Source of the DNA: Tubulanus polymorphus
Lineage: Eukaryota > Animalia > Nemertea
NCBI RefSeq assembly: GCF_964204645.1
Contig: NC_134032.1
Location: 14,992,275 to 15,056,274 of the forward strand
Reading direction: 5' to 3'
DNA length: 64,000 bases
Shown: one piece after another, positions 1 to 64,000 of the stretch
Position numbering within the stretch: the stretch's first letter is position 1
Layout: the number at the start of each line of letters is the position of its first letter
The notes under the pieces: model-generated
Database searches by the model: none
The model's input: the letters and a program-made list of their open reading frames with translations, nothing else
What the model was told of the DNA's origin: nothing
Made by a program: the position numbers and the translations under genes

Positions 1-83
1 TAAGCTACCAGGTAGTTTTTCTTTTTATTGTGGGTTTTTGTCTACTAATGATGATTTGCGAATGATTGTGATGATTGTTTCAG

Positions 84-3000
84 ATGATGGCGGTAGCGAA
101 GTCATGACGATCGACGACGACGGAGCTCAAAAATCTCGTTCGTTAGAAGCTTTATTCCGGGTAACCGACTCCGAATTACAGAACTTTACGATCACCGAAA
201 TCGAACAACAACCGAACTCCTCGGTTCGTACGATCTCGATCGTTAACGCCGGCGGTGATAAAATACAGCTGATCAGCAGCGGCGCCGACGACGACAATCA
301 GTTACAATCGTCGTCAGGGATACGAGTAATTTACGCGGATTGCGACGATCCGAATAAAGATGGCGCCATCGACGAATCGGCGACGGATGATAAGAAGAAA
401 GCGTTGAAAATCGAAACGGCGTTGTCGCCGACGACGACGAATTTAGAATCGAAACCCGGGCGACATATCTGCCCGTATTGTAGCCGGGCGTGCGCGAAAC
501 CGAGCGTGCTCCAAAAACATATCCGGGCGCACACGGGTGAGCGCCCGTATCCGTGTATCCCGTGCGGGTTCTCGTTTAAAACGAAGAGCAATCTTTACAA
601 ACACTGTAAATCTCGTACGCATACGATTAAAGTCAGTCGTCATAGTAACCGCGCGATGTCCGGCTGTACGATGTCGGAGTTGCGTTACATGCGGAGTATC
701 GCGTCGGCGTCCGGAGAGGAGTACAATCCGGAGAAACATGATCACGCGGTCGATATCGACGAAATACCGCTACAATCGACGAACAATCAGCCGGTTACCG
801 CGTCGTCGCCGTCGGAAACGAACGATAATCAACAACAATACGTGTCGTTGGCCGGTAACGAGGTCGTGCAGGTCGTCGAGGTCGGAGAAAGCGGAGACGA
901 GCAGACGGTGCTTTATAATTTACACGTACCGAACGACGGTAGCGGTCCGTATCTCGTACGGATGAATCCCGAGGAGCAGACGCACGACGACGACGACGAG
1001 CAGACGGATACCGCCGGAAACCGTCTGCTCGTCGTCGACGGCGATGAAGGAAAGACGAAAAGCGACGAACAGCAGACGACGAGCGTTTTTCTCGAAGGCG
1101 AAGACGCGGCTCGAGTTCTCATGACGCAAATTCATCCGTCAACGTCTTCGAAATCGATGGAAACCACGGCGACGACGACAACAATGATCACCCCGTCGGA
1201 ATTGTTGAGTAAACGCATCAATTATTTGATCGATAAGAATTCGGCCATTTTGGATACGCCGATGGCCGACCGGCCACGACCGAAGCGGCTTTCGCGACAG
1301 AACAGCGAAGTAAAACTGGTCGAGACTCCGGTCATCGTCCGGGGCAACGTGGAGTCCCCGGTCATTGTCAGGGGCAACCCCGGGACGCGAGACGCGTTAT
1401 CGAAAAAATATATCGCGTTGACCGAGCAATTGAATTCGGCTCCGATTGCTAACGTGCTGCCACCTGGTGGCGACGACGAAGATATGATAGTTGTCGGCGG
1501 CGATACGTCATCGGCGGAATCTCTACTGCTAGAGGGCGCCGCTGTACCGGACGACGGCGCAGGATCGAATTCATCCGAGATTAAAATACGATTTAAAATT
1601 CCGACGAAACCGACGGAATTAACGAGTGAATCAAAACAATTTCATTCAACGCTCCTGACGACAAGAAGCCCCGCCCTGATGACTAGAAGCCCCGCCCTGA
1701 CGACGAAAAGCCCTGCCCTGACAATAAGAAGCCCCGCCCTCTCATCGTCATCCAAACCGAAATTAATCCATCCGAAAATTATCAAAGTAAAAACTTCGCC
1801 GACTTCGAGTAAAACGTCGATCGACGAACTACCGGCGCCATCTGGTAGCGACGTAGTTACAACAATGACTGCGTCGCCGGCGACGACGACGGCTAATTCC
1901 CCGCCCGAGTGGAAGATGATCCTAAAAGGGAAACTGCTGATGAAACGCTCGATGAGTGCGGAGAAGATGATATCGTCAACGGCGACGGAACAATGTCAGA
2001 AAACGCTGCTACAACGAGCCGTTTCCGTTCCGATATTACCGCAACAATTAACGCCTTGCAACGAGAAGCAAGTGTCGCCTAGCGACGCGATAATCGAAGA
2101 ATTTGTCGTCGCCGATGGCGACGCGAAACATAAAGAGACGAAGGTTTTTTCGACACCGACGAAATCGTATTTGAGTTTGATTCCTCCGCAGTTACTGACG
2201 CCGAATACCGATCAAATATCCGACAACAATGAGTGGTTGCCATCACGATACATCGATCAGTGCGTCTACACGTCCAATAGCGCTATCGTATCGCCCGTGT
2301 TGCTCGGCAACCAGCAGTTATTGCGTTTGCCGAATCTCGGGCGTGATCTACCGCCGTTGAACCTCGGCGCCGACACGCTGGCGAGATTCCAAAAAACCGA
2401 CAACGACGACGAAATCATTGCCATGGAAACGGACGATTCGACGGCGATGTCTCAAAAAATGGAGAACGTTTCTCGGTCGTCGTCGGGCGGCGACGGTAAA
2501 ATGGAATCGTCGACGAATCCTACGTATTGTACGATTCAAGGTACGCAACCGATGTACGTTCTGCAGAGCACCGGTAAAAAACTGTCGATGTATTCGAATT
2601 GGCGAATTGCCAGCCACAATCCGAATCCGATGGGTTTATCGTCGAGGTCGATGCTCGCGTTGTACGAGACAAACAAACGATTAGATACGTTAAACTACGT
2701 GAATTCATCGCCGGAGAAAGACGGATTATTGACTCATTCGAGTAACTGGAGCGCCGCCGTTCCTCAGCAACAGCAGCAGACGGATGAAACCGTTACCGTC
2801 GACGACGAGATCGTCGACAATATGGCCGATATCGCCGTCGTCGAGAGCGAGGTCGTCGTGACGACCGAGCGACGTTCGATCGTTAAACCGGCCGTACGCG
2901 ATTTAGAGTTGGAGATAATCACCGCGGCGACGCGCGATGAGCAGACGGCGGACGACGGCGTCGTCGCGGCGACGGCGTCGGACGCGGATTTAAAAACGAA

Positions 3001-3471
3001 ACGCGCGCGATTAATCTCGATCGGAGGATTCAAATCGGAAGAGGAATACGTGTATATACGAGGTCGAGGTCGCGGGAAATACGTCTGCCAACAATGCGGC
3101 ATACGCTGTCGCAAACCGAGTATGTTGAAAAAACACGTACGCACGCACACGGACTTTCGGCCGTACCGATGTAAACAATGCCATTTCTCGTTCAAAACTA
3201 AAGGAAATCTGACGAAGCACATGAAATCTAAAACGCACTATAAACGCTGTATGGAGATCGGGGTTTTCCCCGTTCCGACGGCAGTGGACGATACGCAGAT
3301 CGACTCGGACGTTCTCGAGCAACAGATCTGGTGGTCGAGACTAGGATCGATCGTATCCCAAGACGGTTCCCACGACGACGACGACGATGATGACGATGAT
3401 GAAGACGATGATGATTCAGATGATGCTGCTGCTGCTGCTGATGATGATGCCAAAGATGCGTCTTTTTCCGG
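84..3471 (+). CDS. shn: Schnurri/HIVEP zinc-finger transcription factor, first visible (internal) exon with ZAS-N pair, ZAS-C pair and acidic tract
   Basis: Acceptor tttcag at 78-83 and donor gtaggt at 3472. CPYC..HTGERPYPCIPCGFSFKTKSNLYKHCKSRTH and YVYIRGRGRGKYVCQQCGIRCRKPSMLKKHVRTHTDFRPY..FKTKGNLTKHMKSKTH are diagnostic HIVEP/Shn finger pairs, followed by a poly-Asp tract. Confidence 0.95.
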
Positions 3472-4205
3472 GTAGGTGCTGCTACAATCTAGGGGTCCCT
3501 ATTATACCTTGATTCTTAAAAAGAAAAAATCATACTACTGAATGCTTTTAAAGTTGCTTGAAGCTCCTTTGATTTTGGCAAAATGCCCGAAATTCCTTCA
3601 ATTTTGAGAAAAAGGCGATTAGAAATTTGGGACCTTGATTTCTGTTTCCATCCAATTAGACGGTCACCAAATAAGAAACTGAGTTTAATAGCGTTTAACA
3701 AAATTCACAAACAAAACCACTTTTGAGAAAATGCCCAAAACTCCTTAAATTTCGAGAACTATTTAAGTTGTAGAATTTGTGAACAAAACCACTGAATTAC
3801 CGGTTTACCGAGATAAACAGTGCTGATATTTTAGGAGAAGTCTACTGTAATTGAGATATGAAAGTGATGCAGAAGTTTCTTCGAAATTTCGAGATTTTCT
3901 CCTTTCAAACTCCTTCAAAACTCATTACATATGAACAAAAGCCGTACAGTAAAACTACGCCTAAATCGAGTGGTGAATTTGAAATTTTACTCCTTGAAAA
4001 ATACTTGATAACTTATATCCAGTAGGGCACCGTTATGACCAATAGTGGTCCTAAATCTTAAGACTGATCTTAAGTTGTTAGATTGGCTAAAGAACTAATT
4101 TTTCGATATATCTCTAAATTCGAGTTTCAATTTTTCTCGCTCATTGTTTGATATTTCAATTATCGCATTCATTATTAGAGATTGATGTCGTTTAATTTCG
4201 CGCAG

Positions 4206-4412
4206 ATCGACCGCACCGATACCGAGGCTCGTTCAAACATCGTCGTTCGCCGCTCAACAGGAGTCAACTGCGGTCGCCGCGGTAACCGAAGAATCGACCG
4301 ATCGACCGGTTTACGTAGCGATACAAAACGAGTCGACGACTGTTGCCGCCGCCACGCGACCGCAATACGCTAAAATCGCTACCATCGACAATAATCCTAA
4401 ACAACAGCAACG
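4206..4412 (+). CDS. shn: Schnurri exon (phase 2-2), STAPIPRLVQTSS...NPKQQQR
   Basis: cgcag| acceptor and |gtacgg donor; open in the frame carried from the previous exon. Confidence 0.8.
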
Positions 4413-4519
4413 GTACGGAGATTTAAAAGTACCTCTTAGAGGGACAAGGTGGCGCCACTGACCTGAAATACCTGGAAAACTCTGGGAATCAGATAAATCT
4501 GATATAAATCAGGGAAAAC

Positions 4520-5190
4520 TTAGGATCCGGTTCCACAGTCATGAGTTAGAGTTAACACTGAGTTAAAATTAGTTCATTTGACCTGAAATACCTCGATTTC
4601 TGAAAAACTCAGGGAATTGGACAAATTTTACTATAAACCTGGACCCAGTTCCACAGTCATGAGTTAGAGTTAACTCTGAGTTAAAATTAGTTCATTTTCA
4701 ATGTTTTAACCAAGAGTCAAATCTTAACTCAGAAATGTGGAACTGGACCAAGGATAGCATTATATATATATATGTTAGTTCATCAGGACCCAGTTCCACA
4801 GTTGTGAGTTAGAGTTAACTCTGAGTTAAAGTTAGTTCATTTTCAATGTTTTAACCCAGGGTCAAATCTTAACTCAGAATTGTGGAACTGGACCCTGGGG
4901 TCGGTTGCTCAAAAGTTGGTTAGAGTTAACCAGTGGTTAGTTGATATGGTGACAATTGAAATTTAATTGTTACTATGGTATTTAATGGCCGGTTATGTTT
5001 AACCAACTTTTCAGCAACCGGCCCCCGGAAAACTCAAGAATATAAATCCCACAATCACAAAGTAGAAAAACATAAAATGTCGAGAATTTTCGGTTTTAAA
5101 TTATTAGAATTAACTGAGTTAAAATAAGTTCATTTTCGATGAGTTAACTCAGTCAAATCTTAACTCACAACTGTGGAACCGGCTCCAGGG
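4520..5190. mobile_element. Cluster of short MITEs (ends GG(A)CCCAGTTCCACA..TGTGGAACTGGACC and GGGTCGGTTGCT..AGCAACCGGCCC); related copy at 50095-50181
   Basis: Short non-coding elements with terminal inverted repeats, at about 4641-4748, 4787-4895 and 4898-5024. Confidence 0.7.
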
Positions 5191-5289
5191 AATTTGACAA
5201 ATTTTACCAAAAACCCGGAATAACTCAAGAATATAAATCTTATTAAATATCGAGAATTTTCGGTTTTAAATTATTAGAATTATTTTCAG

Positions 5290-5567
5290 ATTCAGTACAA
5301 TTTACGGCTACACAACGAAAACTGGATCGGAGTTGAAAAATAGAAATCAAACTGGACACACAGGAGGAGGAGGAGAAGAAGGAGGAATAGAAGCAGAAGG
5401 AGTAGAGGAGTTGAGTACCGATCGTGAGATAGCTCGCAGTCTGTTAGATCTAGCGAAACGAGGAGACTCCGTTAAAAAATCATCATCGATTCCTTCTGCT
5501 GCAGTCGCCGTGGCGATACAACAACAGAACGTCGTCATCGACGACAATGAAACCGACGAACAAAAAG
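5290..5567 (+). CDS. shn: Schnurri exon, FSTIYGYTTK...EIARSLLDLAKR...DEQK
   Basis: ttttcag| acceptor and |gtggcg donor; frame matches ORF 5333. Confidence 0.8.
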
Positions 5568-5646
5568 GTGGCGCTTCGAGGAATTTTATTCGAAAAAAAA
5601 AAACGATTTAAATTTCGATCAAAAATTTTCCGCGTCTTTGTTTCAG

Positions 5647-5840
5647 GAAATCGGCTGGATACTCTGATCGGGGCGCTGATGTCCCGAACTCATCCTCCCG
5701 ACGCCGCGGCAACGACAACAATGAGCCTACCGACCAGCAGTTACCAAGACAACGATGGACCGAAAAAAGTATCGAAAAGGCCGCAGCAGGAAAATGTCTC
5801 TGCGACGACTGGGACGGAATATCTCGAGAAGTCATCTCCA
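5647..5840 (+). CDS. shn: Schnurri exon, NRLDTLIGALMSR...EKSSP
   Basis: tttcag| acceptor and |gtaaga donor; phase 1 in, phase 0 out, consistent with its neighbours. Confidence 0.8.
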
Positions 5841-5889
5841 GTAAGAGATTGCTGCTGACATCTAGTGGGGTAGCTCGTGGGCGCCATCT

Positions 5890-6215
5890 AGTGGGCCCCT
5901 GGTGGTCCTCACTTGCCACAAGTAGAATCTTGTATTGCCGCAGTAGTTGGTGTCCCACTAACACTAGCGACACCTGGTGGATCCTCACTTGCCACAAGTG
6001 GAATCCTCTCTTGCGGCAGTTGTTGATATCCCAATACGCACTAGCGACACCTGGTGGATCCTCACTTGCCACAAGTAGAATCCTCTATTGCCGCAGTTGT
6101 TGATATCCCAATACCCACTAGCGACACCTGGTGGATCCTCACTTGCCACAAGTAGAATCCTCTATTGCCGCAGTAATTGTTGTCCCACTCTAACTAGCGA
6201 CACCTGGTGGATGTT
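5890..6215. repeat. Intronic 77-bp tandem repeat carrying a CTCF-like motif; dispersed copy at 20790-20850
   Basis: ctagcgacacctggtgga at 5964, 6041, 6118, 6195 and 20791. Confidence 0.85.
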
Positions 6216-6260
6216 AGAATCCTCATTATTTTTGAATGAAAGTCGAATGTTTAATTTCAG

Positions 6261-9200
6261 ATTTCGTCTGTAACCACGGAAACGGAACCAGCTCTATCGA
6301 TATTTGGCAGACGAACGTACGCTCAGAAAATCGCCGCACTTCAAAACGCCTACGAAAAAGATCTGAAATCGTATCTATCGAGTCGCCATAGCAACAGCAC
6401 GACTAGTTCCGGGTTCGTACCGCCCGTATTGTCGAGCAACAATACCGGTGAGCCCTCGTCGTTACCGGTGGCAACCAGTTCAGTATCGGTGGACTCAATG
6501 GAAGTATCAACGTTTACGGAGTCGGTTGAATCAACGTCGAGTTGCTCGGCAACAATGACTGCATTGTTACCGGTCGTCAAGCAGGCTCAGTCGGTGCCGA
6601 CACAGATTAGATATATGTCGTCTGCGAACGTGAAACACGGTCAAAAACGGAAACTGAGTTCGGAACTTAACGAAATGGGTGGCTCCAAACTACAGCGGGT
6701 TGACTCCAAACTACAGAGGAATGACTCCGAGAAGATTCACTCGGATAGAATTGACTCCAAATCGATAGGGACTGACTCCAACTCAAAGGGAAATGACTCC
6801 TCTATTGAAATGACTATTGACTCCTCGTCTGAGACTCCTCAGTCTCAGACTTTAATGCTCGCTATGGTTAAAGGTCAACCGGTGCTGATGTTAGCTCCGG
6901 CGGCGTCCAGCATGAACGCCTCTGCCGGAGTCACCCAATCCCGGCCGCTTGTCACTCCAACGGAGTCATCCATAAAACTAAACGTTGTCATGCCGAAAAC
7001 AACACCGGCGCCATCTACGAGCAATCGCAAACGACAGAAACCGCAGTCGCTCGGACGCAGCGTTTCTTCATCCGGTGTCGGAGTGCAGAATCCGTCTGCT
7101 GCTCTGAGCGTCGGAGGTCGGACTCCGTCTGCCGCTCCAACCGTCGGAGCTCGGACTCCATCTGCCGCTCCAACTGTCGGAGCTCGGACTCCGTCTGCTG
7201 CTCCGACTGTTCTACTCGCGGCTGCATCCGCTCCAGTTGTACGACCTATAGCGCCACATAGCGGCGAGATTAAGCGTAGTATAAGCGTACCGACGATGAT
7301 GAGATTATCGTCGTCGCCAGGTGGCAGCACGTGTTCACCGAGCGGTACGAGTATAATCCACGCTACGAGTCAGAAACTAGCGTGTGGTTCAAACGTGATA
7401 ACGATTCCTTTATCAACGAACGTTGCTGCTGGAGGAGCTGCTGGAGTTACTCCGATTTCACTGAATTTAACTCCAACTCGTGCGAATTCTGTACCGAACT
7501 CAAAGAGTTCTCAAGCCGTATCGAGTCTTGGTGTTCTAAACTCAAAGAGTTCTCAAGTTGTATTGAGTCCCGGCGTTCTGAACGCAAAGAGTTCTCAAGC
7601 CGTATTGAGTCCTTGTGTTCTGAACTCAAAGAGTTCTCAAGTTGTATCGAGTCCCGGTGTTCTAAACTCAAAGAGTTCTCAAGCCGTATTGAGTCCCGGT
7701 GTTCTAAACTCAAAGAGTTCTCAAGCCGTATTGAGTCCTGGTGTTCTAAACTCAAAGAATTCTCAAGCCGTATTGAGTCCTGGCGTTCTAAACTCAAAGA
7801 GTTCTCAAGTTGTATTGAGTCCCGGTGTTCTGAACGCAAAGAGTTCTCAAGCCGTATTGAGTCCTGGTGTTCTGAACTCTAAGAGTTCTCAAGCCATATT
7901 GAATCCTGGTGTTCTGAACTCGAAGAGTTCTCAAGCCGTATTGAGTCCTGGTGTTCTAAACTCAAAGATTTCTCAAGCCGTATTGAATTCAGGCTCGGTA
8001 TCAAACTCAAAGAGTTCCAACGCGAAAGCGCCGATAGTTCCGCAAGTTGGAATCGCCTTCCTATCGAGCGGTGTCCCTGTTTTACTGCAAACCGGTTCCT
8101 ACGTGTCGTCGGCGCCGATTAGTGACACGGTGGCGCCCTCTCGTGGTGGAAGTGAAACTACCGTACCATCCGTTCAGTGGTTACCGAAAACCAGGGACCT
8201 TAAACAACCTCTTCCGGCTCAAGGTTACGTGGAGGACCTGTCTCCGACGAGTAAGTCGTTCGTCGTTAATCAGTTGTCTAAGCAACAGCAGCAACAATTG
8301 CAGAAATCTATTTCGACCGCTGCAGAGGAGAGCGATACGGAACAGGTGTCGCCGGGAGACGATAAACAATCAACGACGAAGAAACCCGTCGCCCAACAAC
8401 CGTTGTCAACGGCGACGATAACAAAACCCGTTACCCAGCAACCGTCGTCGACGGCGACATCGTCTAACAATATAAAATACGTGGAGGGTGAAAACAGCGC
8501 TCCGTTCGAGATCGTACCGATTCCCGGGAAGGTCGAGGATAATTCGAAGTCGCTAAAAGACGGTAAATACGTGTGTCACATCTGCGACAAATCGTTTAAC
8601 CAGGAACACCAACTGTCGCTTCATAAAAACATTCATTTCTTCGAGCGTCCGTATCGATGTGTCGAGTGCTCCATCTCGTTCCGCACGTACGGATTGTTAC
8701 AACGTCACCGTCGCTCGGAGATACACGCTACCAAGGCGACGGTGAACATGCAATACGGCGTACCGACGACCGATAACCCGCGTCCGTATCGGTGCGATAC
8801 GTGCGATATGGGCTTCCGTATTTACGGGCATCTCGCTAAACATCTACGCTCGAAATTACACGTGACGAAAGAATCGAATCCGGACGACGTCGATCGGCAG
8901 ACAGATATCTCGATCCCGCCGGATGATAATACTATATTCCGGTGCGCGGACTGTAAAGTGGATTTTACAGTTTTCACGTCGTACACGCGGCATTTACAAT
9001 CGAAACAACACGCTTCGAACGCGACGTCGCCCGCGACGAAGGAGACCGTTATAGGTGGCGCTGATAGCAGCGAGGACGGCGGCGAATCGGACAGTTCGTT
9101 AGACGGAGCGATCGCCATGTCGCCGGAGGAAGCTGCTCGATTGTATAAATGCGATTGTTGTAATACCGCGTACAGAGAACGAGAACAACTCGATAAACAT

Positions 9201-9476
9201 TTACGTTCAAGATTACATTCGGAAACTATCGAGAAATTGGGTCAAATCGAAGAAGGTGAAGGTCAAATCGAAGCAGACGAAGGTCGTATCGAAGCAGACG
9301 AAGGTCGTATCGAAGCAGATGAAGGTCAAAGCGAAGCAGACGATGGCGAGAATCTCGAGATTAACAACGACGTATCGACTGAGATTCAATCCGAGTTGGT
9401 AGAGGGCGCCGGTGAGTCGTCGAGACAGAAATGCGGATTATGCGGAGTCTCGTTCTCGTCTATAGATCAATTAAAG
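6261..9476 (+). CDS. shn: Schnurri large exon: Ser/Pro-rich region, C-terminal finger triplet and extra fingers
   Basis: tttcag| acceptor in frame with ORF 6429 and |gtaaaa donor. LHKNIHFFERPYRC..SISFRT..RSEIH..GVPTTDNPRPYRC..FRIYGHLAKHLRSKLH matches the Drosophila Shn zf6-8 triplet. Confidence 0.92.
7497..8020 (+). repeat. Coding 42-bp minisatellite, (NSKSSQAVLSPGVL) x~12
   Basis: Tandem aactcaaagagttctcaagccgtattgagtcc.. units in frame within shn. Confidence 0.95.
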
Positions 9477-9564
9477 GTAAAACACGGACGAAAAAGACGG
9501 TCTTGACAACCGGAGAAATTTGAAACCGATAATCAATTGTTGTTTTCCTGTTTTCTATTTGTAG

Positions 9565-9672
9565 CAACATTTAGCGAGTCACGCCGAACTGCGACCGTAC
9601 GTTTGTAAATTCTGCGATGCTGGTTTTACCAACGCCCCATCGTTGCGTAGTCATCTACGCATTCACGAACAG
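9565..9672 (+). CDS. shn: Schnurri exon, QHLASHAELRPYVCKFCDAGFTNAPSLRSHLRIHEQ
   Basis: ttgtag| and |gtaacc; completes the CGLC finger from the prior exon and adds one more C2H2 finger. Confidence 0.9.
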
Positions 9673-10061
9673 GTAACCACCAGATATACAAGGTCAAGGT
9701 TCTTCCGCGTCAGCCATTGCCATTTTGTTAGTTGGACAATCAGGCAGAAAGTCCTAGCCTAAAATCCAAAATAGATTGAAGGACAATTTGGGGTTTCGAG
9801 AACTCATTTTGATTTTCCGATACTTTTCTATAGTTATTGAGAAAAAACTGGAAATTTCCATAGCTTTTCGCGGGCCTAGAAATAATTCCATAACTTTCCA
9901 AAACCTGTTAGAACCCTACACAATCACCTGGACCCAGGTTCACCGTTCAGATTCCACTCATATTTAACTCATTGAAAATTAACTTTCTCAAGTTGTGAAT
10001 TGTAAGTTGTAAATTGTAAGTTGTATGTTGTAAGGTGTAAATTGTAAGTTGTATATTGTAG

Positions 10062-10154
10062 GAATTGAAGTTCACGTGCGGTCATTGCGGAGTTGCGTTT
10101 TTCTCCTCGGAATCGCTGAAAAATCATCTGCAACAACAACATCAACAGAGTTAA
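10062..10154 (+). CDS. shn: Schnurri last coding exon, ELKFTCGHCGVAFFSSESLKNHLQQQHQQS*
   Basis: ttgtag| acceptor, a C2H2 finger, TAA at 10152-10154. Confidence 0.88.
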   Translation, partial: ELKFTCGHCGVAFFSSESLKNHLQQQHQQS

Positions 10155-10458
10155 ACTACACCCTGGAGCCATCCCTTCAGCCTGGAGTCAGCCCTTCACC
10201 CTGGAGCACACCCTGGAGCCAGCCCTTCAGCGTGGAGCATACCCTGGAGCCAGCCCTTCAGCATGGAGCCATCCCTTCAGCCTGGAGCAATCCTTTTAGC
10301 CTGGAAGCTAATCCATTGCGATTTGCGAAGTGTGGACAATCACTGGGTATAAGTAAAATGTCTGATATCTGCTGTTTGTAGTTTGCAGAATATTCAATCC
10401 CTGGGAACTTGAGTTTCTCATTGTGACTTAGGGAGTTGTCTCCTGATGATTTAAAGTA

Positions 10459-10626
10459 CAGTGCAACCTTGTTACAGCGAACTTCAAGGGACCAGAAAAT
10501 CTGTTCGTTATAACTGATAGTTTGTTATATCCAGTATTAAATTATTTAGATTTTTAGTGGAAATTCTATATTTGTTAGAATCCAATGAATCGTTGTATCA
10601 GGGTTCGTTATCACGAGGTTCCACTG
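10459..10626. mobile_element. Tc1/mariner/pogo-type MITE in the shn 3' UTR
   Basis: ta|cagtgcaaccttgttacagcgaac ... gttcgttatcacgaggttccactg|ta: imperfect TIRs with TA flanks. Confidence 0.75.
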
Positions 10627-10664
10627 TATAAATCTTTGTTTTATACCCCAGTCTAACCGGGGCC

Positions 10665-11160
10665 TTGTTAAGGATTTACCCCTAGGGGTAACTTTAATAC
10701 CCAGTTTATGGGAATTTAACCCCTTAGACCTAGTCTATGAGATCGGGTTCAGGTCAAGGATTTAACCCTAGGGGTAACTTTGATACCCAGTCAATGAGAA
10801 TTTAACCCCTTAGACCTGGTCTATGAGATTGAGTCCAGGTCAAGCATTTAACCCTAGGGGTAACTTTGATACCCAGTCAATGAGAATTTAACCCCTTAGA
10901 CCTAGTCTATGAGATTGAGTCCAGGTCAAGGATTTAACCCTAGGGGTAACTTTGATACCCAGTCAATGAGAATTTAACCCCTTAGACCTAGTCTATGAGA
11001 TTGAGTCCAGGTCAAGGATTTATCCCTAGGGGTTACTTTGATACCCAGTCAATGAGAATTTAACCCCTTAGACCTAGTCTATGAGATCAAGTCCAGGTCA
11101 AGGATTTACCCCTAGGGGTAACTTTGATAACCGGCGGTCTATGGAACTGGGGTCAGGGTA
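10665..11160. repeat. 86-bp tandem repeat (5-6 copies) in the shn 3' UTR
   Basis: caaggatttaaccctaggggtaactttgatacccag recurs every 86 bp. Confidence 0.9.
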
Positions 11161-11471
11161 GTTCATTGAATTCAAGCTTTGTTCACTAAGTAATGATCAT
11201 TGTATTAGAATATCTATCGTTAAACAGTTAAAGATGTCTAAGTTTAATTGAAGTTCATATTGTGAATTACAGGGGGCAGTACTGTACGGTCTCCTTGCGG
11301 CATTTCTTAGAACTAATATAATATTCAAATTTGTGTTGTTAATTGTTACGCACAGGTGGCAGCACCCCTAGCGGCATTTATGCAAACTAATAATGTAGTA
11401 CTCGTCTATGACTGTAAATATATATACGAGTTGACCGTGGATCATGTTACAATAACGTGTACACGTATTAG

Positions 11472-11556
11472 AATAAATAATAGTTTACTTTGTTTTTATC
11501 GATTTATTCGTTATATTCAGAATAAAGAATACGAATTGATTAAATTACTTAATAAA
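11472..11556 (+). terminator. Probable polyadenylation signals of shn
   Basis: AATAAA at 11472, 11521 and 11551, followed by T/GT-rich sequence. Confidence 0.5.
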
Positions 11557-11699
11557 AAAACGTTGCTTCCACGAAGTAAAAAAAGGGCTTGGTTTTTCAC
11601 TTAGTTTTCTGAGAGTTTGTTGTCTACTCTCATTTTGCTGTTAGGAGGCTGCGGGATATTGGACAACTGGAATGTGAGGAGGCAAAGAAAGGAGGGGCC

Positions 11700-13100
11700 G
11701 TGTACGGGACCCCTGTATCTATCCAGCATCAGCACCACTCAAAATCGGTGTCAGTAATTACTGGGTTCAAACCCGGGACACTCCTGTACAACCTCTATTC
11801 CGCATCAGGACCACTCTGAATCAGTATAAGTAATTACTGGGTTCGAACCTGGGACACCCCTGTACAACCTCTATTCCGCATCAGCACCACTCTGAATCAG
11901 TATCGGTAATTACTGGGTTCGAACCTGGGACACTCCTGTACAACCTCTATTCCGCATCAGGACCACTCTGAATCAGTATCAGTAATTACTGGGTTCGAAC
12001 CCGGGACACCCCTGTACATCCTCTATTCAGCATCTGCCATTCAGAATCAGTATCAGTAATTACTAGGTTCAACATTTCACCGTACGGTGCTGCCGCTATG
12101 CTCATCGTTGGCGGGATTTTCATACACTAACTACAGTCAACTCTGGCAATCGACGTGCTGTCTCAGTTACTCTGTAACCCTAGCTTGCCAGAGTTAACTT
12201 TTTTTAGTGTATGTAAATTCCGCCAACGATGGACATAGCGGCAGCACCTTACGGCAAAATAAGACAGTTATAATTGTTTTCATTATAGAATAACTATATC
12301 TGATTAGAAAACTTTATTTCAATCCAACAATTTGCATTGTACCCGAAGAGGCCGCGTACGAGATCCCTGTACATCCTCTATCCATCATCAGGACCACTCT
12401 GAATCAGTATCAGTACTGGATTCAGTGTCAGTAACTGTGTACACTCCTTGTACATCGTCTATTCAGCATCAGAACCACTCTGAATCAGTATCAGTAATTA
12501 CTGGATTCAGTGTCAGTAATAACCGTGTACATCCTCTATTCAGCATCAGGACCACTCTGAATCAGTATCAGTAATTACTGGATTCAGTGTCAGTAATAAC
12601 CGTGTACATCCTCTATTCAGCATCAGGACCACTCTGAATCAGTATCAGTAATTACTGGATTCAGTGTCAGTAATAACCGTGTACATCCTCTATTCAGCAT
12701 CAGGACCACTCTGAATCAGTATCAGTAATTACTGGATTCAGTGTCAGTAATAACCGTGTACATCCTCTATTCAGCATCAGGACCACTCTGAATCAGTATC
12801 AGTAATTACTGGATTCAGTGTCAGTAATAACCGTGTACATCCTCTATTCAGCATCAGGACCACTCTGAATCAGTATCAGTAATTACTGGATTCAGTGTCA
12901 GTAATAACCGTGTACATCCTCTATTCAACATCAGGACCACTCTGAATCAGTATCAGTAATTACTGGATTCGACCCCGGGACACCCCTGTACATCCTCTAT
13001 CCATCATCGACCACTCAGAATCAGGACTGGGTTCGAATCTGGGACACCCCTGTAGATCTGCTCTATTTGGCATCGGGACCACCCTGAGCCAGTGTTAATA
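11700..13100 (+). repeat. ~60-75-bp satellite with a B-box-like GGTTCGAACCC; also at 45010-45620 (-), 46175-46265 (-) and 51380-51580 (+)
   Basis: ctgtacatcctctattcagcatcaggaccactctgaatcagtatcagtaattactgg units. Confidence 0.85.
12079..12256. mobile_element. Fold-back palindromic element (~75-bp arms); second copy at 45979-46156
   Basis: ccgtacggtgctgccgctatg..aactctggcaa / ttgccagagtt..catagcggcagcaccttacgg. Confidence 0.8.
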
Positions 13101-13745
13101 ATTGTTGTGCGTCCTGTAAATCCTCTATTCGGCTAGGGTAAGCCGGTTTTTATGAACCGGCGTCCTTGTTTAGGCGTAACCTAAATGGTTTGCGCAAACC
13201 AAGTTGGCCGAGATGAGGTCTGACCCTAAGGACAAGACTCTTTCATTTGAGGGAGAGCCTGACCCAAGACACTAGGGCTACTTCATGTAGATATGAGGGA
13301 GTCTGACCCGGGACAGGGGCTGCTACTTCATGTAGATATGAGGGAGTCTGACCCGGACAGGGCCGCTATTTCAGTATAGATATGCCGAGGGAGTCTGACC
13401 CGGGACAGGGGCTGCTACTTCATGTAGATATGAGGGAGTCTGACCCGGACAGGGCCGCTATCTCACAGTTCGCAGTTAGATGATGCTAGTATTATATCTA
13501 TCATGTATCCAGAATAAAACTAGTCCCTCTTTGTCTTGCATTATAATGAATGGACTTTTAAGGACAACTTTCTAATCATTTTCCAAAAGGCAGAGAAAAG
13601 AATTAGCAAAATCAGTTTATCAAAAACTCCACTCGATTTTATGTAACCGACCACTATCTAACACATTCACGTGTAGGATCCGAGCCCAGTGGCATTTCAT
13701 GGCAGTAGGCCGAATCTCATTTTGAAAATCTTGGCGGGACTGTTC

Positions 13746-13810
13746 ATTGGTCAGCGCGATGACGTCACACGGTCAGTATATAAGCCCAGGTCACCTGATC
13801 CTCTTCCCAG
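13746..13810 (+). promoter_or_regulatory. Core promoter: inverted CCAAT, CRE, TATA box and pyrimidine-rich start
   Basis: ATTGG 13746, TGACGTCA 13760, TATATAAG 13777, cctcttccc 13800, then cag|gtagg donor at 13826. Confidence 0.6.
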
Positions 13811-14346
13811 ACGGCCGTTAAACAGGTAGGCGAACAGTTGATATTGTAAAAATTTTGTCCGTGTTTCTCATAACTGGAAGTATATCGATTTTGAATATTC
13901 TAGGTCTTTTTAAGAACGCGCGTGCAATTTTCATGTTTTGAATTATTGAAGTTAATAACGTTTCTGATTTGAGAATGTTCGTACTAAAAGCAACTGTGCA
14001 GAGATATATCTAAGTGTATGTAACATATAATACGTTCACAGCTCAGTTGTCTATTCAACCATGACTTGAATAACCATTGAAACCTTTTCATTCGAATCGC
14101 AGTGAACTGATTTTATATCCAGGTCAACGTAGCTACTTTGCATATGTAAGAAGTAGACAGTAGAAGATCTGATGATAAATTTCGATTGAAATCATTTTGA
14201 TTATCACGAATGGTCTTCAAACTTGCTGATTATTTTTCTAGAACATTCGCTCGAAGAAGTGATTTCTTGATTGATTTTATTCTTATTTTTATCATTTTTT
14301 CTTTTATATTGTAGCAGTAACCAGCAGCAAAACATCAGCAATCAAC

Positions 14347-14434
14347 ATGGACTTTTTTTATGCTACATTGAAGGCGGTAAAGGTCGAGGTAGTGACGAAC
14401 AAGGGCCGCTCCCTCGACCTTTTCTGTAAATTAA
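14347..14434 (+). CDS. First coding exon of an unknown small gene, MDFFYATLKAVKVEVVTNKGRSLDLFCKL (possibly C2-domain-like)
   Basis: Polypyrimidine tract with tagcag acceptor at 14312-14317, aacATGg start and |gtaagt donor; codon-pattern conservation with the paralog at 49752-49832. Confidence 0.55.
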
Positions 14435-17400
14435 GTAAGTTTTTACACTAGTTTTTATCTCAATTAGTAAACCTTGAAATATATCGATTCAATTCATTTC
14501 AAACAGTCAGTACATCTAGCAAATCTCGCTGAAATTCCATATCAAAATATCACCACATTGAATCATAAATCTTACAAAATCATAATCTTTTTATTCATTA
14601 AATATCTTAAGTTTGAATATTTCAAATTTTTCGAACTATGTTAATCTTAAGTGATTAAGTTTCATATGATTAAACCAGATCCAATAGAGACGTGAGCTGA
14701 AGTTATATCAATTGGTTTCTTGGTCTCTTGGGGGCGTTTTTGTTTTATCTAATTTATATCAACAAGGTCACCATGTACTACTGAAATATTCGGATATCAT
14801 TTTGAACTAGAATTTTGTTGCAGTAATGACTAAGACCTACGTTAATGATACAGATTTGTTTATTCGTATTTATAAGATTATTTTCGATCGAACAAAGATT
14901 CGAACACCAAATTTTACGGAATAAAATTGAATTGAATTGAATTGAATGTGGCTGTGACGGATAGGATTTAGACGAGGGTTACTTTCAAAACGAAACCTTA
15001 AACATGTGAAAGTTTCGATTGAATAATCGATTCATCATTGCTGCCGTATCTCTATAAGGTAGCCCACAGCTGTTTGGTAGATTGATATAGGCCTACATTT
15101 TAAACACTCCTAAAACATCTTTTGATGAATTTGATTTGATTTTCACGTGTTTGCAAATACTTGAATTGTGGATTCACCGTCCAGTTAGGAAGTACAGGGT
15201 TAGGGAGCGTGTCTCAATTTGTTGAAAAGCCGCCATGCATGGCCGAACACTAAATGTGTTTATGAATGATCATTAAAATGGTTGGAGTTGAACCAATATA
15301 AGAAAATAAGGATTATTGCATTGTTTGCGTGTATTGATAAATGATCTGTTGTCATATGACATGATTTGAGACATGACATAAATCAACAAAGACAAATTTC
15401 CCCTGAATAAAATTGTTGGTCCTCTTTACAAATTAAGCTGCTCCAGATTTGTTCAAAATGGTAACTGCTTTCACTCTTGAGATCGACGTTTTATCGTAGA
15501 ATTTTGACTCATCAGATTCAGTATTTCTCAAAATCTGTTACTTTCCGAAGACTAAAGTTTTCGATTCCTGCTAGATATGTTTTGAATACCTCGGTTTTGA
15601 CACAGGTAAATACAAAAGAAGTGAAATCCAGTGATTTAATGATCAATATCTCAACAGGCAGCAGCTGGTCATTTAACAATAAACGTACACAATGGAACAA
15701 TCCGTAGTTTTTGGTTTGACTCAATTTTAAAGATCAAGTGTTGCCTAAAAAAGCCTATGTTTTTAGTAATAGATAATAATGTGTTTAATTAATACATAAT
15801 AATCATTCTTGAGAGATTTCAGCTGTAATGAGTGATGGATTACTGAAATATAAATGATTGAAAAGTGTAAATTTGAAGGAATATTTTCACATCGCGTAGT
15901 TCATCTGATACCTGTGTAGATGGCGCTAATGATGACGTAATAGGGGCTACGTGCTAGAATTATTGAAGCACACGCGAACCTCTAGTTTTATGTTGATATT
16001 CGTGGTATTCAAATTAGTTTATCTTATAAGACGTGCTTTTTATGCATTGTACGCGTACATTAGTATTTGGTATATGTCTCTTAGAGAAACTCTACTGATA
16101 ACTGTTAACCCTTTCAGTGCTGACTAATTAATACCCTCGATAGTGCTGGAGATAATTTGAACATTTTGAAAATTCCACCCTAATGTGTTGAATAACGGGA
16201 ATACCACTATAGTGCGTCTACACCGCGGCGCCGTGTATCGTTAGTTACTAATATTTCACTATGTTTGACAAGTGCTGCCATCTTTCAATAAGGTTAAAAT
16301 CTAGTCTTAGTAGTCGTGTTTACCTCGCCGGTTACGTCTGCACTACTGCACCGAATAAAGGTGAAACACGGTGTCATATCTTGAATATATTTAAATGATT
16401 ACATGATGAAAATAATGATAACACCTTTAATAAATAAGTTTAATCATGAAATCTGCAGTTGGTATTGAGTAGGTACAGCACACACTGTAGCCCTTGTGAC
16501 GTCACACGTATAGCAGATAGCAAGTAGTCGGTGCCGATCAGAAAATTCATTTCCAAACCGATATACTTACTCAAGTTCAGTGTTTATCGAGAAAATAACA
16601 TTTCGTTCTGGTTTTATGAGTTAGTTAACTATTGAATGAGACCGTAATGAGAATTTTGATTAATAGGCTACACTCGATCGTTAAAGCTTGGGTAACAAAT
16701 TTTCTGAGACGCCCTGTATATAGACCCAGAGTTAATCGCAACAGATAGTCAGAGATAGGCCTAGGCCCTATCAGCCTTATGATTATCTTTTCAATCTAGA
16801 TAAATGATTGAAAAACAGAATGTAGTTTGTGTAGATGGTGTAGTCGGCCTATTAAGATATTTAGGCCTATAAAGTAAGCATTATAAAGGCCTAGATTTTA
16901 ATAGAAAATCATTTAAATTATCTATTATAATTTATTATAATTATAATTATTAATTATTATCGTTATTATTATTATACATACATATCGCTACTTATCATTG
17001 AATTTTTTTTATATATATATAGTGATATATATATATATATATATATATAATCGTAATAATTAAGTCATAACCGTTTATCCATTAAAGGCCTAGCATAGAT
17101 TTTACCCCAGGCCTAGCAATTATCCAACTCCAGGGCTAGCGTTTATCCAGCTCCAGGACTGGCGTTTATCCAGCTCCAGGACTGGCGTTTATCCAGCTCC
17201 AGGACTAGCCTTTATCCAGCTCCAAGGCTAGTTTCTATAGAAACAATGTGATTGTAGAGTTATTCTGGAGCAGTGGCTGCAGTGTGAAATATCCAACAGG
17301 ATGCAAGGGGTAAGTGACACACTTTTAGGCTTAGATTCTAAATATTGTTAACTTTTTACTGATGATGATTTTTGAATATGTGTTAATTATATTTTAGAAT

Positions 17401-17489
17401 GAATTTGATCGAAGCCAGACGTGAATTGGTTTAACAATGTGTGACAGCTTCACTTCTCAGTTCAGGTACTATAGACTGATACCCAGTAG

Positions 17490-20265
17490 AGTGATGAGAA
17501 TTGTACCAGGATCGCAGTACCATCAACCGCATACACCCAGTACCAGTGGATCGCAGTACCAACCACCTACATTCACCCAGTACCAGTGGATCGCAGTACC
17601 ATCAACCCACATCAACCCAGTACCAGTGGATCGCAGTACCAACAACCCACATCAACCCAGTACCAGTGGATCGCAGTACCATCAACTCACATCCACCCAG
17701 TACCAGTGGATCGCAGTACCATCAACCTACATTCACCCAGTACCAGTGGATCGCAGTATCATCAACCCACATCAACCCAGTACCAGGTAATCCCAGTACC
17801 ATCCACCCACATCCACCCAGTACCAGTGTATCGCAGTACCATCCACCCACATCAACCCAGTACCAGTGGATCACAGTACCATCCACCTACATCCACCCAG
17901 TACCAGTGGATCGCAGTACCATCAACTCACATCCACCCAGTACCAGTGGATCGCAGTATCATCAACCCACATCAACCCAGTACCAGGTAATCCCAGTACC
18001 ATCCACCCACATCCACCCAGTACCAGTGTATCGCAGTACCATCCACCCACATCAACCCAGTACCAGTGGATCGCAGTACCATCCACCTACATCCACCCAG
18101 TACCAGTGGATCGCAGTACCATCAACTCACATCCACCCAGTACCAGTGGATCACAGTACCATCAACTCACATCCACCCAGTACCAGTGGATCGCAGTACC
18201 ATCCACCCACATCAACCCAGTACCAGTGGATCGCAGTACCATCCACCTACATCCACCCAGTACCAGTGGATCGCAGTACCATCAACTCACATCAACCCAG
18301 TACCAGTGGATCGCAGTACCATCAACCCACATCAACCCAGTACCAGTGGATCGCAGTACCATCAACTCACATCCACCCAGTACCAGTGGATCGCAGTACC
18401 ATCAACCTACATTCACCCAGTACCAGTGGATCGCAGTATCATCAACCCACATCAACCCAGTACCAGGTAATCCCAGTACCATCCACCCACATCCACCCAG
18501 TACCAGTGTATCGCAGTACCATCCACCCACATCAACCCAGTACCAGTGGATCGCAGTACCATCAACCCACATCAACCCAGTACCAGTGGATCGCAGTACC
18601 ATCAACTCACATCCACCCAGTACCAGTGGATCGCAGTACCATCAACCTACATTCACCCAGTACCAGTGGATCGCAGTATCATCAACCCACATCAACCCAG
18701 TACCAGGTAATCCCAGTACCATCCACCCACATCCACCCAGTACCAGTGTATCGCAGTACCATCCACCCACATCAACCCAGTACCAGTGGATCGCAGTACC
18801 ATCAACCCACATCAACCCAGTACCAGTGGATCGCAGTACCATCAACTCACATCCACCCAGTACCAGTGGATCGCAGTACCATCAACCTGCATCAACCAGT
18901 ACCAGTGGATCGCAGTACCATCCACCTACATCCACCCAGTACCAGTGGATAGCAGTACCATCGACCTACATCAACCCAGTACCAGTGGATCGCAGTACCA
19001 TCAACTCACATTCACCCAGTACCAGTGGATAGCAGTACCATCCACCCACATCAACCCAGTACCAGTGGATCGCAGTACCATCCACCTACATCCACCCAGT
19101 ACCAGTGGATAGCAGTACCATCAACCTACATCCACCCAGTACCAGTGGATCGCAGTACTATCAACTCACATTCACCCAGTACCAGTGGATCGCAGTATCA
19201 TCAACCCACATCAACCCAGTACCAGGTAATCCCAGTACCATCCACCCACATCCACCCAGTACCAGTGTATCGCAGTACCATCCACCTACATCCACCCAGT
19301 ACCAGTGGATCGCAGTACCATCAACCTACATTCACCCAGTACCAGTGGATCGCAGTACCATCCACCTACATCCACCCAGTACCAGTGGATCGCAGTACCA
19401 TCAACTCACATCCACCCAGTACCAGTGTATCGCAGTACCATCCACCCACATCAACCCAGTACCAGTGGATCGCAGCAACATCAACTCACATTCACCCAGT
19501 ACCAGTGGATCGCAGTATCATCAACCCACATCAACCCAGTACCAGGTAATCCCAGTACCATCCACCCACATCCACCCAGTACCAGTGTATCGCAGTACCA
19601 TCCACCTACATCCATCCAGTACCAGTGGATCGCAGTACCATCCACCCACATCCACCCAGTACCAGTGGATCGCAGCACCATCAACTCACATCCACCCAGT
19701 ACCAGTGGATCACAGTACCATCCACCTACATCCACCCAGACCAGTGGATCGCAGTACCATCAACCCACATCAACCCAGTACCAGTGGATCGCAGCACCAT
19801 CAACTCACATCCACCCAGTACCAGTGGATCGCAGTACCATCAACCTGCATCCACCCAGTACCAGTGGATCACAGTACCATCAACCCGCATCCACCCAGTA
19901 CCAGTGGATCACAGTACCATCAACCCACTTCAACCCAGTACCAGTGGATCGCAGCACCATCAACTCACATCCACCCAGTACCAGTGGATCGCAGTACCAT
20001 CCACCTACATCCACCCAGTACCAGTGGATCGCAGTACCATCAACCTACATTCACCCAGTACCAGTGGATCGCAGTACAATCCACCCACATCCACCCAGTA
20101 CCAGTGGATAGCAGTACCATCCACCTACATCCACCCAGTACCAGTGGATTGCAGTACCACCCACCCACATCAACCCAGTACCAGTGGATAGCAGTACCAT
20201 CCACCCACATCCACCCAGTACCAGTGGATCGCAGTATCATCCACCCACATCCACCCAGTACCTGC
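17490..20265. repeat. 40-bp satellite, ~69 copies
   Basis: cccagtaccagtggatcgcagtaccatcaacccacatcaa units. Confidence 0.97.
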
Positions 20266-21020
20266 ATACCAGTGGATCAATTATGTAAATGTAGAATATA
20301 TTTGAATGAAATTCATTTACCATTTTTGTTTTGTCACGAAATTAATTTTGAAAAATTTTTATATTGTTTGCAATTTGCTTCGTGAATATTTCAAATAAAA
20401 CAATAAAACCTTTTGATAAATCAATCAAATTGTCTCCGAATTCCTTAATATTTTGTAAGTGAATATCATAATAAAGGTAAACATTGGTTCTAAAATGAGT
20501 TTGACGATAGTCAATTTACATGTTTAATTTCTCAATAAAATTTGGTACCGGCACCCACCAGATGGCGTAACATTACACTTAGTTATGCGTACTGAGAATG
20601 ATTTACTTTTCAATGAACGTTGAACTGGATTTTAAGGCTCCCAAATGGAAATGTTGTCAAATAAGTCATCACAAGATTGACATTCCTAATGAGTGTATGG
20701 TATAGTTTTACTTGTAAATTGATTTGAAAAAAGTTGATTTAAATTTAATCGAATCGTTGAAGAATTTGAAGCGCGGTTACCGAGTAACCACTAGCGACAC
20801 CTGGTGGATCCTCACCTGCCATATGTGGAATCCTCCGTTGCCACAGTAGCGCTGCCGGTACTCCATCGCTTTTCGTGAAATGGACGAAATCCATTTCAGA
20901 TGAAAAATGCACCGAAAAATACGCATTAAAACAACGCATTTTATCAGAGAATTGTCTTAGATGTAACACGTGTCATCGCTGGACATTTTTGAACACAACT
21001 CCGCGACGACTGAAATAAAA

Positions 21021-21905
21021 ATGCCGGGGACTTTTTCACATTTCCTACAAGTGGCTGCAGCTGTATTTATAGTGAATTATTTCACCGATGGATTTAAGGG
21101 GTAAGTAGAAACTCATTATAATGTATACGTGAAATAGGCCTTCAGTGAGGTGCAGTGGTCCGGTCACTGGTCCGGTCACTGGTCCCGTCATTGGTCCCTC
21201 GTCAACGTCCGGTTTAGAATCTTGGTTTTTCTCTTTGGCCCCTATAACACTTTATCGCGGAATATAATGCAATATGTCTGTGGTTCCGCTTTATATCCAA
21301 GAATAAATAAATGAGATGATATTTCTGTTATTCCTGGTCTGTTGTCACTCAATACATTCAGCGAGGTCGACTCGAGAATAGAGGACTCCACTTTCCCGAG
21401 GTCAACTCGAGAATAGGGGACTCCACTTTCCCGAGGTCAACTCGAGAATAGGGGACTCCACTTTCCCGAGGTCGACTCAAGAATAGAGGACTCCACTTTC
21501 CCGAGGTCAACTCAAGAATAGAGGACTCCACTTTCCCGAGGTCAACTCAAGAATAGAGGACTCCACTGTTTAATGATAAAGAATAGGCCTCTACCCAGTA
21601 ACAGTATTGAACCTCGTTGATACTGTGATTCCGTTCCATCACGATGATTTCCAGCAGTGTCAGTCCCAGTTAACATAATCAAATACCAGTTTAATACAAC
21701 ATTTCCTATTTTGCCCTCAAGATTCGAGTATTAACCAGGTTCCACTATATCCACACGATTCGTATTAATGAGGTTCCACTTTATCCACTGGGTTCGTATT
21801 AATGAGGTTCCACTTTATCCACTGTATTCGTAATAATGAGGGTCCACTGTGTGATTATTTTTGCCTGTACAATACAATTCTGTTATTATTTGTAGAATGA
21901 ATTAG
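21021..21905 (+). other. Two-exon micro-ORF (21021-21100 + 21896-21905), MPGTFSHFLQVAAAVFIVNYFTDGFKGMN*; degenerate paralog with its intron at 17310-17397
   Basis: aaggg|gtaagt ... tag|aatgaatt junctions shared by both loci. Confidence 0.35.
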
Positions 21906-22075
21906 ATTGGATGAATCCAGCAGTGAACTGGGGTCGAGATAGCGTGTAGTTGAGGGATAGCTATGGAATCGAGCAGTGAACTGGGGTCAAGATAGCGTGT
22001 AGTTGAGGGATAGCTATGGAATCCAGCAGTGAACTGGGGTCGAGATAGCGTGTAGTTGAGGGATAGCTATGAAAT
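21362..22075. repeat. Short minisatellites: 35-bp (21362-21570), 31-bp (21720-21850), 53-bp (21911-22075)
   Basis: Direct tandem units visible. Confidence 0.85.
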
Positions 22076-22729
22076 CAAGCTCGGGGACCGTATTAACCAA
22101 GCACCTGCAAGTTAGATGTGGAACTCTGGCTGCGTGATTGAGCCCAGGGACGCGTGCACCTTTAAGTTAGATGTGGAACTCGTGTTGTGGATAGGTGTGG
22201 AACTGAGGCCCAGGGTGTCTGTTATACTTTTGTATTGTGTAAAATTTAAGTTGTTTTTCTGTACATGAATAGATTTATTATCAATACAACCAAAAACTCT
22301 GTATTTTTATATCTTTTGTTGTTTTTTCATTTATTATAATCTCTAAAGACCAGTAAATACTGGATAGGGTGTCCCTGGTTCGAACCCGTCATTACCGATT
22401 TCCAGTAGTCTCAATACTTCGAGCTGCCGCTTTTGAAAGTGAAAATATTAATGAAATTAATGAATTTTGACACGAGCAGAATATGTGAAGTTCAGATTCA
22501 GACCCTGCAAGCAAGTCATAGTTTTATGCTTGTATCGTATATTTTTGCCTTGTAGATTGAATTTCTGCATTAAAGTCTAACGTCGTCATTTTGATTTAGT
22601 AAAGTCTCGGTCATCTTGAATTTTTTATTAGCGGCTTGAAAAAATTAGAATGATGAAAATCGTCAATTTAGAATAGACTATATCGATGGAGTCCAGTTGA
22701 AATGCGCTCCTCGGGTAGAGAAATAGATC

Positions 22730-22860
22730 GGTTGGGTTTCTTCGGAAAAGCAAAAATTTTGAGTATCGTTTTCTAAATTGGTCGATATTGAAAGATGAGA
22801 TATCCACAGGAAAGTTAATTGCGTTCCATAAACGAGGTGCACAGCACATACTTATCCAAT
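22730..22860 (-). mobile_element. 3'-terminal fragment of a CR1/L2-like LINE ORF2
   Basis: CAPRLWNAI...SFNIDQFRKRYSKFL resembles the PxLWNxL..S...FK C-terminal motif of non-LTR ORF2. Confidence 0.45.
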
Positions 22861-23326
22861 GTAATTACAGCGTAACAATGGTATTCAATTCTTTACTGTA
22901 AATCAACATTCAGCATCACATGATGAAAGGTTTTTAGATTTGTATTTCGTGATGATGTTTATAATATATGGATTCGGGAGTCTAAAAATCCAGTTCAAAG
23001 TTTATTGAAAATAATTTTGACAACGAACAACCTACTGCTCGTCACGCCATCTGGCGGGATAGCTGGTTTTGCCGGTACCCAATTCAATTTACTTAGTCGT
23101 CATTTGGATTTATTCCATCTTCCATTACAATGGTGGCGCCCTCTATACATTACATTATGAGCTGTACTTATATCATTGTCAATACCTAAGACGCCATCTA
23201 TATGACAAACGCTACAATCACATAACTAAAGTCATCTCTATTTTTCCATAAAATATTTGTGATAATCTATTGTTTTAGTTTACATGAAATTGTTTTTATA
23301 AAGTGTATTTTGAATAGATGATTTTG

Positions 23327-23980
23327 CTGCGTCCTCGCTACCACTCCGGGCTGCGTCCTCCCTACCACTCCGGGCTGCGCCCTCGCTACCACTCCGGGCT
23401 GCGTCCTCGCTACCACTCCGGGCTGCGTCCTCGCTTCCACTCCGGGCTGCGTCCTCGCTACCACTCCGGGCTGCGTCCTCGCTACCACTCCGGGCTGCGT
23501 CCTCGCTACCACTCCGGGCTGCGCCCTCCCTACCACTCCGGGCTGCGTCCTCGCTACCACTCCGGGCTGCGTCCTCGCTACCACTCCGGGCTGCGTCCTC
23601 GCTACCACTCCGGGCTGCGTCCTCCCTACCACTCCGGGCTGCGTCCTCGCTACCACTCCGGGCTGCGTCCTCGCTACCACTCCGGGCTGCGTCCTCGCTA
23701 CCACTCCGGGCTGCGTCCTCCCTACCACTCCGGGCTGCGTCCTCGCTACCACTCCGGGCTGCGTCATCGCTACCACTCCGGGCTGCGTCATCGCTACCGC
23801 TCCGGGCTGCGTCCTCCCTACCGCTCCGGGCTGCGCCCTCCCTACCACTCCGGGCTGCGTCCTCGCTACCACTCCGGGCTGCGTCCTCGCTACCACTCCG
23901 GGCTGCGTCCTCGCTACCACTCCGGGCTGCGTCCTCGCTACCACTCCGGGCTGCGTCATCGCTACCACTCCGGGCTGCGT
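23327..23980. repeat. 24-bp GC-rich minisatellite, ~27 copies
   Basis: ctgcgtcctcgctaccactccggg units. Confidence 0.97.
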
Positions 23981-24333
23981 TCGGGTAGAAATACTGTCGA
24001 TTGCGATATTCACATAATGTTTTCTGTTTATTAATTTAAACTATGTTTTGGATCTAAACCTGTACCAAAGTTGCAGGTAATAGTACAAATAAATTCTAAC
24101 CCTGCGTTCCTAAAACTGTTTTCTACCCCCATTTTCTGTCATTGTCTCAACGAGCCACGACAATGACAGAATGCCCTCTAAATTGTGTTCAGAAGAATAC
24201 TGTAGATTTTGAAAACATTGATGATTAAGGAATGGATAATCCGATATGTGATTAATGTTAAGATGACAATGATGTTTATTCCGAATAAATGTGTCATATT
24301 CGTGATCCTTAATACTTTTTCTTTTCATTTCAG

Positions 24334-25027
24334 CTGAAAGTATAGCAATCGAATTGGCCAAGCAACAAGGAGAGTCTGAACAAGGCTACGAGGCAGCTAC
24401 CCAACTATGGGAATCAGTAATCAGGTGTGCGAAGAAAATAAATCCCACCCCAAAGCTGTCTCAACAGCCTGAGGAGCCAGCTCCACGAACCCCTGAGTTG
24501 GCTCCTCCGCAGGTGGTGGACCCTGTTTCGCCGGTGCAGGTGGTTGCGCCCACCGTATCTTCGGATACGGAGGTCGCGCCGCCTGTTGCCCCGGAGCAGG
24601 AGGTCGCCCCTGCCGTGGTAGCCCCGACAGAGGCGCCACAGGTTCAGGCTCCTGGCCCGCGCAGATCGCCCCGGAAAAATCGGAAGGAGGTTGATTATAC
24701 CGGAGGTTCGGGGCGATCTACCCCTAAAAAAAGAAAACGTGCGGCTCCTCCCAACAGCCAGATACATCGGAGGAGTCGAGTGATGAGGAGTTGCCTACAG
24801 CTCCTAGAGCCTCACCGCCAGGGTCCTCACCACCAGCGCGACGACCAACACCACCAAAAACAACCGCTCCGGCGGGGGTAGAACCCTCCCCCGACGTAGA
24901 GCTCGTCGCGCGTGGCCCTGGCTGGTCAAGGATAATTGAGTTTGACGACCCAATTACCTTGCTCTGCGACGTCGAAGCGGCATTCCACGGGGAATACAAA
25001 TTTACCAAGCGGAGGAGAACACGTTGA
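24334..25027 (+). pseudogene. Exon for a Pro/Glu-rich, NLS-bearing protein, interrupted by one frameshift near 24725-24755
   Basis: ttttcatttcag| acceptor. GC-rich coding-like sequence with RRSPRK and PKKRKR continues in the -1 frame as QQPDTSEESSDEELPTAP...KRRRTR*. Confidence 0.5.
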
Positions 25028-25152
25028 TTCTCCTCACCCCTTCACTCGCCGTCACTCCGTGGGCATCAAGATCAGCCCACACAGCACGTCTGCAGACCGA
25101 CACTCCTTCTTTTTTTTTATTTACAATTTTCCAATTTGTAACATTCTCCTTA

Positions 25153-26650
25153 AACGTTTGATATTTAGAATATGGTATCATTTCAACTTACCATTTCGAA
25201 TAGTTAAGATTTGCCTTCAATTAACGTTTGATATTTAGAATATGGTATCATTTATACTTACTATTTCAAATAGTTAAGATTTGCCTTCAATTAAAGTTTG
25301 ATATTTAGAATATGGTATCATTTACACTTACTATTTCAAATAGTTAAGATTCGCCTTCAATTAAAGTTTGATATTTAGAATATGGTATCATTTACACTTA
25401 CTATTTCAAATAGTTAAGATTAGCCTTCAATCAACGTTTGATATTTAGAATATGGTATCATTTACACTTACTATTTCAAATAGTTAAGATTCGCCTTCAA
25501 TTAACGTTTGATATTTAGAATATGGTATCATTTACACTTACTATTTCAAATAGTTAAAACATTTTCCTTCAATTCATTCAAACAACAGTTGATTTTTATA
25601 ATAATCAACTATTTCTATGCTCTTTCGTCGGTCTGCAGTTCGCGCGGGTCCACAAAAAATTTCTGTCCACATCCCCTTGCAATAGGAACCAGTGGACGTG
25701 CAGTCCTGCATTATAAATACTTTTTTATTTAAAAAAAAATTAAAAAAAACAAAAACCAGATCTACTCTGAAAGTCCAGAGTTTTTAACGGGAGTTTTACG
25801 GTATCTCGCAAAAAAATTAAAAAAAAAAAAAAAAAAAAAAAATTCATCATTTCATCAACTTGATTAATTTTCTTGGACGAATTCAATTTTGTTCCATCAT
25901 GTCATCCATCTATATAAATATTCATATATAATCATCTATTTGAATTATTTTCAGTTATTTTTTGACTGTACGTCCCGCTGTGTTCCTACCAAACCCGTCC
26001 ACACCATTACTTTAGAAACTTTATATACAGCAGTGTCAACCTTGTATTTGAAACTTTATATGAAGCAGCGTCAACCTTGCATTTGAAACCTTATAAGCAA
26101 CAGTGTCAACCTTGCAATAGGAACCAGTGGGCGTGCAGTCCTGCAGCATAAATACTTTTTTATTTTCAAAAAATAAAAAAAAACCAAAAACCAGATCTAC
26201 TCTGAAAGTCCAGAGTTTTTAACGGGAGTTTTACGGTATCTCGCAAAAAAATTTAAAAAAACAAAAAAACAAAAAAATTCATCATCATTTCATCAACTTG
26301 ATTAATTTTCTTGGACGAATTCAATTTTGTTCCATCATGTCATCCATCTATATAAATATTCATATATATTCATCTATTTGAATTTTTTTCAGTTATTTTT
26401 TGACTGTACGTCCCGCTGTGTTCCTACCGAACCCGCCCACACCATTACTTTAGAAACTTTATATACAGCAATGTCAACCTTGTATTTGAAACCTTGTATG
26501 CAGCAGTGTCAACCTTGCATTTGAAACCTTATATACAGCAGTGTCAACCTTGTATTTGAAACCTTATATGCAGCAATGTCAACCTTGCATTTGAAACCTT
26601 ATATGCAGCAGTGTCAACCTTGCATTTGAAACCTTGTATGCAGCAGTGTC
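25153..26650. repeat. 70-bp tandem (25153-25557), ~440-bp direct duplication (25678-26115 / 26113-26550) and 31-bp tandem (to 26650)
   Basis: Direct inspection; the duplicated ORFs at 25889 and 26327 are 438 bp apart. Confidence 0.85.
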
Positions 26651-27792
26651 CTCTATCCATCATTTCCACTTGGCTGGCAGTAATCATGCTTGTCATTTCT
26701 CTGCGGTTGTAGCATTATCCAATTGCCGTCATCATTATGACATTTTCAAAATTATTTTCAACACGAAGGAAAGCCATCTCTGGTAAATTCCTTCTATGTA
26801 CTTCGGAAAAAGTCTTTCCGTTCGGTGTCTCTTCAAATAATGGATTTTTCAAATCATAAGGAACAGCTATGATTTACGCATAATGCGATTCCTTATCAAA
26901 CAACATTGAAATAGATTTTTCAATGTATTCCGCGTTGTCCCTCCCCCCACTACGACGTTCATACGTCAAATTTAAAACCATTATATCGTTATTAACATAT
27001 TTGTTTTTCTAATTACAGAATTAATCAAAGATTAATTTGATTTCACCAGAAAATTTGAAATGTTAAAATGTCTAATCTTCAGCAAGGAACGGAAATCCTT
27101 CAAAATGTGACGCGAGGGATTTCAAATGTTTATACGTAATTAGTATTCACGCAAATATCCACGTGAGATTTGGATAAAATGTTGCTCGAGAATGGAATCC
27201 ACAGCAAAGACCACGGTAATCAATTTAATTATACTTCTAACGTGTGAAATGGAATGTTTCACTTGATCAATACATGAATTTAAGCAGTGTTCATAAATTA
27301 TGGAACCATATATAAAATTCTGTAAACATTCAGTAAATAAGGATCTTAGCGACAAAAATTACACAATGGAAGATAATGATCTTTGATAGGAGAGTTTGTT
27401 GTTGTCAAGTCAGTGAAGTTGTACTGGCTTATAATGGTCAGAATTTGACCTAATCGTCGAGTATTGAAATATAATTGACAATAAATTGAAAGGAAGATTT
27501 GGAATTGAATATTCAATGGTTATCTGTGTCATAGTTGAATAGACAACTGAGTTGGGGGACGTATTACATACACTATAACCCACAGCAGGGTTATAGTACC
27601 AACACACTTCAATCATTTGAAATTACATATAATTTATGAGTTATGACAAAAGCTTTAGATTGAAAGGCATAGTTCATGAATAATCATTTATTCATCGATA
27701 TAGGCAATAAAAATTAATGTGATTGTTAATTTGTTAACTGGTCCTACATAATAGATAGGACTCCTCCAAGCCTAAAGGCTGTACTATAAGTT

Positions 27793-29430
27793 AGGGAGCT
27801 GATTCCCTGCATAGAGGATAGGAGTTGGGGAGTTGATTCCCTGTACCGAGGATAGGAGTTGGGGAGTTGATTCCCTGTACCGAGGATAGGAGTTGGGGAG
27901 TTGATTCCCTGTACCGAGGATAGGAGTTGGGGAGTTGATTCCCTGTACCGAGGATAGGAGTTGGGGAGTTGATTCCCTGTACCGAGGATAGGAGTTGGGG
28001 AGTTGATTCCCTGTACCGAGGATAGGAGTTGGGGAGTTGATTCCCTGTACCGAGGATAGGAGTTGAGGAGTTGATTCCCTGTACCGAGGATAGGAGTTGG
28101 GGAGTTGATTCCCTGTACCGAGGATAGGAGTTGGGGAGTTGATTCCCTGTACCGAGGATAGGAGTTGGGGAGTTGATTCCCTGTACCGAGGATAGGAGTT
28201 GGGGAGTTGATTCCCAGCACCGAGGATAGGAGTTGGGGAGTTGATTCCCTGTACCGAGGATAGGAGTTGGGGAGTTGATTCCCTGTACCGAGGATAGGAG
28301 TTGGGGGGTTGATTCCCTGTACCGAGGATAGGGGTTGAGGAGTTGATTCCCAGCATAGAGGATAGGAGTTGGGGAGTTGATTCCGTGTACCGAGGATAGG
28401 AGTTGGGGAGTTGATTCCCTGCATAGAGGATAGGAGTTGGGGAGTTGATTCCCTGCATAGATGATAGGAGTTGGGAGTTGATTCCCAGCATAGAGGATAG
28501 GAGTTGGGGAGTTGATTCCCTGTACCGAGGATAGGAGTTGAGGAGTTGATTCCCTGTACCGAGGATAGGAGTTGAGGAGTTGATTCCCTGTACCGAGGAT
28601 AGGAGTTGGGGAGTTGATTCCCTGCATAGATGATAGGAGTTGGGAGTTGATTCCCAGCATAGAGGATAGGAGTTGGGGAGTTGATTCCCTGTACCGAGGA
28701 TAGGAGTTGAGGAGTTGATTCCCTGCATAGAGGATAGGAGTTGGGGAGTTCCCTGTACCGAGGATAGGAGTTGGGGAGTTGATTCCCTGCATAGAGGATA
28801 GGGGTTGGGGAGTTGATTCCCTGTACCGAGGATAGGAGTTGAGGAGTTGATTCCCTGTACCGAGGATAGGAGTTGAGGAGTTGATTCCCTGTACCGAGGA
28901 TAGGAGTTGGGGAGTTGATTCCCTGCATAGAGGATAGGAGTTGGGGAGTTGATTCCCAGCATAGAGGATAGGAGTTGGGGAGTTGATTCCCTGCATAGAG
29001 GATAGGAGTTGGGGAGTTGATTCCCAGCATAGATGATAGGAGTTGGGAGTTGATTCCCAGCATAGAGGATAGGAGTTGGGGAGTTGATTCCCAGCATAGA
29101 GGATAGGAGTTGGGGAGTTGATTCCCTGCATAGATGATAGGAGTTGGGAGTTGATTCCCAGCATAGAGGATAGGAGTTGGGGAGTTGATTCCCTGTACCG
29201 AGGATAGGAGTTGAGGAGTTGATTCCCTGCATAGAGGATAGGAGTTGGGGAGTTCCCTGTACCGAGGATAGGAGTTGAGGAGTTGATTCCCTGTACCGAG
29301 GATAGGAGTTGAGGAGTTGATTCCCTGTACCGAGGATAGGGGTTGAGGAGTTGATACCTTGTATAGAGGATAGGAGTTGAGGAGGCGATTCCCTGTACCG
29401 AGGATAGGGGTTGAGGAGTTGATACCTGTA
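27793..29430. repeat. 34-bp G-rich minisatellite
   Basis: gattccctgtaccgaggataggagttggggagtt units. Confidence 0.97.
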
Positions 29431-31199
29431 TGGAGTATAATCAAAAGTTGAAGAGTTTAGAGGATGTATCAGAGTAATGTTCAGTCACATCATAATAATT
29501 GCTATAAATAGGTTAGAAATATTTTAAAAAACCAGCATCATCATCATCACCAATAGCCAGCAAACATTTCAGTTATATTCCAAATATTGAACAGTTAGTT
29601 TTATAATTATTACCGTTACAGTTTTTCTACTGATTGATGCGAATTCATTCCATATTTTTCGAAACTTTCATTTATTGCTAAAAATTCCAATTTACTCCAA
29701 ATTTTGAGTCTTCGAACCAATATTCCAAAACATTGAACTTTTCCAATTTCCTTTTGAAGATTATCAGGATTGCAATTTCATTCCTGTGTCTTGTAGTTTC
29801 AGAATTAATGATAAGATGGTTGTGTTCAGCAGTTTATGAGTCGTAACAATTTACTGTCATTTTCCTAGTTGATAATTTATGTTCAATTGAATCAAATCAA
29901 ATATTCTTTATTTTTGGAATAATTCTCACAGCTGAGAATCGAATCTAGGTCAAAGTAAATCTAGGTCAAGATTGATTATAGGTGTTTTAAGATTAATGTT
30001 CAATGTTATTTTCAAGCGATCCATATTTGTTAGGAAATCATACCCGGGTCAAACCTATTGCATTCAACAACGTTATACTATTGTCTCATCTCTATTTTAA
30101 AAACTATTTTATCTAAATCTTAAAACAATAATTGCATATCAAAAAACTATTTTTTCAATATTTTAAAACAACTGAATAGCTAAAAAATGTTAAATCTTAA
30201 GATAACTTCAACCATTTTATCTATATTTTAAAACTATTTTGATATAAGTATTTTAAATCATTTCATTAATACATGCTAAACTATTTTATTTGTATATATT
30301 TCAAACTATTTTATCAATATTTTAAAACAACTGAATCGCTAAAAAAATCTGAAATCTTAAATGAAACACGTTGAACCATTTTATCTATATTTATCTTGAA
30401 TCTTTTAATTAGTACATGCTTAACTTTTCTATGTGTATATATTTAAAATATTTTATTTCTACATATTTCAAATTATTCTATTTGTAAATATTTTAAATTA
30501 TTCTATCTGGAAATATTTTAAATTATTATGATTTTACATATTTTAAGCTATTTTATTTGCAAATATCTTTTAAATCATTTTATTTGTAAGTATTTTTTAG
30601 AACTATATTTTATTAGTGTTTTGATACTAACCTACAGACTACAGATCAATTTGATGAAATATCAATCTTATATTTGACTTATCATATATTCAAAACCCCA
30701 GTGATTTTGAAAAAGATGGTAACTGAAGGTCCAGGTTTTATCACCGAATACTCTTTGACACAATTACGTGGTCCACAACACAGATATAAATAGTGGTTAC
30801 ACAAAAGGGTCATATTCATATAATACACGCATAATGGGCTTAGTAGTAACTTTAGTTGATATACTTGGCTTTGTAAATATGAAATGTGATTGAGAACCTT
30901 TTCTTATACTTTCTCTCTATCTTCTTTTCTTGGTTTAACTCGGGTTTTTTTAATGAGTTGAATGTATTCACTTTAACCGTGTTAACATAGAATAAATACA
31001 AGATGAATAATACTTTATAGGTGTAACTAGTCTATTTGACTTTGGAGTAATCATTTGAGTTTTCACTTCTATTCAAGAGTAGCTTCATAAGGTGAATCAT
31101 TCATTCACCCGATGAAACTACTATTCACTAGTCTAATAAACTAGTCACACCTATAAAGTACTACTCATCTCTGTTGTGTCTGTTCTAGTTGCTTAAGTT

Positions 31200-31700
31200 T
31201 TCTTGTTTATTTAGTTTTTCAGGTCTAGTTATTTTAGTCATATATATATCTAAATATTCAAGTTTGTTTAGTTTATTTAAATGTAATTATTTAAGTTTGT
31301 TTAGGTCTAGTTATTTAAGTTTATCTAAATATTTGAGTTTTTCAGGTCTAGTTATTTTAGTCATATATATATCTAAATATTCAAGTTTGTTTAGTTTATT
31401 TAAATGTAATTATTTAAGTTTGTTTAGGTCTAGTTATTTAAGTTTATCTAAATATTTGAGTTTTTCAGGTCTAGTTATTTTAGTTTATTTAAATGTAATT
31501 ATTTAAGTTTGTTTAGGTCTAGTTATTTAGGTTTATCTAAATATTTGAGTTTTTTAGGTCTAGTTATTTTAGTCTATTTAAATCTAATTATTTAAGTTTG
31601 TTCAGGTCTAGTTATTTAAGTTTATCTAAATATTTGAGTTTTTTAGGTCTAGTTATTTTAGTCTATTTAAATCTAATTATTTAAGTTTGTTTAGGTCTAG
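31200..31700. repeat. AT-rich tandem repeat (aggtctagttattt core)
   Basis: Direct tandem units. Confidence 0.85.
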
Positions 31701-31729
31701 TTGTTGTTTCTAGGATTCAGGATAAACAA

Positions 31730-34280
31730 AATAACTCATTGATAGAATTACTCATGGGTCATCAGTGAAATACATTTAATGATGAAAATTGATCAGATTT
31801 TTTTAATCATGATAGAATACTATTAGGTTTTCTATTGTTTGATGAACCGGAGGTAAATTTATCATTGATAGAATTACTCTCGGGATCATCAGTAAAATAC
31901 ATTTTGATATCAATTTATCAGATATTTTCTTCTTAATTTTCAACCATTTGTTTTATTGAATAAGTTTTAATAGAAATAACTATTTCTTATTGTTTGATGA
32001 ACTGAGGGTAAATTTGTCATTGATGAAATTACCCTCGGTGTCATCAGTAAAATACATTCTTAAGACAATTCATCAGGTTTGGTTTTTTTCTAATTTTCAA
32101 CAATTGATTTATTGAAACAAATTTTGATAGAAATATTTTTTTATTTTTTTTTCATGAACTTGTCATTGATAGAATCACTTTGAAATAATTAGTGAAATAG
32201 TAAATTCTTAAAACAATTCATCAGGTTTGTTTTTTTTTAAAGATTTTCAGCAATTGTTTTATTGAAACAGATTTTAACGTAGATTTTTTTTTAAATTTTT
32301 GATGAACTGAGGGTAAATTCATCATTGATGAAATTGCTATCGGGATCATCAGTAAAATACATTTTTAGAATAATTCATTAGGTTTGTTTTTTTTAAAATT
32401 TTCAACAATTGATTTATTGAAACAAATTTTGATAGAAATATTTTTTTATTTTTTTTTCATGAACTTGTCATTGATAGAATCACTTTGAAATAATTCGTGA
32501 AATAGTACATTCTTAAAACAATTCATCAGGTTTGTTTTTTTAAGATTTTCAACAATTGTTTAATTGAAACAGATTTTAACGTAGATTTTTATTTTTTAGA
32601 ATTTTTGATGAACTGAGGGTAAATTCATCATTGATGAAATTGCTATCGGGATCATCAGTAAAATACATTTTTAGAATAATTCATTAGGTTTGTTTTTTTT
32701 TGTTAGATTTTTATTGAATCAGATTTTAAGGTAAATTATTTTTTTCAAATTTTTGATCAACTGAGGGTAAATTCATCATTGATGAAATTGCTATCGGGAT
32801 CATCAGTAAAATACATTTTTAGAATAATTCATTAGCAGATTTTAAGGTAAATTATTTTTTTCAAATTTTTGATCAACTGAGGGTAAATTCATCATTGATG
32901 AAATTGCTATCGGGATCATCAATAAAATACATTTTTAGAATAATTCATTAGGTTTGTTTTTTTTAAAATTTTAACAATTGGTTTATTGTAACAGATTTTG
33001 ATAGAAATATTTTTTTTAATTTTTTTTAATGATCTTGTCATGGATAGAATTACTTTGAAATAATCAGTGAAATAGTACATTCTTAAAACAATTCATCAGG
33101 TTTATTTTATTTTAGATTTTCAACAATAGGTAGATAATTTTTTTTTTAAATTTTTGATGAACTGAAGGTAAATTCATCATTGATGAAATTGCTATCGGGA
33201 TCATCAATAAAATACATTTTTAGAATAATTCATAAGGTTTGTTTTTTTTTGTAAGATTTTTATTGAATCAGATTTTAAGGTAAATTATTTTTTTTCAAAT
33301 TTTTGATCAACTGAGGGTAAATTCATCATTGATGAAATTGCTATCGGGATCATCAATAAAATACATTTTTAGAATAATTCATAAGGTTTGTTTTTTTTTG
33401 TAAGATTTTTATTGAATCAGATTTTAAGGTAAATTATTTTTTTTCAAATTTTTGATCAACTGAGGGTAAATTCATCATTGATGAAATTGCTATCGGGATC
33501 ATCAGTAAAATACATTTTTAGAATAATTCATTAGGTTTGTTTTTTTTTAAATTTTAACAATTGGTTTATTGTAACAGATTTTGATAGAAATATTTTTTTT
33601 AATTTTTTTTAATTTTTTTTAATGATCTTGTCATGGATAGAATTACTTTGAAATAATCAGTGAAATAGTACATTCTTAAAACAATTCATCAGGTTTATTT
33701 TATTTTAGATTTTCAACAATAGGTAGATAATTTTTTTTTTTAATTTTTGATGAACTGAAGGTAAATTCATCATTGATGAAATTGCTATCGGGATCATCAG
33801 TAAAATACATTTTTAGAATAATTCATTAGGTTTGTTTTTTTTTCTGAATATTCAACTATTGGTTTTATTGAAACAGATTTTAAGGTAGATAATTTTTTTT
33901 CAAATTTTGGATGAACTGAAGGTAAATTCATCATTGATGAAATTGCTATCGGGATCATCAGTAAAATACATTTTTAGAATAATTCATTAGGTTTGTTTTT
34001 TTAATATTTTCAACAATTGGTTTTATTGAAACAGATTTTAAGGGTAGATTATTTTCTTAGATTTTTGATGAACTGAGGGTAAATTCATCATTGATGAAAT
34101 TGCTATCAGGATCATCAATAAAATACATTTTTAGAATAATTCATTAGGTTTGTTTTTATAAAAAATTTTCTACAATTGAAGTATTGAAAGAGATTTTGAT
34201 GAAAATTATTTTTTTCGAATTTTTGATGAACTGAGGGTAAATTTGTCATTGATAGAATTACTCTCAGGATCATCCATTCC
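31730..34280. repeat. ~150-bp tandem repeat, each unit carrying a ~52-nt imperfect palindrome
   Basis: tgatgaactgagggtaaatt..cattgatgaaatt..cgg..tcatca occurs about 13 times, plus degenerate units. Confidence 0.85.
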
Positions 34281-35789
34281 AGGCATTTTATCAATTAGAT
34301 TTTAACTTAATAATTCTTTCTAAAACTTATTCAGGTTTACTGTCAGGAAATTCTTTTTCTCTAGATTTTAGGCTTAGTATTTCTGCGTTTTTTCCCAAGT
34401 TCTATTTAAGTTTTCTAAGCTTGTCTTTGTATTTTTTTTAGTCTTCTTGCACTTGTTAGTTTATTGGGAGTTAATGCATTCACTTTTCGTCCGTTGTCCG
34501 TCCGTAGATGGAATCCAGTTATTTTGGGAAGTGTTAAAAATACCTCGATATATTGATATTTGGTTTATGTATGTAACTACCCTAGACACATCTTCAGTCC
34601 ATAAACCGTCGTGATCAGAATCGACGTGGCTGACTGGTTGCCATCTTTGTTCAGCATTTCGTACACATCTTTTTAAGTTTACAAGAGACATTTTGAAAGA
34701 GGCTTTTGCCGATTATCTCGATGTTTCATAGGTATATGTATGCCCCTAGGTCCCCTGTTTTTAACAGGTTTTAACAGAGTCTTGATATTTGGTAATTAGT
34801 AGCACTGTTATTGGACATATCTTCTTACGAGGAATTGGGTTTAGCCAGTTTATTGGTCTCCCGCGATTACAATTTGTTTCTAACGACATGTTTTATGTTT
34901 GTGGTGAGTTTAAAGGTCATTGGTTTCTGTATATGTTTACTGGGGGTAATATAGGATTGTCGAGCATTTCAACGAGTAGACATGGCATCCATGCACCCCT
35001 AGTTTCACCGCTTTCAAGGTTCTCAAACACATTTCATATCTACAGCTATATATTATCGATATTTACTGAATGAAACTCTATTTCTGACCTCGTTTCAGTT
35101 TCATATTTCCCCCATAATCTTCTTACATTTCATGTTTCACTTTTAGTCGCACAATGTATTGTCGTGGCTGTGGTTCTATCACTTTTTCCTCGTATCTTGT
35201 CTTGTCTTCGAACTGCAGCTTTTTCATTCAATAAATATCAATAATAAACGCATCACATAAAAAAGCCAAACATAATAGGCGGCGTTATCGTGAACCTGAC
35301 CTAATATACCCCGGGTAAAAACCACTCTTTCTGTGGTTGTGTAGTACCAGTAATTGATGATCATCGAGTGAGTGATTGGCCTGGCCCAGTTATTCCATTC
35401 CGAAATCACTTGGGTTAAAATTATGATTGACATAAATTTGATATTTCATCAAATTGATTGACACATTTTTCCGTACTAACACTACTTGTACATATTTTAG
35501 ATTTGCGAATAGTAGATTTTTATTTGTATATATTACGTTTCTTTAGATTTTTAAGAATTTCAATTTCTAATTGTAAATATATTTTTTTTTTATCTTAAAC
35601 CTTTAAAATTTTTTAACTACATATCTAACATTGATTAAAACTGTTTTAGTCCAATTTTAATATAAAGCTGTGTTCATATTTCCATCAGAACATGCTTAAT
35701 ACTGATAATAAAATAATAATATGTCTCTGATATAGCGTTCAAACCGGTGAAGCTGCTCAGAGCGCTTAACTGATTAATTCAATACGACA

Positions 35790-38005
35790 TAATGAATGCA
35801 ATGTTGGTTTGATGCCCTATATTACTTTTCACTAGTATTTCATTGATTTTTTGGTTTTATTCGAATGTGGATCCGACCTATTGTTTTTAATGTATGCAGA
35901 TTATTCAAGATGGCCCCCACAGCCATATTTCATATTTTAATTGTCCTGTGGTATGACGTTAAACTGCCTCGATTTTAACCATTTTTATCAATGGATTTTA
36001 TATGTTTTTATTCATTTTATCAAATAAATTGTTTTTAGATTTTTTTTTAAATTCATCCTTTTTTTTCTCACCTCGTCATTCATTCTCTCCTTTTTCTCTC
36101 CTCTTTTATTCTTTCCCCTTCTCTGCCTCTTTCTCTCTCTGCCTCTTTCTCTCTCTCTGCCTCTTTCTCTCTCTCCCTCTTTCTCTAACCCACTAACTCT
36201 CTTTGCCTCTTTCTCTAACCCACTAACTCTCTCTGCCTCTTTCTCTAACCCACTAACTCTCTCTGCCTCTTTCTCTAACCCACTAACGCTCTCTGCCTCT
36301 TTCTCTAACCCACTAACTCTCTCTTTTCCTCTTCCTTCTCTATTTTTCCTCTTGCTTCTTTTTCACCACTCTCATCCATCTCCTTCATTCCATCCATTTC
36401 CTCCTTCATTTCATCCATCTCCTTCATTTCATCTCCCATTTCATCCATCTCCCATTTCATTTCATCTATCAATTTTTACTTTGATTTTATCCGATATACT
36501 TTTATTGCAACTTTTTAGATTTTTTAAGATGGTTTTATTGCAACTTTTAAGATTTCTGATGAAAATGATTTTATTGCAACTTTTTAGATTTTTTAAGAAA
36601 ATGATTTTATTGAAACTTTTTAGATTTTTTAAGAAAATGATTTTATTGAAACTTTTTAGATTTTTTAAGAAAATGATTTTATTGAAACTTTTTAAATCAT
36701 GAAAGAACATTTTTAGAGAGACTAACAGTAACATTTCTTTTAAAGGAGATTAAGTAGAGTTATATAAAAAGCATAATAGTTTTGATTGAGAGTGATGCGA
36801 TGTGTTAAGTCTATTAGTTTGCAGTTTACTTAACCCTGACTAGTTTTTGATAGATGATGATGATGATGATGATGATGCTGATGATGATGATGCTGATGAT
36901 GATGATGCTGGTATAGAATTTGTACCGAACAGCAGTCGATGAAGGTTTCCATTTTTCCATAGATCTGTGTTCAACCAGAACGTACTTATTTCAATACAAC
37001 AAAATGAATGCATTGAATGTTGGTTTGATGCCCGATATCACTTTTCACTAGTATTTCATTGGTTTAATCACATTTTTACCAGTAAGTTTGAAGCATTAAC
37101 GTCGACTTAATGATTATTGTATGGTTGTTTCTTGTGTGTCCGGTCGTCGGATCTCGACAATTATAGGTCGAAAGTGGATCCGACCTATTGTTTTTAATAT
37201 ATGCAGATTATTCAAGATGGCCCCCACAGCCATATTTCATATTTTAATTGTCCTGTGGTATGACGTTAAACTGCCTCGATTTTAACCATTTTTATCAATG
37301 GATTTTATCTATTTTATATGTTTTTATTCATTTTATCAAATAAATTGTTTTTAGATTTTTTTTAAATTCATCCTTTTTTTTCTCACCTCGTCATTCATTC
37401 TCTCCTTTTTCTCCTCTTTTATTCTTTCCCCTTCTCTGCCTCTTTCTCTAACCCACTAACTCTCTCTGCCTCTTTCTCTAACCCACTAACTCTCTCTGCC
37501 TCTTTCTCTAACCCACTAACTCTCTCTGCCTCTTTCTCTAACCCACTAACTCTCTCTGCCTCTTTCTCTAACCCACTAACTCTCTCTGCCTCTTTCTCTA
37601 ACCCACTAACTCTCTCTTTTCCTCTTCCTTCTGTTTTTTCCCTCTTCCTTCTCTTTTTCACTACTATCTCATCCTTCTCCCATTTCATTTCATCTCCCAT
37701 TCCATTTCATCCATCTCCCATTTCATTTCATCAATCGATTTTTACTTTGCTTTTTAAGAAAATGATTTTATTGCAACTTTTTAGATTTTTTAAGATGATT
37801 TTATTGCAACTTTTTAGATTTTTTAAGAAAATGATTTTATTGCAACTTTTTAGATTTTTTAAGATGATGATTTTATTGCAACTTTTTAGATTTCTGATGA
37901 ACATGATTTTATTGAAACTTTTTAAATCATGAAAGAACATTTTTAGAGAGACTAACAGTAACATTTCTTTTAAAGGGGATTTAGTAGAGTTATATAAAAG
38001 CATCC
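35790..38005. repeat. Local ~1-kb direct duplication (35790-36775 and 37003-38005) containing 30-bp and ~35-bp minisatellites
   Basis: Shared gtggatccgacctattg..gacgttaaactgcc..gagactaacagtaac blocks. Confidence 0.9.
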
Positions 38006-38204
38006 TATCACATCACTCTCTCAAAGTTGAAGACTACTTGTAAAATATGTTCAAAGCTAAGAATACATTCCTTCAATAAAACTGCTTCGCATCAATACTT
38101 ATCATATAGCAAAAACTAGAAAACTAGAAAATACCAGAGTTGTGGGTTTGATTTGTTTAGATATTCAAATACTGCCTCTGATGAGCAGTTACTCTGTTGT
38201 TTAT

Positions 38205-39031
38205 ACTTGTGTGTTGACAACTGACTGACAATTGTGTGTTGAAAACTGGGTTACTCTTGAGTGTTGATAACTGACTGACACTTGCGTGTTGACAACTGGG
38301 TTACTCCTGGGTGTTGAAAACTGGGTTACTCCTGCGTGTTGAAAACTGGGTTACTCCTGGGTGTTGACGTCTAACTGACACTTGTGTGTTGAAAACTGGG
38401 TTACTCCTGGGTGTTGAAAACTGACTGACACTTGCGTGTTGACAACTGGGTTACTCCTGGGTGTTGAAAACTGGGTTACTCCTGCGTGTTGAAAACTGGG
38501 TTACTCCTGCGTGTTGAAAACTGGGTTACTCCTGCGTGTTGAAAACTGGGTTACTCCTGCCTGTTGAAAACTGGGTTACTCCTGCGTGTTGACTTCTAAC
38601 TGACACTTGTGTGTTGAAAATTGGGTTCCTCCTGGGTGTTGAAAACTGACTGACACTTGCGTGTTGACAACTGGGTTACTCCTGGGTGTTGAAAACTGAC
38701 TGACACTTGCGTGTTGACAACTGGGTTACTCCTGGGTGTTGAAAACTGACTGACACTTGTGTGTTGAAAACTGGGTTACTCCTGGGTGTTGAAAACTGGG
38801 TTATCCTGCCTGTTGAAAACTGGGTTACTCGTGCGTGTTGAAAACTGGGTTACTCCTGCGTGTTGACAACTGGGTTACTCCTGCGTGTTGAAAACTGGGT
38901 TACTCCTGCGTGTTGACAACTGGGTTACTCCTGCGTGTTGAAAACTGGGTTACTCCTGCGTGTTGACAACTGGGTTACTCCTGCGTGTTGACAACTGGGT
39001 TACTCCTGCGTGTTGACAACTGGGTTACTCA
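38205..39031. repeat. 25-bp minisatellite
   Basis: gttgaaaactgggttactcctgcgt units. Confidence 0.95.
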
Positions 39032-39318
39032 CTTGGCCGAATATGTGTCCAAGTTCATGCAGATTTACCATCTTCTTGCAATTCCCCAGCATCAGGTAAT
39101 CCTACCTTTTAAATGGCTCGTTGGAGAGTCCCTTGCCAAACCTTTTGTTCAGGATGGTCGTTAGTTCGAGGATAGTTTGACTGCCTTCAAAGTTTATCAA
39201 AACCAGGCAATTTTATTGGATTCAACCACTGTTCTTTCGAAGACCAAAACCATCGCTGGCCTCCGTATCCATAACAGTTGCTAATTGAGTCTTAGTGTTT
39301 CCCCCTTTCCTTACCATC

Positions 39319-42300
39319 TTGAAATGTCGAGTATAAATATTACATAAACTGATTTATTGTAAGTGATGACACTTGTTTCATTGCTGCTGGTTACTGCTCT
39401 ATGTTTATTGATTGACTACAAGGTGATATTGAGTCTTTGAGTGCTTTCCTTTTCATGCCTTCTTGAAATGTCGAGTATAAATATTACGTAAACTGATTTA
39501 TCATTAGTGAAGACACTTGTTTCATTGCTGCTGGTTACTGCTCTATGTTTATTGATTGACTACGTGGATATTGAGTCTTTGAGTGCTTTCCTTTTCATGC
39601 CTTCTTGAAATGTCGAGTAGAAATATTGCATAAACTGATTTATTGTAAGTGATGACACTTGTTTTTATTGCTGCTGGTTACTGCTCTATGTTTATTGATT
39701 GACTCCGGTGATATTGAGTCTTTGAGTGCTTTCCTTTTCATGCCTTCTTGAAATGACGAGTATAAATATTACATAAACTGATTTATTCTAAGTGAAGACA
39801 CTTGTTTCATTGCTGCTGGTTACTGCTCTATGTTTATCGATTTACTACGGTGATATTGAGTCTTTGAGTGCTTTCCTTTTCATGCCTTCTTGAAATGTCG
39901 AGTATAAATATTACATAAACTGCTTTATTCTAAGTGATGACACTTGTTTCATTGCTGCTGGTTACTGCTCTATGTTTATTGATTGACTCCGGTGATATTG
40001 AGTCTTTGAGTGCTTTCCTTTTCATGCCTTCTTGAAATGTCGAGTATAAATATTACATAAACTGATTTATTCTAAGTGATGACACTTGTTTCATTGCTGC
40101 TGGTTACTGCTCGATGTTTATCGATTGACTCCGGTGATATTGAGTCTTTGAGTGCTTTCCTTTTCATGCCTTCTTGAAATGTCGAGTATAAATATTACAT
40201 AAACTGATTTATTCTAAGTGATGACACTTGTTTCATTGCTGCTGGTTACTGCTCTATGTTTATCGATTTACTACGGTGATATTGAGTCTGAGTGCTTTCC
40301 TTTTCATGCCTTCTTGAGATGTCGAGTATAAATATTACATAAACTGCTTTATTCTAAGTGATGACACTTGTTTCATTGCTGCTGGTTACTGCTCTATGTT
40401 TATCGATTGACTCCGGTGATATTGAGTCTTTGAGTGCTTTCCTTTTCATGCCTTCTTGAGATGTCGAGTATAAATATTACATAAACTGCTTTATTCTAAG
40501 TGATGACACTTGTTTCATTGCTGCTGGTTACTGCTCTATGTTTATTGATTGACTACGGTGATATTGAGTCTTTGAGTCCTTTACTTTTCATGCCTTCTTG
40601 AAATGTCGAGTAGAAATATTACATAAACTGATTTATTGTTAGTGATGACACTTGTTTCATTGCTGCTGGTTACTGCTCTATGTTTATTGATTGACTCCGG
40701 TGATATTGAGTCTTTGAGTGCTTTCCTTTTCATGCCTTCTAGAAATGACGATAACAAATATTGCATAAACTGATTTATTCTAAGTAAGACACTTGTTTCA
40801 TTGCTGCTGGTTACTGCTCTATGTTTATTGATTGACTCCGGTGATATTGAGTCTTTGAGTGCTTTCCTTTTCATGCCTTCTTGAAATTTCGAGTATAAAT
40901 ATTAGATAAACTGATTTATTGTAAGTGATGACACTTGTTTCATTGCTGCTGGTTACTGCTCTATGTTTATTGATTGACTCCGGTGATATTGAGTCTTTGA
41001 GTGCTTTCCTTTTCATGCCTTCTTGAGATGTCGAGTATAAATATTACATAAACTGATTTATTCTAAGTGATGACACTTGTTTCATTGCTGCTGGTTACTG
41101 CTCTATGTTTATCGATTGACTACGGTGATATTGAGTCTTTGAGTCCTTTACTTTTCATGCCTTCTTGAAATGTCGAGTATAAATATTACATAAACTGTTT
41201 ATTGTAAGTGATGACACTTGTTTCATTGCTGCTGGTTACTGCTCTATGTTTATCGATTGACTACGGTGATATTGAGTCTTTGAGTGCTTTCCTTTTCATG
41301 CCTTCTTAAAATGTCGAGTATGAATATTGCATAAACTGATTGATTTTAAGTGAAGACACTTGTTTCATTGCTGCTGGTTACTGCTCTATGTTTATCGATT
41401 GACTACGGCGGATATTGAGTCTTTGAGTCCTTTTCTTTTCATGCCTTCTTGAGATGTCGAGTACAAATATTACATAAACTGATTTATTGTAAGTGATGAC
41501 ACTTGTTTCATTGCTGCTGGTTACTGCTCTATGTTTATCGTTTGACTCCGGTGATATTGAGTCTTTGAGTGCTTTCCTTTTCATGCCTTCTTGAAATGTC
41601 GAGTATAAATATTACATAAACTGATTTATTGTTAGTGATGACACTTGTTTCATTGCTGCTGGTTACTGCTCTATGTTTATCGATTTACTACGGTGATATT
41701 GAGTCTTTGAGTCCTTTTCTTTTCATGCCTTCTTGAAATGATGAGTACAAATATTACATAAACTGATTTATTGTAAGTGATGACACTTGTTTCATTGCTG
41801 CTGGTTACTGCTCTATGTTTATTGATTGACTACGTGGATATTGAGTCTTTGAGTGCTTTCCTTTTCATGCCTTCTTGAAATGTCGAGTACAAATATTACA
41901 TAAACTGATTTATTGTTAGTGATGACACTTGTTTCATTGCTGCTGGTTACTGCTCTATGTTTATCGATTAACTACGCGGATATTGAGTCTTTGAGTCCTT
42001 TTCTTTTCATGCCTTCTTGAAATGACGAGTATAAATATTACATAAACTGATTTATTCTAAGTGATGACACTTGTTTCATTGCTGCTGGTTACTGCTCTAT
42101 GTTTATTGATTGACTACAAGGTGATATTGAGTCTTTGAGTGCTTTCCTTTTCATGCCTTCTTGAAATGTCGAGTATGAATATTGCATAAACTGATTTTTT
42201 AAGTGAAGACACTTGTTTCATTGCTGCTGGTTACTGCTCTATGTTTATTGATTGACTCCGGTGATATTGAGTCTTTGAGTGCTTTCCTTTTCATGCTTTC

Positions 42301-42450
42301 TTGAGATGTCGAGTATAAATTACATAAACTGATTTATTCTAAGTGATGACACTTGTTTCATTGCTGCTGGTTACTGCTCTATGTTTATCGATTGACTCCG
42401 GTGATATTGAGTCTTTGAATCCTTTCCTTTTCATGCCTTCTTAAAATGTC
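39319..42450. repeat. 142-bp satellite, ~22 copies
   Basis: ttgaaatgtcgagtataaat..ttgctgctggttactgct..cttttcatgcc units. Confidence 0.97.
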
Positions 42451-43759
42451 AAGCATTTTCATTGAGGAAAAACTCTGATGCTGATTTTTGTGTTGTTTTT
42501 GTGCATATTACTTCACTGCTTGTGGAGTAAAATAGGTTCTTAGGTTCTATCAGGTCTGACCATGCTGAACCTGAGGTTACAAAGCTTAAAACTATTGAAG
42601 TTGATTCTTTCCAGGTTGAATCGCTGTAAAATAGATGATCGCGATCATCGTGAATCGCGAAAACAGTTGACATCTCACTTTACACCTGATGTCTCTCACT
42701 AAAGCACTTGCACTGAGCATGCGTCCATTCACTAAAGCACTTGCATGAAATGGCACTAAAAACATGAAGACACCCGCGGGTTCATTGAGGTAAAATGTTA
42801 GCTGTTTGTGACATTCGTGTTATTATTGTTTGTCATGGAAAAAAACAATTAATTGTAAATGAAAATATAAACAATGTAAACAAGAGCTCAGAGAAAACAA
42901 TGAAATGTAAAGATATCATTGTTGAATATAAGAAAGTCCAGAGAAAAGGAAGTTGGCAGTTTACAGAGATGCTTCCAATTCAAGAGTTTACTATAAGTTC
43001 CACCAGAACAAGCATCAGTCATATGTCTGAGTTTGACTATAAATCAGGTATAATTGAAACACAATTTCTAAGAAGGAGGGGTCTCAAAAATGAAGATAGT
43101 AATTCATATTTCATGTTTTGTTGTTGTAGGAAGGCGAAGAGATTTCTGTCATTAGACATGCCTTACCGCAGAAAGTGGAAACGCCTTAACGGAGATATCA
43201 ATTTGAAGATATCATTGTCAAAAGTCCAGAGAAAAAGGAAGTTGGCAGTTTAGAGAGATGCTACCAATTCAAGAGCACAGTTTACTATAAGTTCCACCAG
43301 AACAAGGATCAGTCATACATCTGAATTTGACTATAAATCAGGTATAATTGAAACACAATTTCTAAATAGGAAGGATCTCAAAAATGAAGACGGTAATTTA
43401 TATTTCATGTTTTATCATTGTAGAAAGGTTTCTGTCGTTACCAGAACAAAGTTACAGAGGACAAATCAAGTCATTTGTCTGAAATGACTCTAAATCAGGT
43501 AAATATTAGAATTGTATTCATAATGTTTTCAAGTTTAAAAAATGATGATTTATTCATATTTAACATGAACATTAGTCTGAACTGACTATGAATCATGTAT
43601 AAATTGTAATTGTTAAATGACATGTTAATGATTTATTGACTGTTGAAAATATCCTTAATATTTGATGTTTAATTTGTCTTCTAGGTTAAAATGTTTGAAG
43701 TCATGTTGAATTTGTAAGATTCAGATGGCTACATTAGGAGGCTGGAACTTGGAGAATCT

Positions 43760-44090
43760 ATTCGCTATTCCGTCTTCTGGAGATACATTCGCATGTTCAG
43801 ACTACTGGAGAATACATTCTCGTGTTCAGACTTCAGGAGAATACATTCGCGTGTTTGGACTACTGGAGAATTCATTCCCGCGTGTCCGCACTTCAGGAGA
43901 ATACATTCGCGTGTTCGGACTACTGGAGAATTCATTCCCGCGTGTCCGCACTTCAGGAGAATACATTCGCGTGTTCGGACTACTGGAGAATTCATTCCCG
44001 CGTGTCCGCACTTCAGGAGAATACATTCGCGTGTTCGGACTACTGGAGAATTCATTCCCGCGTGTCCGCACTTCTGGAGAATTCTTTCTC
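43760..44090. repeat. 60-bp (2x30) tandem repeat
   Basis: The sequence lines repeat with a 60-bp period. Confidence 0.95.
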
Positions 44091-47000
44091 ACATACGGAC
44101 ATCTTGTTTTGGGTGTGTCCTATGTCTGTGTTTGTTTATTACGACTTTGCGTTTTATCTTTTGTAAATAATTTTGTAAATAAATTCCTGCGTGTTTGCAC
44201 TACTTGAGAATTCATTACCGCATTTTTGGACTTCTGGAGAATCCTTTTGCATATTCGGACATCTTGTTTTGGTTGTGTCCTGGTCTTGACTTATGTCTGT
44301 GTTTGTTTATTTCGACTTTGCGTTTTATCTTTTGTAAATAAATGAGGTGTTGTATTTCACTGTTGAGGATGTAAAACTCAGATATTGACTTCATGCATCG
44401 AGGATATTCATAGACTGAGTACTGTTCACTGCTGCAGAGACTCATTCTATCTGTAATCGGAGTCACGACTTCTTGGGAATTCTTTTGTTTGACTTGAACA
44501 ACTTGTATCCGATAATGTTCAATTATATTATTATTTTGTTCTAATGAAAGTAAAACTGTTTAAATATCTTAGATCGTTTTATAAGTGTTGATGATGTTGT
44601 TTTGTGATGGAACTGATAATGTGCAGCACTCGGTTCCATAGTGTGTATTGTAACATGTTGTTAAGACTTTGCGTCTTCCCCTTGATTCATTCATTTTAAT
44701 TTCGGTCTATTTTTGTTTACTTGCGTTTTATGTTTGCGATTTAATAATTTTGCTGTAGTAAATTTCTATAAACTGATTTGTTTATGTTGTATCTCATTCT
44801 TGTTTTCCATCTGTTTGTGTTAATTACGTTTGATTTCTTCATTTTGATTTCTGTCTCTTGTGTTTTTATAAGTTGTGACTTTGCCTTAACTTGTTTATTT
44901 TTTTGTAAATGAATATTTATTTCATCTCATTGTTTGGGAAAGACAAAATTCGAACCGGTGATCAACCCGTGTGGTACAGAACATGCGGCATTCTTTACAA
45001 CCAGAGCAGACCTGATGCTGAATAGAGGATGTATAGGGGTGTCCCAGGTTCAAACCCAGTTATTACTGACACTGATTCAGAGTGGTCCTGATGCTGAATA
45101 GAGGATGGACAGGGGTGCCCCGAGTTCGAACCCAGTTATTACTGACACTGATTCAGAGTGGTCCTGATGGATGCTGAATAGAGGATGTACAGGGGTGTCC
45201 CAGGTGTGAACCCAGTAATTACTGACACTGATTCAGAGTGGTCCTGATGCTGAATAGAGGATGTACAGGGGTGTCCCAGGTTCGAACCCAGTAATAACTG
45301 CAATGATTCAGAGTGATCCTGATGCTGTATAGAGGATGTACAGGGGTGTCCCAGGTGTGAACCCAGTTTTTACTGACACTAAATCTGAGAGGTCCTGATG
45401 CTGAATAGAGGATGTCTAAGGGTGCCCCAGGTTGGAATCCAGTTATTACTGACACTTATTCAGAGTGGTCCTGATGCTGAATAGAGGATGTACAGGGTGT
45501 CCCGAACCCAGTATTTAATGACACTGAATCTGAGAGGTCCTGATGCTGAATAGAGGGTGCACCGGGTTGGAACCCGGACTATTAGTTCTGATTCCGAGTG
45601 GTCATGATGCTGATTAAAGGACATAGGTGAGTCGAATACGATTATTTATTACACTCCAACAATTTCCATGGAGGAAAAACAGTGGTATTTAACAATCATT
45701 TTCAAAAACAGGAAATAAAAATATTTCAAAACATAAATATTTAGCCAGTTTAAAAGTTGGATTTTTAAACATCAAGATTCCGAAAGGTATTTGAATTTAA
45801 GTAGTTTTTACGGAATTCAGGAAGTTACAGTAAAAAATGAAATGTAGTTCATCTCGCCTAAAACGTTACAGATGGGGCATAATCTATCGGTTCTCGGTAG
45901 ATGGAGATTTGACAATTTATTTACAGGTAGAGATAAGACCCAATCCTGAACTGAAATAAGCTGGTTACCAAATCACGGCCGTACGGTGCTGCCGCTATGT
46001 TCATCGTTAGCGGGATTTTCATACACTAACACAAGTCAACTCTGGCAATCGAAGTGCTGTCCAGTTATACACCGTGACCCTAGCATGCCAGAGTAGACTT
46101 ACCCTTAGTTTATGAAAATCTCGCTAACATTGAGCGTTGCGGCAGCACCGTACGGTGAAATATTGATATCTTAAAAGTAATTACTGTTCAGAGTGGTACT
46201 GATGTTGGAAAGAAGGTGTCCCGGGTTCGAATCAAATAATTACTGACACTGATTAAGAGTAGTCCTGGTGCAATGCAATGCAAATGTAATAATCGCAGTG
46301 CATTATTGGTATGTAGAGGATACAATATTTCATACAAAAATTTTCAAAATTGAAAAAATAAAAATCAACAATACCTGCATATAAACAAGAGATTAACGTA
46401 TTGCATCAAGAGAAACATTTGAGCATTTTGAGACCAACGTTAATAATAAATCTAGCTAACTTGAATGATACTGATGAATTCACAGAGTTTAGCATTTTAG
46501 CAGTATTTGGTCTATTTGAAAAGTATCAACGATTGCCGGATGTTACAAAGTTTGTTACATTGATATAAAAGATGAAATTCATCACCTATTTCGTTTGTAT
46601 TATTACAATGTGAGCAAAATCGCTCACTTCTAGGAATATCTCTGTTCCTACATTCATCTCTAAATCAGTCCAACAAGATACAAATAGTTCTCTTCTATAT
46701 AAGGCATTCGATTGTTATTAGAGTTGAGTAATTTCCAGATTTCTTCGGGTCTTTCATGTCACGTCATGATCTAATTAGTTCATCAATAAATTCGTTATCT
46801 GCCGTCTCTTATGTTTATTCATAGGTTTGTTTATATATTTTCCTTGGTCACTATAAGTATCTTAGTATATTATCACCAAGAAGTTTCTTTGTATTGTGAT
46901 TTTTTCAATTAGATTCTGGAAATTTACTTCGTTGATTGATATTCCCAGGGATGTACAGCGTTCGCCATCTATCGGATTTTCATTAAACTACACAATTTGT

Positions 47001-47124
47001 ACACCTTGATATAATTATGTAGTTTAAAATGCACATTCTCAAACTCGCCATCTATCGGAATATATAATTATTATTTTATAAACAACCGAGTGATTACTGA
47101 TACACCGTCTGGCTGCGATTAATG

Positions 47125-47372
47125 CAGGTTTAGTTAGTTACCTAATCGTTGGTGGTAAGCTTTTTATGATCGGATGGGCTCATACCAACGGTGTGGATGG
47201 TATTAAACCATATGTGGTTTGTGAAAATATCCGACCGTGAAACTAAACCACAGTCCACAGTCAGACTAACCATCTTCACCCGTCAAGGGATTCGAACCCA
47301 CTACGCTAAAGCTGTTCGCCGAACTGGTGGAAGCGAGGGCGGGAGCGATACCGGACCACTGGCAAGCGAGGA
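47125..47372 (-). mobile_element. tRNA-derived SINE
   Basis: Minus strand has a tRNA-like head with GGTTCGAATCCC B-box and ends in a (TAAC)n tail. Confidence 0.6.
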
Positions 47373-47606
47373 TGGTTACTAACTAGTGCAGAATTGGACA
47401 GGCGACCACTCCGTACAAATGATGGCTCCATCCTTGGCCCACAAAAAAGCGACTGCACTAACAGGAATATCTTTAAAATATTTTTCTTATTCTCTCATTC
47501 TAAATTATTTTATTGTTCAGATGCCGTTAAATAAACATTGAATTGAATTGCAAATAGCATTGAATATTTGCATATTTATTTGGTTTCGATGGTTAATGCG
47601 AGACGC

Positions 47607-47690
47607 CGCGTGTTGATTGGTTGAGGTTGGTGCGGGCTGCTATACGCTGACTTGGCGTGGTCAGAATGAATCATTCATTTCATAGATGAC
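47607..47690 (+). promoter_or_regulatory. CCAAT-box/Inr promoter-like block; inverted paralog at 50775-50854 (-)
   Basis: cgcgtgttgattggttgagg(t/c)tggtgcggg, then ggtcag..gaatcattc(a/g)tttca(t/c)aga in both copies. Confidence 0.45.
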
Positions 47691-48715
47691 ATTGGTCATT
47701 GGAGGAGTAACGTTCATAATTTTCGTATAACTTCTGCGTAAGTACGTATTGTTTAGGCCTCTAATGAATGTTTTACTGTGGTGATACCCCAGCGCACTTA
47801 GTCTAGTACCTAATGTCTATTTCAACTTGACTTCAGAGCATATCAAGTGGCCTAGCTCAGTCAGTTTTGGTGGTACATACCTGATAGAAGTCTTAATAGG
47901 ACCAGAAAGGACTGGCAGTCGTTCGGTAGGGAATTTGTAACAACGACTGTTATTCGGACTACACAGCGCACTTGGCCTAGCCATGGGCGAACTTCGGTTT
48001 TCGTAGTTAGTCGACTAGTGGTTGGAACTAATAACCGAACACACTTTAGTTCGGTCGTAACGTATTTCACAGTGTCGGCCATCCTGAACCTAGGTCCGAA
48101 CTGTAGCGACTGTGCTCAATTGCGTGGTCGACCATTTCCGGACCATAGTTCCGACTAACGGACATTCGGTTTCATTTTGTTCGACTAACTCCGATAACCG
48201 AAGGTGGCCCATGCTAGCGGTGAAAGTGCAGATCCGCACCTCTCATGATTGACGCAATCTACTGAATTACAAATCACTGTTCTAGAAATCACAATGTTTC
48301 ATGCAGTGATTTATTTTATGATATCTTCACTAGAAAGTAAATTTTTGGCCCGGTATTTTCTCATAATTGTGACGATCTTTCAATAGGACGCCATGTTGGA
48401 TTGGGAAATCTAAAGTGAAGAAAACACAGACCGCCGAAACAAAAGAAATCACCGCAGACAAGAACCCGATGTTGTGGCTCATCCGGACGGAGACTGAGCA
48501 AGAGTCGAATGATGCAATTGCTGCAGCTCATCACAATTATCAGGTCGGATGGGATATGGGGGGAGGGTGGGATCGATGGTGATGCTCTTCATTCTCCAGT
48601 AGCGTCTCGAGCAGCATCTCGAGCAGTTACTCATTCACTTGCCAGGCAACTGCCTAGTATCCCTTTACTGAAACATGTCGTTTATAATCTATAGCCATAT
48701 GGCATGTTTTTGACC

Positions 48716-49011
48716 GCCACAGCCATATTTGCGTGTGAAATTGGCATTTTCAGACTTTGTTCCCATTCCACATTTTCTGCATAACTTGGATAATTAGGTC
48801 GAACGTGGAGATGAGACGTATTCTTTTTTTGCATGTGTAAATCATCCAAGATGGCCGCCACAGCCATATTTGTGTGTGAAATTGGCATTTCAGACTTTGT
48901 TCCCATTCCACATTTTCTGCATAACTTGGATAATTAGGTCGAACGTGGAGATGAGACGTATTCTTTTTTTGCATATGTAAATCATCCAAGATGGCCGCCA
49001 CAGCCATATTT
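48716..49011. repeat. 140-bp direct repeat, x2
   Basis: gccacagccatattt recurs every ~140 bp. Confidence 0.9.
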
Positions 49012-49751
49012 AGGTTTGAAATAGAACATTTTCCGACTCGACAGTCTGCGGTTTTCGATAAGTTTCCTCATTTTGCTTTTTAGATTTTTTCCATTCCCTG
49101 AAAATTATAGCATTTTATAACAAATTATAGACAATAGGCCTATCTTATATAGAATTGCCATTATTGATTGGGAAGGTATAAAAAAGCATAGCTTGTATTA
49201 TATACCAGCCCCACCGTCCCCCCCCCCCCCCCAAAAAAAAGTTATATAAATGTAAAGAAAAAAATATTCATCCACATTTTCATATACACTCTACAAAAAT
49301 GTACTATTTGAAAGAAAAACAACTTATTGGAAAATTCATAGGAAATTATACATAGTTCGTCTTAAATCAAATTAATAGGAAGTTCATAAACATTTTGTCT
49401 TTTGTAAAGCACAGCAATTATCTTATATAGTTCTGCACTACATATGCAAATGAATTATTATATTATCATCTTGTGCTCATTGTGGCTCCAGCTGTGACCT
49501 AGCTGATACATGGGGTGCGGGTGAGGATCCATCAAACACGCCAACCAGCTGTCTTTCTTTGGGCTGTCGATATCTGGAACTGAAAAAAATGACTTATTGC
49601 TGTGAGATGAAGGGAGTGAGTTTAACATAATCTATCCAATGCCAACTGCCTACCAACTGCCAATACTGCTTGAACGGTACTCAAGATTTCCCCCACAATA
49701 TAGACAATATTTGCCTGCATGTTTCTTAACACACAGATCAAGTCATATTAC

Positions 49752-49832
49752 TTGATTTACAAAAAGGGTCAACAGTGCGACCTTGTTCTCCTCGACCTTG
49801 ACTGATTTCAAATTGGAAAAGAAAAAAACCAT
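49752..49832 (-). pseudogene. Frameshifted paralog of the 14347 exon, MVFFFSNLKSVKVE//GRTVDPFCKS
   Basis: Codon-by-codon alignment with a 7-nt deletion and the same donor position. Confidence 0.6.
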
Positions 49833-50419
49833 CGACACGCTTGACTTGAAGCAACAATATGTCTTAGGCATTTTCTAGAAAAATAAAGAAAACTATGAAA
49901 TCATATGAAACTACATCAGACATGAGTTATGCACAGTTCAGTTGGAATGACTGTTCCCCGATTAGTTCCAGGTTGGCCTCCAGTTCTAGTTTGATGTTTT
50001 TCAGTACTGTGTGTGTTGGGTCTAAGCGATTTAACTGAATTTCATCTTTTAACCTTATCAACAGTGGGTTTGTTTTTTACTGTGGACTCTACTGGATCCA
50101 GTTCCACAGTAGGATAGATTAAATTTGACACTGGACTTACAGTTATGTTGATTTAACTCTTTAGTGGACAGGAACTGGGCCTCTTTCATTTCTGAATTCT
50201 GTTTCCCGCCCAGCATACTGGGTGTTGGCGCCTAAAAGTGCTCGCTCTGGGAGCTTATTGATGGCAGGCGATTGGAAAGGGGCCATCACCTTTGATCAAG
50301 ATTCCTAGAATGGTCTGAGCTTTAAAAAGTTAATTCGACTTCAATTTGTTATCTATAATTTGGCCGGGGTATGACGTTAAACTGCCCTGATTTTGAATTC
50401 ACTTTAGTCTATTTGGCAG

Positions 50420-50750
50420 TGTCGTAGCAGCATTTGAGAGTTGATATTTTGCAATCTCGTAGCAGCATTTGAGAGTTGATATTTTGCAATATCGTAGCAG
50501 CATTTTGAGAGTTGATATTTGGCAGTCTCGGAGCAGCATTTTGAGAGTTGATATTTTGCAATATCGTAGCAGCATTTGAGAGTTGATATTTTGCAATCTA
50601 GTAGCAGCATTTGAGAGTTGATATTTTGCAATCTAGTAGCAGCATTTGAGAGTTGATATTTTGCTATCTAGTAGCAGCATTTGAGAGTTGATATTTTGCA
50701 ATCTAGCAGCAGCATTTGAGAGTTGATATTTTGCAATCTAGCAGCAGCAC
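50420..50750. repeat. 33-bp minisatellite
   Basis: gtagcagcatttgagagttgatattttgcaatc units. Confidence 0.95.
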
Positions 50751-52149
50751 AAATGTCGATTACTCAACACGAAGTCTGTGAAACGAATGATTCGATCAGC
50801 TGACCGCTGGTCACTGTCCAGTAACCCGCACCAGCCTCAACCAATCAACACGCGTATTCATACATTTCCCATTCAAAACCAGAAATGCAGATTACCAAAG
50901 CGGAAGTAGTACCTGTAGACTGGTTACCGGTCTGTAGGTGGCGCAGAATTTGACTAGACTGGTTACCTGTCCCATTCTAATAGACTGGTTGCCTGTCCCA
51001 TTCAATATCTAATTGAAGATAAAGACCGGCAACCAGTCTATTACTTACAATTGATCACCCTCGCTTGCCAGGGTCTGATTGCCGCTCGCCGGAGCTCATG
51101 CCACTTCAGTCCCTGGCCGCAAACCCCTTATTGGTCTATGCAACTTGATGCGTTGCTGGAAGTTGGAGGATTCGTGTGCGTTGCTGGAAGTTGGAGGATT
51201 CGTGTGCGTTGCTGGTGCTTGGAGAACTATTATGCGTGCTTGTTTAGTTCTAAGTCAGTTTTTTTTCAATTCTTGTGAATTCTTAAGAAATTTAATCAAG
51301 AAATTTGATATTCGTTTAATATGTATTGTGTCCCTTCGATTTACTGATGTTGTTAACCTTGTTCACCCTGTTGACGCCCTGTTCATCCTATCCTCTATTC
51401 AGCATCAGGACCACTCTAAATCAGCATCAGTTATTTCTGGGTTCGAACCCAGAAAACGTATGCACATCCTCTATACAACATCAGGACCACTCGGAACCAG
51501 CATCAGTAATTACTGAGTTCGAACCTGGGACACCCCTGTGCATCCTCTATACAGCATCAGGACCACTCTGCATCATTACTTATTACATTTAAAAAAAACC
51601 AGTTCTATTTTTTATTCCGGTAGATGGCATATTTGACAATGTGGTCAATATCAATTACTTCTTCCATCATGATAAGCACATACAACAGATTGAGAACTTT
51701 CAGAAGTTTTTCAATTGCATCTTACGACAAACTAGAACCGGAACTTTAACAAGTTTTTTTTTTCAAATGCATCATATACGACAGTTTGAGAACTATAAGT
51801 TCTTTGAATTGCATCTTACGACAGACTAGAACTTTTACAAGTTCTTTTTTCAAATGCATCATATACGACAGTTTGAGAACTTTAATAAGAACTTTGAGAA
51901 CTTTAGTCGTGGAACACGTCCATGCCGGGCCACCTCGCCGATATCACATTGTCTTAGGAATTTTTTTACAAAACTTAAAAGAAAACTATTAAATCATATG
52001 ATAATACAATATTATATCGGACATGATGGGCCTCCACTAAAGTCCACCATTCTGGCTTGCCAGATTTCATTTTCCTTTTTTACAAAATTATCTGATTCTG
52101 TTTATTTTTTCAAAATGAATTACCATGAAAGCAGTAAATTTGAACTTAC

Positions 52150-53401
52150 CTTTTCATATGGTCTTTTTCGACTACTTTTCTTTTTCGCTTTAGGCATCTA
52201 GAAAAATAAATGAAATTGTTAAATCATTTTAAATTACAATATTATCAGACATGAGTTATGCAGAGTTTAGTTACACCGGTCTGAGTTGTGTTACTGGTTG
52301 TAAGCTAATTTAAACAGTAAAGTCTTAAACACATTAGCAAAATGGACTAGTTACCGATTTAAACTTACTGGTTGGAACGACCGCTCACCTATCCGGTCCA
52401 AGTTGGCCTGTTGCTCGGCCCGCTCATTTAAATGCCGGCGTCTGGTTCGCTAGAAAAGAGTAAAAGTATTCATGCAATGACAACCAAACTGAACGACAGA
52501 TTTGATAAACAATTAGTATCATCTATACATCATTTTACAGAATATTGATATTTAGTGGAACGATACACTTTGCCGATCCACAACAATTTCACCAACATTA
52601 TCTTAAATTTCTTTTCTTTTTTTTTGGATTTTCGTAAGCAATTCGAATGAAAAAGAAATGGTCTATTTAGACTCGGTATTTAACATGGATGGTATGAATA
52701 AATCAATATATTGATACAACTATGTACAAAATAGTGTCGGTCACCGTTAAGAAGAATTGGGCCATTAAATTTGAACTTACAGGACTGTAAGGTGAAGACA
52801 TGGCCGCTGGGCCACCCTTCCACAATCTTCGTGTTTTTGGCATTTTTGCTGAGCTTCTTTCAATAAAAGCTTGGTCTGTTTCATTAAGACGTTTAAAGTT
52901 GATTTTTATTTGTGGGCTCTTGATCTGATAAATCAAATCAATGTTTATGATGAGGGGTATCTGAAAACTTACTCCCTTGTGCGCCGAAATAGGCTCGTGT
53001 TTAATTGTCTTTAAAAATAGAGAATAGAAAAATACTTGAATCAAACTATAGTTCATTTAACTATAGAACCAACGGGGTCTAGAGAGATTTTACTGAAAAC
53101 TTGGTCTCTCGTTGGGAACCATCTTATTTCCTTTTTCATTTAGTATCTAATTTAATTATCATCAGGATCTCGCACAATTTGATGCAGTTCTCCGGTTTAT
53201 GGCGTGATGCCAAGTGTTGAAATTCAATATTTCTATTGGTTCAACAAAATTCTTCCTAACGCGGAACCTTTTCATAATTAAGCTACAGCTTGATGTTATA
53301 GCTATATAGAAAGATAGCTAGTAGTTTCGCATGTTCAGGACTTTACTGATACTTGTACTTACAGCAGTAGTTAACGGAGATACTGACATCGACTTTGAAC
53401 T
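52150..53401 (-). CDS. Chain of phase-0 exons of an unknown basic protein: 53401-53363, 53008-52973, 52924-52781, 52449-52369, 52197-52150
   Basis: Each exon is bounded by AG and GTAAGT; lengths are 39/36/144/81/48 nt, all stop-free in phase 0. Confidence 0.55.
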
Positions 53402-56183
53402 CTAGAAAAGACAACAATATAATAACTTTTATTTTCCCTCGAATTACAACACGATTATACATAAACACATCAGTCAAATTCACTAAGGGTTGAATTTTCA
53501 AACTTCTTTATTCCGAGGTTAAAGGAGGAAGTTTTGAAATCAGCAGTAGAATTGTAGAGAAGATAAAATGAGTTAAAAATGATAAAAAATATAAATTTAC
53601 AGAACACAATTTTAAGTTACTGAGGCCGAGTAGCTGGATTTGAGATCCGTCCAGTTGCTTCCCTGCTCATGTCGGTTATCAACTGCACCGGCTCAGATGG
53701 CCAAATGATGGACATTTTGAGAATAGACCTAAATTATTACGAACAAATATATTTCTTGTCGCTAGTCGGCTTATGTCGAACCAATAGAGCAGCAACTGGC
53801 GGCCTCTCGTAGGCCACTAGTTGCCACTAATCGGCGATAAACCCTGTTGCGTCAGTAGGCGTCAGTCGCTTGTCGAATCTATTATCAGTTAGATAATTCA
53901 CTGAAACTGGCTTAGACCCACTGTACTTAAAAACATCAAACTAGAATTATTATAACTTACTGGTGACAACCTTTCAAAAGGCGTTGGCACGCGCGCGTGG
54001 CCAAATTCTGGGCCGGAGGATAGGTGTTCTAGAAAAAATGAAATTATTTCATATAAATGAAAAATATACAAATTTACAGAACACAATTTCATGCTACAAT
54101 CAGGCCACAGAGTGAGTTATATTGAATATTCATATCAAATCTATCTAAACTTGTCAGTGAGATGAACTGTAAGCATTCATCTACTGTAAAGGCCCCCCAC
54201 AGACACTAGGGGAATTGAGACGCTGAAAATTCATGTCTTAAGATGTGTCTGTTACTACAACTTAGTTGTTTGATTTAACGAGGGAATTCCATAAACTAAC
54301 AAAAAAGGAATAATCAGCTTGAACCGCGGTCTTTTTCTAGAACTCTTCTTTTTAGCTTTAGGCATCTAGAAAAATAAATGAAATTGTTAAATCATTTTAA
54401 ATTACAATATTATCAGACATGAGTTATGCAGAGTTTAGTTACACCGGTCTGAGTTGTGTTACTGGTTGTCAGCTAATTTAAACAGTAAAGTCTTAAACAC
54501 ATTAGCAAAGTGGACTAGTTACCGATTTAAACTTACTGGTTGGAACGACCGCTCTCCTATCCGGTCCAAGTTGGCCTGTTGCTCGGCCCGCTCATTTAAA
54601 TGCCGGCGTCTGGTTCGCTAGAAAAGAGAAAGTATTCACGCAATGACAACCAAACATTTGATAAACAATTAGTATCATCTATACATCATTTTACAGAATA
54701 TTGATATTTAGTGGAACGATACACTTTGCCGATCCACAACAATTTCACCAACATTATCTTAAATTTCTTTTCTTTTTTTTTTGATTTTCGTAAGCAATTC
54801 GAATGAAAAAGAAATGGTCTATTTAGACTCGGTATTTAACATGGATGGTATGAATAAATCAATATATTGATACAACTATGTACAAAATAGTGTCGGTCAC
54901 CGTGGAGAAGAATTGGGCCATTAAATTTGAACTTACAGGACTGTAAGGTGAAGACATGGCCGCTGGGCCACCCTCCCACAATCTTCATTAATTCGTATTT
55001 CAACTCTTTAATTTGTATTTCAAATTAATGAAAAATATTTAGTTAAAATCACACTTTATACTGATACCCAATAAACCACTGACTGATGCAAAATATCGAG
55101 AGTAAAATTATAACTTGCGTGTCTTATGGGTGGAGACGGCAATGCTGATTTCATTGAACATAGTTCAGGTATGTGTCCTGTCAGCTATGCGTCAATCTAT
55201 GGGTTATATCTAGCTTATCAAAGGCAGGTGATTGGAAAGGTTCCATCACACACTCTCCTTTGATAAGTTTCCTAGAGTGTCTGGGCTTTAAAGGGTTACT
55301 TGGACTTTGATTTTTACCTTTGAGTTGTCCTGGGGATGACTTTAAATTGCCCTCATTTTAAACTGGATACTGGGCGTGAAATTTATTAGAGGTTGAATTT
55401 TCAAACATCTTTATTCGGAGGTTAAGAATTTCGAAGTCAGCAGTAAAATTCTAGAAATGATAAAATAAGTTCAAAATAATGAAAAATATGAATATCACCG
55501 TTTAAAATTTAAGGAACCTCTTTTTAAGCTACAATCGGGCTGCATTTTCCGTGTGAGAAACTGTTCTTCTTGTAGAGTGGAATTCTAGAAAATATAAAAT
55601 GATTTATAAAATTGATGAAATGTGACTAAGTTTTCTTACAGAAATCCATAATTTAAGGTGCCTTTGTGAAACGTATGTTTTTTCGATTACATAAATTAAA
55701 TCAATGTTTATGATGAGGGGTATCTGAAAACTTACTTGTGCGCCGAAATAGGCTCGTGTTTAATTGTCTTTAAAAATAGAGAATAGAAAAATACTTGAAT
55801 CAAACTATAGTTCATTTAACTATAGAACCAACGGGGTCTAGAGAAATTTTACTGAAAACTTGGTCTCTCGTTGGGAACCAACTTATTTCCTTTTTCATTT
55901 AGTATCTAATTTAATTATCATCAGGATCTCGCACAATTTGATGCAGTTCTCCGGTTTATGGCGTGATGGAAAATTCATAGAAAGTTATACATAGTTCGTC
56001 TTAAATCAAATTAATAGGAAGTTCATAAACATTTTGTCTTTTGTAAAGCACAGCAATTATCTTATATAGTTCTGCACTACATATGCAAATGAATTATTAT
56101 ATTATCATCTTGTGCTCATTGTGGCTCCATCTGTGCCCTAGCTGATACATGGGGCGCGGGCGAGGATCCATCAAACACACCCA

Positions 56184-57125
56184 TCAGCTGTCTTTCTTCG
56201 GGCTGTTCCCTATGTCAGGGTTCTCTAGTCGTGGAACACGTCCATGCCGGGCCACCTCGCCGATATCACATTGTGTTAGGCATTTTTTACAAAACTTAAA
56301 AGAAAACTATTAAATCATATGATAATACAATATTATATCGGACATGATGGGCCTCCACTAAAGTCCACCATTCTGGCTTGCCAGATTTCCTTTTCCTTTT
56401 TTACAAAATTATCTGATTCTGTTTATTTTTTTCAAAATGAATTACGATGAAAGCAGTAAATTTGAACTTGCCTTTTCATATGGTCTTTTTCGACTACTTT
56501 TCTTCTTCGCTTTAGGCATCTAGAAAAATAAATGAAATTATTAAATCATTTTGAAATACAATATTATCAGACATGAGTTATGCAGAGTTTAGTTACACTG
56601 GTCTGAGTTGTGTTACTGGTTGTCAGCTAATTTAAACAGGAAAGTCTTAAACACATTATTAGCAAAATGGACTAGTTACCGATTTAAACTTACTGGTTGA
56701 AACGACTGCTCTCCTATCCGGTCCAAGTTGGCCTGTTGCTCGGCCCTCTCATTTAAATGCCGGCGTCTGGTTCGCTAGAAAAGAGAAAGTATTCACGCAA
56801 AGACAACCAAACTGAACGACAGAATTGATAAACAATTAGTATCATCTATACATCATTTTACAGAATATTGATATTTAGTGGAACGATACACTTTGCCGAT
56901 CCACAACAATTTCACCAACATTATCTTAAATTTCTTTTCTTTTTTTTTTGGATTTTCGTAAGCAATTCGAATGAAAAAGAAATGGTCTATTTAGACTCGG
57001 TATTTAACATGGATGGTATGAATAAATCAATATATTGATACAACTATGTACAAAATAGTGTCGGTCACCGTGGAGAAGAATTGGGCCTTTAAATTTGAAC
57101 TTACAGGACTGTAAGGTGAAGACAT
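56184..57125 (-). CDS. Predicted 86-aa basic protein, copy 1 (exons 57125-57105, 56774-56694, 56519-56472, 56294-56184)
   Basis: gcggccATG start and phase-0 introns (third donor is GC-AAGT), intact to TGA. The terminal exon is the least certain. Confidence 0.5.
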
Positions 57126-58355
57126 GGCCGCTGGGCCACCCTCCCACAATCTTCATTAATTCGTATTTCAACTCTTTAATTTGTATTTCAAATTAATGAA
57201 AAATATTTAGTTAAAATCACACTTTATACTGATACCCAATAAACCACTGACTGATGCAAAATATCGAGAGTAAAATTATAACTTGCGTGTCTTATGGGTG
57301 GAGACGGCAGTGCTGATTTCATTGAACATAGTTCAGGTATGTGTCCTGTCAGCTATGCGTCAATCTATGGGTTATATCTAGCTTATCAAAGGCAGGTGAT
57401 GGGAAAGGTGCCATCACACACTCTCCTTTGATAAGTTTCCTAGAGTGTCTGGGCTTTAAAGGGTTACTTGGACTTTGATTTTTACCTTTGAGTTGTCCTG
57501 GGGATGACTTTAAATTGCCCTCATTTTAAACTGGATACTGGGCGTGAAATTTATTAGAGGTTGAATTTTCAAACATCTTTATTCGGAGGTTAAGAATTTC
57601 GAAGTCAGCAGTAAAATTCTAGAAAAGATAAAATAAGTTCAAAATAATGAAAAATATGAATATCACCGTTTAAAATTTAAGGAACCTCTTTTTAAGCTAC
57701 AATCGGGCTGCATTTTCCGTGTGAGAAACTGTTCTTCTTGTAGAGTGGAATTCTAGAAAATATAAAATGATTTATAAAATTGATGATATGTGACTAAGTT
57801 TTCTTACAGAAATCCATAATTTAAGGTGCCTTTGTGAAACGTATGTTTTTTCGATTACATAAATCAAATCAATGTTTATGATGAGGGGTATCTGAAAACT
57901 TACTCCCTTGTGCGCCGAAATAGGCTCGTGTTTAATTGTCTTTAAAAATAGAGAATAGAAAAATACTTGAATCAAACTATAGTTCATTTAACTATAGAAC
58001 CAACGGGGTCTAGAGAGATTTTACTGAAAGCTTGGTCTCTCGTTGGGAACCATCTTATTTCCTTTTTTATTTAGTATCTAATTTAATTATCATCAGGATC
58101 TCGCACAATTTGATGCAGTTCTCCGGTTTATGGTGTGATGGAAAATTCATAGAAAGTTATACATAGTTTGTCTTAAATCAAATTAATAGGAAGTTCATAA
58201 ACATTTTGTCTTTTGTAAAGCACAGCAATTATCTTATATAGTTCTGCACTACATATGCAAATGAATTATTATATTATCATCTTGTGCTCATTGTGGCTCC
58301 ATCTGTGCCCTAGCTGATACATGGGGCGCGGGCGAGGATCCATCAAACACGCCCA

Positions 58356-59300
58356 TCAGCTGTCTTTCTTCGGGCTGTTCCCTATGTCAGGGTTCACTAG
58401 TCGTGGAACACGTCCATGCCGGGCCACCTCGCCGATATCACATTGTGTTAGGCATTTTTTACAAAACTTAAAAGAAAACTATTAAATCATATGATAATAT
58501 AATATTATATCGGACATGATGGGCCTCAACTAAAGTCCTCCACTAAAGTCCACCATTCTGGCTTGCCAGATTTCATTTTACTTTTTTTTTAAATTATCTG
58601 ATTCTGTTTATTTTTTCAAAATGAATTACCATGAAAGCAGTAAATTTGAACTTACCTTTTCATACGGTCTTTTTCTAGAACTCTTCTTTTTAGCTTTAGG
58701 CATCTAGAAAAATAAATGAAATTATTAAATCATTTTGAAATACAATATTATCAGACATGAGTTATGCAGAGTTTAGTTACACCGGTCTGAGTTGTGTTAC
58801 TGGTTGTCAGCTAATTTAAACAGGAAAGTCTTAAACACATTATTAGCAAAATGGACTAGTTACCGATTTAAACTTACTGGTTGAAACGACTGCTCTCCTA
58901 TCCGGTCCAAGTTGGCCTGTTGCTCGGCCCTCTCATTTAAATGCCGGCGTCTGGTTCGCTAGAAAAGAGTGAAAGTATTCACGCAATGACAACCAAACAT
59001 TTGATAAACAATTAGTATCATCTACACATCATTTTACAGAATATTGATATTTAGTGGAACGATACACTTTGCCGATCCACAACAATTTCACCAACATTAT
59101 CTTAAATTTCTTTTCTTTTTTTTTGGATTTTCGTAAGCAATTCGAATGAAAAAGAAATGGTCTATTTAGACTCGGTATTTAACATGGATGGTATGAATAA
59201 ATCAATATATTGATACAACTATGTACAAAATAGTGTCGGTCACCGTGGAGAAGAATTGGGCCATTAAATTTGAACTTACAGGACTGTAAGGTGAAGACAT
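58356..59300 (-). CDS. Predicted 86-aa basic protein, copy 2 (exons 59300-59280, 58958-58878, 58703-58656, 58466-58356)
   Basis: Same structure with all GT-AG introns; differs from copy 1 mostly at synonymous sites. Confidence 0.55.
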
Positions 59301-62300
59301 GGCCGCTGGGCCACCCTCCCACAATCTTCATTAATTCGTATTTCAACTCTTTAATTTGTATTTCAAATTAATGAAAAATATTTAGTTAAAATCACACTTT
59401 ATACTGATACCCAATAAACCACTGACTGATGCAAAATATCGAGAGTAAAATTATAACTTGCGTGTCTTATGGGTGGAGACGGCAGTGCTGATTTCATTGA
59501 ACATAGTTCAGGTATGTGTCCTGTCAGCTATGCGTCAATCTATGGGTTATATCTAGCTTATCAAAGGCAGGTGATGGGAAAGGTGCCATCACACACTCAC
59601 CATTGATAAGTTTCCTAGAGTGTCTGGGCTTTAAAGGGTTACTTGGACTTTGATTTTTACCTTCAAGTTGTCCTGGGGATGACTTTAAATTGCCCTCATT
59701 TTAAACTGGATACTGGGCGTGAAATTTATTAGAGGTTGAATTTTCAAACATCTTTATTCGGAGGTTAAGAATTTCGAAGTCAGCAGTAAAATTCTAGAAA
59801 TGATAAAATAAGTTCAAAATAATGAAAAATATGAATATCACCGTTTAAAATTTAAGGAACCTCTTTTTAAGCTACAATCGGGCTGCATTTTCCGTGTGAG
59901 AAACTGTTCTTGTAGAGTGGAATTCTAGAAAATATAAAATGATTTATAAAATTGATGAAATGTGACTAAGTTTTCTTACAGAAATCCATAATTTAAGGTG
60001 CCTTTGTGAAACGTATGTTTTTTCGATTACATAAATCAAATCAATGTTTATGATGAGGGGTATCTGAAAACTTACTCCCTTATGCGCCGAAATAGGCTCG
60101 TGTTTAATTGTCTTTAAAAATAGAGAATAGAAAAATACTTGAATCAAACTATAGTTCATTTAACTATAGAACCAACGGGGTCTAGAGAAATTTTACTGAA
60201 AACTTGGTCTCTCGTTGGGAACCAACTTATTTCCTTTTTCATTTAGTATCTAATTTAATTATCATCAGGATCTCGCACAATTTGATGCAGTTCTCCGGTT
60301 TATGGCGTGATGCCAAGTGTTGAAATTCAATATTTCTATTGGTTCAACAAAATTCTTCCTAACGCGGAACCTTTTCATAATTAAGCTACAGCTTGATGTT
60401 ATAGCTATATAGAAAGATAGCTAGTAGTTTCGCATGTTCAGGACTTTACTGATACTTGTACTTACAGCAGTAGTTAACGGAGATACTGACATCGACTTTG
60501 AACTCTAGAAAAGACAACAATATAATAACTTTTATTTTCCCTCGAATTACAACACGATTATACATAAACACATCAGTCAAATTCACTAAGGGTTGAATTT
60601 TCAAACTTCTTTATTCCGAGGTTAAAGGAGGAAGTTTTGAAATCAGCAGTAGAATTGTAGAGAAGATAAAATGAGTTAAAAATGATAAAAAATATAAATT
60701 TACTGAACACAATTTTAAGCTACTGAGGCCGAGTAGCTGGATTTGAGATCCGTCCAGTTGCTTCCCTGCTCATGTCGGTTATCAACTGCACCGGCTCAGA
60801 TGGCCAAATGATGGACATTTTGAGAATAGACCTAAATTATTACGAACAAATATATTTCTTGTCGCTAGTCGGCTTATGTCGAACCGATAGAGCAGCAACT
60901 GGCGGCCTCTCGTAGGCCACTAGTTGCCACTAATCGGCGATAAACCCTGTTGCGTCAGTAGGCGTCAGTCGCTTGTCGAATCTATTATCAGTTAGATAAT
61001 TCACTGAAACTGGCTTAGACCCACTGTACTTAAAAACATCAAACTAGAATTATTATAACTTACTGGTGACAACCTTTCAAAAGGCGTTGGCACGCGCGCG
61101 CGGCCAAATTCTGGGCCGGAGGATAGGTGTTCTAGAAAAAATGAAATTATTTCATATAAATGAAAAATATACAAATTTACAGAACACAATTTCATGCTAC
61201 AATCAGGCCACAGAGTGAGTTATATTGAATATTCATATCAAATCTATCTAAACTTGTCAGTGAGATGAACTGTAAGCATTCATCTACTGTAAAGGCCCCC
61301 CACAGACACTAGGGGAATTGAGACGCTGAAAATTCATGTCTTAAGATGTGTCTGTTACTACAACTTAGTTGTTTGATTTAACGAGGGAATTCCATAAACT
61401 AACAAAAAAGGAATAATCAGCTTGAACCGCGGTCTTTTTCTAGAACTCTTCTTTTTAGCTTTAGGCATCTAGAAAAATAAATGAAATTGTTAAATCATTT
61501 TAAATTACAATATTATCAGACATGAGTTATGCAGAGTTTAGTTACACCGGTCTGAGTTGTGTTACTGGTTGTAAGCTAATTTAAACAGTAAAGTCTTAAA
61601 CACATTAGCAAAATGGACTAGTTACCGATTTAAACTTACTGGTTGGAACGACCGCTCTCCTATCCGGTCCAAGTTGGCCTGTTGCTCGGCCCGCTCATTT
61701 AAATGCCGGCGTCTGGTTCGCTAGAAAAGAGAAAGTATTCACGCAATGACAACCAAACATTTGATAAACAATTAGTATCATCTACACATCATTTTACAGA
61801 ATATTGATATTTAGTGGAACGATACACTTTGCCGATCCACAACAATTTCACCAACATTATCTTAAATTTCTTTTCTTTTTTTTTGGATTTTCGTAAGCAA
61901 TTCGAATGAAAAAGAAATGGTCTATTTAGACTCGGTATTTAACATGGATGGTATGAATAAATCAATATATTGATACAACTATGTACAAAATAGTGTCGGT
62001 CACCGTGGAGAAGAATTGGGCCATTAAATTTGAACTTACAGGACTGTAAGGTGAAGACATGGCCGCTGGGCCACCCTCCCACAATCTTCATTAATTCGTA
62101 TTTCAACTCTTTAATTTGTATTTCAAATTAATGAAAAATATTTAGTTAAAATCACACTTTATACTGATACCCAATAAACCACTGACTGATGCAAAATATC
62201 GAGAGTAAAATTATAACTTGCGTGTCTTATGGGTGGAGACGGCAATGCTGATTTCATTGAACATAGTTCAGGTATGTGTCCTGTCAGCTATGCGTCAATC

Positions 62301-64000
62301 TATGGGTTATATCTAGCTTATCAAAGGCAGGTGATGGGAAAGGTGCCATCACACACTCACCATTGATAAGTTTCCTAGAGTGTCTGGGCTTTAAAGGGTT
62401 ACTTGGACTTTGATTTTTACCTTCAAGTTGTCCTGGGGATGACTTTAAATTGCCCTCATTTTAAACTGGATACTGGGCGTGAAATTTATTAGAGGTTGAA
62501 TTTTCAAACATCTTTATTCGGAGGTTAAGAATTTCGAAGTCAGCAGTAAAATTCTAGAAATGATAAAATAAGTTCAAAATAATGAAAAATATGAATATCA
62601 CCGTTTAAAATTTAAGGAACCTCTTTTTAAGCTACAATCGGGCTGCATTTTCCGTGTGAGAAACTGTTCTTCTTGTAGAGTGGAATTCTAGAAAATATAA
62701 AATGATTTATAAAATTGATGAAATGTGACTAAGTTTTCTTACAGAAATCCATAATTTAAGGTGCCTTTGTGAAACGTATGTTTTTTCGATTACATAAATC
62801 AAATCAATGTTTATGATGAGGGGTATCTGAAAACTTACTCCCTTGTGCGCCGAAATAGGCTCGTGTTTAATTGTCTTTAAAAATAGAGAATAGAAAAATA
62901 CTTGAATCAAACTATAGTTCATTTAACTATAGAACCAACGGGGTCTAGAGAAATTTTACTGAAAACTTGGTCTCTCGTTGGGAACCAACTTATTTCCTTT
63001 TTCATTTAGTATCTAATTTAATTATCATCAGGATCTCGCACAATTTGATGCAGTTCTCCGGTTTATGGCGTGATGCCAAGTGTTGAAATTCAATATTTCT
63101 ATTGGTTCAACAAAATTCTTCCTAACGCGGAACCTTTTCATAATTAAGCTACAGCTTGATGTTATAGCTATATAGAAAGATAGCTAGTAGTTTCGCATGT
63201 TCAGGACTTTACTGATACTTGTACTTACAGCAGTAGTTAACGGAGATACTGACATCGACTTTGAACTCTAGAAAAGACAACAATATAATAACTTTTATTT
63301 TCCCTCGAATTACAACACGATTATACATAAACACATCAGTCAAATTCACTAAGGGTTGAATTTTCAAACTTCTTTATTCCGAGGTTAAAGGAGGAAGTTT
63401 TGAAATCAGCAGTAGAATTGTAGAGAAGATAAAATGAGTTAAAAATGATAAAAAATATAAATTTACAGAAGACAATTTTAAGCTACTGAGGCCGAGTAGC
63501 TGGATTTGAGATCCGTCCAGTTGCTTCCCTGCTCATGTCGGTTATCAACTGCACCGGCTCAGATGGCCAAATGATGGACATTTTGAGAATAGACCTAAAT
63601 TATTACGAACAAATATATTTCTTGTCGCTAGTCGGCTTATGTCGAACCGATAGAGCAGCAACTGGCGGCCTCTCGTAGGCCACTAGTTGCCACTAATCGG
63701 CGATAAACCCTGTTGCGTCAGTAGGCGTCAGTCGCTTGTCGAATCTATTATCAGTTAGATAATTCACTGAAACTGGCTTAGACCCACTGTACTTAAAAAC
63801 ATCAAACTAGAATTATTATAACTTACTGGTGACAACCTTTCAAAAGGCGTTGGCACGCGCGCGCGGCCAAATTCTGGGCCGGAGGATAGGTGTTCTAGAA
63901 AAAATGAAATTATTTCATATAAATGAAAAATATACAAATTTACAGAACACAATTTCATGCTACAATCAGGCCACAGAGTGAGTTATATTGAATATTCATA

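Follow-up and report, generated by a model that had tools for sequence, protein, structure and literature searches.

Schistosome micro-exon genes (MEGs; DeMarco et al., 2010) reportedly consist mostly of exons of 36 nt or less, encode secreted proteins and show an excess of replacement changes. Among sperm nuclear basic proteins (SNBPs), PL-I proteins are expected to contain a histone H1-type domain. Silent divergence between gibbon L/M opsin genes is 6% versus 0.5–1.3% in their introns (Hiwatashi et al., 2011; PMC3213168), and introns are >93% identical in the SmPoMuc mucin family of Schistosoma mansoni, with its exon-2 repeats, and in spider Flag silk (Roger et al., 2008; PMC2576457). Canonical protamines are arginine-rich and of very basic composition (PMC12216123).

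Here, we analysed a window of 64,000 nt from the nemertean Tubulanus polymorphus, where an initial annotation had proposed a hidden, tandemly amplified micro-exon gene. We identified 10 units with three consecutive exons (E1, E2, and E3) over approximately 25 kb, an array larger than had been stated. The repeat blocks are 94–99.5% identical, most of them at least 97%, as in ampliconic gene families, and units mix A and B variants, a sign of exchange among copies. DNA runs of two samples span the array and the tandem junction is visible in one of them, indicating that the array is no assembly artefact. Variants in the second individual correspond to haplotypes already present in the assembly and were therefore not counted as new evidence. 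The array and its exons are as follows.

51901–64000, minus strand: the array, built of tandem units of 2.2 kb (A) and 2.8 kb (B) and extending beyond the window to approximately G000:C8:15,069,000.
59280–59300, minus strand: E1 tail, seven codons from the proposed Met to a GT donor, no acceptor; it forms the 3′ end of an MPK-type exon of 66 nt.
58878–58958, minus strand: E2, an 81-nt phase-0 exon with AG and GT intact.
58656–58703, minus strand: E3, K/R-rich, in phase 0 and 48 nt long; a short module of the MPK type in codon variant B.
57105–57125, minus strand: E1 tail of the second model-compatible unit.
56694–56774, minus strand: E2 of the second model-compatible unit.
56472–56519, minus strand: E3 in codon variant A, with GC as its donor.
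52781–52846, minus strand: E1 with all 22 codons and the MPK start kept, without the family acceptor.
52369–52449, minus strand: E2 copy.
52150–52197, minus strand: E3, codon variant A, GT donor.
62040–62060 (also 54937–54957), minus strand: E1 tail of the B unit.
61640–61720 (also 54537–54617), minus strand: E2 of the B unit.
61431–61468 (also 54328–54365), minus strand: E3 of the B unit, which the duplication junction interrupts at codon 13 and leaves without a donor.
61064–61131 (also 53961–54028 and 63827–63894), minus strand: micro-exon B1, absent from the initial annotation.
60466–60504 (also 53363–53401 and 63229–63267), minus strand: B2, a 39-nt phase-0 micro-exon, also absent from it.

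The three copies of the 48-nt exon (52150–52197, 56472–56519, and 58656–58703, minus strand) encode the same 16 residues with six silently different codons, as had been reported, and all are preceded by a TTTTTCTAG acceptor. The five window copies of the 81-nt exon likewise show the silent changes listed previously, one further silent change in a codon for Arg, and a single replacement (R/Q). Of the 36-, 81-, and 48-nt AG..GTAAGT exons originally described, the two longer ones are thus real, with the qualification that the donor after the copy at 56472 is GC; the supposed 36-nt exon lacks an acceptor, none of the 10 units having a polypyrimidine acceptor. It corresponds to the 3′ portion of a longer, 66-nt exon, which is found intact 0.75 Mb away at G000:C8:15.80 Mb (locus L020) and whose coding part persists in the array unit at 52781–52846. 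A 144-nt extended E1 (52781–52924, with 78 nt in frame upstream) was rejected; it is frameshifted in the sole other copy and has no paralogue. B1 is 68 nt long in every array copy, one base short of phase 0, and its paralogues measure 60 and 63 nt.

The silent bias of the array copies is confined to the proposed frame (nine silent versus three replacement changes, p = 3.5e-4; two versus nine in the other frames). E2 shows 18 silent versus seven replacement changes (p ~1e-6, frame-specific), and 12 incompatible site pairs inside this exon reveal mosaicism, i.e. patchwork exon haplotypes. The E1–E2–E3 order recurs outside the array at L020, which holds a more intact E1–E2 chain, and as remnants at L018. 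These results support the view that the exons are true spliceosomal micro-exons with a reading frame under past selection.

These exons form part of a wider set of phase-0 micro-exon modules located in three chromosome-end clusters, of which L020 and the C3/C6 units were read in part. Lengths are multiples of three in 62 of 79 distinct candidate exons (p = 2e-16) and range from 27 to 120 nt, mostly 39–81 nt, with silent changes outnumbering replacements. The modules encode short basic, NLS-like, Ser/Thr-Pro-rich peptides, probably of disordered and nuclear character, and visual inspection of the exons that were read showed no hydrophobic leader. Homology searches were made exon by exon, E3 (16 aa) being below the usable length for protein searches. 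The E2 profile gave only two repetitive chance matches among 1.84 billion representatives, two longer exons from the same module system gave no protein match, and an Atlas search returned nothing usable. E1, E2, E4 (the terminal exon described below), and related exons, searched singly against Pfam, gave nothing above the cut-off, including no histone H1 domain or known SNBP match. The earlier view of a lineage-specific, tandemly amplified family is therefore supported, with no detectable homologue. Neither a DUF3504 recombinase nor a protein-primed PolB was found in the three clusters among the best candidates scored, a search that can miss intron-split genes, and a Crypton or Polinton reading is accordingly not supported among the matches listed. 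An introner reading was also rejected: the 90 sites of the donor-side motif all lie within the three clusters, after MPK-type exons wherever readable.

Exons and introns of this family diverge to very different degrees. The array differs from L020 at 20–22 of ~320 sites of intron 1 (6.5%) versus 23 of ~35 silent sites of E1 plus E2 (67%; Fisher p = 2e-15), with two to four residue changes in each of the two exons. Inside the array, silent divergence is 19–20%, replacement divergence 2.4%, and intron divergence 1–2% (1.1–2.3%), so that replacement sites differ about as much as introns and silent sites about 10 times as much as adjacent introns. At another locus (L030), three tandem 66-nt exons, including a recombinant one, differ at four to seven of 16 silent sites (25–44%) versus one base (~1%) in their 108-nt introns. 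The 72-nt and 45-nt modules reach 17% at silent sites versus ~1% in their flanks, and long exon parts only ~2%. This excess of silent over intron divergence indicates that exons and introns differ in history. Since replacement divergence is not below that of introns and identical silent variants also sit in broken units, the selection signal appears to be inherited from older exon lineages. The purifying selection proposed initially is thus not supported as an ordinary, present process, and the replacement-poor signal is best read, from sequence comparison, as that of past selection on the family and not of the present function of each copy.

Two rival explanations were considered first. Exon-restricted hypermutation filtered by purifying selection, such as decay of methylated CpG, would fit the higher GC and CpG content of exons (four-fold GC 0.46–0.72 versus 0.28 in introns). 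However, transversions prevail among four-fold exon changes (9 of 11), as at saturation, versus transitions among intron changes (14 of 22; p = 0.026), long GC-rich exon parts are free of the pattern, and the replacements and stops expected at the same raised rate in broken copies are absent, which makes this explanation scarcely credible. Alternatively, the introns may be old but strongly conserved, owing to the needs of micro-exon splicing or to an RNA or DNA element, with silent sites recording the true age. Micro-exon flanks are conserved in other animals, and the exon-adjacent flanks are here the most invariant across families; however, 99% identity throughout AT-rich introns of 108 nt, and 93.5% across 320 nt, would be extreme beside near-saturated silent sites, Rfam gave no match, and flanks change abruptly to unrelated sequence from locus to locus, so that we regard this alternative as very improbable.

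The history that we favour, with modest confidence, is a young tandem amplification. A cassette from an orphan multi-copy family of symmetric, phase-0 micro-exons may have been rearranged and then amplified in tandem, with ectopic conversion renewing the introns while old exon variants persisted and recombined. The array would have taken over these old variants from the family, in which case its silent bias would report past selection on the family and not the current function of a copy. If conversion tracts ended near exons, residual intron differences would gather there; the differences remaining between L020 and the array are indeed concentrated near exons, 9 of the 22 lying within ~30 nt (p = 4e-4, post hoc).

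At L030, the identity of the introns extends fully to the exon edges, an observation that runs against conversion. So does the existence of exon pairs that encode identical peptides and are still five to six silent codons apart, namely E3 variants A and B, the first and third exons of L030, and the first 13 codons of B1-type exons; most diverged exon pairs, by contrast, are two to four residues apart. Selection on peptide differences cannot directly protect such peptide-identical variants, and together with the near-saturated silent sites they allow for selection that acts directly on the nucleotide sequence.

The silent divergence could itself be selected or RNA-written. In the first case, a selfish or germline-active family would recode its exons against small RNAs that target spliced mRNA, from which introns are exempt; in the second, exons would be overwritten from cDNA of diverged family members, with vertically inherited introns. 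Apart from the peptide-identical variants, this would suit the MPK core, which has 46 matches in the genome: all four bases occur at several of its third positions, and almost none of the matches departs from the peptide pattern, an outcome that the pattern itself favours. One MPK exon in L027/L028 is fused precisely and in frame with the next exon type, in keeping with cDNA-mediated intron loss, and one E2 haplotype carries a donor G-to-A change in which A is the first base of the next exon, a weak indication. Against this, E2 is confined to 11 known sites (10 array units and C8:15.80 Mb) with no donor copy elsewhere in the genome, no transposase, recombinase, or polymerase among the best candidates scored could be tied to the clusters, and cDNA overwriting does not predict intron differences at L020 that rise toward exon edges. 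On balance, we consider a selected or RNA-written origin rather unlikely, and retain tandem amplification with intron conversion as the preferred history.

The coding potential of the array depends further on a terminal exon (E4), for which the following features were identified.

58356–58466, minus strand: E4, a chimeric terminal exon whose 5′ part is an MPK-type exon minus its AG, re-framed via a cryptic AG.
56184–56294, minus strand: E4 of the second model-compatible unit.
51901–51973, minus strand: E4 copy that has gained one A and is cut short by the end of the array.
49328–49579, minus strand: a stretch paralogous to the E4 3′ part that has an acceptor of its own, four silent changes in its first codons, and TGG at the position of the array's stop.
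49860–49943, minus strand: relic MPK-type acceptor and first codons.
59370–59403, minus strand: TATA-like box and Inr-like TCATT with the canonical 31-nt spacing, the TATA-like box lying at -103 from the ATG.

The E4 acceptor is a cryptic AG located 8 nt upstream of the lost one. Relative to the 49.5-kb paralogue, 6 of 10 changes in the E4 3′ part are silent in the frame proposed initially (p = 0.02), and the 6-A run on which the open frame of E4 depends has the ancestral length. Given this run and the paralogue's support for that frame in the 3′ part, the reading of the whole E4 as an off-frame shadow of an MPK exon was rejected.

The initial annotation joined these exons into an 86-aa product. 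Units starting at 59300 and 57125 do have an open E1 tail, E2, E3, and E4 totalling 86 codons; one of them, however, needs a GC donor, and 8 of 10 units are broken, in overlapping categories, by an E3 cut without a donor (six), an E2 donor changed to AT (three), or a stop in E3 (one), and two of four E4 copies carry an extra A. The array is most likely mainly pseudogenic, and an 86-aa product is possible from at most two units, where it would represent a novel chimera assembled from shuffled modules. Even such a small product is doubtful, since in paralogous loci the modules sit inside longer Pro/Ser/Thr/Arg-rich micro-exon chains. The TATA/Inr-like pair occurs in the eight units lacking the 5′ part of E1 and is matched by 0.3% of dinucleotide shuffles; it may possibly be a captured promoter, a weak and post hoc assignment. 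A bacterial promoter scan was not relevant here.

A functional ampliconic gene for a basic nuclear (germline) protein, newly built from family modules behind a captured promoter, would account for the open frames and usable splice sites of two units, the canonically spaced motifs upstream of a Met in good context, the 6-A run, and the silent bias of the E4 3′ part. Against such a gene stand the broken units, the GC donor and cryptic acceptor, an out-of-frame ATG at -31 in the putative promoter region, the lack of a conserved AATAAA past the E4 stop, and a single replacement as the only E4 difference between the two open units. Of four sequencing runs, none recorded as RNA, X1–X3 behave as DNA; X4, the sole RNA-like run (tissue unspecified), gave one contig on a dispersed repeat, none on the exons, and no splice joint, a weak negative. 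Together with a composition that is not protamine-like, these points make a functional gene of this kind unlikely.

The original proposal of an orphan tandem gene, by itself one more such case and unproven, is of modest interest, and the divergence pattern matters more. It suggests that when tandem copies show more silent than replacement changes, this excess can date back to old exon lineages and is then uninformative about present function. The locus represents an extreme decoupling of exon and intron histories at a scale of 50–80 nt, and its peptide-identical variants permit a direct test of diversifying selection on synonymous sites (e.g., by piRNAs) or of mismatches fencing off exons from conversion. 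Silent recoding by small-RNA escape or RNA templating, if true and if shared by unrelated families of this genome, would be a genome-wide mode of "synonymous recoding" without description in animals in the literature searched.

The proposed 86-aa model resembles SNBPs in small size, K/R clusters, and SP sites, and differs from them in composition (24% K+R, 13% R, and 10% D+E, summed over exons) and in the lack of a histone H1 domain. The suggested sperm or germline role is unsupported because the composition is not protamine-like and the sole RNA-like run gave no contig on an exon. Like the array, the primate L/M opsin pair consists of tandem paralogues with silent divergence above intron divergence, 5–13 fold in opsins, where gene conversion homogenises the introns (PMC3213168), as it probably does here. 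The opsins, however, combine 6% silent with 3.6% replacement divergence and known selected residues, whereas here silent divergence reaches 67%, replacement is close to intron divergence, exons measure 45–81 nt, and some encode the same peptides. SmPoMuc and Flag share with this family a lineage-specific, multi-copy nature, short exons, exon-plus-intron tandem units, introns of >93% identity, exon variants kept and, here probably, exchanged by ectopic recombination, and many pseudogenes, but their products are secreted glycoproteins or fibres of demonstrated expression, whereas the modules here are basic, NLS-like, SP/TP-rich, and known from sequence. Schistosome MEGs are alike in their conserved intron flanks and in their symmetric micro-exons, whose skipping or shuffling leaves the frame intact; unlike those exons of 36 nt or less with a replacement excess, the exons of this family measure 27–120 nt and change mainly at silent sites.

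The array of minus-strand micro-exon units that starts in the window (C8:14,992,275–15,056,274) and runs beyond its end is covered by DNA runs from two samples, which rules out an assembly artefact. With the following 18 kb joined to the window, 10 E1-E2-E3 units of two types can be recognised. Four type A units (2.2 kb) continue to exon E4; in the six type B units (2.8 kb) the duplication junction cuts E3 at codon 13, beyond which lie two micro-exons absent from the 86-codon gene model of the initial annotation: B1, which is out of phase at 68 nt, and B2, of 39 nt. The three 48-nt stretches (E3) lie at the positions claimed there, each preceded by a pyrimidine tract and AG, and encode 16 identical residues with six codons differing silently; acceptors are present in all three, and one has GC instead of the GT donor. 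Variation among the five window copies of the 81-nt exon (E2) is also as originally described. Among all 10 array copies of E2, nine changes are silent and three are replacements (p = 3.5e-4), or 18 and seven, respectively, with an outside paralogue added (p = 9e-7), and the bias is reversed in the other two frames. Because this silent bias is confined to the proposed frame, the 48-nt and 81-nt stretches are coding exons, now or formerly.

The complete 86-codon model holds for two units (starts 59300 and 57125) and fails for the others; the E2 donor is lost in three units, a stop lies within E3 in one, and E4 is frameshifted in two of four copies. The ends of the model are its weak points. The proposed 36-nt exon (E1) lacks an acceptor in every unit and represents the 3′ end of a 66-nt exon. 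The full-length exon, preceded by a normal acceptor, is preserved at L020, a locus outside the array (15.80 Mb on contig C8). There, four consecutive phase-0 exons of 66, 81, 54, and 51 nt have intact splice sites (L020:5119–8060, plus strand), the second being the E2 orthologue, and in the alignment a Thr stands opposite the Met assigned to E1. In eight units the 5′ part of E1 is missing and AT-rich DNA takes its place, in which a TATA box lies 31 nt from an Inr-like motif, a post hoc finding of a kind seen in 0.3% of shuffles; an out-of-frame ATG lies between these motifs and the proposed Met. In an alignment of E4 with the 66-nt L020 exon and its upstream intron, 81 of 108 bases agree; the original AG is now AA, a stop is present in the original frame, and the acceptor assigned to E4 is a cryptic, frame-shifting AG 8 nt upstream. 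A different module, with a paralogue at 49.3–49.6 kb, forms the 3′ part of E4; four of its first codons differ silently from the paralogue in the proposed frame, and silent changes account for six of 10 over all E4 comparisons (p = 0.02). With a 5′ part from a re-framed MPK-type exon (the shared basic module beginning MPK) and a separate 3′ module with silent bias, E4 is a chimera whose frame is partly supported.

Under ordinary purifying selection, replacement divergence is lower than silent divergence, which is similar to that of introns. Here, silent divergence far exceeds intron divergence, and replacement divergence is similar to the latter. Between L020 and the array, 6.5% of sites differ in a 320-nt intron, as against approximately 67% of silent sites and two to four residues in each flanking exon (p = 2e-15). 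Within the array, the values are 1.1–2.3% for introns, 19–20% for silent sites, and 2.4% for replacement sites. Three tandem 66-nt exons in another stretch (L030) differ at four to seven of 16 silent sites and the 108-nt introns between them at one base. The same pattern is found in 72-nt and 45-nt modules, and long exon parts within this system show no such excess. The peptide patterns used here favour conserved residues, which lowered the replacement figures for L030 and the 72-nt and 45-nt modules but cannot generate an excess of silent over intron divergence; figures for E1, E2, and E3 were taken by position, free of this bias. Ordinary purifying selection now acting on the copies, as initially proposed, is not supported, given replacement divergence at the intron level, the silent excess, and the same silent bias in broken units.

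Most likely, the exons are old and the introns young. Introns have probably been reset again and again as clustered copies exchanged sequence by ectopic conversion and unequal crossing-over, while exon variants would withstand replacement and recombine only through short identical cores. E2 haplotypes are mosaic (12 incompatible site pairs), and transversions predominate among exon changes, as at saturation, and transitions among intron changes. Of the 22 remaining intron differences, 9 lie no more than about 30 nt from an exon, an enrichment that would be expected if conversion tracts stop near exons. The array is probably a late amplification that brought along several old exon variants, which would explain why broken units share the silent bias. 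Peptide-identical variants that differ silently at five to six codons find no direct explanation in selection on protein differences. These could be mosaics of lineages differing elsewhere in the exon, combined with a mismatch barrier; alternatively, selection on the nucleotide sequence itself or RNA templating could account for them.

In two further stretches (L027:2738–2857 and L028:2671–2790, both minus strand), an MPK exon and a poly-Gln exon, the latter also found as a separate exon nearby, form a precise in-frame fusion, an apparent exact intron loss; less clear MPK fusions occur in L023, L024, L031, and L032. The L027/L028 fusion suggests that the MPK exon and the next exon type were once spliced together, and hints at a cDNA step.

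One module, consisting of MPK, a basic stretch, and SPY, is common to E1, E3, and the beginning of E4. The donor-side motif of this module has 90 occurrences in this animal assembly (268 Mb, 77 contigs), confined to three clusters.

Clusters of the MPK donor-side motif
C3, 0.40–1.31 Mb, near contig end
C6, 0.67–1.74 Mb, near contig end
C8, 15.0–16.3 Mb, near contig end

At C6:1.06–1.74 Mb and C3:0.40–0.73 Mb, the motifs are spaced 33–45 kb apart, often as divergent minus/plus pairs separated by 7–9 kb, in large tandem segmental units. E2 sites are found genome-wide at the array and L020 only. The 200 kb read contain 79 distinct candidate exons, of which 62 have a length divisible by three (p = 2e-16); most candidates encode Pro/Ser/Thr/Arg-rich peptides, and a few intron flanks common to many exons are redeployed in varying order. 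Exons searched one by one gave no protein, domain, or RNA family match, and stops, frameshifts, or the loss of splice sites affect many copies. The overall picture resembles that of an orphan gene family undergoing rapid birth, shuffling, and death, whose predicted product is a nuclear protein, longer than the initial model, that would be disordered, basic, and phosphorylatable. The initial model, likened to sperm basic proteins, has 24% K+R, 13% R, and 10% D+E and is not protamine-like. The strongest candidate both for a functional member of the family and for the origin of E1-E2 is L020. At L018:5011–5177 (plus strand), three MPK-type starts are joined without introns, with stops between.

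A zinc-finger gene, presumably Schnurri/HIVEP-like from its domain layout, occupies the window start, and the rest is satellite-rich. Its two long ORFs (38–9506, plus strand; 1145 and 1025 aa) carry paired C2H2 zinc fingers of Schnurri/HIVEP-like type, the second containing 11-aa and 14-aa coding tandem repeats. A 76–77-nt minisatellite family is present in both orientations (11718–13024, 45002–45621, and 51390–51578). A long Pro-rich exon-like stretch (24334–25027, plus strand) has an acceptor, encodes a basic C-terminus, and contains one frameshift; a search found no homologue, and the stretch recurs within 2.7-kb tandem units at 15.16 and 16.33 Mb on C8, alongside MPK-type exons. Further micro-exon-like modules lie upstream of the array (L014:5600–10000, minus strand) with a long 31-nt satellite in between. 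Between B1 and B2 of a B unit, a high-copy dispersed repeat (60676–61011) shows DNA-run depth 20–60 times that of its surroundings. Protein-primed PolB (Polinton-like) has more than 100 matches genome-wide, mostly mid-contig, and none of the matches listed lies in the three micro-exon clusters.

None of the runs containing this stretch is recorded as RNA. In one RNA-like run, tissue unspecified, no contig fell on an exon and splice joints were not seen; germline expression is neither supported nor excluded by it. Overall, the initial observation is confirmed in part and its interpretation supported in part: the array is young and mostly broken, its coding micro-exons are real and belong to an orphan family, and its "old exon, young intron" pattern is extreme. 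This mode is already known from gibbon L/M opsins, with silent divergence of 6% versus 0.5–1.3% in introns (PMC3213168), and from SmPoMuc mucins and spider silk genes, in which exon variants are retained inside homogenised repeats (PMC2576457). In contrast to these systems, silent divergence here is near saturation, the scale is that of 48–81-nt exons, and variants with five to six silent differences encode identical peptides.
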